Part shown: one piece after another, positions 1-64,000 of the stretch
Position numbering within the stretch: position 1 is the stretch's first letter
How the letters are laid out: each line of letters opens with the position of its first letter
Origin: Macrostomum lignano
Lineage: Eukaryota
Assembly (NCBI GenBank): GCA_002269645.1
Contig: NIVC01000200.1
Coordinates: 706,543-770,542 of the forward strand
DNA: 64,000 nt
Direction: 5' to 3'
The notes under the pieces: model-generated
What the model saw: the letters and a program-made list of their open reading frames with translations, nothing else
The model's database searches: none
What the model was told of the DNA's origin: nothing
Translations under genes and position numbers: made by a program

Positions 1-2909
1 GCAATTTGCCAATAATAAAAACAGCAATCAATCAGACGAGGCCATCTCGGTGCAAGCAACAAAGATGGCCTACGCCAGCTTCGAACACGCGGTGCACACT
101 TGGCCAATTTTCAACATGACCGAAGTGAGCGCTAGAATGCTAGACATGCTAGTCTTCTGCCAATACAATCAGGAAACTTGCAGCGAAAAAGACTTCAAAG
201 TGTTTTATCATCGCGACTACGGCAACTGCTTTTCATTCAAGCCGCACAACAGGCTGATGAAGTCCAGTGGAGTTGAAAAAGGCTTAGTATTAGTCCTCTA
301 CAGCCCGAGCGTTGACCATATTCAGAACAATGACTGGTACAGCAATATTGTTACTACTGGACTAGAGACAGGCGGACTCAGAGTTGTGGTCCATCAGAAA
401 GTAAATTATGATATATTTATTTTTTTCAACTCGTACATAGACAGCAATAGTAATTAAATAATATCTTTCATTTTAACAGGACACGATCCCGTATCCAAGC
501 GAGTACGGCATCAACTCGCCAAGCGGTATGCAAACTGTGCTGGCTCTGAACCAGGTGCAAACTAGTCTGGCTAATACGCCAACAAAACAATGCGAGCCAA
601 GGACCAGATTCCATGCTTACGATCACATTTTAGGGTGAGTAGGCGATAGGTGAGAAAAAACGTGAAAATGACTTTCCATGGTAATTTTCACTATTAACCC
701 AATGAAAATTCTTCGTTTAAAAGCCTCACACTACAAGACTTTTAATGAAATGGTATTTAGCATCTTTGCAATGTTACTCTAAGCAAATATCGATTGAGTT
801 TCTAATTTTCGCATTTGCTTATTACAGAAACACACAGAGCTACGAGAAGCAATTAACCGACTGCACAACATTTGAGCACATGAAGCGAGTCAGAGACAAG
901 TGCAACTGCACCATAGAAGGCCCGGTACCAACGGAAACTTACGGAAGCGGCGAGCGACGAATCAATTTTTGTCACGACATTATGGGCGCTCAAAATCCCG
1001 AGAGAACGATTAAGCTGATAAAAAATATGGTGGAATTTCTGAGAAAGAATCGAAACGATTTAATAAACCCTCGCAATAATCAATTGAACATGCTAGCCTA
1101 CAATAACCTGCCAATGCACGAGAAGCAAGCCATCTCAGCAGCTTTAGAGCACGAGTTTCACAATGAGGTCAAACAAAGGTTAAAAAGTCTTCGCTGCGCA
1201 CTGCCCGAGCTTAGGTCTGGTCGCAGCCAGTCCAAGTGCCTCAACATGTGCAAGTACACAACGTACGACTTCTCAGTGTTTCAAAGCCGTTGGCCCGACC
1301 TCAGCCTAGAGATTCGGGTGCCAATATAAGACTAGCAAGAATTGCTCAAATGTTAAAAAATCGAGTGGACAGCTTGAACAGGAATATAACAAACAATCAC
1401 GCGCTTAATCACTCGATTGCGTCACATAATTTAAATCTTAGTCACTGCATGGTGAATGAGCTCAATCTGAAGAGCAACAAGTTTAGAAACGATACTTATT
1501 GCAACCAGGTGCACAACATTATCAGACAGTGCTTCCTGCAGTTGCGCGTGTACCCGAAGACGCTCACTGTCAGACAACTGTTTGAGGAAAGAAGCTACGA
1601 ATTGGTGAATCTATTCTCTGATTTAGGCGGAATCATGGGTAAGCAAAGCCACTTGCAGCACTGAATTGGTGTCAGGAAATAAGGGCAATTATTTTTTTGG
1701 TAGATTGATTTAAATACAGCCTGTACAGGAAGTAAAATTTAAAATGTCTACGGTGGTTTAAGGGCGAACAACGATTGATAGCTTATTGGAGTTTTGATTA
1801 TAGTGATAAGGGGTGTTTTCATATCTCCACCGGCCCTTCTTTCATGTTTCCGGCACTTCATATCTCCGACACTGCATATCTCCGACACAGTTCATATCTC
1901 CGACATTTTATGTCTTCGACACTTTATGTCTCATCATTTCATATCTCCGATAGCCCCTCTTTCATATTTCCGACACTTCAATCTCTGACAGTTCATATCT
2001 CTGGCACTTCATATCTCAAACACTTTATATATTCAACACTCCATATCTCTAACACTTCATATCTCCGACAATTTATTTCCAAGTTTCCAACACTTCACAT
2101 CTCCGATACTTCGTATCTATAACATTTCATATCTCCGATTCACATCTCCGACATGCTTAACCCTAACCATGAGTCTAACGGAGATATGAAGGGTCGGAGT
2201 TGTGAAAGAAGCTGCTTTTCGGAGATTTAAAATTTCAGAGATATGAATCTCTCTTGTAATAAGCCATGAGCTAAAGTCAGTTCATACCTTGTACAGGCAG
2301 ATATGTTACAGTTTAACAGTTGGAACTGAGGTGCAACTGAGTAGCAATATTTTTTTTACAGTGTCAATAACGTCAACTTGGAATTTAAACTATTAATACG
2401 TTAGATTTCGATGATATCCATGCCTCCCTTGCTTGTGTATTTCAGGCCTGTGGATTGGCGTATCCATGGTTACGCTGTGCGAATTCGCAGAAATAATACT
2501 AATAATACTGTCCTATAATATCCGAGCGTTGTTGGCAAAGTTGCCCAGTTTAACTCGGTCAAGGCGGGCTTGCGGAGCTGCAAGACGCGAAACTTGGAGC
2601 TGCGTAGCCGAGGCCGAAGGCCAAAGCTTGACCTGCCCAATCGGTTGCAAACGTCCCGGCGAGCTGGCCGCATCAATCGACAGTCGACAGTCGCCAAGTC
2701 GAAGTAAATCCTACGATCACTCTGTCAATCCGAATCTCTACAGACAGCCCAGACTACTGACTGGCAACAACAGCCAGGAGGATGCTGCCATAGCAACTGT
2801 GCGACAGCTGTTGCAGTCGGGATTAAGAGGCAACACAGCTGGCGACCCTGGCAATGGATTGCTTAATAGTAGCACCGGCGCTAGCATAGGCAAGGAGACG
2901 CGACTGTGA
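1..2909 (+). CDS. DEG/ENaC (amiloride-sensitive sodium channel / ASIC-FaNaC-like) subunit, 5'-truncated by the window edge; exons <1-400, 480-634, 828-1638 (frame break near 1311), 2446-2909
   Basis: The translation contains family motifs YHRDYGNCFSF, GLRVVVHQ|DTIPYPSEYG, a Cys-rich thumb (CNC...FCHD...CLNMC), SRWP, and YELVNLFSDLGGIMG|LWIGVSMVTLCEF (TM2 with G-x-S filter). GT donors at 401, 635, 1639 and AG acceptors before 480, 828, 2446 join in compatible phases (0, 2, 1). Stop TGA is at 2907-2909. Confidence 0.9.
1808..2250 (-). mobile_element. Non-autonomous element with internal 16-bp tandem array (short copy), in intron 3 of the DEG/ENaC gene
   Basis: About 20 degenerate CATATCTCCGACACTT units, then a TTAACCCTAACC motif and an inverted arm (2178-2250). 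The reverse complement of that arm aligns with 38798-38870. Confidence 0.65.
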
Positions 2910-3712
2910 GATTATAGAATCTCACCTTCTATAGACTATAGAGTCTATATAAATCTATACAGATTTTGATCTATCTATACATCTATATATACATGATCTG
3001 ATCTATCTTGCGCTCTCAGCTTTGTACTTTATTTTGGCTTAATATAATTACCGTTTTCGTGTTTCTGAACTGGTTGGCCCCACCTATACAATGCTTTATA
3101 CGCATTACACTTGTGTGTTACAGGTGTTTTCACTAGTGTTGCACATAAATTTTACACACAGATGTTACACAGGAGTTACACTCTTTGAACACTAATTTCA
3201 TAGGCATTTCTTACACAATGAATCTACGCTACCATATAATGTCAAAACTCCTCCGCAATTTCAGAACTCCTGACAGTAAAATTTATTTTTATGCGCAGAC
3301 TACCTTTTCTACTTGCCACAGTTGTAGTTAACGTGCAAACGAACTACTCTCAGTCGTATGTTGTAAAAGACGTCATAGGCATAAGTTTAAATTAGCCCTT
3401 AGCAACTGAGCTGACTGACACATAAGAGAAAACACGACGCCTCGTCTATTCAGCATGCCAACTATTTTGCTTCTCTTAAAAAAAACTTGACTAGAATTTC
3501 TTCTTGTCGAAATCTAAATATACTGATTAACTTCTTGTTCAAAGCTAACGTGCGCGCTCAAGTTACAGAAGCCGCTAGCTTTCGACAATCGCCTGCGTCC
3601 AGTCAGTCCAGCAACATGTTCAAGTTTCCATCCCGAAACCCTGTGGCCAACAAATGGCAGATTAAATCCAGCTTCTCGTCATAAATAACTCTCTTCTCTC
3701 TCGCCTCAGCGC

Positions 3713-4397
3713 TATGGATTACAAAATCCCGAGTTTTGCCAATCCCGGGATTCTCGGGATCGGGATATCCCGGACTTAGCCAATCCCGGGATCCCGACGA
3801 ATTGGGCCGGGATCCTGGGATCGAAAATGTTTATAATTCTTGTTGGTGTAATTTTGGTTTACGAAGCCATCCAACCTGATTTTAAAGGGCTTTCAATGAT
3901 TAAAGTACAACAGAATAAAATATTTTACAAACAAGAAACTGACAATGAGCTCTTAATTGGAGTGTGACGTGTGATGTACGGGCTGGCGTGCTTTTAGACG
4001 TGCTTTTTTACATGCCGGTATCAGCTCAGGAAAATCACACTTGATTGTGATGCAACCTGGAGAATGATAGCTTACAGAACTATATGGCCCGAGGCACTGA
4101 TACCAGGGTAGAAGGGGATCAGCCCTCACCCTCCCAGGGACACCCGACCTATATGAAGAATGGGTAGCTTGGGTTGTGGTGCGATAGCAAGGTCCCACTG
4201 TTCTAATCCCCACTACGGCCAAGGAGTTTTGAAGTTAGGGACTGCATAAGGTAGTTCTACGTTATTACACCTTTACAGCTTCTGTTTTGCATCTCTGCAG
4301 CCCTACAGCCTTCTACTCACTAGCCTGCATGCTTGAAAGATTAAGAAATCAAAGTAGAACAACTAAATTGATGGGGATCCCGGGATTGTATTTCCTA
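3713..4397. mobile_element. Old hAT-type MITE
   Basis: Degenerate TIRs: TATGGATTACAAAATCCCG on the left and TAGGAAATACAATCCCG (reverse complement) on the right. Subterminal ATCCCG/CGGGAT repeats. Flanking 8-mers CTCAGCGC (3705-3712) and CTTAGCAC (4398-4405) are 6/8 identical. Confidence 0.5.
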
Positions 4398-5474
4398 CTT
4401 AGCACCCTAAGTGTTACAATTGCCAGTGGTTTCGGGATGGGCACTTTAATAACATGCTGCTGAAACAATGATTATATTGCCGCTTTTACATTCTCATTAG
4501 TGAATACAAATAAATCGACTGTATTTTAAATTACTAACTGATATAAGCTACTTTATCAGACAATTTCCAGCGGTACTGTACTGCAGTAGGCTCACTGAGT
4601 CTTCACACTGTCTCGGGACGCCCAATGTACAATATAAAATCGGATAACTTTGCATCAATTTTTCCCGAGTACTCGTTTCAGTCATCTCCTCGCCCCCCAA
4701 GAGACTAGCCCCCAGATACAGAGGCAGGCGGACAGTTAAATTAAACTAGATTCGGTTAGCAACGAATGCGAACGAGTACGGATGCCAACTTATCAAGAGA
4801 GGAAAAGGATAGTTTAACAGATCGAACTAAGCTCAGCAGATGAGGAACTTGACTGCGTGAACTTTCAGCATTTAAATTGGCAACAGCACGGAAAATAGAA
4901 GAACGCCATCTACATAGCAATGACTTTAGCAGGCCTCATTCCTGCGGATCTTTCTGCGATCTTCCATACAGGAATATCTATCTGTCAAAAGTTTCAAGTG
5001 GCAACGAAAGCAAGGAATCAAACAGTTTTGAAGGCCTGTTTCAAAGAATCCTTCACATTCTGACTGTCAAATTGGGGTTCTTTAGCCTTGTACTGCTCGG
5101 TTCTTCTTGTTCTTCTTTTTTCGCCGAAATTTTTGGGGGTAAAGTCAAAACAGACCTGGAAAGCATTCCACTTTTTGAACTAATGACTTACATAAGGCTT
5201 CTTTTTTCGCAAGCAGTTTAACAGAATAATGGCAGCAAATAAGATCCTTAATCATGGTATTGGAACTGCAGTCAAACGCATTTCAATTTCTTTAAAATTT
5301 ATACGAACCGTATTGCAAGCCAATCTGAACTTTTAGCGGTCATTATTATATACGATTGTAATGGTCATAGCTTTTGGCAAGAAATACGAAAATTGTGACC
5401 ATTTTTTGAAATTTAAAACAGGCCGGACCAATGCTGTATCGTAGAACGTCTACGAAAATGCAGGATCTGAATGT

Positions 5475-7070
5475 GGGTCAGGGAGGGAGGCACAGAGAGG
5501 GTCAGGGAGGGAGGCATGGAGAGGGTCAGGGAGGCACAGAGAGGGTCAGGGAGGGAGGCACGGAGAGGGTCAGGGAGGCACAGAGAGGGTCATGGAGGCA
5601 CGGAGAGGGTCAGGGAGGCACAGAGAGGGTCATGGAGGCACGGAGAGGGTCAGGGAGGCACAGAGAGCGTCAGGGAGGCACAGAGAGCGTCAGGGAGGCA
5701 CAGAGAGGGTCAGGGAGGCACAGAGAGCGTCAGGGAGGCACAGAGAGGGTCAGGGAGGCACAGAGAGGGTAAGGGAGGGAGGCACAGAAAAGGTCAAGGA
5801 GGCACAGAGAGGGTCAGGGAGGCACAGAGAGGGTCAGGGAGGCACAGAGGGTCAGGGAGGCACAGAGGGTCAGGGAGGCACAGAGGGTCAGGGAGGCACA
5901 GAGGGTCAGGGAGGCACAGAGGGTCAGGGAGGCACAGAGAGGGTCAGGGAGGCACAGAGGGTCAGGGAGGCACAGAGGGTCAGGGAGGCAAAGAGGGTCA
6001 GGGAGGCACAGAGAGGGTCAGGGAGGCACAGATGGTCAGGGAGGCACAGAGGGTCAGGGAGGCACAGAGAGGGTCAGGGAGGCACAGAGAGTGTCAGGGA
6101 GGCACAGAGAGGGTCAGGGAGGCACAGAGAGGGTCAGGGAGGCACAGAGAGGGTCAGGGAGGCACAGAGAGGGTCAGGGAGGCACAGAGAGGGTCAGGGA
6201 GGCACAGAGAGGGTCATGGAGGCACGGAGAGGGTCAGGGAGGCACAGAGAGGGTCAGGGAGGCACAGAGAGGGTCAGGGAGGCACAGAGAGGGTCAGGGA
6301 GGCACAGAGAGGGTCAGGGAGGCACAGAGAGGGTCAGGGAGGCACAGAGAGGGTCAGGAAGGCACAGAGAGGGTCAGGGAGGCACAGAGAGGGTCAGGGA
6401 GGCACAGAGAGGGTCAGGGAGGCACAGAGAGGGTCAGGGAGGCACAGAGAGGGTCAGGGAGGCACAGAGAGGGTCAGGGAGGCACAGAGAGGGTCAGGAA
6501 GGCACAGAGAGGGTCAGGGAGGCACAGAGAGGGTCAGGGAGGCACAGAGAGGGTCAGGGAGGCACAGAGAGGGTCAGGGAGGCACAGAGAGGGTCAGGGA
6601 GGCACAGAGAGGGTCAGGGAGGCACAGAGAGGGTCAGGAAGGCACAGAGAGGGTCAGGGAGGCACAGAGAGGGTCAGGGAGGCACAGAGAGCGTCAGGGA
6701 GGCACAGAGAGCGTCAGGGAGGCACAGAGAGCGTCAGGGAGGCACAGGGAGGGTCAGGGAGGCACAGAGAGGGTAAGGGAGGGACAGAGAGGGTAAGGGA
6801 GGCACAGAGAGGGTAAGGGAGGCACAGAGAGCGTCAGGGAGGCACAGAGAGGGTCAGGGAGGCACAGAGAGGGTAAGGGAGGGACAGAGAGGGTAAGGGA
6901 GGCACAGAGAGGGTAAGGTAGGCACAGAGAGGGTCAGGGAGGCACAGAGAGGGTAAGGGAGGGACAGAGAGGGTAAGGGAGGCACAGAGAGGGTCAGGGA
7001 GGCACAGAGAGGGTCAGGGAGGCACAGAGAGGGTAAGGGAGGGACAGAGAGGGTAAGGGAGGGAGTCAGG
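5475..7070. repeat. 20-bp minisatellite (GAGAGGGTCAGGGAGGCACA)n, ~80 copies
   Basis: Directly visible; purine-rich, with 18-bp deletion variants. Confidence 0.97.
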
Positions 7071-7806
7071 ACAGCCAGAGAGCACCGGTACGAAGAAAGT
7101 TACGCAAATGAGCAGTACCGCACCTAGCCAGTGAAGAGACAAACCAGACCGGCAGAAAGGCAGACGCATGAAGATTTTCCTCTATCAGGCAATAAAAAAG
7201 CAGTTAAATTTAATAATGCCATCAAGCGAAGCGAGCGAAAGAATAAAATAGGTACGAGCGGAGACAGTCAAAAGCAGTAAAGATTCGGCAAACAAACAAG
7301 ATTCAAAAAACAGATAACGATGAACCTCTAGCATAATATTGCCATACTAACACGCCTATAGCAAACAACCTACACAAGGCCCCCCAGCTGGTGTTGAAAG
7401 TTCAAAGATTGATGAGGCCAGTATAAAATTACGTCTGGCGTGTGCACGCATGCAGCTGGGGGTCGGGCCTTTGTGAATAGGAGAAAAGGTGAACAAAAAA
7501 CTCCCTAAAAGATTTGTGAATTCCACAAAAACCCAACTGTGTCAGCAATATCGCCGCCCCTATCTCTCCCTCTGTCTTCCTTCAAGGAATTTTCCAGTGA
7601 TAAATATATTTTATTGGCATGAAAGCCATATTACTAATATTGCATATATTCTAAATTCAAAGGCGACAAAACAGTGATGTACTGATGTTAGGTTAAAACG
7701 CATAAATCGTTGCGCAGGGCTGTAAAAGTTTGCGAATAGTTTTTTGCCCTGCTGGAATAGATGTGCACTTTATTTTAAGTATTTCCTGGTCACAGAAGTG
7801 CGAACG

Positions 7807-8157
7807 AACTGAGGATCTGGGAGGCTGGCCCAGCAACTGAGGATCTGGGAGGCTGGCCCAGCAACTGAGGATCTGGGAGGCTGGCCCAGCAACTGAGGAT
7901 CTGGGAGGCTGGCCCAGAAACTGAGGATCTGGGAGGCTGGCCCAGCAACTGGGGATCTGGGAGGCTGGCCCAGCAACTGAGGATCTGGGAGGCTGGCTCA
8001 GCAACTGAGGATCTGGGAGGCTGGCCCAGAAACTGAGGATTTGGGAGGCTGGCCCAGCAACTGAGTATCTGGGAGGCTGGCCCAGCAACTGAGGATCTGG
8101 GAGGCTGGCTCAGCAACTGAGGATCTGGGAGGCTGGCCCAGCAACTGAGTATCCGGG
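7807..8157. repeat. 28-bp minisatellite (AACTGAGGATCTGGGAGGCTGGCCCAGC)n, ~12 copies
   Basis: Directly visible; lies just inside the intron after the FBXO9-like exon. Confidence 0.95.
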
Positions 8158-8214
8158 AGACTTAAGGACCATCAAGCCACCTATGCCATCAAGACCCAGA
8201 ACAGCCGCACTCAC

Positions 8215-9201
8215 CGAATGGCCATCTCATAACGCAGCCAGTGAATCCGGCAGTTCCACCTCGTTGCCAGGCGACTCCTCCGTCTGGCAGCTTTCGATGC
8301 GCCATCCTCAACGTCGTCCCCGGGCCCAGCCGGCGCCGGCGCCGCTGCCTCCTCCTGCAGCGCAGCAATGGAAGCGCTGGGCTTCACTTGGAAATCGCAG
8401 AAATAATCCACACTCCGTTCCCAGGCGGCCGAGGAAGCGGCTCCGCGTTTGCCAACGCCGCCACCGCCGCCGCCAGTCTGTCGGGTGCGGAAGACGCAGC
8501 GCAGCAGGCAGGGCTCCGAGTCGCTGCCGGGAAGCCGGTACTCGTATTCGCCTGTCAGCAAGCTCGACTGCAATGACAAGTTCGGCAGTAGAAGCTCCGG
8601 CGGGTCATTGGAAGTCAATAATTCGACTCGACCCCGCAGGGCTTGGCCTCTAGCCGGCGGATGGAATCTCAGATAGCGATAATATTCGATTAGAAAGCAG
8701 GGTCGATAGCACTGGCCAATGTCGCGTTCGCCAATTCTAACGTAGCTACACCTGCCAATGTAGACGCCGTCGAATAGCGGCTGAGCTCTGCTCAACACCA
8801 GCTCCCTAGTAGCGCAATCGATGCCCCATAGCCGTCGACCGATCATCGACCAGAGCAGGCGATCGTGAGCCAGCCGGTGGAACACGCGCGACACGCTGGC
8901 CAAACGGCACAGGCTCCGATAGTCCAGCTGGTTATTGCCGCCAACAATCCATTGGGCTATTAATAGCAGGCATTCAGTTGGCAGGCTGGTCAAATTAGCG
9001 GCAGAGCTATTGTCATCATCAGAGTCTTTATCATCTTCTCTTTGTTCATCTTTGATTTCTTTGACAAACGTTTCTTCTTCAACTTCGTCATTGTCGTCAT
9101 CATCTTCATCAAATTCGTCGTCGCTACCGTTGTCAACTTTCTGCAGTTGAAGATGACGCAATGAATCCACGATTGGCTTCAATTCTTGTTGCTTTTGCTG
9201 T

Positions 9202-9233
<32 letters not shown>

Positions 9234-9512
9234 CGGCTGCTGTCGACCACGACGCGATTCCAGCTCCTGACGCCAGTCGCGTCGAAAATGCTCCAACGCG
9301 TCCGACAGGCCCTGCTGATGATCGACGCCTCGACGGCCGGAAGCAACTGCGGCCGCGCCCACAGTAGCGGGCGATCCGGCTAGGGATGAAGAAGTTGAAG
9401 AAGACGAAGAAGAGGAGGATGAAGACGCTTCGTCATCCTCGGCATCTTGACAGTCATCGCAGCCGGCTGCGCTGCCGCTTGCTTGTTTGCTGCTTTCAGT
9501 TTGGCTAGACAT
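8215..9512 (-). CDS. FBXO9: FBXO9-like F-box protein, main exon (terminal exon not located; 5' end uncertain)
   Basis: F-box LTSLPTECLLLIAQWIV...LDYRSLCRLASVSRVFHRLAHDRLLW. FBXO9 C-domain motif DGVYIGRCSYVRIGE...YRPCFLIEYYRYLRF. N-terminal LEHFRRDWRQEL resembles the FBXO9 FRxQWxxEL motif. A GTGAGT donor follows 8215, so the track's stop at 8211 is intronic. The ATG at 9512 could instead lie in an intron 3' end (CTAAT...TCTAG, exon from 9504). Confidence 0.8.
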
Positions 9513-9564
9513 GCATGAAATTTATTAGCGCAATGAATTGAAGTACATCATGGATTGACTGCTT

Positions 9565-9921
9565 TAGTGTCTGAGTGGGGTTCTCAGTTGGTGTCTGAAT
9601 GAGGTTCTCATTTGGTGTCTGAATGAGGTTCTCATTTGGTGTCTGAATGGGGTTCTCAGTTGGCGTCTGAAGGAGGTTCTCATTTGGTGTCTGAATGGGG
9701 TTCTCATTTGGTGTCTGAATGAGGTTCTCGTTTAGTGTCTGAGTGGGGTTCTCAGTTGGTGTCTGAATGGGGTTCTCATTTGGTGTCTGAATGGGGTTCT
9801 CAGTTGGTGTCTGAATGGGGTTCTCATTTGGTGTCTGAATGAGGTTCTCGTTTAGTGTCTGAGTGGGGTTCTCAGTTGGTGTCTGAATGGGGTTCTCATT
9901 TGGTGTTTGAATGGGGTTCTT
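9565..9921. repeat. 24-bp minisatellite (TGGTGTCTGAATGGGGTTCTCATT)n, ~15 copies
   Basis: Directly visible. Confidence 0.92.
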
Positions 9922-10084
9922 ATTTTTATTAAATAAGTCCACTTTTAAAGCTGAAAGTCGTGCAACTAAGCCTGCAACTCCTGACTGCCAAATATGGACT
10001 GCAAAACCCTAACACAAGGGGTCGGCAAACTCCGGCCCGCAAAGCCTCTCTCTCCGGTTCCCACGTCCTTTGAAACTTGAAGGC

Positions 10085-10345
10085 CCTCCTCTCTCCTCTC
10101 TGCCCTTTTTCTCTCCCCTTTTCTCCTCTCTCCACTCTTCTCTCCTCACTCTCCTTCTCATCTCTCTCACCCTTCTTTCTTTTCTTCTCCTTCCCTTCTC
10201 TTCTTCTCTCTCCTCTACCTCTTCTCTCCCCTCTTCTTTTCTCTTCTGTCCTCTCTTCCCCCTTTTCTCTCCTCTGGCCCTTCTCTCTTCTCTCTCTCTT
10301 CTTTTTTCTCATCTTTCCATCTCTCGTTTCTCCTCCTCTCCTCAC
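10085..10345. repeat. CT-rich low-complexity tract
   Basis: Almost exclusively C/T on the + strand. Confidence 0.9.
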
Positions 10346-11542
10346 TTAACCGAGTTAAAAAAGTGTGCCAAAATTCTGCCTTAACCTAAACCTAAACTTA
10401 AACCTAAACCTTAGCTTAAACCTAACGTTTTATAACTCTAGTCTCACTATGATAATTTTTTTAATTTTCACAAGCACACTCAAATTATATTCTAGAAAAG
10501 CATTGTCGAAGAAAGTTGACTTTTGTTGGTGCAAAGTTGACGACAAAATATTTCTGAATAGCTAAGCGAATATTTATGGTTTCACCGGCAACGTGGGAGG
10601 TCTGAAACTACCAAGGACATCATCTCGATATTTGGACTGGAGGCGGATCATGACTAGCAGAATATTTATCAAAGCCAGGTATCTACAAAGGTCCATGATC
10701 TGTGCAGAAATACTTTTGGCAGTATGTTCATTATAGCACTATAGAAAATTGCATACTTCTAGACATAAATTCTCTTCTAGATATACCTAACTATACCTAG
10801 CTAACGGAAAAGTGGAATAGAAGAATTCAAAATGGTTTTGTACTTTTATTGTAAGAATTGTTCAAGGCTACGGCCCAGATTTTTTTCTAGTTTTTAGAAA
10901 ACGAAAACTGACTTTATAGCCTTAAACAAAGAAGCAAACAAACTATATGACGCTAAAAAACAATCGATAGAAAGCATACACAAAGCATTTTTAGTCTTGA
11001 AATAGATATATTTATTTATATTAGATGCTGTCTATTGTGCTTTCAAGAATGTCTTATTTTCGATGCGAATCAATATTAAATAAAATATTAGTATACAGTA
11101 ACAAATTCAGTAACGAAGAACTTCGTGCGAAAGTCTTTAAATTGAAATCAAACATACATAAAATACACATAGTAAAAACAGATTTAAAAGGTACACTTTT
11201 TAATTATTATTATACTTGCATATATTTTGTTTTAACTGTCTATTATAAGCAAGATACGCACGTGACCAATCACAATACATAATAAATAAAGTTATCATTT
11301 TGTAATCAGAGTGTCAAAAACACACACATACAGAAACACTAAAAAACAAATAGAGATCCTGCTCTGTTGCTGCTAAACAAGCACAAAAATCATCTAAACT
11401 ACTAGTCGTAACTAACGATATGTATCGAAGTAGACTTTGTAAGAACAAACTTTTTTGTTAATTATTGTTTTTTAATACTAAGAAGAAATGTGTTTTCTAA
11501 AAATCAGACAACAAAGGGTGCTTAAGTAGTTTATAAATAATA

Positions 11543-11850
11543 TTAATAATAATAATTGATTACACCTGCCCCAATCGGGCCAGATGTGCAACCGACAGCT
11601 CAGCCGCAGCTATTGCGAAGTGCATCTGAAGGCTGCGTACGGCTGTTCAGTCCAAGGACTGGGGGGTCGCCACAACATACCCTTTATTACCCCAGCTAAT
11701 GCTGGCACCCATTTTACAGCTGGGTGAACTGAAGCAATGCAGAGTTAAGTGTCTTGCTCAAGGACACAAATTGTTCCAGTGGGATCGGGAATCGAACCCC
11801 GGACCTTCAAGTCGTGAGTCCGACGCTCTGATCACTAGGCTACAACCCCC
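11543..11850 (-). mobile_element. tRNA-derived SINE with V/Meta-type conserved central domain
   Basis: The minus strand begins GGGGTTGTAGCCTAGTGATCAGAGCG (A-box-like) ... GGTTCGATTCCC (B-box). It continues GTGTCCTTGAGCAAGACACTTAAC and CCCAGCTGTAAAATGGGT, as in widespread metazoan SINE cores, and ends in an (ATT)n tail. Confidence 0.8.
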
Positions 11851-12710
11851 TTTTAAATAGTGTAATAGGATTATTATAGATAGCCCAGCGGCCCAGGCTC
11901 GATTCCAAAGGCAGTCTAAACTGGAATCTCGACTTGGCTCTGCTCGTGCAATTAACGCCCAGCTTGAAGGCCAGCCCCCAAGGCACAGTGAAGTGTACAT
12001 GCCTAACGATAAATAAAGTTAGGGCCGCTGTACCCTCCTGGTGAGTGTGTGCCTGTGCGTATGACTGCGTACGCATCTGCGCGCATGTGTGCCTGCTCAG
12101 GGGAGTCGGCGGAATGGACAGCAATGGGCAGCACACAGCCCCTCGCCTCTAAGTGAAAAGGGCAAACAGTAGTGTAGATGCAAGTTTAATTGTTTTTAGT
12201 TACCAGAAAGCTCAGTTAATTATGTATAGTAACAGAATTTTACTTCGATAAACTTTATACTGCAAAGTATCTTGCATTAGAAATAGAATTTCAATTTTTA
12301 GTACAAAATTCATATGAAAAACAAAAAACGAAAAAAACACGAGTTTATATGAAGGCAGAGAATATAAAATAAAACAGAGTTTTGTGTTTCTACTAACAAT
12401 ATAATTAGGCCAATTAATAACCAAGCAGAGCTTCTGATAGCTGATTACGATTCACCATTAATCAGCTAATGGAAATTTCATAATGTGATGCTTTACAGTC
12501 CGCGCAAATTAAAATCTGTCTTACTGAGGCCATCGGCGATGAGGCTGATTGAATCCTGATTACTTCTTTAAATCTGAAACAGGCCAGGTGTGTTAGTATG
12601 AGTTAAATAAAAGTAAAAATTATATTCTTTGTTGTGGGTATTAAAAATTATATACTTAATTATAGCAATTGAATATAAGACAGCACTACTTAGTTAAATG
12701 GGTAGATGAT

Positions 12711-13960
<1,250 letters not shown>

Positions 13961-14584
13961 TAGATACACATGGTCACAGCAAACGAACAGCAAATAATGA
14001 CAACAAACAAACTCCGAGTAATTTACAACATAAAGCTTGGTTATATATAAGTGACAAGTTAATGCATAAAAACGGTATTAATATAAAGACAAAATGATGC
14101 TCTAATCTATGAAAACCTATTTATTAAGTAAAAGTAAACACAGGTTAAGTGCTGCAGATGTCCGGCAAAAATGTTAACCCATAAGCACACCAGTAATGCT
14201 CCGAGACACAACACTATTTATACCTCGAATAAACTTCGCAGCCCTTCACCCGAAAAGCAGACTGACAGACCATCAAACTTAAAACTGTCAATCAAGCAAT
14301 TCCGGATGTCTAGTCTAGCTAAACAAACATTTATCCACTTGAATACGCGAATTCTACTTTGTTTGCATTTCCTAGTTGTCACTGCGCTGCGCAATCGTTT
14401 CAAGCTCATCGCGGTAAATGCTTTTTTTTTTCAAAGACAATTTTCTTCTTTAATAGAATCGTTGTTAGTAAGTTGTATCTGCACTTTGAACAATTCTTTT
14501 GATACGAGTTGTTTTTCACTGGACCGATACAAAGTAAACTTATCATTGTCTTCTCCTACCAAATTTGCTACTATCATTATTATG

Positions 14585-16320
14585 CAACTTCCGGTTGCAC
14601 TAGAATATTCCAAATCTAATTTTTAACATTGTCAGACAACTTCCAGTTTCACTAGAATCATTCCAAATCTATTTTTTATCATTGTTAGACAACTTCCGGT
14701 TTCACTAGAATCATTCCAAATCTATTTTTTATCATTGTCAGACAACTTCCGGTTTCACCAGAATCATTCCAAATCTATTTTTTATCATTGTTAGACAACT
14801 TCCGGTTTCACCAGAATCATTCCAAATCTATTTTTTATCATTGTTAGACAACTTCCGGTTTCACCAGAATCATTCCAAATCTATTTTTTATCATTGTTAG
14901 ACAACTTCCGGTTTCACCAGAATCATTACAAATCTATTTTTTATCATTGTTAGACAACTTCCGGTTTCACCAGAATCATTCCAAATCTATTTTTTATCAT
15001 TGTTAGACAACTTCCGGTTTCACCAGAATCATTACAAATCTATTTTTTATCATTGTTAGACAACTTCCGGTTTCACTAGAATCATTACAAATCTAATTTT
15101 TATCATTGTCAGACAACTTCCCGTTTCACTAGAATCATTACAAATCTAATTTTTATCATTGTCAGACAACTTCCGGTTTCACTAGAATCATTCCAAATCT
15201 ATTTTTTATCATTGTCAGACAACTTCCGGTTTCACTAGAATCATTCCAAATCTATTTTTTATCATTGTCAGACAGACTTCCTGTTTTACTAGAATCATTC
15301 CAAATCTATTTTTTATCTTTGATAGACAACTTCCGGTTTCACCAGAATCATTCCAAATCTATTTTTTATCTTTGATAGACAACTTCCGGTTTCACCAGAA
15401 TCATTCCAAATCTATTTTTTATCTTTGATAGACAACTTCCAGTTTCACTAGAATCATTCCAAATCTATTTTTTATCATTGTCAGACAGACTTCCTGTTTT
15501 ACTAGAATCATTATAAATCTAATTTTTATCATTGTTAGACAACTTCCCGTTTCACTAGAATCATTCCAAATCTATTTTTTATCATTGTCAGACAGACTTC
15601 CTGTTTTACTAGAATCATTATAAATCTAATTTTTATCATTGTTAGACAACTTCCCGTTTCACTAGAATCATTCCAAATTTATTTTTTATCTTTGATAGAC
15701 AACTTCCAGTTTCACCAGAATCATTACAAATCTAATTTTTATCTTTGTCAGACAACTTCCGGTTTCACCAGAATCATTACAAATCTAATTTTTATCATTG
15801 TCAGACAACTTCCGGTTTCACTAGAATCATTACAAATCTAATGTTTATCATTGATAGACAACTTCCAGCTTCACTAGAATCATTACAAATCTAATTTTTA
15901 TCATTGTCAGACAACTTCCGGTTTCACTAGAATCATTACAAATCTAATTTTTATCATTGTCAGACAACTTCCGGTTTCACTAGAATCATTACAAATCTAA
16001 TTTTTATCATTGTCAGACAACTTTCGGTTTCACCAGAATCATTCCAAATCTATTTTTTATCATTGTCAGACAACTTCCGGTTTCACTAGAATCATTACAA
16101 ACCTAATGTTTATCATTGTTAGACAACTTCCGGTTTCACCAGAATCATTCCAAATCTAATTTTTATCATTGTTAGACAACTTCCTGTTTCACCAGAATCA
16201 TTCCAAATCTAATTTTTATCATTGTTAGACAACTTCCTGTTTCACCAGAATCATTCCAAATCTAATTTTTATCATTGTTAGACAACTTCCGGTTTCACTA
16301 GAACCATTCCAAATCCGGTA
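14585..16320. repeat. 53-bp satellite (AGACAACTTCCGGTTTCACTAGAATCATTCCAAATCTATTTTTTATCATTGTT-like), ~33 copies
   Basis: Period measured between GACAAC at 14635 and 14688. Confidence 0.95.
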
Positions 16321-16452
16321 TTATCATTGTTACATACAACTTTTAATTCCACATTCCCTACCAGTACTATTATTATCATTTTACTTTTGGGTTTTAACGC
16401 TGTTAATATCATAACGTTGTTTATCTGCTTAAATTATATTGATTTTTATTCA

Positions 16453-19400
16453 TTATAAATTCTCATTTCCGGTGTGCTCCGTTAGCGGAGCAGCTGCATC
16501 CTCACCCTTGCCGCCAGATTTGCCAGCACCCGCTGTTGCGGCAGCTTTTTTATCAGCCGGAGACGCTGGCTTTGCCGCCGACCCCGATGTCGAAGATTTT
16601 TGCGACCCAGACGCCGCGGAGGCGGCTCCGAAAGAGGAGGCCGAAGAGGATTTTGCGTCTCCGCCGCCGCCCGCGGCACTACGCGGCACTGGCTTGGCAT
16701 CTTTGACGTGTTTGTTATAAATTTGCTCTGCGACGGCGAGTGAAGAAGGGATGCGAACAAAATAGCGATATAGGGATTGAGAGGGCATGCCGCCGTCAAG
16801 TTTAAACGAAACTGGACGCAAAGCCGAAACTTGACAAGAAAACAACATTACTGAGTGATTGATTGATTGACTGATTGATTGATTGACTGACTGATTGTCT
16901 GACTGACTGATTGATTGACTGATTGATTGATTGACTGATTGATTGACTGACTGAGTGATTGATTGACTGACTGATTGATTGACTGATTGGTTGATTGACT
17001 GACTGATTGATCGAATGATTGATTGATTGACTGACTGATTGATTGAATGATTAATTGATCAATTGATTGACTGACTGATTGATTGACTGACTAACTGATT
17101 GACTGACTGATTGATTGACTGACTAACTGATTGACTGACTGATTGACTGATTGATTGATTGATTGACGATTGATTGATTGATTGATTGACGATTGATTGC
17201 TTAGTTGATAGATTGATTGATGGATTAATTTATTGACAGATACTACACACAGATTCCTCGTACGATGCAAAAAATCAATGTTTTTATAGATTGTTTGAAG
17301 GTCAAAACTGAGGGATTTCACTCAGTGTGATAAAATGGAATCTTCGGACACCGGAGTTCCGGGAAACGGCAAGTTAGAAATTCCCTAAGACGACGGACTT
17401 GCGTAAATTTTTAATACAAGAGTTCTGATTTTTTGAAAATAATAATTTGGCAAGCTGCAAATCAAACAGTTTCTTATATTGGTGAAAAATCAATCAATCA
17501 AAGACAAGTTGAAAAGCAAGCAAAAAGCTGGACAAGATTGCATCGCAATAAACTCTAATAAAAACAATCAATGACAACTCACTGCTAACAGCTTCTTCGG
17601 CATAGAATCTGACGTCTGCGTCTTCATCTTTTGACAGTTCGACTAACGGACTGATAATGTCCTTTTTAATGATGCTGGAAAAAGGCAGTGAGATTATCTA
17701 TTTTAATACGAGTAGATAACATATTCACAAATGTCCTTATCTTTGTAAACTGGATGACTAACTTTGTTTACTTATAGCGACTCAACACCTTGTCTACCTT
17801 TCGACTCCACCTTGCCTACCTACCGACCCTACCTTGCCTACCTACCTACCGACTCTACCTTGCCTACATACCGACTCTACCTTGCCTACCTACCGACCCT
17901 ACCTTGCCTACCTACTTACCGACTCTACCTTGCCTACATACCGACTCTACTTTGCCTACCTACCGACTCTACCTTGCCTACCTACCGACTCTACCTTTGC
18001 CAACCTACCGACTCTACCTTTGCCTATGTATCAACTCTACTCTGCCTACCAGCCGACTCTACTTTGTCTACTGTTCAACGCTACTTTAACTATTAACCAA
18101 AGCTACATGGCCTAAAAACCCCTTTTTGGCTAAAAAATGCAAACAAAAACATTTCAACTAACTTTGCGTCGAAATGCGTTGCCAGCCGAACAAGAGCCTT
18201 GACAACGGCTAAACGAACGTTGGGCACCTTATCCGATGACAGCTTCATCAGCTGCGGCACCAGAACCGGGATGCATGAAGCGGCGCCCTTGTCCATCAGT
18301 TCCTGCAAGATGGAAAAGTAAAAACTGTAAAAGAATTTTTCAGGATACTAATTAGTGTGAAACATGGCTAATCTGTCAGCACAGCAATTATCCTTTGATG
18401 TCAAGTCATTTTTCCTTGAGGATTGGGATTTCTGCTTTGGGATTTCTGCTTTGGGGAATGGGATTTCTGGTTTGAGCCTTGGGATTTCTGGTTTGGGATT
18501 TCTGGTTTGGGGATTGGGATTTCTGTTTTGAGCTTTGGGATTTCTGGTTTGGGATTTCTGGTTTGGGGATTGGGATTTCTGGTTTGAGCTTTGAGATTTC
18601 TGGTTTGGGGATTTGGATTTCTGGTTTGGGGATTGGGATTTCTGGTTTGGGGATTGGGATTTCTGGTTTGAGGGTTGGGATTTCTGGTTTGAGCTTTGGG
18701 ATTTCTGGTTTGGGGATTGAGATTTCTGGTTTGAGCTTTGGGATTTCTGGTTTGGGATTTCTGGTTTGGGGATTGAGATTTCTGGTTTGAGCTTTGGGAT
18801 TTCTGGTTTGGGATTTCTGGTTTGGGGATTGGGATTTCTGGTTTGAGCTTTGAGATTTCTGGTTTGGGGATTTGGATTTCTGGTTTGGGGATTGGGATTT
18901 CTGCTCTGGGGATTGGGACTTCCGGTTGGAGCTTTGGGATTTCTGGTTTGAGGATTGGGACTTCTGGTTTGAGGATAGGGACTTCTGGTTTGAGGATTGG
19001 GACTTCTGCTTTGAGATTTCTGGTTTGGGGATTGGGATTTCTGGTTTGAGCTTTGGGATTTCTGGTTTGGGGATTGGACCTTCCGGTTTGAGGATTGGGA
19101 TTTCTGCTTTGGGATTTCGGGTCTGGGGATTGGGATTTCCGGTTTGGGGATTGGGACTACCGGTTTGAGCTTTGGGATTTCTGGTTTGAGGATTAAGATG
19201 CTCAGTTTTAGGGTGGGGATTTTATATGTGTAGAATTGGGATTTTAGATTCGAGATTATGGGATATAAGCGATTGAAAGTTGGATTTTTTATTTTCCCAA
19301 ATAGACGTCAGCACCAGACATCCGGAACGCACATGAACCGAATTAAACTTAGTTTAACAAAAAAACTGCGCTCTTTAAAAATGACAACAATAATAAGGAG

Positions 19401-22400
19401 AACTTACCACGGCGCAAGTGATCCACACTTTTCTAAACTGATAGTTGCCTTCGGTGGCCAGGGCCGCTAGGCTGGCACTTTTAGCGATGCCATCAGTCAG
19501 GCTTTTATGATCCTTTACAACTCTACCAAGGGCTTGCGCGGCCGAGTCGCGAATTTCGCTAGCGGAATCTTTTAGCCAGGAGATGTAAGCCGGGACCAGC
19601 GTGCCGCTGATCTGGGCTTCGTCCTGCGGGCAGTGCGGATTTGAGATGGGAGTTGGCAATTTTGACTGAATTGTGCGACTGCTCATGAGGTTAGGGCTCA
19701 GAGCTGAGGCACTGAAGGCAAGGGTCAGCGACCCACCTGAGACATTAAAGGAAGAGGCAGTGACCCCACCTAAGACACTGAAGGGGCAGTGACCCCACCT
19801 AAGACAGTGAAGGGACAGTGACCCCACCTAAGACACTGAAAGGGCAGTGACCCCACCTAAGACAGTGAAGGGACAGTGACCCCACCTAAGACATTGAAGG
19901 GGCAGTGACCTCACCTAAGATAACTGAAGGGGCAGTGACCCCACCTAAGACACTGAAAGGGCAGTGACCCCACCTAAGACACTAAAGGGGCAGTGACCCC
20001 ACCTAAGACACTAAAGGAGCAGTGACCCCACCTAAGACACTGAAGGGGCAGTGACCCCACCTAAGACAGTGAAGGGACAGTGACCCCACCTAAGACATTG
20101 AAGGGGCAGTGACCTCACCTAAGATAACTGAAGGGGCAGTGACCCCACCTAAGACACTAAAGGGGCAGTGACCCTACCTAAGACACTGAAAGGGCAGTGA
20201 CCCCACCTAAGACACTGAAGGGGCAGTGACCTCACCTAAGATAACTGAAGGGGCAGTGACCCCACCTAAGACACTAAAGGGGCAGTGACCTCACCTAAGA
20301 TAACTGAAGGGGCAGTGACCCCACCTAAGACACTAAAGGGGCAGTGACCCCACCTAAGACACTAAAGGAGCAGTGACCCCACCTAAGACACTGAAGGGGC
20401 AGTGACCCCACCTAAGACACTGAAAGGGCAGTGACCCCACCTAAGACAGTGAAGGGGCAGTGACCCCACCTAAGACACTGAAGGGGCAGTGACCCCACCT
20501 AAGACACTAAAGGGGCAGTGACCCCACCTAAGACACTAAAGGGGCAGTGACCCTACCTAAGACAGTGAAGGGGCAGTGACCCCACCTAAGACACTGAAAG
20601 GGCAGTGACCCCACCTAAGACACTGAAAGGGCAGTGACCCCACCTAAGACACTAAAGGGGCAGTGACCCTACCTAAGACAGTGAAGGGGCAGTGACCCCA
20701 CCTAAGACACTGAAAGGGCAGTGACCCCACCTAAGACACTGAAGGGGCAGTGACCCCACCTAAGACACTGAAAGGGCAGTGACCCCACCTAAGACACTAA
20801 AGGGGCAGTGACCCCACCTAAGACAGTGAAGGGGCAGTGACCCCACCTAAGACACTGAAGGGGCAGTGACCCCACCTAAGACACTGAAAGGGCAGTGACC
20901 CCACCTAAGACACTAAAGGGGCAGTGACCCCACCTAAGACAGTGAAGGGACAGTGACCCCACCTAAGACAGTGAAGGGACAGTGACCCCACCTAAGACAT
21001 TGAAGGGGCAGTGACCTCACCTAAGATAACTGAAGGGGCAGTGACCTCACCTAAGATAACTGAAGGGGCAGTGACCCCACCTAAGACACTGAAAGGGCAG
21101 TGACCCCACCTAAGACACTGAAGGGGCAGTGACCTCACCTAAGATAACTGAAGGGGCTTGACCCCACCTAAGACACTAAAGGGGCAGTGACCCCACCTAA
21201 GACACTGAAAGGGCAGTGACCCCACCTAAGACACTAAAGGGACAGTGACCCCACCTAAGACAGTGAAGGGACAGTGACCCCACCTAAGACATTGAAGGGG
21301 CAGTGACCTCACCTAAGATAACTGAAGGGGCAGTGACCTCACCTAAGATAACTGAAGGGGCTTGACCCCACCTAAGACACTAAAGGGGCAGTGACCCCAC
21401 CTAAGACACTGAAAGGGCAGTGACCCCACCTAAGATACTAAAGGGACAGTGACCCCACCTAAGACATTGAAGGGGCAGTGACCTCACCTAAGATAACTGA
21501 AGGGGCAGTGACCTCACCTAAGATAACTGAAGGGGCAGTGACCCCACCTAAGACACTAAAGGGGCAGTGACCCCACCTAAGACACTAAAGGAGCAGTGAC
21601 CCCACCTAAGACACTAAAGGAGCAGTGACCCCACCTAAGACACTGAAAGGGCAGTGACCCCACCTAAGACAGTGAAGGGACAGTGACCCCACCTAAGACA
21701 TTGAATGGGGCAGTGACCTCACCTAAGATAACTGAAGGGGCAGTGACCCCACCTAAGACACTAAAGGGGCAGTGACCCCACCTAAGACACTAAAGGGGCA
21801 GTGACCCCACCTAAGACACTGAAGGGGCAGTGACCCCACCTAAGACACTAAAGGGGCAGTGACCCCACCTAAGACACTAAAGGGGCAGTGACCCCACCTA
21901 AGACACTAAAGGAGCAGTGACCCCACCTAAGACACTGAAGGGGCAGTGACCCCATCCGAGACATTGAAAGGAGGCAACTGACCCCAGATGAGATGCTGAA
22001 AAGAAAGGAGATGGCGCTCCTCCGCAAGGAAAATGAAAATAATAAAATGAACGAGTGTGTGCTCTTCTTACTACTTAGTAGAAGCAGAATTATAGCCAAA
22101 AGTAATAAAATTATAATTACCACGGCGCTCATTAATTCTGGAAGATTTTTGACGACGCCAAGACGAACTCGCCAGTTCTGATCGCTGTAGAGCTTCATCA
22201 GACTGGGGATGATGGTGTTCTTCAGATCGGCCGGCGGCGTGACCTGAGTATAGCGTGAGGCGATCGGGTGGCGGATTTAGAAATTTTATTTGTTAGTAAT
22301 TCTTAATCTTAATTCCTTTATAGTCCGAGCTTTTAACCCCCAATTTGACCGATTCTTAATCCCCAATTTGACCGATTCTTAATCCCCAATTTGACCGATT

Positions 22401-23847
22401 CTTAATCCCCAATTTGACCGATTCTTAATCCCCAATTTGACCGATTCTTAATCCCCAATTTGACCGATTCTTAATCCCCAATTTGACTGATTCTTGATCC
22501 CCAATTTTACCGATTCTTAATCCCCAATTTGAATGATTCTTGATCCCCAATTTTACCGATTCTTAATCCCCAATTTGACCGATTCTTAATCCCCAATTTG
22601 ACCGATTCTTAATCCCCAATTTGACCGATTCTTAATCCCCAATTTGACCGATTCTTAATCCCCAATTTGACCGATTCTTAATCCCCAATTTGACCGATTC
22701 TTAATCCCCAATTTGACCGATTCTTAATCCCCAATTTGACTGATTCTTGATCCCCAATTTTACCGATTCTTAATCCCCAATTTGACCGATTCTTAATCCC
22801 CAATTTGACCGATTCTTAATCCCCAATTTGACCGATTCTTAATCCCCAATTTGACCGATTCTTAATCCCCAATTTGACCGATTCTTAATCCCCAATTTGA
22901 CCGATTCTTAATCCCCAATTTGACCGATTCTTAATCCCCAATTTGACCGATTCTTGATCCCCAATTTTACCGATTCTTAATCCCCAATTTGACCGATTCT
23001 TAATCCCCAATTTGACCGATTCTTAATCCCCAATTTGACCGATTCTTAATCCCCAATTTGACCGATTCTTAATCCCCAATTTGACTGATTCTTAATCCCC
23101 AATTTGACCGATTCTTAATCCCCAATTTGACCGATTCTTAATCCCCAATTTGACCGATTCTTAATCCCCAATTTGACCGATTCTTAATCCCCAATTTGAC
23201 CGATTCTTGATCCCCAATTTGACCGATTCTTAATCCCCAATTTGACTGATTCTTAATCCCCAATTTGACTGATTCCTAATCCCCAATTTGACTGATTCCT
23301 AATCCCCAATTTGAGCGATCAGTGAGTGATTTATAAAAACAAGAAATGTTTTCTACAATAACTAGGATATATTAAGGACATTAGAAGGTCACTCACAGCC
23401 AGGATGTCCTTCAGATGGTCGAACACGGCCTGTTTGGCTCCGGCAGAGCCGCTCTCTGTGATCAGGCTGACTACAGTTTTTACCAATTCAGTGGAATCCT
23501 CTTTACGAATTTTAGTCAACAGTCTGGCCGTCTCCGCGATGATCTCCCGCCGGACTCGATCGTCGTGCTCATTCACCAGGTGCTCCTTGAGCTTGGGCAC
23601 CAGCTGACTGTTCAATGTGTCTTTCGAGCAGGCGTCCGCAAAGGCGACCAGGTTTTTTGCGGACGCCCGGCGCACCTCGGGCTCGTTGTCCTCCCACAGG
23701 CGAATGAACAGGGGGCCTGGCGATGGACAGATTTTGTAGCAATTTAGCAAATCCGCCACGTAGTATTTAGCAATAAATAAGTGACACTACTTAATCAGTA
23801 GCGAGTATCTATTTATATTCACGAAATCATACTATTACCCATTGCTG

Positions 23848-23882
<35 letters not shown>

Positions 23883-23886
23883 GGAC

Positions 23887-23937
<51 letters not shown>

Positions 23938-24050
23938 CAGACAGACAGACAGACAGACACACACACAGACAGACAGACACTAAGACAGACAGACACTAAG
24001 ACAGACAGACAGACACACAGACAGACAGACACTAAGACAGACAGACACTA

Positions 24051-24087
<37 letters not shown>

Positions 24088-24090
24088 CTA

Positions 24091-24159
<69 letters not shown>

Positions 24160-27027
24160 CATACAGACAGACAGACACACTCACCTAGCTGCTTTCCAAT
24201 CTTATTGAAAACAGTCTGAAACTCGGCAATATGAGCGGCAAAGTTCTGTCTCGTATTCCTGTGCGAATCCTCAGCGTAGCGCTCCAACACAGGGTAGACG
24301 GTGGACTCCAGCTCCTTCTCGCCATACAGTTTAACCAGGTCTAGCAGGGAGCGAACGCTGGCGGCTCGAATGTCGCGATGATTGTCGTTAGACAGGGTGA
24401 CCAAGCTGGCGAGGATTTCGGCCCGGTCTTTGCTAGCCGACTGTGCCAGAAGCCCCAGCTGGGTGACAGCGGCCTCGCGCACTAACAGAATCTCTTCCTC
24501 TTGATTGGCTGCATTAATTAGGCGAGATTTTAATTCGCTGCGAATATCGTTTGAGCTGATCTTGGCGTAACAAGGAACGATTAGGCGGCAACCAGCGCGG
24601 CGGGACGAACAGTAGAGATCGTCTGAAGGTCGCGACGGGTTCGGCTTTGTATTAAGGAATTCTAACACGAGGGTAAGTAACCAGAGATAAGAGGCTGGGA
24701 GCGGAAGAGTAGATAGCGGTAGGGTAGATAGTAGAGTAGATAGTGGTACGGTAGATGGTAAGTATATAGCGGTAGGGTAGATAGTAGAGTAGATAGTGGT
24801 AGGGTAGATGGTAAGTAGAGTAGATAGCGTTAGGGTAGATAGTAGAGTAGATATCGGTAGGGTAGAAGGTAGAGTAGATAGCGGTAGGTTATATAGTAGA
24901 GAAGATAGCTAGGATAGAGTAGATAGTGTAGTAGAGTAGGTAGCGTAAATAGTAGAGTAGACAGCGGTAGGGTAGATAGTAGAGTAGACAGCGGTAGGGT
25001 AGATAGTAGAGTAGACAGCGGTAGGGTAGATAATAGAGTACATAGCGGTAGGGTAGATAGTAGAGTAGATAGCGGTAGGGTCGATAACGGTAGGGTAGAT
25101 AGATAGTAGAGTAAATAGCGGTAGGGCCGATAGTAGATAGCTGTAAGGAAGATAGTGAGTAGAGAAGATAGCGGTAGGTAGGATAGTAAGTAGAGTAGAT
25201 ATCGGTAAGGAAGATAGTCAGTAGAGCAGATAACGGTAAAGTAGATAGTAAGTGGACTCGATAGCCGTAGGGTAGATAGTTAAGTAGATAACAGTAAATT
25301 AGATAGAAAGCGGAGTAGATAACGGCAGAGTAGATAGTAGATTAGATAGCCGTAGGGAAGATATTAAGTAGTGAAGAAAATGGTAGACAACATTAGTCGG
25401 TAGGGTTGAAAGCAGTAGATAATGACACAGCAACCCACTGCTTTCATATACCCAGTTTAAATCTTTGAAAAATACAAACTATATTACTCATTGAAAGCGA
25501 AATAAGTAGACTAAAACGGTTTTTTACCATCGAAAACGGTTTTAATCAGCGGCACACAGTTGGTTTCAATCAGCGTCGAGGACAATTCGGCAACTACTTT
25601 GATCAGCGCGTCAGCGGCCGCTTCGCCAACAACAACCTCTTCAACCGAGGACAGAACGCGACCCAATGGCGGCACTAGATTAACAATATTATTGGCCGAG
25701 CCCATCAGATGAGGAAACGTGCCCAGCTGACGGCACACTTCTAATAGTAGCTCGTCCTCACCATTGTTGATTGCCGCGGTTATTAATTCTACAATTTTTT
25801 GTTGAATAAAGTAACTAATATAGCTTAGCTACCATAGCAACCAGAATTGAATATATTGACAAAAAATTAAGTCTTACCATCAATTTTAGGTATTAGTACG
25901 TCCTTCACCTTAGAAGGGCCTAGGTTGCTAGCAACGACTGGTAGTGTTCGTACAACCCGAAGCTTCTCCTAGTAGATGCAAGATAGGCAGATTTGCTTTC
26001 GGTAGAGTCATTGGACAAATGAGTAATCTAATGGACTTCTTGTCTACCTGAGTGATTCTCACTGACTTCTTGTCTACCTGAGCGATTCTCACTGACTTCT
26101 TGTCTACCTGAGTGATTCTCACTGACTTCTTGTCTACCTGAGCGATTCTCACTGACTTCTTGTCTACCTGAGCGATTCTCATTGACTTCTTGTCTACCTG
26201 AGCGATTCTCACTGACTTCTTGTCTACCTGAGCGATTCTCACTTCTTGTCTACCTGACTGATTCTCATTGACTTCTTGTCTACCTGAGCGATTCTCACTG
26301 ACTTCTTGTCTACCTGAGCGATTCTCACTGACTTCTTGTCTACCTGAGCGATTCTCACTGACTTCTTGTCTACCTGAGCGATTCTCACTGACTTCTTGTC
26401 TACCTGAGCGATTCTCACTGACTTCTTGTCTACCTGAGTGATTCTCACTGACTTCTTGTCTACCTGAGCGATTCTCACTGACTTCTTGTCTACCTGAGCG
26501 ATTCTCACTGACTTCTTGTCTACCTGAGCGATTCTCACTGACTTCTTGTCTACCTGAGTGATTCTCACTGACTTCTTGTCTACCTGAACGATTCTCACTG
26601 ACTTCTTGTCTACCTGAGTGATTCTCTGGTACCTTGTTCTCCCTGACTTTTTGTCTACGTGAGCGATTCTCACTGACTTCTTGTCTACCTGAGTGATTCT
26701 CACTGACTTCTTGTCTACCTGAGCGATTCTCACTGACTTCTTGTCTACCTGAGCGATTCTCACAGAACTATTGAGTCTTGACTAAAAAACTAATTGAGAT
26801 ATTTTGCCAATGCCCGCATGTGTCTTTAAAATGTCGAACAATACTTTAAGATAAATAGTTCAATCTAATAAATATTTTAATGAGGAACAACTTACAGCAG
26901 TCTCCACTTCATACAGTCTCAAATATGGCGGTATTTTTTCGTAATTCTTAGAAATCTCTTCTTCAGAAAAGCTGAGCCCAGTGATGGCTTGCATCAATGA
27001 TTCAATACTCTCTGCATCAACTGACAT
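16453..27027 (-). CDS. Divergent PP2A scaffold (A/PR65, PPP2R1A-like) HEAT-repeat protein, 10 exons, 729 aa
   Basis: Exons 27027-26896, 25968-25878, 25788-25528, 24622-24185, 23716-23397, 22243-22121, 19623-19408, 18302-18163, 17674-17583, 16829-16453. All introns are GT-AG with matching phases; total 2190 nt. PR65-like motifs in order: [68 protein letters not shown] (minus strand) at 16450-16445, right after the stop. Confidence 0.9.
16851..17228. repeat. (GATT/GACT)n microsatellite in intron 9 of the PP2A-A-like gene
   Basis: Directly visible. Confidence 0.93.
17800..18070. repeat. ~18-22-bp degenerate minisatellite (CCTACCTACCGACTCTACCTTG) in intron 8
   Basis: Directly visible. Confidence 0.88.
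18421..19200. repeat. ~21-bp minisatellite GGGATTTCTGGTTTG(GGGATT/AGCTTT) in intron 7
   Basis: Directly visible; variant middle hexamers. Confidence 0.92.
19757..21955. repeat. 29-bp minisatellite (GCAGTGACCCCACCTAAGACACTGAAGGG)n, ~75 copies, in intron 6
   Basis: Period 19757 to 19786. Confidence 0.97.
22338..23313. repeat. 23-bp minisatellite (CAATTTGACCGATTCTTAATCCC)n, ~42 copies, in intron 5
   Basis: Period 22341 to 22364. Confidence 0.97.
23847..24180. repeat. (GACA)n microsatellite in intron 4
   Basis: Directly visible. Confidence 0.95.
24700..25360. repeat. Degenerate ~27-bp purine-rich repeat (GTAGAGTAGATAGCGGTAGGGTAGATA) in intron 3
   Basis: Directly visible; decays toward 25360. 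Confidence 0.85.
25828..25841 (+). promoter_or_regulatory. Candidate RFX X-box GCTACCATAGCAAC in the 89-bp intron 2 of the PP2A-A-like gene
   Basis: Fits the degenerate consensus RYYNYYWWRRNRAC at all positions. The motif is degenerate enough to occur by chance. Confidence 0.35.
26033..26763. repeat. 30-bp minisatellite (TGACTTCTTGTCTACCTGAGCGATTCTCAC)n, ~24 copies, in intron 1
   Basis: Directly visible. Confidence 0.96.
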
Positions 27028-30000
27028 GATTATTTGACAATTGGTGCTTTGGTCACAGATTTAAGCCAGAGATTATTGGCAGATTTTTTAATGCAATAGT
27101 AGACTTTCAGCATGCAAATAAATCAAAATAGTTATATGACAAAACAATATGGCAACAACTATAGCAACTATAAAAATGCCTCTAAAATAATTGCATTTAT
27201 GTTCATGACAAGGAAATATGGTTATTTAGAAAGCTATATAGTTAAACAAATATAGTTAGTTGGTTCCTAAAATTGAGCAGCAAAAGCCTCCTGAATTGTT
27301 TGAAGATCAGCCTTCTTAAATAATAGCAAATATTAGGCTGCTTCTTTATTAGCTTTATTCATCTTAACTTTAGCCCCTGATATCCCAAGACCCAATCACA
27401 ATGTGCCTTTAGTCTTTAACCCAAGGGACTTAATAGCTACTCACACATTGAAAGTAAAAACATTTACCTAAATGTTAGTCCCTATTATTCTAACTAGGCA
27501 AACATTATTGAGTCTTCAACCTTAGAGTCTTGAAAACTCACATTACAAAAGCTTTAAAATTAGTAACATTCATTTATTTCTAACTATTTTTACTACTTTA
27601 CTCCTACCTATCAAATCAATGGCTCTAATAGTCTTTTAAACCTTAACTCATTTTTTTAGATACTGAATGGTCTAGATACTAAAACTAGATATAGGAAATG
27701 TATGTATTCCCATTTCAATATCTTCAATACATGCATAGCCCCTTGATTTATACTGGATATATGAATTACTTTTTGACCAAAAATGGGACCCACACTCTAG
27801 ATCATATTGTATATGCACAAAAACTTGGGCATGCACTGGCCTTGCATGCCAAAAGTAGATGTGCACAGCTGGCATGCATCACTCCTAGGAAAATAGTATG
27901 CGTGCACACCTGGTATGCACTTTACAAAATCACAATGAAGAGTTATTGTGAAGTAGAAAAAAGATAAAAAAAGTTCACTTTTAAGCATAAATTTCAAGCT
28001 TTCTAGGTTTTGAAGCTTGTAATAAAGCATTTAAACAAATCTTTGCATGTATCAATTTTTCACTATAAATAGTATTGCTGAAAAAGCAAAAATTAACCAA
28101 ATTATTTGCCAAAAAGGTCCATTATGCACTCCATTTTTTGGTGTACATTTTTAATTATTCAATTTTTGTTTGGGCGTGCACCTAGCATGATCTGGACTAT
28201 GGAATGGGATTTACATATGAAAAAACCCAAGCAAAAGTTAGTATAATTTTGTGTAAACAGCAGAAGTAACTAATTGTTAATGTCTACATTTTTAGGTAAT
28301 GATTTTGCAACTTAGGCTTACCTTGGCTAGACCTCTGGCTAACCAGCTAGATCAACTGGCTCAATAGGATATTGTATATGCATATATGTATAACCTTGTT
28401 TGTTTTTTTATGCTATGTTTTAAAAAAAACCTTTATATTGATCATTTCCTATAGCTATATTTATAGAGAAGTTATTAGATTATTATAAAAAATAATATAA
28501 GATATATGGAATAAGCCTGAAGAGAAAAAAACAATTAAAATTAAAATATAAAAATATAGGCCAAACATATTAAATTTATTAGGAGGAACAATTAGACTTT
28601 CCAAACAAAAAGTATATGTATCAATCTTCCATTCAATTTTCCACGTGTGTCACGGAAGGTGTCACGTGTGCGCCGGAAATATATTTTGAAGTGTATTTTT
28701 GGAGTGTGCAATGTGCGCAAAGCTAAAATATGAATTTTTGTGCCAAAGTCTACATTCATTTATTGACAAATACATAGCTAGAGTACTAATGCGCCGTAGC
28801 ACTAAAAACTTGGTAAAAGTCCAAATAAAAAAACTCTAAAAAAATGGATAAATTTTCATACATTATATAGGCTTTTTTTCAACTCAAAACTTTTGCTTTA
28901 TTTTAGCTTATGTAGAGAATTTTCAAAAGAAATAGCTCTAACTTTACGTTAAAATCCAATTTTGAATTTTATTATTCATTTTATTTACCAAGAAACAATT
29001 TTTTTATATTGTAGTAGGTGCGGGCACGGCCTCCCACTGCGTGTAATCCACTGGCTGGATGACTCAATGAATTGTCATTCCCGGCATGTAAATCTGTGAC
29101 ACTCAATGTAACTTTCCTTCCCACCCCCTGGCAAAGTTTTGTTTTTCTGTGCTTTTCCCTGGGGTCCACCTGGTGCTATTTTCGTCACCACCTGGTGTAC
29201 CCCGATATTTTCCTTTGCGTGTAACTCTCTTCCCACCCGGGGTAACCCGCTTCCTCCTGGTGGTTCCTAAGAGCCTAATTTAAGAGTCTGCGCCCTGTCT
29301 TTCCTAGCCAGACTCTTGTGGCATTTGCCTGAACTCCTGAGGATTCCAGTAGACCCTACTCAGACCATTACGAGAGGCCCCATATTTTGTAAGCCCAACC
29401 TCTAGACCCGACCAGCTCCTCGCCTTTTCAATTTAACAGTTTGACAGCAATATCTAAGTTTTAATCATTGCTTATAGTGCATGCAACCTAAGTTTTAATA
29501 ATAATCTAGTTATCTAGCTTTGGCTAATATTTATTCTCGGCCTGACTTTATTGTGTGTGAAACGGTGTCTTAGCTTTCGTGACCTTGAAAGCACTCTATT
29601 TAGACCTTAGAGGTCTACTGAGAAAGGCTAGAGCGAACTCAAGCCAGTTTCAAGCTTTAGAGCTTTCCCGCGTACAATTGCAGTGGTGGCAGCGACCTAC
29701 TACTTTTAGTAATCACTCTTGATGAATTAGCTTATTTTGAAGTGCCTCCTATTCGGCTACAAATCTCTGCATTTGGCATTCTGAACGTCGGCAAAACTAG
29801 ACCACTCAGCCACGACCACAGCTACCCTCCCGCTGAGCCTGAGGAACTCAGCAGCGGAGCTCCCCACCATCTGCAAGCCGAAATCTTTGTTAAGTTTTGT
29901 TGGAAACGACAAAGCGCACCAATTCGAATGGCTGGAACGACTGAATTAAAACCCCCACGGCTTCCAAGTTTCTTTTCAACCCCCCCCCACCTCAATATGC

Positions 30001-31129
30001 TTGAAAAAAATGTAATCTTAAAGCATAATTTACGAACTGCATATGCAGATAATACATTTAGGTGACTTAATGTGAGCTAAATTTTTCTAATCAGGTTTTG
30101 CTGTGCGCCACTGTGCGCTAAAAACTTCTGCTAAGCCTTTGTTATGCACTGTGTGCACCACTTTGTGCATATTTTTTGTTGATGTGCACTGGAATTTTCT
30201 GCCATAATGTACACCTTCCTGAGTGTGGGGTTTTTTAAATGTTAGGGCACATAAGTTATAAAACCAAGGTATATAACAATGCTTTGACCTTGACTAGGCT
30301 TACTGTAAGTCATTTAAGGCTAGGCCTATTGAGTATGAGTTATTGACCTTAGTACCAATAAAGTTTTATACAAAAAGGTCCTAGCTAAAATACCCCATAA
30401 CATTATAATAAATAAATAAAAAATATTTTTAAAACTAATTTAGTGTGGTAAATGGGGGTCTACCATTGACTTTTAGTTTTGTTTACTCCTTGGTCATGAT
30501 CCTTTGCTTCTTCTCAGGTTTGGGCCCCCTATGCTCACCTTAAGGTGCTGCCCTAATGTCACCCTTGTCTTTCTCCCAATTCCTGGGTTGGCCCTTTGTT
30601 TTCCCTGTTCTGGCCCTTCGTTTCCCTGTTTTGGCCCATTGTTTGTTTTTTAGTTTTGGCCTTTGTGCCCCTGTTTCTGATCAATTTTTATTTGCCTATT
30701 CTCTCCCTCTGTTTTTGTGTTTTGCCAATTGTTGATCGATGCTGTCCTTTTTCATGTCCATGCTCAGCCAATTAATGTTTATTACATACCACTGTCTGGC
30801 CTCAGCACTAATATTTATAATCCCACAAGCTGTTAAAACCCGCGGATTTTGAACCCGTGGAACTCCAATACCCGGAACTACTTTTGCATGTATTCTGAAA
30901 TCTAAGGCCATACACAAACAAAAACTTGTTAATAGTTAGTAGGATAGAGGTAGACATAAAATGGAGCACATTCGTGTAAAATTAGGGTTTGAGTTTGAGG
31001 CAAACATTGATATTGTTGGCTGGGGTACTGCAAAGAATGTCAGGCAATGTCTGTCTGACTCTAAAACATTTATTGGCAAACTCTAGCCTCTCCCTGACTC
31101 TCCCTATGTCCCTTGGATCCTTTAAAATT

Positions 31130-31636
31130 TCTATTGTCTCTTCTGTTTCCTTTTTTCTCTCTCGTCCCGATCGTCTCTCCTCTCTCCTCTTTCTTCTCTC
31201 CTCTCTTCTCTCGTATCTTCCCTCATCTCTCTTCTCTTTTATCTCTCTTATCTCATCTCTTGTCTCTTCTTTTCTCTCTCCTCTCCTCTTTCCTCTCTAC
31301 TTTTCGTTTTCTCTCTCCTCTCCTCTCTCCTCTCTACTCTTTCGTTTTCTCTCTCCCCCTCTTCTCTTGTCTCTTCCTTCTCCTATCTATTCTTTTCTCT
31401 CTTCTCTTAACTCTCTCCTCTTTCCTCTCTCTCCTCTCTCCCCTCTTTTCTTGTCTCTTCTCTCACCTCTTTCCTCTCTCTTTCCTCTCATCTCTTTTCT
31501 TGTTTTATCTCTTCTCTCTCCCCTCGTCGCTCGTCTCTTCCCTCACCTCTCTTCTCTCTTGTCTGCTCTTTCATCTCTCCTTTCTCTTCTTTATCTTTTC
31601 TCTCTTATCTCTTCTCGTTTCTCTCTGCTCTGCTCT

Positions 31637-31692
<56 letters not shown>

Positions 31693-32470
31693 CCTCTCTA
31701 CTCTCTCCCCTCTTCATTCTCCTATTTCCTCTTCTCTCTCCCTGTCTCTCCTCTCTCCTCTAGTCTCTGTAATCTCTTCTCTCTTATCTCTCCTCTGTTC
31801 TCTCTATTCTCCCATCTCTCGTCTGTTCACCCTCATCTCTGCTCTCTCATCTGTCATCTTTACTTTCTTATACGTTCTCTCACTTATCTCCTCTGTACTC
31901 TTCTCTTTCACCTCTTCTGACTCCTCTCTTTCCTTACTCCTTTCTTCTTTTCTCTTCCCTCTTCTATACTCTCTCTCTCCTCTATTATCTTCTCTCGTCT
32001 CTCTGCACTGTCCTCTCACCTTTTTCATCTCTCATCTCTCCTTTAATCTGTCTCATCTCTACAATCTCATCTCTCCTTTCTTCCCTCTTCTTACACCCCT
32101 CTCTTATCTCTATCTCTTCTCTTCTCACTCCTCTCTCCCCCTCTTATCTCCTCTCTTCTCTATCCTTTCTACTCTCTCCTCTCCTCTTGACCCTCTGTCA
32201 TCTTCTTTTTGCTCTCTCATCTCTACTTTCTTCTCACTCTTCTCTACTCTCCTCTCATCGATCCTCTGTCTCATCTCTCCCCTGCTCTTTACCTTTACCT
32301 TTACTCCTTTACTCTTTCCTCTCCCTCCTTTCTCCCCTCCTCTCGCTTCTTCCTCCCTTCTCTGCTCTCTCCTCACCACTTGTCTCTCCTCTTATCTTCC
32401 ATGTTTTCTCATATCCCCCTCTTGCCTCTCCTCTCTTCTAATAGTCTATTCCTTCTCCTTTCCACTCTCA
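31130..32470. repeat. 1.3-kb CT-rich low-complexity tract with a pure (CT)n core near 31640-31690
   Basis: Directly visible. Confidence 0.93.
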
Positions 32471-33084
32471 TCTGGCTTGTGGCCCGCACATAAGCTGGAT
32501 TCGTTATCTGGCTTTTGAAGTAAAAGTCTGCCGATCCCTGCTTTGAAAGCCAGTTTGTGGGACGTACTACTCTCATCGTTGTTCTCATGCTTTGATCACG
32601 TCATCTTTCTTGCCAATTTGCAGCCCTGAAAGGAATTTATGTATCTTCAGCTCCACTGCAGTCTGCATCAGTCTAACAATAACAATAACAACCAAGGAAA
32701 TACGCATTTCTTAGGAGGCCATTTAAAATTTACACACTACCTTTAAAAAAACCTAAAATTTCCATGGTGTGCCTAATTTAGTAGGGTTGTATTTCATTGC
32801 ATCGCATCGCATTTTCATAAATCTTTCGCTTTTACAAACCATGCTGGTTAGTGGATTCCCTCGATTTGCCAATTGCCATCCACTGTTAAACTGCTACAGA
32901 GTTTGCCAATACAGAGAGGAGGGCAGTGGTTAGAATTTCTCACTAAACTGTTATGGCTAAACATAGCCTCTCCACTCTCGGGGTGCAAGAAGGCTATAAA
33001 AAAGTTATTCCAAAACACTGTACATTTGTTATGTACATTCAGTCCTATCGCCTGACCTTTCGTCTGGCTCTGGGGGAATGAGTG

Positions 33085-33712
33085 AGTGAGTGGCACAAAC
33101 AACAGAAAAAGCAGACAAACTTCACACGCTTACAGTTTCTTTTTCGGTTGAGTTACAGAGTTGAAACTTTACATTTAGACAGTGAATGAGTCAATAAAGA
33201 ATTGTGTCAAGTTTGAAGTCAATCGCTTTACGTGGAGCAAACTTATGGTAGCTGAAAGTTAGTCAATTTTGAAACCCTTTTACACATCTGGGCCCAGATT
33301 GGTATCGGGAAAGAGAGGCAGGCGGGCGGAGGTTGGGGTGGTTGCTACGCTGAAAAAAACAGCCTAACTTTAAAAGTGCACAGCGCCGTTTAGGATTAAC
33401 TTTGAGACTCGAAATTTTACATGATTGTGTCAAAATAGTTGAAGATTGATTGTGTCAAATTTGAAGAAGATCGGTAGAAGTGGAGCGGCGCTATGGAGGA
33501 TTAAGTGAAAAAATCGCGCATTTTGAGCAGTTTTTTGTACTTTTAGGTAGGAAGACTTGAGTCTAGGAAATTTAAAGGTAGCCTAAGACATTCTCCGTAG
33601 TAAGTTTAGGGTGGGTGTAAAGTTTGGTGTCATTTGGTTGAGCGGTTTGGGAGTCCATAGCGAAGTAATTTGTCCACAGACAGATAGAGTTTTGATTTTT
33701 ATAGGTTGAGAT
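33085..33712 (+). mobile_element. Possible non-autonomous Helitron/HINE-like element
   Basis: (GAGT)3 near the start, three related internal motifs (AAGTTTGAAGTCAATCG / AAATTTGAAGAAGATCGG / AAGTTTGGTGTCATTTGG), and an end CACAGACAGA...GATTTTTATAGGTTGAGATT. The layout resembles invertebrate non-autonomous rolling-circle elements; recognised by resemblance only. Confidence 0.3.
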
Positions 33713-36700
33713 TACAAGTGCTAACACTTTATACTTTTCTTCTCATTTCTTTTCTCTTCCCTTTTTTGTTTTCTCAAATCATTTGGCATACCCTATTTAT
33801 TTTGCTAATACTCTGCATTGCTAATGTTCTATTGAATAATACCCATTAATAATTTGCTCACGACTTGTACTCTACCTTAGCTTTTTTCGACTTTAATTTT
33901 GAGCCTTGCCCTGCAGCTCCCCTGGTATCATTTGTTGTCAAGTCAATCTAAATGTTCAATAACTAACTATCCTACTAATTATAATAAATGAACATTAATT
34001 TCCTTTAGTTTCTCTTGCTTAATACCTAATTAAAATTAATTAATTAAAAGCCATAGCCTATCCTAAGTCATTTGCCCATGAGGCATAAAATAACCAAGTT
34101 CTCAACTCAAAAAAGCCCTGAGACTTCAATGTTCTATAATACATAAATTATGGTAAGAGGCAGCGCTACTCTATTCATAGATAGTAATAAGTCAAACATA
34201 TAAGATACATCTGTTTCAGTGTCTAAGGACCTGTTCTGAATGCTTGCGCCAAATGAAGACTGCTCGCCTGTGATCAAAACTACTTTCCCCCCAGAATTGC
34301 GGACCCCAGCAACCAGAGTAATAGGAGAATTTTCGTTAGAGTTAGTCTACACAATTTTCTAGATTTAATTTGTGTAAGCTCAATATTGGCAGCAATTCAA
34401 AAGTCAGAACCACCCCAATTGGTGTCAAACCAACCAAGCCACCTCTCTAATTTTAATTTCTCCACCCTCACTTCACTAGCATAGAAAATACTATTACTAG
34501 GGCCTAACCTAATAAAAATTTTTTATAATACTTAGCATTGCAAATAAAATATAAAACTATGATGGTCTATGGCATCCATTATTAACATTTTACTTTAAAT
34601 GAAATAGTTTATACAGCCTTTAATGCCTATTATGGCTATGAATTTAATTAACTAATTAATTAATTATATTATATTAACTATATATTAATATATTTATAGG
34701 CACAATTATGAAATCTAAGGTTTCAACAAATATTGCTTCCAATGATCAAAATTCAATTAAAACATAATAATCCATATTGCTCATAGGTCATAGTGATTAG
34801 TCATAGCCTTTTCCCATGCTTTTTCTTATTTTAAGGCCAATTAATTTTATTTTCAATGGCCTACGTATAAATCCCTAATAATAGGCCTAATAAGTATCAC
34901 TGTATCAGTAGGCCTATGCTAGGAAAGACGTTATTTTTTGTTTCAGATATTTTTCTATTGTGAATTGACTTTTATTCTACAGAATTGGCTATTATAAAAG
35001 GCTTGGCTCAGTAACTTTTCTCGTAAATTAATTTTAAGCTTCTGAACAAATGTAAACATGTGTGATGCGTATGTGTCTTATTAAAAGTACAAGACTAGAA
35101 GGTAGAACTAGAAGCGATTGTCAACTTCTAAATAAACAACAGAACAGAAGAATACCGATTATTTATTGCTATTATTCATTAGCAATAGCATACGAGCATC
35201 TTAAAGCGTCACGGACTCGAGCAAGTTGCAAGCTGTTTAGGCCTATTATCAAATCACAAATTTAAGGGTGCACAGCTTGCAAATAAGAATTCTGCTGGTT
35301 TAAACTTTACAAATTTGTCAGATGACAACTGCCTGCTTAGTTAAATTATAACCATTCTGAAATATAAAGTAATAACTTTTTTACCGATTAATTGTAAGCA
35401 ATGCTTTATTTTTTTCAGAAAAAATAGTTTTTTACCATTTTTGTTATGCTTTTTTGAGTTTACGAAATGAATGGTGCTCGTTCGTTGGTTGTCTTGAGCT
35501 GAATCTGTAGTTAGTCAATTACGAGTAATAAAAAATTTAAGTGAAAAGAAAATTTATATATACGATGTACGATGGAGAGGCCTTTAAGTTTCCAGTCAAG
35601 TACCAAAACCCTTACTTTGCTACCGTGTTTCGTCTTTTGCACGAAAACTTTTTGTCGCGCGAACTTGACTAAGGAATTTTCAAAGAAATCATTACCAGTT
35701 TTCTTAAATTTTGTGACACTTGACAGTGACACTTTTTTACCTTTTTATTGCTGTCGTCTGTTGTTGCCGCATGAAAGATTTTTGCTAACGTTTCAACAGG
35801 TTTTTCAATATGTGAATATATGTATGCAATAATAAAATGTATTGATTCTTATAAAATGTTTACTAGATCAATGTGGGCATGTGGCTAGACATAGTAGCAT
35901 GCACAGGCACAGCTAATGTTTAGGCAATGAAATCCAACATGTGTGCCTAAATGTTTGTTCGAACTGACTTAATTGAACCTACACTATGGAACACTATCAA
36001 AAAAATTTAATTGGGATATAGCTTATCTGTGTATTGTTTTTTGATAATTTTATTACATGTCAACTTTGTCTTTTAAGGTTTTTTAAAACTCAAAATGATT
36101 TTTTAAGCCAATATTTATCTAATCATAAAACTAGGCCTAGCAATTCGACAGTTCCAGTTTCTAGTCTAGGAGAAAATATAATCATTTTTCCTCTTATTTG
36201 GATTTTTACAATTTTTTATTTACAACTTATAAGCCAGTTAAGTTATAAGTTATGCCCTTGAAAATATATCCGTTCTTCTTCTTCAATTTTGTCTTAACAT
36301 TGTATCAGCATCCCACATTTGACAAAAACAAATCTCAGCATTTTTACGATTGTTAATAGCTTTTTAGAGGACATTTAGGTTTTGGTTTTATTAGATTGCT
36401 TTTATCTTATCTTATCCTATCTTATATTATCTTATCCTATTATCTATTATCTATCTTATTATTACTATTACTACTATACTAACATAATTACTATTATGTT
36501 AGTATGTAGATAATGTCTTTATATGCAATTACCAAATGTATTAAAATTATAATTTAGCTGCTGTATTTTATATATATTACTATTCTAACATTAATATTCT
36601 TTCATCCTTTATTTAAAAATTTTTACTCTGAAAATAACAATGGACTATGTCATTTGAATAAGAAGTAAATAGCTTTAAATTAATTAATTAACTAATCACT

Positions 36701-37212
36701 AGTAGTCAGGGGGCTTTGGGATTCATGGTCCCCTAATTGCTTCCAAAATTATGATGCCAATTCATTATGGGTTTAGTCACCCCAAAGGTGCCCCCCTGTC
36801 CCCCTACTAAAAATCCTTGTCATGCCACCTGCCAATAGCACCTCTTTTTTGGTCTAACAAGAAAAATCAATAGTTGTACAATTATAACTTATTGGACACT
36901 TTTTCTAACTAAAAAGAATATACAGTTATCCAGCTTAATTTTTTCACCATTGTGCACCATTCCAATGGTGCCAGTGTGTTTCCAAACTGTACTGACTTTA
37001 CTAATAGTAGTATAAGTAGTATAAAAATGCACTAAAAAGTTGTCAAAGGCGCTATAAGTTATACATTGGCTAGCTCATTTTGTCAACTCATTATTTAGTA
37101 ACGAAAAAATGGTTGGCATGTGTTAATAGTGTAATTACTATATTTGTTTTGGTGTTAAAACTTAAAATTTTTTATCCTCGGGTCTGGTTTTGGAAGTGTC
37201 TTTTCAATTGGG

Positions 37213-37822
37213 TAGGCGACATTTAGTTTGAATAGGCGAGATTTAGTTTGAATAGGCGACATTTAGTTTGAATAGGCGCCATTTAGTTTGAATAGGCGAG
37301 ATTTAGTTTGAATAGGCGCCATTTAGTTTGAATAGGCGACATTTAGTTTGAATAGGCGAGATTTAGTTTGAATAGGCGACATTTCATTTGAATAGGCGCC
37401 ATTTAGTTTGAATAGGCGACATTTCATTTGAATAGGCGCCATTTAGTTTGAATAGGCGACATTTCATTTGAATAGGCGCCATTTAGTTTGAATAGGCGAC
37501 ATTTCATTTGAATAGGCGCCATTTAGTTTGAATAGGCGAAATTTCATTTGAATAGGCGCCATTTAGTTTGAATAGGCGACATTTCATTTGAATAGGCGAC
37601 ATTTAGTTTGAATAGGCGACATTTCATTTGAATAGGCGCCATTTAGTTTGAATAGGCGACATTTCATTTGAATAGGCGACATTTAGTTTGAATAGGCGAC
37701 ATTTCATTTGAATAGGCGACATTTAGTTTGAATAGGCGACATTTCATTTGAATAGGCGCCATTTAGTTTGAATAGGCGACATTTAGTTTGAATAGGTGCC
37801 ATTTATTTTAAATAGGCGCCAT
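37213..37822. repeat. 20-bp minisatellite (AATAGGCGACATTTAGTTTG)n, ~30 copies
   Basis: Directly visible. Confidence 0.96.
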
Positions 37823-38792
37823 ATTCGTGTACTTTCCTTGCCCTTCCCTTGGCTACACCCACCAGTTTAGCAACTCTGTGCACTCCTGTAAGAAATAATC
37901 TTTCGCTAGTTATTTCTGCTAGGAGTGCTTTCCCTGTAACTAATCAATAACTATTTAAAATTTTGCTCATTAATTGGATAAATGAAACTAGATCGATCCG
38001 ACCTGAGCAACTTTTATGCTATAAATTTATAGTTTAGCTGCACTCAGTAAAGTGGCAGCCAAGCTGAAGCTTAAACACTAAATCTCGAGCAAATGTCTCT
38101 CGCTTAAATTTGTACGTAATTACTCTTTCTCTTACACCCCACCCGGCCTTTTCCGTGCATTTCTTCTTTCTTAGAAAACTGCTGTAGCAACCCATTAATT
38201 TCATATATTCCACGCCAATTTAATAGTCACTTAAGCCTGTATAATATTTGCATTTGGCTTTAGCCATGGGGTAAGAGAGAGACAGAGACAGGGGGACTGC
38301 AACTTTACCGTGTGTTCTCTCACCATTCGATTGAATACCATTTCAGCGTATTTTATGAAAAGATTTTCGTCTTTGTGGGTGGGTCAGAGTTGTGGGCTCT
38401 TAAAAGAATCAGCCAGCGTGAAAAAAAAGATTTGCCTAGACAAAGTCCGCGATTGTTGTAAACAAGTAACAACGTAGAGAAGAAAAACAAAATAAAATTA
38501 GGGCACAGCTGCTGGGGGTCGATTCAAGGCTATTTTCTAAGAAGTGCTGCAAAGAAGCAGCAACGCTAAATTATTTAAAGTAACTTGTTTAAAGGCCCAT
38601 TTGGCACTAAATTAATAACTTTATTATCTTCTGTGCTAGACATTCGATTCTGTAGTAATGAAAATAGTGCTTTTCATCTCTCTAATGTAAGCTTTATTAC
38701 ATTATAATGTTAGATTTGAGGTTTTTGCACCAATTCTGCCCAGAAGATTTTCGTGTGATTCACAGCCATAAGGTCGAACGACCACGAGGCTG

Positions 38793-41370
38793 GGCGCTTT
38801 CATATTTCCGAAATTTCATGTCTCCAAAAGCACCTCTTTCATAAATCTGACCCTTCAAATATCCGACAGGCAAAACTCTAAACCTAAACCCGAATGGAGA
38901 TATGAATTGTCGGATATATGAAGTGTCGTAGATATGAAGTGTCGGAGATATGAAGTGTCGTAGATATGAAGTGTCGGAGATATGAAGTGTCGTAGATATG
39001 AAGTGTCGGAGATGTGAAGTGTCGGAGATATGAAGTGTCGGAGATATGGAGTGTCGGAGATATGAAGTGTCGGAGATATGAAGTGTCGGAGATATGGAGT
39101 GTCGGAGATATGAAGTGTCGGAGATATGTAAGTGTCGGAGATGTGAAGTGTCGGAGATGTGAAGTGTCGGAGATGTGAAGTGTCGGTGATGTGAAGTGTC
39201 GGATATGTGAAGTGTCGGAGATGTGAAGTGTCGGAGATATGAAGTGTCGAATATATGAAGTGTCGGAGATGTGAAGTGTCGGATATATGAAGTGTCGGAG
39301 ATGTGAAGTGTCGGAGATTTGAAGTGTCGGGGATGTGAAGTGTCGGGGATATAATGTGTCGGAGATATGAAGTGTCGGAGATGTGAAGTGTCGGAGATAT
39401 GAAGTGTCAGAGATATAGAGTGTCGGGGATATAATGTGTCGGAGATATGAAGTGTCGGAGATGTGAAGTGTCGGAGATATGAAGTGTCGTAGATATGAAG
39501 TGTCGGGGATGTGAAGTGTCGGAGATATGAAGTGTCGGGGATGTGAAGTGTCGGAGATATGAAGTGTCGGAGATATGGAGTGTCGGAGATATGAAGTGTC
39601 GGAGATATGAAGTGTCGGAGATATGTAAGTGTCGGAGATGTGAAGTGTCGGAGATGTGAAGTGTCGTGGATATAATGTGTCGGAGATATGAAGTGTCCGA
39701 GATGTGAAGTGTCGGAGATATGTAAGTGTCGGAGATGTGAAGTGTCGGAGATATGAAGTGTCAGAGATATGGAGTGTCAGAGATATGGAGTGTCGGGGAT
39801 GTGAAGTGTCGGAGATATGAAGTGTCAGAGATGTGAAGTGTCGGGGATGTGAAGTGTCGGAGATGTGAAGTGTCGGGGATATAATGTGTCGGAGATATGA
39901 AGTGTCGGAGATGTGACGTGTCGGAGATGTGAAGTGTCGGACATATGAAGTGTCAGAGATATGGAGTGTCAGAGATATGGAGTGTCGGGGATGTGAAGTG
40001 TCGGAGATATGAAGTGTCGGAGATGTGAAGTGTCGGACATATGAAGTGTCGGAGATATGAAGTGTCGGGGATATAATGTGTCGGAGATATGAAGTGTCGG
40101 AGATGTGACGTGTCGGAGATGTGAAGTGTCGGACATATGAAGTGTCAGAGATATGGAGTGTCAGAGATATGGAGTGTCGGGGATGTGAAGTGTCGGAGAT
40201 ATGAAGTGTCGGAGATGTGAAGTGTCGGGGATGTGAAGTGTCGGAGATATGAAGTGTCGGGGATATAATGTGTCGGAGATATGAAGTGTCGGAGATGTGA
40301 AGTGTCGGACATATGAAGTGTCAGAGATATGAAGTGTCGGAGATGTGAAGTGTCGGACATATGAAGCGTCAGAGATATGAAGTGTCGGATATGTGAAGTG
40401 TCGGAGATGTGAAGTGTCGGAGATATGTAAGTGTCGGAGATGTGAAGTGTCGGAGATATGAAGTGTCGGAGATGTGAAGTGTCGGAGATATGAAGTGTCG
40501 GAGATGTGAAGTGTCGGACATATGAAGTGTCAGAGATATGGAGTGTCGGGGATGTGAAGTGTCGGCCATATGAAGTGTCAGAGATATGGAGTGTCAGAGA
40601 TATGGAGTGTCGGGGATGTGAAGTGTCGGAGATATGAAGTGTCGGAGATTTGAAGTGTCGGGGATGTGAAGTGTCGGAGATATGAAGTGTCGGGGATATA
40701 ATGTGTCGGAGATATGAAGTGTCGGAGATGTGAAGTGTCGGACATATGAAGTGTCAGAGATATGAAGTGTCGGATATGTGAAGTGTCGGAGATGTGAAGT
40801 GTCGGAGATATGTAAGTGTCGGAGATGTGAAGTGTCGGAGATATGAAGTGTCGGAGATATGAAGTGTCGGAGATATGAAGTGTCGGAGAGTGTGAAGTGT
40901 CGGAGATATGAAGTGTCAGAGATATGGAGTGTGTGAAGTGTCGGAGATATGAAGTGTCGGAGATGTGAGAGTGTCGGAGATATGATGTCGGAAGTGTCGG
41001 AGAGATATGAAGTGTCGGAGATATGAAGTGTCGGATATGTGTCGGAGATATGAAGTGTCGGAAGTGTCGAATATGAAGTGTCAGAGATATGAAGTGTCGG
41101 ATATGTGAAGTGTCGGAGATGTGAAGTGTCGGAGATATGAAGTGTCGTAGATATGATGTGTCGGGGATGTGAAGTGTCGGAGATATGAAGTGTCGGGGAT
41201 GTGAAGTGTCGGAGATATGAAGTGTCGGAGATATGGAGTGTCGGAGATATGAAGTGTCGGAGATATGAAGTGTCGGAGATATGGAGTGTCGGAGATGTGA
41301 AGTGTCGGAGATGTGCAGTGTTGGAGATGTGAAGTGTCGGAGATGTGAAGTGTCGGAGATGTGAAGTTGT
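38793..41370 (+). mobile_element. Non-autonomous element with massively expanded 16-bp array (GGAGATATGAAGTGTC)n, ~150 copies; long copy of the 1808-2250 family
   Basis: Left arm TTTCATATTTCCGAAATTT...CCCTTCAAATATCCGAC, then AAACCTAAACCC, then the array in the opposite orientation to the arm subunits. Confidence 0.75.
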
Positions 41371-42242
41371 GCAGCGGCCCTGACTGTCTGATCGTCAGGC
41401 AGTTACACCCTCTGTGCCTTAGGGGCTGGCCATCATGGGTATGAATCGCACCTGGGCCAATTCTCATGCGCACACAAGCCTAAATGAATGTGGCAGCGCA
41501 CGATATTGAACCGGTGGTCGTGACGCGGAGAGTCGGATGCGTTTACCGCTGAGATGCTCAGCCCCTCGGGCCAGTATCCAAGGCAGAAGTATCAGATTGC
41601 ATTCAGGCAGCTCTAAAAGCCCGTAACCCCTTGTCTCCCTGTCTCTGGTGCTTCTATATAGCCAATTCATCTCATTTTTACCGTTACTCGCAGACCAACT
41701 CGAACAAAATCTGCATTTCAGTTTAGCGTGTCTGCCTGTGCGTGCGTGCATTTGTGCTGGCTTCCAGCTCTTCTCCACTGCGGTAGAAAAGTGAGCAGTC
41801 TGCACAGTTTAAAACTTAAAATACAAGACTTCGGCGATAAATGTGCATTAGACGGCTATTCTGCAAGACTGCGAGAGTATGAATGCAATTCGAATGGGGG
41901 GGGGTTTACAAGCGAGTTCGTTCGGGGTGGCTGGCACAGCCCCACCCAAGCAAACTTCGAGCACATAGCGCGCTATGCCGGCTGGAGTGTCTGGCAAACT
42001 CTATTAAACCTCGAGCCTAAACAAGCAACCTGCGTTGTTTGGTCCGTAAGGGCAGAACGGTTTTTTCTCTCCTGCGGCGTTTTCGACCTGCCATTCAGAC
42101 CTTTTTTTCTGTTCTATCCAAAACTAATATATAAGCGTAAGTTTTATGCTCAGATAGTGGCTCAACGCTAAATTCTAGGGACTCATAAGTGTTGTTTGAG
42201 TCGGATTAGTTTAATTATAAAACCGAAACTTCAAACTTCATC

Positions 42243-43307
42243 ATGACTGCCGCTTCCAGTCCGTTGCTGCTGAGGCGATCCTTGTCGCTCGCACCGCAGC
42301 CTCCGCCGCATCATCAGCATTTACACATTCACCAGCGCATTGGTAAGCCGCGACAGCCACAGCGACAGAATAGTAACACTAATAGTAACAGCGGTGGTAG
42401 TACGAACGGCAGTAATATGAGCAGAGAGCAGTTGGCTCAACGGCTGAGACACAACTGGGCTGCAAGAGACACGCAGGTTCAGCAACAGCAACAGCAGCAA
42501 ACTGCGGCAGCTGTGATGGCCGCAGCAGCAGTTAACCACGACGCTCTGTTTTCACCGACAGCTGTTGGCAAGTTGGCAGCTGCCGCGGCCGCCGCCGCGG
42601 TGACTGGAAATGGTGGTGGCAGCGGTGCGACGGACATGGATCTGACTAACCTAGGCTGGCTACAAGTAAGCACTGAGTTTTGATTGGCATGGATTTTTTT
42701 TTTCTGCTAAACGTAAACGTAAGCGCGCTAATATAGCAATGCTAAGCTAACAGTCTGCGTAGAAAGAAGAGTTAGAAAAGATAGGACCCTTTGACAAACA
42801 AGCGTGGAGGGAGAAGCGTTTACTGCTAGAGCTGTTTATTCAAGATAAAGACAGCTTAGATCTTAAAGTACGAATTGATGCTTTAGCCGACGGGGGTGTG
42901 TGGTGCATAATCCTGCAACTAGCGTCTCGTTATCAACCTCGCAGAACATGAACCTGATGAAGCTGACTCCGCCAACTCCGCCAGCTTCGCCGCAGCCTCC
43001 ATCGGCGGCCGCAATGGCGGCAGCGGCTGCAGCAGCGGACGCAGCTGCCGCTGCATCTGCAGCCGCATCGGCGGTGGCGGTGCTTGGCTCCGAGGTGATT
43101 CTAGTCGAGCAAACGGTAGCTGACTCTCTGCAGTTCTATACACAGCAGCAGCATCAGCAGAGCTACCTGTCAGCTTCCGGTAATTCGAGGCCCAACCTCC
43201 ATCGAGCAATCTCTTCGCCAAATTTTCAACCTTCAACAAACGGTGGGTTGCCGTATGCAAATCAGTCGCTATTGACGTCGCAGCATCATCATAGTCAGCA
43301 GCAGCAT

Positions 43308-43342
<35 letters not shown>

Positions 43343-46300
43343 ACATCAACAATCGTTGATTCAACTGCCACCATCGGCGCCTCCAATCCCACCGAAGCCA
43401 GATCCGGAATATGCGGCCGATCCGACCCTCCGACCGCCCTATTCTTTTTCTACTCTAATCTACATGGCGTTGAAAAGTCTGAAGAAATCGAAAATGACTC
43501 TGCAGGAAATCTGCGACTGGATTGGGGCGCATTTTGCATTCTATGGCAGTTCGGCCGATCAAAGCTGGCAGGTGAGGAGTTATAGTCGCAGTGATTAAGT
43601 ACGCGCTAGCAATCAATTAAAAAGGTGCTCTTGCTGCTGAAAATAAGAGAGCATTGTACAGGTATAAAGGTATTAGTTGTGATTCACGTGGTACCTGAGA
43701 TATTTCTGTTTTCTCAGAAATACCATTCGATGTACAAGGAATGTACACCTTTTTACTTTCTATTTTGAAAAATCTGCACTCAATATTGCATGGTATCGCT
43801 TGTAGAAATGTTCAACCTATTTTGACAAACTCAAATGCAATAATGACGAATTTCAACCGAAAATGACAAACCTTTATTAACAATTTGCAAGCAACTTTGA
43901 CAATCGGTTACAAAACAGTGCCTCTGTCTCGCCGTCTATGGAACAAAGCTTGCATATGTGCACCCATTTTTGACAGATTGCATCCAAAAGTGACAGATTG
44001 CATTAGCACACATTGAAAAAAACCTTAGTTAGCCGTATAAAATACACTAGCTAATCAGTTTGCCAAGTCGTATTACGTTCTGTATGGCAGGTCCGCGATT
44101 CAACGCCAAAGTTAGCGACGACGACAGGAGGCGGTTAACCCAGTAATTAACCGGTTAACTACTGCCCATGAGAATGGTGACGACTTTTTTACCTGGCTCG
44201 TGCCTTGGGGATCAAAAGAACCACTGCAGCGTATGCCGTTGGTAGAATTGGACGAGTAGAAAAGCTGCCAAATGGAGATCAGCCGTTCAGATCAGAGTTA
44301 ATCAGGCCATGCTGGCGGTTTCATGAAGAACTCGATTTAGTCAAATCCCAATATTGCTCTGGCCAGGACCTGGGATCAGCGAACACTCGCCGGGGCGATT
44401 GGCCAGGGCAAACTCTCACTGGATCAGCCAGGGCGCGTAGGCCCCGCTAGGGTTGGGATCGGATCTTTAATTGTCACTTTTGGATGCACTCTGTCAAAAA
44501 TGGATGCACATATGCAAGCTTCGTTCCATAGACGGCGAGACAAAGGCACTGTTTTGTAACCGAGTGTCAAAACTGAATGCACACTGTCAAAATTGCTTGC
44601 AAATTGTTAATAAAGATTGAAGTTTGTCATTTTCGGTTGAAATTCGTCATTATTGCATTTGAGTTTGTCAAAATAGGTTGAACATTTCTACAAGCGATAC
44701 CATGCAGACTGTCAAAATTGAATGCAAACATGTCAATATTGAGTGCAGATTTTTCAGAAAAGAAAGTAAAAAGGTGTAGCACGGTGTCTGAGGAATCTGA
44801 TGCGGTGGCTAAGGGATCTGATAGGGATCTGATGCGGTGTCTGAGGGATCTGATAGGGATCTGATGCGGTGTCTGAGGGATCTGATAGGGATCTGATGCG
44901 GTGTCTGAGGGATCTGATAGGGATCTGATGCGGTGTCTGAGGGATCTGATAGGGATCTGATGCGGTGTCTGAGGGATCTGATGCGGTGTCAGAGGGATCT
45001 GATGCGGTGTCAGAGGGATCTGATAGGGATCTGATGCGGTGTCTGAGGGATCTGATGCGGTGTCTGAGGGATCTGATAGGGATCTGATGCGGTGTCTGAA
45101 GGATCTGATGCGGCGGCTAAGGGATCTGATGCGGTGTCTGAGGGATCTGATGCAGTGTCAGAGGGATCTGATGCGGTGTCTGAGGGATCTGATAGGGATC
45201 TGATGCGGTGTCTGAAGGATCTGATGCGGTGTCTGAAGGATCTGATGCGGTGGCTAAGGGATCTGATGCGGTGTCTGAGGGATCTGATGCGGTGTCTGAG
45301 GGATCTGATGCGGTGTCAGAGGGATCTGATAGGGATCTGATGCGGTGTCTGAAGGATCTGATGCGGTGTCTGAAGGATCTGATGCGGCGGCTAAGGAATC
45401 TGATGCGGTGTCTGAAGGATCTGATGCGGTGTCAGAGGGATCTAATGCGGTGTCAGAGGGATCTGATGCGGTGTCTGAGGGATCTGATGCGGTGTCAGAG
45501 GGATCTGATGCGGTGTCAGAGGGATCTAATGCGGTGTCAGAGGGATCTGATGCGGTGTCAGAGGGATCTGTTTGGGCTAGTTTCAGAATTTTTTCTTACA
45601 GACACTGTAGACAGTTGATCGAAAGTGGCAAAATACGGTATTTATTCAATTGGGACCTGTTTTCGAAATGTTCCAACAATTATTCAAAGTAAACACTACA
45701 TTTTATCGTGGTTTGACCAACTCTGATCTGTGGCATACAGCCAGTTAGTTAACGCCCAACCAACTATGAATTTAAGTTAATTGAAGACTCAATTAAGCTT
45801 CGCCGTTTAACTGAATCTTATCTTATCTATTGTGCTGAGCAGTTTTAAGAAGAATAAACCTAAACTTTACTCTTTTATCTAATCTGTCTGTCTGACAGCA
45901 GTGTCTTCTAATCCTCTTGTGAGTAGGAATTTTTTATAGTTAGCCAATTTCATAGAATGACATGCAGAAGTTTTTCGCATCCTGACAATGCACTTTTAGG
46001 GAGACTATATCCTCATATTTTAATACTAGTTGGCTCTATGAAGTCATTATATATTCTCTCTGAAGCAGCAAAATTCTCTTCACAATAGCAGAGAGCTGTG
46101 TTAGTAGGCTGGCCGTAAACTGGACAATGGGTCGTGTACTATATAAAGTTTTTAACCATGGCGAGTACGCCATTGGGGAGCTTTCTTCCCACGGTTGGGA
46201 CGAGATGGGAGCTGAGTGAGACATCGCCTGGAGTAAGAGATGATGAAGAGAACGCGGGAACTGTGCAAACACTGTTGTAGCGCAAAGGAAACTTTGCAGA

Positions 46301-48693
46301 AAAAAATCAAATAGCAATTCTGCTTTTTACTTGATTTATTAACGATTTAAAACTGGCGAAGATGCATCAGTACGTGTTTTATGGCCCATGTACCTGAGGA
46401 AAGATGGGTAGAGCTTTGGAGACATTTTTCAATGCCCATATTTGGAGATGTGTTATCGGGCGCAGGGGCGTCGCCATATGGACTTTATGGTGGGGGGGCA
46501 AAGCCAAGAATTCTACATGTACAGTGTACATGTACATTATTTTCAGAATCAGTGTTATCAGCGCTCATTTGGGCTCCGCAGGCTCTCATTTTGGTGCCAC
46601 AGGCACTGATTTTAGCACCGCAGGCTCTCATTTTGGTGCCACAGGCACTCATTTTGGTGCCACAGGCACTCATTTTGGCGCCGCAGGCTCTCATTTTGGT
46701 GCCACAGGCACTGATTTTAGCGCCGCAGGCACTCATTTTGGCGCCGCAGGCACTCATTTTGGCGCCGCAGGCACTCATTTTGGCGCCGCAGGCACTCATT
46801 TTGGCGCCACAGGCACTCATTTTCTATGGCGCCGCAGGCACTGATTTTGGTGCCACAGGCACTCATTTTCTATGGCGCCGCAGGCACTGATGTTGGTGCC
46901 ACAGGCACTCATTTTCTATGGCGCCGCAGGCACTGATTTTGGTGCCACAGGCACTCATTTTCTATGGCGCCGCAGGCACTGATGTTGGTGCCACAGGCAC
47001 TCATTTTCTATGGCGCCGCAGGCACTGATTTTGGTGCCACAGGCACTCATTTTCTATGGCGCCGCAGGCACTGATTTTGGTGCCACAGGCACTCATTTTC
47101 TATGGCGCCGCAGGCACTCATTTTGGCGCCGCAGGCACTGATTTTGGCGCCGCAGGCACTCCTTTTGGTGCCATATGCCCTCATTTTAGCGCCCCAGGCA
47201 CTCATTTTAGCGCCCCAGGCACTCCTTTTGGCGCCGCAGGCACTCATTTTGGCGCCGCAGGTACTCATTTTGGCGCCGCAGGTACTATATTTTGCCACCC
47301 TGAAGCAAAATTTATTTCCATAACGGGTCACAAAGTTGGGTGGGTGGGGTGGGCAAAGCATTGGCATGTCCCCCATAGTTTTTACTGGGGGGACATGTTC
47401 CCCTTGTCCCCACCCCCGGTGGCGACGCCCCTTATCGGGCAACACAACGCATACTTATCCCAATAACCCAACTTGTTGGCCAGCTAGTAGCTTGTAAAGC
47501 TCGTAGTTACCGACTCTAAAATTATCTCCAACAACCCCCGTCTCTCCCAGAGCGCCGTCCGCTACAACCTGACCCTCAATCGTTGCTTCCAACGCGTACC
47601 TCGACGCAAAGACGAAGCGGCCAGCCGTGGTGGCAGCGGAAGCGCCGGCAGTTGCGGCGGCTACTGGCGCCTGAATCCAGACTACACTGGCCAGTTTGAG
47701 CTGGCTAATGCGCAGCAGCAGCAGTACCAGCATCATCAGGTGTCGCCTTCATCTCACGGATTGTTAAAGCGTCAACGCTCAACGCAGCCTCAGCATCATC
47801 ATCAGCTGCCGCCACCGCCATTGCATCTTTTCGATTCGCCTCTTGTAAACGGCGGCGCCGGTTTCCATGGCACCAACAATCGACGGCATCACAGTCACGA
47901 TGAACAAACTGACGAGTCGCCGTTGCTAAGCGACCACCCGGCGGCGGCAAAGCTGAGGCGAATCCAGGATGAGAGCAGATTTGGCAACGGAAGAAGCGTC
48001 GATGCGGACAGCGGCGGCAGACACGACTCCAGCGGTCACTGGGTGTCCATGGCTCTAAGCGGCGGCCCTGTGGAGACTCGAGTCCGCGACCCGACCCTGA
48101 CGGCTCAGCCGGCTTCAACAGCGGCAGCAGCTGCCGCAGCCTCTGCCGCCGCCGCCGCAGCCACGGCCGTCTCTGTAGCGGCGACAACGGCAGCCGCAGC
48201 GGCGGCCTCCGTCGCGGTTTCCACTCTGACAGCATCGTCAGTTTCACTGACGCCAGGCAAAGACTCTACAGCGGCCACCGCCGTGTCGAACGTTGGCGCC
48301 GACTCTCTCGTAGCTCTACCAGGCGGCATCATCGGCGTCGGAGATCTCGACGAAGACGAGCGCTGGCTGTTTGAACCGGATGACGACGCTGTACTGGCTG
48401 ACCCGACGCCGGCGCTTGACATGTCGAATCCCGACAGCTTGCTGGATTTGACGCTGCACGGCATGGCCCTGCCGCCGCCCAGCTGGTGGCTCACCAACGG
48501 GTCCAACCACGGTGGCATGGGTGATCAGCATCAGCAGCATCAGAATCCTGCCAGTTTGAATGGCTCTTTGAACGGCCTCATGATCGGCCTGCCGAGCACT
48601 CCGTCCCCCATTATGCAGCACGAGCAGGACGAATGGATCGACGAGAATTTTGTCGGGGCTGTTGGTTCGCTTGACAACTTGCTGGGTATTTAA
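42243..48693 (+). CDS. FoxJ1: FoxJ1-like forkhead transcription factor, 3 exons (42243-42665, 42945-43571, 47551-48693), 730 aa
   Basis: All phase-0 GT-AG joins. N-terminal DLTNLGWLQ|NMNLM motif. Forkhead domain PEYAADPTLRPPYSFSTLIYMALKSLKKSKMTLQEICDWI...SWQ|SAVRYNLTLNRCFQRVPRRKDE...GGYWRLNPDY. The SWQ, VPRxKDE and GG(F/Y)WR..PxY features match FoxJ1 better than FoxN2/3. Poly-Q and poly-A tracts. Confidence 0.85.
43746..44776. mobile_element. Long-TIR MITE / foldback element with TA target duplication, in FoxJ1-like intron 2
   Basis: 43746-~44000 is the reverse complement of ~44468-44776; the right arm carries two small internal duplications. TA flanks at 43744-45 and 44777-78. Confidence 0.8.
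44783..45570. repeat. 21-bp minisatellite (GTGTCTGAGGGATCTGATGCG)n interleaved with an 11-bp subunit (AGGGATCTGAT)
   Basis: Directly visible. Confidence 0.94.
46462..47432. mobile_element. hAT-like MITE carrying an internal 21/23-bp minisatellite (GGCGCCGCAGGCACTCATTTT)n at ~46560-47290
   Basis: TIRs AGGGGCGTCGCCA / TGGCGACGCCCCT. Flanking direct repeat (T)TATCGGGC at 46453-46461 and 47432-47440. Confidence 0.75.
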
Positions 48694-51600
48694 TGGGATT
48701 ATTGGGATCTATTTTGGATTTGAAAGCAAGTTTTTAAACTAAATGAATTCTTGCTCGCTAACAAGTGTTTTTTACCATAGACATTAACAATTTGCACGCT
48801 CCAGGGTGATGATTCTGCCAGAGACGAATTTAATCGCAGTTTTCAACATTCGATGTCTATGGCCCAAAGTGCAGGTTGCTATTTATAGAACTAAGTAGAA
48901 TAGAATTAGATTGCAGTTTTGGCAAACTATAATACTTAGCAAAAAGTGTAAAACAAAATGTTGCATGTATTTTACATTAACTTTACTAAAAAAGTCGTTA
49001 TAGCCTTGACAGTGAAATGTGTATAATTAGTAAAACTTCCTCCGCCCTTCATTGATTTTTTTGTTGTATTTTGTTTTAATTTTTGAGTCTTCCTCTTACG
49101 CTTTGCTTTCTTGGATTTTCTGTTTTCCTATGAATCGTCTGTTTTGCAGATTTTCTAAGCCCATATAGCTTGTGTTGGTGCCTTTTGATGACTGAAACTT
49201 GATGTTCTTTCTCTGTTGTTTTCTGGTTTCTTTTATCAGTAAAACACTTAATGCTGTACTGCTCCTTTTGTTGTAGAAGAACAGTAGTATATACAAGTAG
49301 TATGTAGTAGCTATAGCTATTAGCATTGTTTAGTAGATCTTTACTCGATTTAACATCGCTGTGTTGCCTTATCTATTTTGTTTTTAAACTTTTATCTTTT
49401 ACCTCGGAGTGCCTCAGATTTAACATCTTCTCCTCAGTTTCCTACTCTTATGAGTAGGCTAGTATTGTACATTTACTCTATTAATTAAAATGTGATAAAA
49501 CAGTCGAAGTCTATACTCAACGCTCCGTCCATTTTCAAGCGCTTATATAGTTTTTTCTTCTTTTTTTCTAATTTACTGTTTGTGCATGTGATGCAATTAA
49601 TAATATCATTGTTTAAATATTTTGAATAATATTTAATAGCTTTTAAACGTACTATTGCGTAATATTATATTTGATCTGATATTACAATTTAAACAAATTT
49701 CAAATCCGTCCAATTTTTGTCTGCAATCGATAAAATTTTAAGTCTGAATGTATAAACGCTTAACGCTACACTCGATGTGCTGTCCATTTTCAAGCGCTTG
49801 TATAACGCTTTTCTTTTAATTTTGTTTTCTGTCTGTGATGCAAAGAATTATACTGTTTATTTAAATACTTCCCACTGATGTTTAAATATTATTGTTTTAA
49901 TTCGTATTGGTAAAATGTTGCTAATATATACAAAAATTTTATTTTTACATTCTATTCAATTTCCGTCCGTGATCAGAGTAAAATATGTACGATAATGTAA
50001 ATGCCATCAAAATAGATATTTTTTCAGAGATAGTTCTCCAGCAGTTTCAATTGGTTTTAGAGAGCTTTAGAATTATCCTAAACGAATTTTCTCTCCTGGA
50101 GAGAGTTTATAGTTTTTTGTGAATGCGAATCAGATGAAAATTCTGATTAGATTTATGATATGGCAATATTATGCATCTTTTGTTCTATATGTTTGCAACA
50201 AAAAGCGAAGCTGAAATTTTTGTTTTAATTATTTGAGCTTTCTCAAACAATTTTAATTTCAAATACTCCTTGTTTTTATAGCTGTGTATAAAAATGGTAG
50301 ATAGACATTTTTTGTTTTTCTAATATGAGCGTGTCTATCCAATCTATTGTTAACTTTCTCCAGATTCACCCGCCCACCCCGCAGTCAGAATAATGAATGC
50401 GAAAATCAGACGCAAAATTAATAATGAAAGTCATTGAATGACTTTGATAGTTTTGTAATTGAATTACTATGCTTTTGAAAAAATAATCTGTTTTAATCAT
50501 TGATTTTTATGCATATATTAATTTTAACGTCAAAGGTTAATGAAAGTTAAAGGACGTACGTGTGCGAGGGAGGAAAACCGAGGGGTAGATTCAAGGACTT
50601 GGTGAGAGCGAAAGAAGTGCAATACTTTTCATGACCCATTACCCTTTGATTTGAGTTGGCACCAATTCATTTGAGAGTAGAGAGGCACCAGCACCGGGGG
50701 CTTTAGCAGGACCAAGGGGCGCCAGCATAAAGGGGCCGCGGCCTCCCTTGCCCAAGACCTCTAAACTATAGACTTGTATGCTTATATAGTCGTACGAACT
50801 CACCCAGCTCAGCAACCAGGTAAAACTGTTAATACTCGTAAGAATAAAGAAAAAGCCGACTGTGTGCAAGCTGCAGGAGCAGAACATGGTAGACTTCTAG
50901 ATGAGGTTAATCAACTCAAGATGCATATGCTAGCTATCCAGAAGCAATTCTCGAGACTGCAAGCAAGTCAACCCCCCCCCCCCCCAAAATATGCATTTGA
51001 TATGCAGTTACAATCAAAAAGTTTTGATCGGGTAAATCTCTTTTTTTAAGACTTACATATTTACTAAGCATTGGGGAGGCAATGCAGACAAAATCTGCCG
51101 CGTGGCGAGTGTATAGCTAGTCTATTGCAGCGGGGAATAACTCACGGCAGATTCTCTACTAGCGAAACGTACTGCAGGGTACGTGGGACAGACAAGGGGT
51201 CAACTAATTAAGTTATTTTAATTTATTACTCTCGAAAGTACATGTAAGAGTATTTTCTGGCATGGTGGGGTTTTAGCAATAAGAGTGCTTGCTTATACTA
51301 CTAGCATTATAAGATCCTACTGACTAAGAAGTATCAAATTATTGCACTTGAAAATGCCTAGAAAGAATTACATCGTTCTTGGAAATCTGTTTGAGATAAG
51401 AAACCGCGCACTTGTCAAGACTACGGAAGAATTTCTACAGAATTCCCCTAATCCTGAAGCGCTCGGTTGAAATCTCTGCTATCTCATCTGCATCATCGCA
51501 AATGCATGCGCGTCGATGCCTCCACCACGCGGCGTCCCCTGTCGATCTGGATACGGACGACTTGACGTTGAATCATCCCAGTGAGGAAGTGATTCAACCG

Positions 51601-52396
51601 GCGTGAAAATGGATTTTGTCGAACTAAAGCCACTCTGATGTCATGCTTCAGCCAGGTGTCGGTGACAACGAATCCATGCTGTCACTCGCGTCTGCGACAG
51701 TCACTCCTTGGCCAACTCCAGCGAGCACCCAGTTGACAAATCTCATTCAAGTCGAGGCCAGTCAGCTAGTGGACGCTGTACTGTTCGTACCGCTTGACAA
51801 CCTCCGGAATCGAGGCGCTACTCATTTTGCCACTACGATCGCTTCCACATCTGACTAAACATGCATGGGGGCGTTGGCCTGCGCCGATCTGCTGCCGTGT
51901 AACGGGCTGGGAATTTGACTCCGTCGGCTTAGTACTGATACTGCTGTTCGACTTGACGCAGTACTTTCTGCTGAGCTCTTGGTGTAGTGCGGCTTCGGAG
52001 CCCTGTTCGTCGCAATGTTTGCCTATCTGGCTGATACAAGTCGCAATTAAGACCGCGATACTGCAATGAGGGCTTCGTTGAGGTTACCTTCGGCTTAGCT
52101 GGTGTTGTTATCGAGCTGATACTGATTTAGTTGACAAACGTACGGCGCCGGTGATGAAAGCGAATCTCGAACAAGACTCTGCTTCTGCCCTACAGCAACA
52201 TCGCTGGCCTGTTTCATAGCAATACTCGTCTGTCCTTAACACTGGCTCTACATACTATTTGCCTCATTTTGGCATCTACAGCGCAAGCCTCATTGGCTCG
52301 TCAGTATAGTTAACAGTCTACCAAATGAACTAACCGTTCTGTCTGGATTCCGTGTTCATTGAATTGGCTACTTGTTGGAAGCGAGCTCAAGTAGCT

Positions 52397-53352
52397 CCCT
52401 GTCTCTTGGTCGGCGTCCCTGTCTCTTGGTCGGCCCGGCCCTGTCCCTGGTCGGCGCGGCCCTGACTCTTGGTCGGCGCGGCCCTGTCCCTGGTCGGCGC
52501 GGCCCTGACTCTTGGTCGGCGCGGCCCCGTCCCTGGTCGGCGCGGCCCTGACTCTTGGTCGGCGCGGCCCTGTCCCTGGTCGGCGCGGCCCTGACTCTTG
52601 GTCGGCGCGGCCCCGTCCCTGGTCGGCGCGGCCCTGACTCTTGGTCGGCGTGGCCCTGTCCCTGGTCGGCGCGGTCCTGTCCCTGGTCGGCGCGACCCTG
52701 TCCCTGGTCGGCGCGGCCCTGACTCTTGGTCGGCGCGGCCCCGTCCCTGGTCGGCGCGGCCCTGACACTTGATCGGCGCGGCCCTGACACTTGGTCGGCG
52801 CGGCCCTGACACTTGGTCGGCGCGGCCCTGACACTTGGTCGGCGCGGTCCTGTCCCTGGTCGGCGCGGTCCTGTCCCTGGTCGGCGCGGTCCTGTCCCTG
52901 GTCGGCACAATCCTGTCCCTGGTCGGCACAATCCTGTCCCTGGTCGGCACAATCCTGTCCCTGGTCGGCACAATCCTGTCCCTGGTCGGCACAATCCTGT
53001 CCCTGGTCGGCACAATCCTGTCCCTGGTCGGCGCGGCCCTGACTCTTTGTCGGTAACCCCTGTGTCCTGGTCGGCAACCCCTGTGTCCTGGTCGGCAACC
53101 CCTGTGTCCTGGTCGGCAACCCCTGTGTCCTGGTCGGCAACCCCTGTGTCCTGGTCGGCAACCCCTGTCTCCTGGTCGGCAACCTCTGTCTCCTGGTCGG
53201 CAATCCCTGTCTCCTGGTCGGCAACCCCTGTCTCCTGGTCGGCAACCTCTGTCTCCTGGTCGGCAATCCCTGTCTCCTGGTCGGCAACCTCTGTCTCCTG
53301 GTCGGCAATCCCTGTGTCCTGGTCGGCGCGGCCCTGACTCTTGGTCGGCGCC
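52397..53352. repeat. GC-rich 21-bp minisatellite with successive variant blocks (core GTCCCTGGTCGGCGCGGCCCT), ~45 copies
   Basis: Directly visible; at least four variant domains share TGGTCGGC. Confidence 0.94.
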
Positions 53353-54024
53353 CCTACCCCCCCCCTCTTTGAGCCGGTGAATGTCATGTCCAACAGTCAT
53401 ATGCAATAGGTTGAGCTTCCTTTATTCTTCGAGCTTACGAGTACATGTACATGATGGTTTTTAGGTTTTGGGTCAAAATTCCACAAAAAACTTTTTAGGC
53501 ACAATTTCGTGAAAATCGTGCACTCGCGAAGACCGACTAATCTCTCGCTGAAATATGTTTTAGCATTAGTGTATGATATTTTTTCCGAGTTTGTTTCCTA
53601 AATTTGTCTACAAGCAGTATGCTACATTGCAGTAGTGTTTTCTTCTAAACAGTTGAATTTTTGCAACGATTTTTTTGGCATTATATTTCAATGAATTTCG
53701 TCATAGATCAATACGGGCAAAGAAAATCCGTCTACAGACGTTCTTTGGTTATAGCAGCTGTTTGCTTAAGTTCGTATTGTTTTTGCTGCTAAACGACAGC
53801 AACGATCGTTCCGTTTTATTTTGTTATACGTGCACATGGACGACTAAGCCATACTGCACTATAGTAGCAGAGTGTTGCAATATTTGCAGAGACGTGTACA
53901 TGTATGCTCAAAAAAGATGGTGCAGTAAATACCGTAGTACTTGAAAGTATACCACAAACTAGCACGCAAAAAAATTTTTCCAAGAAATCTCACTCGTATT
54001 TTTTTTCGCTTTCGGAAGTCTGCT

Positions 54025-54462
54025 TCCGTTTTTCGGGGGTTTGCTTTCGGCTTTCGGGGGTTTGCTTTCGGCTTTCGGGGGTTTGCTTCCGGCTTTCGGG
54101 GGTTAATTTGCTTTCGGCTTTCGGGGGTTTGCTTTCGGCTTTCGGTGGTTTGCTTTCGGCTTTCGGTGGTTTGCCTTCGGCTTTCGGTGGTTTGCCTTCG
54201 GCTTTCGGGGGTTTGCTTTCGGCTTTCGGTGGTTTGCCTTCGGCTTTCGGTGGTTTGCTTTCGGCTTTCGGTGGTTTGCCTTCGGCCTTCGGTGGTTTGC
54301 CTTTGGCTTTCGGGGGTTTGCTTTCGGCTTTCGGTGGTTTGCTTTCGGCTTTCGCGGTGGTTTGCTTTCGGCTTTCGGTGGTTTTTTTGCCTTCGGCTTT
54401 TGGGGGTTTGCTTTCGGCTTTCGGGGTTTTGCTTTCGGCTTTCGGTGGTTTGCTTTTGGCTT
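54025..54462. repeat. 20/21-bp minisatellite (TTTGCTTTCGGCTTTCGGTGG)n, ~21 copies
   Basis: Directly visible. Confidence 0.92.
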
Positions 54463-55016
54463 TCGAGCGCTTGCTTGTTATTATCGGGTCTTTCGGGAAC
54501 CTGCGCTTAATCAAGTCATCAGCGCTAGTAGCCACTGATATGCAGCAAACAGTCAGCCCGACGACAAGCAGAAACAGTGCTATCCTGATATACACTTAAT
54601 TTGCTAATTTAGGCTTGAAACAGACAAATAGAAACCTGAGAATCTCGAAGGTATACGGCCGTAGATCAGCTGCAAACGGTTGTGAGTTACGAAGTTGTGA
54701 AATGGAACCGAGCTATTTAGTTGATATAGTTCTGAAATAGTCCATTGCGCAGAGCTGCCACGTGGAAGTTAGGGAAAAACGTAACTTTAATGCAAATTTC
54801 TTGCAATCCTAGGTGATTCTCTGCCTTCGAGCAAAAGAAATGTATGAAAAAATAGCAGAAAAAATGAAAGTAGGGTATTCTGTAAATTTTTCAAACAGCA
54901 TTAACTCAGCATACATTTTCGTGGCTAAAATTTTTAAAATATTGAATTCGAAGTTTAGGGATTTCGACTTGGCAGTTCCATACAATGTTATAAATAAAAA
55001 TAAATTGTCTCTCTAC

Positions 55017-55017
55017 A

Positions 55018-55064
<47 letters not shown>

Positions 55065-55128
55065 GTGTGTGTCTGTCTGTGTCTGTGTCTGTCTGTTTGT
55101 CTGTCTTGTGTGTCCGTCTGTCTCTGTC
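55017..55128. repeat. (TGTC)n microsatellite
   Basis: Directly visible. Confidence 0.9.
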
Positions 55129-55810
55129 TTTGTAAGAAGGATCCTACTGCAAGGATTTACTTTTCGGACTTATAAGAATTTTTTGCAGTTTATTAGAATT
55201 TTTAACAAATACATCTACACTGAGTTTTTGCCTACTTTTCAGTTAAGCTTTTTTTAATCTCAAAACAATAAGGTTATTTTTTTTCATTAGGAAACCCTAG
55301 CGACGGTAATAACGATTGACTAATTTAGTCATTAACGATTGGCTGTTTATTATTTTTGCGCAAGTTTAAACGCGAAATTTAGAAACTAGTTCAAGTACTA
55401 AACATGGATGATGGATCCAGGCTTAACGAATAAGCTCCACAATTAGGCCTGATCATGATAATTTGTTGCTTTTGCATACATATACCTGATGCTATAGTAT
55501 CATATCATTTTAGTTAGTCATTTATAGTAATTTCTATATTGCTTTTCTAGGGCCTTACTAGGGCCTATTGTCTGATTCAGTAATTGTTGATGGATGTAAC
55601 TTGTCTAGTGTCTAGTGCTTTTCCTAGGGGGGCTATATGACTATATAATCCTTTTTAACCTATGTTATTATTAGAAGGGACATGGGGGATAGCATTGTGC
55701 ATTGACTTTCCTATCTGTCAACAGATAAAGTAGGTAGGTAGACCCTAGGGCTAGACTCTGAGCCTATTGTATACTTATGCAGATTTAGGCCTATTAGACA
55801 TTATTGCCAT

Positions 55811-56210
55811 TAGAGGTTAGACTGAATCCTGATCCCAATCTTGAATCCTTGGGATCCCAAGGAAAATTGGATTCCTGCGGGATTGGGATCCCAACCTTAA
55901 AAAAGGGAATCATGAATAGGTATTTTGGTTCAAAATTTATAGAGTTGATAATTGGTTGAATGCATTTTGTTTTACTTGTACTCATTATATTGTTACAATC
56001 CTTTGGTTAGGCCCCTATAAAACTTTGCATCATTCTTTCATGTTTTATCTCTTGATTTTAACAATAACATTGTTTATTCAACTTTGTTAGCAAATGCTGC
56101 TTGTAGGCCTAATATTTTAAAGACCTGATCCCAATCTTGATGCCAAAAAATTTTTTTCCCAATCCCAATCTAGCAATCCCATCCAATGATTTTAATCCGT
56201 CCAACCTCTA
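55811..56210. mobile_element. 400-bp hAT MITE
   Basis: TIRs TAGAGGTTAGAC / GTCCAACCTCTA. 8-bp TSD ATTGCCAT (55803-55810) and ATTGCTAT (56211-56218). Subterminal ATCCCA/TGGGAT repeats. Confidence 0.8.
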
Positions 56211-58365
56211 ATTGCTATTGGTCTAGGGCCTATATCTATTGTATTTAGATGTTAACCTTGGCTTGCCTTTACTTATAAGATAAACCTGTCCTAGCATACA
56301 TGCCCAATATCTGTCCAAACTAGATGGGTGAAATAGCTACTAGCCAAGGTAAGTCACAAAATCAAAAACACAAAATATGAAAAATTGGAGGAGGAAAGGA
56401 GAGCAAAAGAAAGAAAAGAAAGGAGGAAAAAAAGAAAGAGGGAAAAAAGGAAAAAAGCAAAAAAGGCAAGAAAAGGCAAATACAAAGTGAAAATTGAGTT
56501 GCAATCAAGAGGAACTAAGTCATAATTAGAAGGAACTAAGTTGCAATCAGGAGAAACTAAGTTGCAAATCTAAACAAAACTAAGTTGCACTGGATAGGTG
56601 AAATTTTGAAGTTAGGCTTAGGCATAAATGAATCCTAGGCTTATTATAAGAATATAGAGACAAGTAGACCTAAGCAATTTTAAAAGGAATAGGGGCCTAT
56701 CTTACATAATAAGTTATATTATAGTTTTATATTTGAATTTATATTCATTATGACTTTTGAGATAAAACTAGACAAGGTAAGTCATTATCAAAGAAAAATA
56801 TAAAAGTTATATTTTAATTTTTTATTTAGGCCTATTCATAGGCCCTATCAGATATAGAAATTTTCTTTTTATATAAGCATTACTAATACTAAGATCAGAA
56901 GGTCACAGCTCTAGATAGTTTATATTGCTTAAAGTTAGAGTTCCACCATAGCTAGGCCTATAGATATAGCCAATGTTTGGTACAATATCATGTAGGCCAC
57001 AATTAATTTATGCTAGTTAAAAGCCTTTTCTGTTAAGGCAATTGATGATACTCAAAAAATTATCAGTGAAACCAATATTCCAATATCCTTTCTGAAAAAA
57101 TATCACCAATACCTGAAAGTTCAATACCCAAATTAGATTAATTGGCAATACCCTAATTCCAATACTCTATTCCAATACCTGATTTTTGCAAAAAGAAATG
57201 TTTAACAAATAGAAAATGCATATAATTTAAGCTTCTTAGAGTCAGACCTCCTTGGTTTTTCAAGCAAATAAAGCAAGCTTAGCATTGTTTTAAATGATAA
57301 AACCTTTTGCAGTAAAAAAATAAAATTAATGAATGAAAACCAATAGTCACCACTATAGTCAATCATTAACTATTTACTAGCCCTTGTCTTTATACCTATT
57401 AGTACTATTATAGTTTTAGCATAGTATGGCTGCCTGTTAGTCTGCAATTGATGCATCTGCACACTTAACCTCAGCCTTGTTTTTTGGGTTAGGTACATTT
57501 ACATGTATATATAGCCAGCTAGCCAGCTAGACCAAATGCTCTAAGCCAAGGTATAGGCTTTAAAGCCTTACTTCTGATTTGGATTTGGTAACACCTTGTC
57601 TCTCTGCTCTTTATACATGTAAACCTCAGTAAATTGTGTCATTTCTCTTTCCTTTACTCAACTTTGCCTTATCCAATATATGTATATGCCTAAAATATTG
57701 CATTTATTTATTTATTCCCAACTATTGACATGTATGCATCATTCACTAAATTTCTTATATGACTATAGTGTAGTACTCGTGTATATTTACTATCTTATAG
57801 AAATTGTAGAAACAAATAGCAATCAGTAGCTAAAAGTATTGGACTATTAGACTATCTGGAAAATTTGAAAATTGTATCGGAAGTTACCAAACTCTAATAG
57901 TATCAGAGTATTGAAATATCTGAATTGTGCCTAACACTGGATATAGCTATAGTAAGTTATTGATATAGAGGTTTTTTGGCAAAGCATATAAATGTGGATC
58001 TAGGGTCCAGATTATGTAGTAGTTTATGCCACAACAATAATTCTATCTTGACAAAATGTATGCCAATATATGCCAAAAATGGAAAATATGCCTAAAATTT
58101 ATACCAAAAAAGTTCTCTTAAAAAGTGATTTGGTTTTTACAAGTTGAGTTTCCTAGAAAAGGTTTATGTAAGGAAGTTCTTTTTAAAATAATATAAATAT
58201 TCCAATTTTAAACAAAATTAATAAATACCTTTAGAAATAATGCTGTGTAATTAAAGTTTTTAGCAATATTTTTACTCTTTTTCTGGGTTTTTTTGTCCAT
58301 AGCTTGGGTTTGGCACCCTGTGCTAGATTTCAGGGTGCAATTTTCAAGACCAGGATGCTATTTGC

Positions 58366-61300
58366 TAGGGGTAGGACGTGATCACGATCGTGATCACGAT
58401 ATCGTGAATTCACGACCTTTTTCAGTGTCGTGAATTCACGAGTCGTGAAACATTTTTCACGTGCGTGATCGTGATTGTGGGTTTCTTTCAGCTTCAGATG
58501 TTACTATGTTTATACTTTTCAGTTCCCCAAACCACAATCGTGTACAGTCCTAAATGTAGACTTACTTGGTTTTTGTTTTTCTTTTCAAATACAACGAATG
58601 TGTTTTAACACAAAACTTACAGAATAGAGTTTTCAGTTTACTTTACTTAGTTCAGAAAGTTCGAAGTTAAAGTGGATTTTCGAAGTTCAAAGCTTACTGC
58701 CTTATTCTTTTCAATCTTTTGTTTATTTTGTAAAATGTAAAATTAAAACTGAAAAGCACTGAATGAAAATATAAATTGTATATATGTATGACTGTATATA
58801 AATTTCACTACATGATACGATGATAGTACATGACATGTACAGACAAGTGTTTGTTAACTTGCTTAGCTGCCTACAGAACTGAAAACAGTGAAAAGTGAAA
58901 AACAGAAAAGCTTATCAGTGTATGAATATGAAGTATAAAAGAGTACATGTAGGTTTACTACTTTACTTTTACGTTCTACACATATAGTGTTATTACAATG
59001 ACTAATTTAAGTCTAATCTATACTATACTAGCTACATGCAAAAAATCATACTACAGAGTCTACAGACTACAGAGTACACAGCTACACACTATAGCAACAG
59101 TTATCTATTCCTTATCGATAAACTTTTTCTTGTAGCTCCAACTCTACTTGTTCTATAGTCTTTGATTATTTATTTTCTCTATCATTATCTTGTCTCTCTG
59201 ATCTCAATCTTCAAAAAAGTAAAACTAATCACTAATCAGCAATAACAGCAATGAATTGAATGGACCCTGCTCATTTCTCTATGGGTCAAACTTCCGAACA
59301 TTATAGTTAATAAAAACAAGCTTTTCAACGGTTTCGCCAAGCAGGCGACGTCGTTTCGGCTCGTAGATGTTTCCAACGTTGCTGAAGATACGCTCACTTG
59401 GAACACTGGTAGGTGGTGGTCCCAGAAATTTCCGAACAAGTGCTGACATTGCAGTTGATGGAGTCTTGTCTCTCCAGAACTTCATTGGGTCTTCCTCAAA
59501 TGGAAGTCGAGGCTCTGATAGGTAGGCTGCCATTTCACGAGCCAACTTGTCCATAGCATTGCCTCTGTTTGAAACTGGCAGTAGCGTTCCGGCCCTAGAC
59601 AGGTCACGCAGAGTTGCAGCTGCAGCACTAGAAGTAGAAGACTTCTCGAACAGGGCTGACATAGATAGCTGCTGAGGCTGAGACTCAGTTTGTCTAAAAA
59701 GGTGAAATTAAAAGTTAAAAGTTAAAACAAAGAGAACTTTGATATATTAGTTATAAAATTTATAACTTACAGATGTAGCAAATGTAATTTATAATTTAAT
59801 TTTTTTGTTACATGTACATGTACATTGAATTATGAAATAGAGGAAATACTCACGGCTCAGTTTCGATAGATACATCGGAGAGGTCCTCGTCTATGGCTGT
59901 ATCGCCATCAACAGTAGGAAGAGAAGTTTCACGCAAAATTTCATTCATTGCTTTTACGAGCTCAGCCTTAGCAAAGTTGCGCTGCTCTTCATCGAAAAAA
60001 TCTAGCCGGAAGCGTGGGTCTAACATCGTAGCAACAATGTGGTGGTGACTCTTTTTTTCGTCAGAGAAGCGTTGAGTCAACCCTTTCACCAGGTCGTCTC
60101 GAAGGTACGTGATGCCAAAGCAGTCTACCTGCTGCAGATGCTCCAGCGACACTTTCACCATCGGCAAGATACACGAGATGCTGGCAGTTTCCCTGCTGAC
60201 TTCTAGCGTAAAAACCTCAAAAATCTCAAGAAGTTTGACAGCTTTCTTTGAAACATCTGACTCATTGTCCGTCAGGATTTCAATTGGTCGGTGTCTGGTG
60301 CGATAGACACTAAACGCTTCCTCTTGCTCGTTGATTCGGCGTAACATGGCTAGTGTTGAATTCCAGCGTGTGTCTACATCTTGCACGAGGCTGTGTGTTG
60401 GTAGCTTCAGCTGGAGCTGCAGTGTTTTGAGGTTTGCTTGAGCGGTTACAGAGTGGTGGAAGTGGCCAACAATGCTCCGTGCTTTGTCAAGTATTGTCTT
60501 CAGTCCTCGATGACCGGAGATGGAATCCTTAACAACAAGGTTCAGCTTGTGGGCAGCACAATGGGCAGATGGTACTTTCAGAAGTTCTCCTGCAAGCTTC
60601 ATGTTGCTGGCCCCATCACGCAGGAGGAGGCTGACTTGCTCTAAGCCAATGCCCCACTCACCAAGGGTTGTCGAAAAAACGGCCGAGATGTTAAGCCCAG
60701 TATGGGCATCAGTGAATGGCTTTACGCACAGTAAAAGCTGCTTACGCTCAAAATCTGGCGTGATAGAATGGATTGTGAAGGACATGAGTGCCAACTGGCC
60801 GTCACTCCACAAGTCACACGTGAAACCGAAATCTCGCAGTCTGTCTATTTCGTCCTGGACCTGCAATTTAATTTCTTCATAGAGAGTCTCTAGCTTGTCA
60901 TGATAAAATCGAGTGCTCTTCAATCGATATTGCGGACATGCTTCTTTCAACAGATCGCGAAAGCCTTCACCTTCTACCACAGAGAATGGCTGTGAATCCA
61001 ACACAATAAAGCGGAGAATTTTTCGATCAATTGCAACCGAACGAGGGTGCGAATCCGACCATTCTTGAGCATTTGCTTGAGCAAACATTGTGCTCAACTT
61101 CTGCTGCTTCAATGGTTGTGGTCCATCTTTACATTTTGGCTTTGCACGATCTGCCTCAGTGTTTAGGAGCTCTTTGAATTGAATTGGATGGCAGGATTCT
61201 ATGTGTCTTCGCATGCTGCCTGTTGATCCTGTGTTTCGTAGAACCTCCTTCTTACAAGCTAGGCAAGCAGCAGAATTCTCTTTTCCTTCAACGTCTTTAA

Positions 61301-62586
61301 AGTACAACCACACAGCACTGCCTCTTCCTCGAGGTTGCTGGGTTGGCTTATCAACAGAGGCCATTGCAAATGAATGGCTGAAATTGTTTGATTTGTAAAT
61401 TGTAAATTGTAATGTAATATTGTGTAATTGCCTATTTTAATTTGCTAGGTAGAAAAGCAAAGAAAAAACAAGTATTATATTATTTTAAATTAAAATATTT
61501 ATTTATATTTTAAATAAAATATTGCATAGTATAGCAGTATAGTGTAAATGTAAAGTCACTACAGACTTTAAAGTCAAATAGGCTAGAAAAAAATATTTTT
61601 AGACTAACCATATAGATTAGAAATATACTACTATGCATCAGGCAATCAGGCATACATATTCAATATACCAGTGTACCACATGATAGTACTAGTACATAAT
61701 AGTTAATACTATATTGAATATTGAATATTATTCATTATTCAATTCAATTCAAGAAGAAAAAGTATTTAATATTTGTGTTTGACTATTATTATTACTATTA
61801 ACAAATGACAATAACAATAGCAAATAACAATTTAATTTAGCATATCCATCAAGTATATTTGCTACTTAGTACTTAGACTTAGTCAACCTTAATTTTTAAT
61901 TTACAGCAATTTATTTTAGTAAAAAATACTATGCTTATATATTAAAAATTATTAGTTATAAATTATAATTACTAAATAACTATTAGACAATCAGATTATA
62001 AAATTATGCTCTAGTATCTACTATCTATCTGTATAGTATCTAATCTATTTATACATTATTATAGCATAAAAATAATAAGAAGAAAGAAAAACTCAAATAT
62101 GCAAATTCATGATCAAAATGAAATGAAATTTTTGTTTTAACTATTTATTTAATACTAAATTCTAAAATAGTAATAGTAGCAAATACTACTTTTAAATTAA
62201 AAATTTAAAAATAAAAATACTAAATAGTTACAGCTTTCAGCTTAGTTTGAGCTTTGAGAAAGCCAAAAAGCAACACAAATGTCTAAGAAGTAAGAACTTC
62301 TTACTTCTCAGCCAGACTCTGAGTTCCTTCTCAACCAGAGAAGAAAGCCAGATGGGCAGATGCAGATGGTATAAGCTGATGGTATAGAAGCACTTAAAAA
62401 TAGAATCAAACACATTAACTGATAGAAAAATTCAAATTTGAAGAAAAAAAAACAAAATTTGAACGGAAATTTTTTACTTTTAATTTTTCACGAACCAATC
62501 ACGATCACGATCACGATCACGGCAAAGCTGAAATTATTCACGACTACTCACGCCCGACCCAAAAATTTTTGCTCGTCCGACCTCTA
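58366..62586 (-). mobile_element. Full-length hAT (Ac/ZBED-like) DNA transposon, 4221 bp
   Basis: Perfect 8-bp TSD CTATTTGC (58358-58365; 62587-62594). Imperfect TIRs TAGGGGTAGGACGTG / reverse complement TAGAGGTCGGACGAG. TCACGA/TCGTGA subterminal repeats at both ends. Transposase inside. Confidence 0.95.
59279..61364 (-). CDS. hAT transposase with BED zinc finger, 2 exons (61364-59854, 59693-59279), 641 aa
   Basis: BED finger SAVWLYF...CLAC...H..SCH. Catalytic FTCDLWS and LLRDGASNM, CAAH motif, TRWNST, and the C-terminal dimerisation domain with SVPSERIFS. A phase-2 intron (GTGAGT...TTTTTAG) joins the two ORFs with no stops. Confidence 0.93.
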
Positions 62587-64000
62587 CTATTTGCACCTAT
62601 TTGCACAAAAAAACCTAGGCTGTCCACCATTCAGTGTTCAATTCATCAGGTTCTGCTTACCAAAGTTTAATTGACAGTTGAAAATTCCTTAAATTACATT
62701 AATTAAGAATTCAAAAAATTACTGGCTAATTCTAAGAATACAAAGTTACAGACTTAAGACATCTATAACACTAAATTTTTAAATCTGCATCACATCTTTG
62801 CAAAAAATTTCCAGACCAGGATGCTGTTTGCACCCTTTGCACAAAAAACCCAGCTTTTTTAATTAATGTTATTTATAAGAAGCCAAAATTTATAATTGAC
62901 TTTTAAGAATGAATGAATTTTTGTCTATTTTATATAAAAACATTTATTTTCATCAAAATTGTCATGTGCAGCATAAATTTGTATGCCAAACAATCTGCAT
63001 GAATTTATATGCCAAAATTTATACACCAACTTTGAAAGAGATCAGTTGTATGCTAGAATTTTCTGGCATATATTTAATCTTCTGGAGTCTAGATTTCAAT
63101 AGGCCTATGACTATATAGTTATGAGAACTTGTACTTTACATATCTAATAATATTATCTACTTAACTGAGAATTGACAGGCCATTGGGGTTATTGATTTGA
63201 TAGAGTTAGGATAATATAAATAAATGAATATTGTCAATTTTAAATCAAACTGAGAGGAACTCTTAAGTTCCTGGAATTTCATTGTCAATGCCATCTCTAT
63301 GGTGTGGTTGGGTAATAAAGGCTAAAGTTAAGATGAATGTTTTCACTTTCAAAGGGGAGCTCTTAAGTACCTGCATGGATTTGGAGACTAAGCAACAGAG
63401 TTTCAATGCTATATGCATGCTGCATTGTTAGGTGATGGGGAGACTAACTAAAGTTAAGATGTATATTTTCACTTTCAATGCAGAGGAGCTCTTCAGTCCC
63501 TAGGGTTAAGGACTAAAAACAATGGAGTTTTAATTCCTTGTGCTTATTGAGGTTAGGTGGTAGAATAAAGTTAAGATGAATGTTTTCATTCTCAATGTGA
63601 GGGTTGAGGGGAGCTCTTAACCCGCTGGGATGCAACTCCAACATTTTGCAATCTGTTGGTTCAATTTTGGACCGAAATTAACACAAAATTTACTTTTGGT
63701 CCAACTTTGAACCATTTAAAACACAATTTTTGTCATCTAAAAAGTTGTCTGGCTGTCTGAGATTTTTTGTACCAATTTTTGCATGACTGAAACCCGATTT
63801 TTTCAAACATTTATCAGATTTAAAAGATTTATTAAACATAGGTGTAATTGTAGGAATATTAAAACTTATGGCAGAAATTTTTGTTGAAATTTATTATAAA
63901 AAGTCCATCTCAATGGGGTGCTTTTGTAGAAATCAGGTGCTAGAAAAACCGTACTCAAGCCTGAGCTGCCTGGCAGCTATTAGATTATATTAGATTAGAG

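What the first reader, a model, noticed from the sequence alone, without database searches (positions are those of the whole stretch)
47551..47580. FoxJ1-like factor with a rewired DNA-recognition helix (WQ-SAVRYNLTLN instead of [12 protein letters not shown])
Seen: exon 2 ends TGG CAG and exon 3 begins AGC GCC GTC CGC TAC AAC CTG ACC CTC AAT. I found no alternative exon with the canonical sequence in intron 2. Established: the Asn, His and Ser of N-x-x-R-H-x-x-S in helix 3 make the base-specific contacts to RYAAAYA and are near-invariant in forkhead proteins. Here all three change (N to S, H to Y, S to T) while the rest of the domain and the 730-aa ORF stay intact. Inference: new sequence specificity, or a non-DNA-binding/dominant-negative FoxJ1 paralog. 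Flatworms are known to have multiple FoxJ1 paralogs.
Basis: partly seen in the sequence, partly recalled or inferred. Interest (0 to 1): 0.75.

Follow-up and report, generated by a model that had tools for sequence, protein, structure and literature searches.

The report
Flatworm FoxJ1 paralog with non-canonical DNA-reading helix
This is a real, intact Macrostomum lignano gene from an old flatworm-wide branch of the cilia regulator FoxJ1, and its DNA-reading helix has lost the three residues that nearly all forkhead proteins use to read their target motif, so it probably no longer recognises DNA the usual way.

Summary
A three-exon, 730-aa gene on the + strand (42243-42665, 42945-43571, 47551-48693) encodes a confident forkhead domain. 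Its recognition helix, the first ten codons of exon 3, reads SAVRYNLTLN instead of NS[IV]RHNLSLN. No canonical alternative exists in any frame of the window.

The window is Macrostomum lignano. A second genomic copy carries the same helix and identical splice sites, and its GenBank gene model comes from an RNA-seq-based annotation.

This is not a private oddity. The gene most likely belongs to a FoxJ1 sub-lineage found across rhabditophoran flatworms: Schmidtea FoxJ1-5, Echinococcus FoxJ1-2, and unnamed trematode, cestode and monogenean proteins.
- The His is replaced in every member and the Asn and Ser in nearly all (one monogenean keeps both), each by varied residues.
- The helix Arg, the hydrophobic core and the strand-2/wing-1 stretch FQRVPRRK[ED]E stay nearly invariant.
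- The domain is about twice as conserved as the rest of the protein.
- Every neodermatan group sampled, and the planarian, also keeps a canonical FoxJ1. None was seen for Macrostomum.

Best reading: a maintained paralog that has lost the canonical RYAAAYA readout. Changed or relaxed DNA binding is likelier than none, but this is untested. Two flatworm Fox surveys do not mention the helix change.

The parts
42243..42665 (+). Exon 1 (residues 1-141), from the ATG to the donor CAA|GTAAGC. It ends with the FoxJ1 N-terminal motif LTNLGWLQ (42642-42665).
   Evidence: The same motif sits at an exon end in S. mekongi clade B (LTNLNWLQ|gtaagt). The equivalent motif ends an exon in S. haematobium canonical FoxJ1 (LTSLTWLY|gtaaga).
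42945..43571 (+). Exon 2 (residues 142-350): a low-complexity Ala/Gln-rich region followed by the first half of the forkhead domain (H1, H2; 43431-43571). It ends ...SWQ|GTGAGG.
   Evidence: Pfam match.
43572..47550 (+). Intron 2 (3979 bp, phase 0), largely made of minisatellite arrays. It contains no alternative helix-3 exon.
   Evidence: Tandem repeats; six-frame scans.
47551..47580 (+). Recognition helix H3, SAVRYNLTLN (residues 351-360). Ser351 replaces the canonical Asn, Arg354 is kept, Tyr355 replaces His, and Thr358 replaces Ser.
   Evidence: The model places a helix at domain residues 56-67.
47581..47697 (+). Strand 2, wing 1 and strand 3: RCFQRVPRRKDE, then a Macrostomum-specific Gly/Ser insert (47617-47661), then GGYWRLNPDY. 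FQRVPRRK.E is nearly invariant across the clade.
   Evidence: The insert has low pLDDT.
47551..48693 (+). Exon 3 (residues 351-730 plus the TAA stop). It includes the C-terminal motifs LLDLTLHG...SWW (48439-48489) and EWIDENF...LDNLLGI (48631-48690), which are shared with flatworm relatives.

Best explanation
This is the M. lignano member of an old FoxJ1 sub-lineage of rhabditophoran flatworms, the group that contains Schmidtea FoxJ1-5 and Echinococcus FoxJ1-2. The gene is intact. A sister copy with identical exon boundaries has a gene model from a transcriptome-based annotation.

The forkhead domain still folds as a normal winged helix and is under purifying selection. However, the helix-3 side chains that read the RYAAAYA motif in canonical forkhead proteins have been replaced: the Asn that makes a bidentate contact to adenine, the His that contacts thymine O4, and the Ser.

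Across the clade those positions drift, apart from one monogenean that keeps the Asn and Ser. The helix Arg, the hydrophobic face of the helix and the basic strand-2/wing-1 stretch FQRVPRRK[ED]E are held fixed.

The most likely mechanism is inferred, not shown. The protein no longer recognises the forkhead motif by the canonical contacts. It still associates with DNA through the retained Arg, the backbone contacts and the basic wing, with a changed or relaxed lineage-specific preference. It would act beside other factors in ciliated cell types rather than as a standard FoxJ1.
For: Gene and identity
- Gene model and helix sequence.
- Forkhead domain at E=1.5e-26.
- Organism and a second copy with the same helix: P0001 and P0190 (PAA62899.1). 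Splice sites are identical in L002.
- The GenBank annotation of that assembly is built from a genome-guided RNA-seq transcriptome (PMC5730564).

Clade
- An exhaustive profile search separates a top group from canonical FoxJ1 proteins. Its members are trematode, cestode, monogenean and planarian proteins.
- Their helices are DIIRQNLTFS, DVIRQHLTLN, ETLRQNLTSS, GALRQDLVAS, EALRQNLVSS, LALRQTLMRS, ASFRQNLALS, NAMRLCLSHN and TGIKNHLTLS.
- Intron positions are shared with S. mekongi clade B and with canonical S. haematobium FoxJ1.
- Neighbour-joining groups the window protein with neodermatan clade B at 64% bootstrap, or 59% with the helix-3 columns removed.

Constraint pattern
- Column entropy, clade B against canonical FoxJ1: Asn position 2.82 vs 0.26 bits (third most variable of 85 columns), His 1.51 vs 0, Ser 1.99 vs 0, Arg 0.39 vs 0. 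FQRVPRRK.E is near 0.
- In trematode and cestode pairs, domain identity is 0.71-0.79 against 0.33-0.47 for the rest of the protein.

Fold
- pLDDT 86. TM-scores normalised to the target are 0.80-0.88 against FOXC2, FOXN1 and FOXA DNA complexes.

Established knowledge
- Helix 3 supplies all base-specific contacts through the N(S/A)IRH motif (PMC6468292).
- These residues are strictly conserved even between forkhead proteins with different specificities (PMC7062188).
Against: - No binding data exist for any member of the clade.
- The bootstrap support that places the Macrostomum gene in the clade is only moderate, and long-branch attraction is possible.
- Variation at the contact positions fits complete loss of base reading as well as it fits lineage-specific new preferences.
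- Tyr could partly replace His, through van der Waals contact with thymine methyl groups. Some residual canonical binding is therefore not excluded.
- The comparison of the two M. lignano copies says nothing about selection on the helix. The whole stretch around exon 3, non-coding flanks included, is nearly identical between them.
Confidence: 0.55

Rival explanations
1. The forkhead domain no longer binds DNA in any useful way. The protein acts as a cofactor, decoy or dominant-negative that competes for FoxJ1 partners through the conserved N- and C-terminal FoxJ1 motifs and the conserved wing surface.
For: - The Asn position is nearly the most variable column of the domain in the clade, and the His is never kept.
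- In schistosomes the helix-1 N-terminal stretch equivalent to PPYSY, whose Ser and Tyr contact DNA phosphates in FOXC2 (PMC6468292), is also degraded (KPMLNAH).
- Replacing exactly the Asn and His (N208A/H212R) is the construct labelled DBD mutant for FoxO1 (PMC8970673).
- The FoxJ1 motifs LTNLxWLQ, DLT..G..WW and LD.LLG are retained.
Against: - The helix Arg is almost invariant.
- The strand-2/wing-1 stretch is more basic and more conserved than in canonical FoxJ1 (RVPRRK). That is what continued DNA-backbone contact would predict.
- The Macrostomum protein keeps RPPYSFS at helix 1.
- No canonical FoxJ1 partner was found for Macrostomum.
Confidence: 0.27
2. Canonical forkhead-motif binding is essentially retained. 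Ser, Tyr and Thr are tolerated substitutes, and the gene is simply a fast-evolving but ordinary FoxJ1.
For: - The fold, the Arg and the wing are intact.
- Ser to Thr is conservative.
- Some teleost FoxJ1-like paralogs also carry Tyr or other residues at the His position (NSIRYNLSFN; names).
Against: - The Asn makes a bidentate contact to the invariant adenine and the His bonds to thymine O4 (PMC7062188). Both are lost together here.
- All 23 canonical FoxJ1 domains compared keep Arg, His and Ser, and 22 of 23 keep Asn.
- Canonical FoxJ1 copies of the same neodermatan groups are almost identical to one another across the domain, in contrast to clade B.
Confidence: 0.12
3. The finding is an artefact: a wrong splice junction, a pseudogene, or an assembly error.
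For: - There is no direct RNA evidence for this exact window copy.
- The M. lignano assembly is redundant, and the two copies form a mosaic of identical and 2-3% diverged patches.
Against: - The ORF is intact at 730 aa with consensus splice sites.
- The sister copy has the same junction, and its GenBank model comes from a transcriptome-based annotation.
- The same intron position and a non-canonical helix occur in orthologues of more than 10 genera.
- No alternative exon exists.
Confidence: 0.03

Closest known systems
Schmidtea mediterranea FoxJ1-5 (DAD52845.1 / BK013017) and Echinococcus multilocularis FoxJ1-2, with the unnamed trematode, cestode and monogenean orthologues
   Same: - N-terminal DDSLTNL(N/G)WLQ motif at the end of exon 1.
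- The (E/D)IC.WI and FQ(R/K)VPRR(K/R) signatures.
- C-terminal DLT..G..WW and LD.LLG motifs.
- A non-canonical helix 3 with the His always lost.
- Smed-foxJ1-5 is reported in epidermal, neuronal and protonephridial cells (PMC7859237).
   Different: - The contact residues themselves differ: S/Y/T here, T/N/T with Arg changed to Lys in Smed J1-5, and D/E/G/L with Q or K in most Neodermata.
- Macrostomum has a unique Gly/Ser insertion in wing 1 and long Ala/Gln tracts.
- Tree support for the grouping is moderate (64%, or 59% without helix 3).
Canonical FoxJ1: vertebrate FOXJ1, Smed-foxJ1-4, and flatworm 'clade A' such as S. haematobium P0080
   Same: - Forkhead fold.
- N-terminal LT(S/N)LxWL motif.
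- Identical intron positions.
- A KDE...GG(F/Y)W type wing.
   Different: - Canonical FoxJ1 has NS[IV]RHNLSLN. Arg, His and Ser are kept in 23 of 23 domains compared and Asn in 22 of 23.
- Smed-foxJ1-4 is required for motile cilia and activates ciliary genes in zebrafish (PMC3493443).
- No such function is known for this gene.
Engineered FoxO1 'DBD' mutant N208A/H212R
   Same: The same two helix-3 positions (Asn and His) are replaced, and the rest of the protein is kept (PMC8970673).
   Different: It is a laboratory construct in another Fox family. Here the change is natural, ancient and accompanied by tighter conservation of the wing.
FOXN1 and FOXN3, the forkhead proteins that read the alternative FHL motif GACGC
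   Same: They are forkhead proteins with non-standard DNA specificity.
   Different: They reach the new specificity with the contact residues unchanged, through an Asn rotamer and a shift in DNA register (PMC7062188). Here the contact residues themselves are replaced.

Membership tests
Forkhead (Fox) superfamily | Profile match to the forkhead domain | tested here: met
   PF00250 at E=1.5e-26, 92.8 bits against a cut-off of 27, profile positions 2-87 of 88. phmmer against PDB gives FOXL2, FOXN3 and FOXC2 at about 1e-16.
Forkhead (Fox) superfamily | Winged-helix fold: three helices, a beta-sheet and wing 1 | tested here: met
   AlphaFold2 model with pLDDT 86 and pTM 0.78. Foldseek best matches are FOXC2, FOXN1 and FOXA DNA complexes, with TM-scores normalised to the target of 0.80-0.88. 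This is a prediction, not a solved structure.
Forkhead (Fox) superfamily | Helix-3 base-contact motif N-(S/A)-(I/V)-R-H-x-L-S | tested here: not met
   The sequence reads S-A-V-R-Y-N-L-T. Only the Arg is kept. PMC6468292 and PMC7062188 describe these residues as the conserved source of base-specific contacts.
FoxJ1 family | Closest canonical relatives are FoxJ1 proteins | tested here: met
   After the flatworm clade, the next hits of the exhaustive search that were looked up are a nemertean and a sea-urchin protein named FoxJ1 by NCBI.
FoxJ1 family | N-terminal LT(S/N)LxWL(Q) motif | tested here: met
   LTNLGWLQ at residues 134-141. The motif is present in most FoxJ1 hits.
FoxJ1 family | FoxJ1-type strand 2 and wing 1 ([19 protein letters not shown]) | tested here: inconclusive
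   The window has RCFQRVPRRKDE, then a 10-residue insert, then GGYW. It is recognisably the same stretch but altered.
FoxJ1 family | Gene structure: introns after the WL(Q/Y) motif and between W-Q and helix 3 | tested here: met
   Both positions are the same in the canonical S. haematobium FoxJ1 locus L003 and in the S. mekongi clade B locus L001.
FoxJ1 family | Activates the motile-cilia gene programme | not testable with these tools
   This needs RNAi, misexpression or ChIP. Only Smed-foxJ1-4 has been shown to do this in flatworms (PMC3493443).
Flatworm FoxJ1 'clade B' (Smed-FoxJ1-5 / Emul-FoxJ1-2 group) | Shared derived signatures: His of helix 3 lost, FQ(R/K)VPRR(K/R), IC.WI, long protein with the C-terminal LD.LLG motif | tested here: met
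   Alignments; profile score gap.
Flatworm FoxJ1 'clade B' (Smed-FoxJ1-5 / Emul-FoxJ1-2 group) | Monophyly with the window protein in a tree | tested here: inconclusive
   Neighbour-joining on 97 domain columns gives 64% bootstrap with Neodermata clade B, or 59% without helix 3. Smed J1-5 and J1-2 join at only 51% and not at all without helix 3. No maximum-likelihood analysis was possible.

The most novel reading that the evidence does not exclude
Macrostomum may have no canonical FoxJ1 at all. In that case this rewired factor and its close paralog would be the only FoxJ1-family proteins of a heavily ciliated animal. Either the cis-regulatory code of the motile-cilia regulon has been rewritten in this lineage, or FoxJ1 works there without base-specific reading by helix 3, perhaps through the conserved basic wing.

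Points in favour:
- No canonical FoxJ1 from Macrostomum appeared among the proteins I could identify.
- The 44-gene M. lignano Fox set of Pascual-Carreras et al. contains no FoxJ1.
- Both FoxJ1 genes found in M. cliftonense match Saccoglossus FoxJ1 more weakly than that species' FoxG and FoxJ2/3 genes do.
- Catenulids are reported to lack FoxJ1 altogether.

This is not proven, because I could not search a Macrostomum genome.
Probability: 0.15. Interest if true: 0.85.

Novelty: new variant of a known kind. Interest (0 to 1): 0.55.

Why it matters
Forkhead proteins are a textbook case of a fixed DNA-reading surface. Even members with different specificities keep the same contact residues (PMC7062188). 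This clade has discarded the helix-3 His throughout, and the Asn and Ser in nearly every member. It has still been kept across all major rhabditophoran lineages, with the domain under constraint and new invariance in the wing.

It is therefore a natural experiment on what a forkhead domain can do without its canonical readout.

There is also a practical consequence. Motif-by-homology pipelines already assign a standard Fox motif to Smed-foxJ1-5 (bioRxiv 10.1101/2022.02.03.479047), which this helix makes doubtful.

The finding also bears on how flatworms control ciliogenesis, including medically important trematodes and cestodes that carry both FoxJ1 types. M. lignano has established transgenesis and RNAi, so the question can be tested directly.

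Tried and rejected
- Two of the three homologous-protein searches returned nothing: the two-sequence alignment A1 and the 127-aa domain alone. This happened even though P0001 contains the identical stretch. I treat it as a tool limitation, not as evidence. Close Macrostomum relatives (M. cliftonense, M. hystrix) therefore could not be retrieved.
- Look-ups of P0001 and of the exon-3 ORF found no contig.
- I hoped to obtain dN/dS from the second M. lignano copy (L002). There are 14 synonymous and 14 non-synonymous codon differences. All but one lie at residues 33-269, the other is T458N, and none is in the forkhead domain.
- That comparison is uninformative about the helix. Divergence between the copies is mosaic: zero substitutions in 743 bp of 5' flank, in the 3' end of intron 2 and in 1 kb of 3' flank, against 2-3% elsewhere. 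The near-identity of exon 3 reflects recent conversion or haplotype structure, not selection, so I rejected it as evidence.
- An alternative or mutually exclusive exon encoding NSIRH was rejected. There is none in any frame of the window, L002 or L001.
- The first Biopython bootstrap run timed out and was replaced by my own neighbour-joining code.
It was rerun without them.
- A search for the locus tag in the literature found nothing.
Full report
**1. The observation**

Exon 2 ends AGC TGG CAG at 43571 and is followed by GTGAGG. After the acceptor tctcccAG, exon 3 begins at 47551 with AGC GCC GTC CGC TAC AAC CTG ACC CTC AAT, which encodes SAVRYNLTLN, and continues RCFQRVPRRKDE.

With exon 1 (42243-42665, donor GTAAGC) and the exon 2 acceptor at 42945, the three exons give a 2193-nt reading frame of 730 aa with phase-0 introns. 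The spliced domain matches Pfam Forkhead at E=1.5e-26.

A six-frame scan of the whole window finds no other coding stretch resembling helix 3. Intron 2 is mostly minisatellite arrays.

**2. Organism, second copy and transcript support**

The closest protein is A0A1I8GW87 of Macrostomum lignano (98% identity, same helix). Its 90% cluster also holds PAA62899.1 (BOX15_Mlig028538g1, 727 aa) on contig NIVC01001891.1, which I fetched as L002.

All six splice-site contexts are identical between the window and L002, and the forkhead domain has no differences.

The GenBank annotation of that assembly was generated from a genome-guided RNA-seq transcriptome (PMC5730564). The WQ|SAVRY junction therefore has indirect transcript support in the sister copy, though I could not inspect reads.

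The comparison of the two copies does not measure selection on the helix. Divergence is mosaic, and the non-coding DNA on both sides of exon 3 is as identical as the exon itself.

**3. It is a clade, not a one-off**

Schistosoma proteins recovered in the first search share several features with the window protein: the N-terminal DDSLTNLNWLQ, RCFQRVPRRK, and the C-terminal DLT...WW and LD.ILGL motifs. Their helix 3 is also non-canonical (WQDIIRQNLTFS).

In the S. mekongi locus the exon boundaries fall at the same places (LTNLNWLQ|gt, FLWQ|gt, ag|DIIRQ).

An exhaustive profile search of 1.84 billion representatives gave a top group clearly ahead of the canonical FoxJ1 proteins. The members were identified:
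- Trematodes: Schistosoma spp., Trichobilharzia, Paragonimus, Calicophoron, Opisthorchis and Clonorchis.
- Cestodes: Mesocestoides and Taenia. Echinococcus FoxJ1-2 comes from a paper supplement.
- Monogeneans: Protopolystoma and Cichlidogyrus.
- The planarian Schmidtea mediterranea FoxJ1-5.

At the canonical N-x-x-R-H-x-x-S positions they read as follows:

| Lineage | Residues at N..RH..S |
|---|---|
| Macrostomum | S..RY..T |
| Smed J1-5 | T..KN..T |
| Protopolystoma | A..RQ..A |
| Cichlidogyrus | N..RL..S |
| Cestodes | L..RQ..M |
| Schistosomes | D..R(Q/K)..T |
| Paragonimus | E..RQ..T |
| Calicophoron | G..RQ..V |
| Opisthorchis | E..RQ..V |

Other free-living flatworm FoxJ1 proteins also deviate: Geocentrophora (HSVRQSLS, SSIRHVLS) and Smed FoxJ1-2 (NSVRNLLS).

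The trematodes, cestodes, a monogenean and the planarian also carry a second FoxJ1 with a canonical helix and an almost invariant domain ([27 protein letters not shown]). This group includes Smed-foxJ1-4, the paralog required for cilia.

A canonical Schistosoma haematobium gene has introns at the same two positions. Exon 3 of the window gene is therefore the homologue of the canonical helix-3 exon.

**4. Where constraint lies**

I compared 13 clade members with 23 canonical FoxJ1 domains.

| Position | Clade B entropy (bits) | Canonical FoxJ1 entropy (bits) |
|---|---|---|
| Asn | 2.82 (third most variable of 85 columns) | 0.26 |
| His | 1.51 | 0 |
| Ser | 1.99 | 0 |
| Arg | 0.39 | 0 |

The helix's hydrophobic positions stay constrained. 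The strand-2/wing-1 stretch FQRVPRRK.E is nearly invariant, and it is tighter than in canonical FoxJ1 at two columns.

The domain as a whole is under purifying selection. In trematode and cestode pairs it is 71-79% identical, against 33-47% for the rest of the protein.

An AlphaFold2 model of the Macrostomum domain is confident (pLDDT 86) except in the wing-1 insert. Its best structural matches are FOXC2, FOXN1 and FOXA DNA complexes.

**5. Placement**

A neighbour-joining tree of 97 domain columns groups the window protein with the neodermatan members at 64% bootstrap, or 59% when the ten helix-3 columns are removed. The canonical neodermatan group has 98-99% support.

Support for including Smed J1-5 is weak. 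The assignment rests on the tree together with the shared signatures, and it is moderate rather than strong.

It agrees with the published inference of one FoxJ1 duplication in the rhabditophoran ancestor and of long FoxJ1 branches in flatworms (bioRxiv 10.1101/2025.01.09.632129).

**6. Mechanism**

Established knowledge:
- Helix 3 provides all base-specific contacts through N(S/A)IRH (PMC6468292).
- The Asn makes a bidentate bond to an invariant adenine, the His bonds thymine O4 and the Arg reads the last base pair.
- These residues are strictly conserved even between forkhead proteins with different specificity (PMC7062188).
- N208A plus H212R is the FoxO1 construct labelled DBD mutant (PMC8970673).

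Inference: the canonical RYAAAYA readout is lost in this protein.

The Arg is kept, the wing is more basic and more conserved, and the Macrostomum protein keeps the helix-1 backbone-contact stretch. I therefore favour continued DNA association with changed or relaxed specificity (0.55) over a non-binding cofactor or decoy role (0.27). Retained canonical binding (0.12) and artefact (0.03) are less likely.

The variation of the contact residues between lineages argues against one conserved new specificity for the whole clade. The recurrent R-Q in Neodermata could still mark a lineage-specific specificity.

**7. Novelty**

The gene family and the orthologues are known and named: Smed-foxJ1-5 in PMC7859237, and FoxJ1 paralogs of Macrostomum in the 2025 preprint.
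- The M. lignano gene itself is absent from the 44-gene set compiled by Pascual-Carreras et al., which reported FoxJ1 as missing in macrostomorphs.
- Neither survey mentions the recognition helix. Text searches for 'helix', 'recognition helix' and 'helix 3' returned zero hits.
- A regulatory-network study assigned a standard Fox motif to foxJ1-5 by homology.

I therefore rate this a new variant of a known kind. It is of moderate interest and directly testable in M. lignano.

Whether Macrostomum has any canonical FoxJ1 is open. If it has none, the finding would be considerably more interesting.

Noticed in passing
window 39000-41367; 44823-45570; 46564-47294; also 5471-6816, 12694-14010, 26239-26763, 30989-32518, 52310-53406, 53904-54599: The window is rich in long minisatellite arrays, for example a 16-bp unit repeated about 148 times just upstream of the gene and 21/42/46-bp units inside intron 2. 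These arrays produce many spurious long ORFs on both strands.
   Followed up: partly
window 8211-9512 (-): A single-exon ORF of 433 aa with F-box-like (PF12937, E=3e-9) and F-box-only C-terminal (PF19270, E=6e-8) domains. It is probably an F-box protein gene.
   Followed up: partly
window 59850-61364 (-): An intact 504-aa ORF with a BED zinc finger (E=1e-8) and a weak match to the Hermes transposase DNA-binding domain. It is a hAT-type transposase or a domesticated ZBED-like gene.
   Followed up: partly
window 24048-24668 (-) and 745-1329 (+): Probable exons of other genes: a HEAT-repeat segment (weak, below the Pfam cut-off) and a weak match to the amiloride-sensitive sodium channel family (E=4.5e-4, below the cut-off).
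   Followed up: no
window 41500-51600 against L002 (NIVC01001891.1): The two M. lignano copies form a mosaic. Some blocks have zero substitutions (5' flank, 3' end of intron 2, exon 3, first kb of 3' flank). They alternate with blocks at 2-3% divergence (exon 1, intron 1, exon 2, distal 3' flank). This suggests gene conversion or recombination between homeologues or haplotypes.
   Followed up: partly
P0017, P0021, P0022 (P0017 is from Schistocerca piceifrons); P0025, P0026 (ENA, unnamed): These proteins of up to 1758 aa have 4 to 8 matched forkhead stretches in tandem, many with degenerate recognition helices (for example ALSVNLSRS and SVHCKLFFS). One also has C2H2 zinc-finger-like sequence at its C terminus (by eye). 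This is an unusual architecture for the family.
   Followed up: no
P0085, P0096 (P0085 is from Parambassis ranga); P0042, P0045, P0101, P0102, P0120 (P0045 and P0101 are from Gouania willdenowi): Teleost FoxJ1-like paralogs with helix-3 substitutions: NSIRYNLSFN, NSIRCNLSFN, KAIRWNLSTK, NSIRHTLTFN, NSIRRTLTLN and NSIRQTLSLN. FoxJ1 duplicates with eroded contact residues are therefore not confined to flatworms.
   Followed up: no
P0002, P0003 (Macrobrachium): NCBI names these proteins 'forkhead box protein A2-B-like' and 'J2-like', but their forkhead domain is FoxJ1-type ([35 protein letters not shown]). The automatic names look wrong.
   Followed up: no
tool behaviour: the search for homologous proteins returned almost no candidates for domain-only queries, although a database protein (P0001) contains the identical 127-aa stretch. 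A 'no hit' from that tool for short queries should not be read as absence.
   Followed up: no
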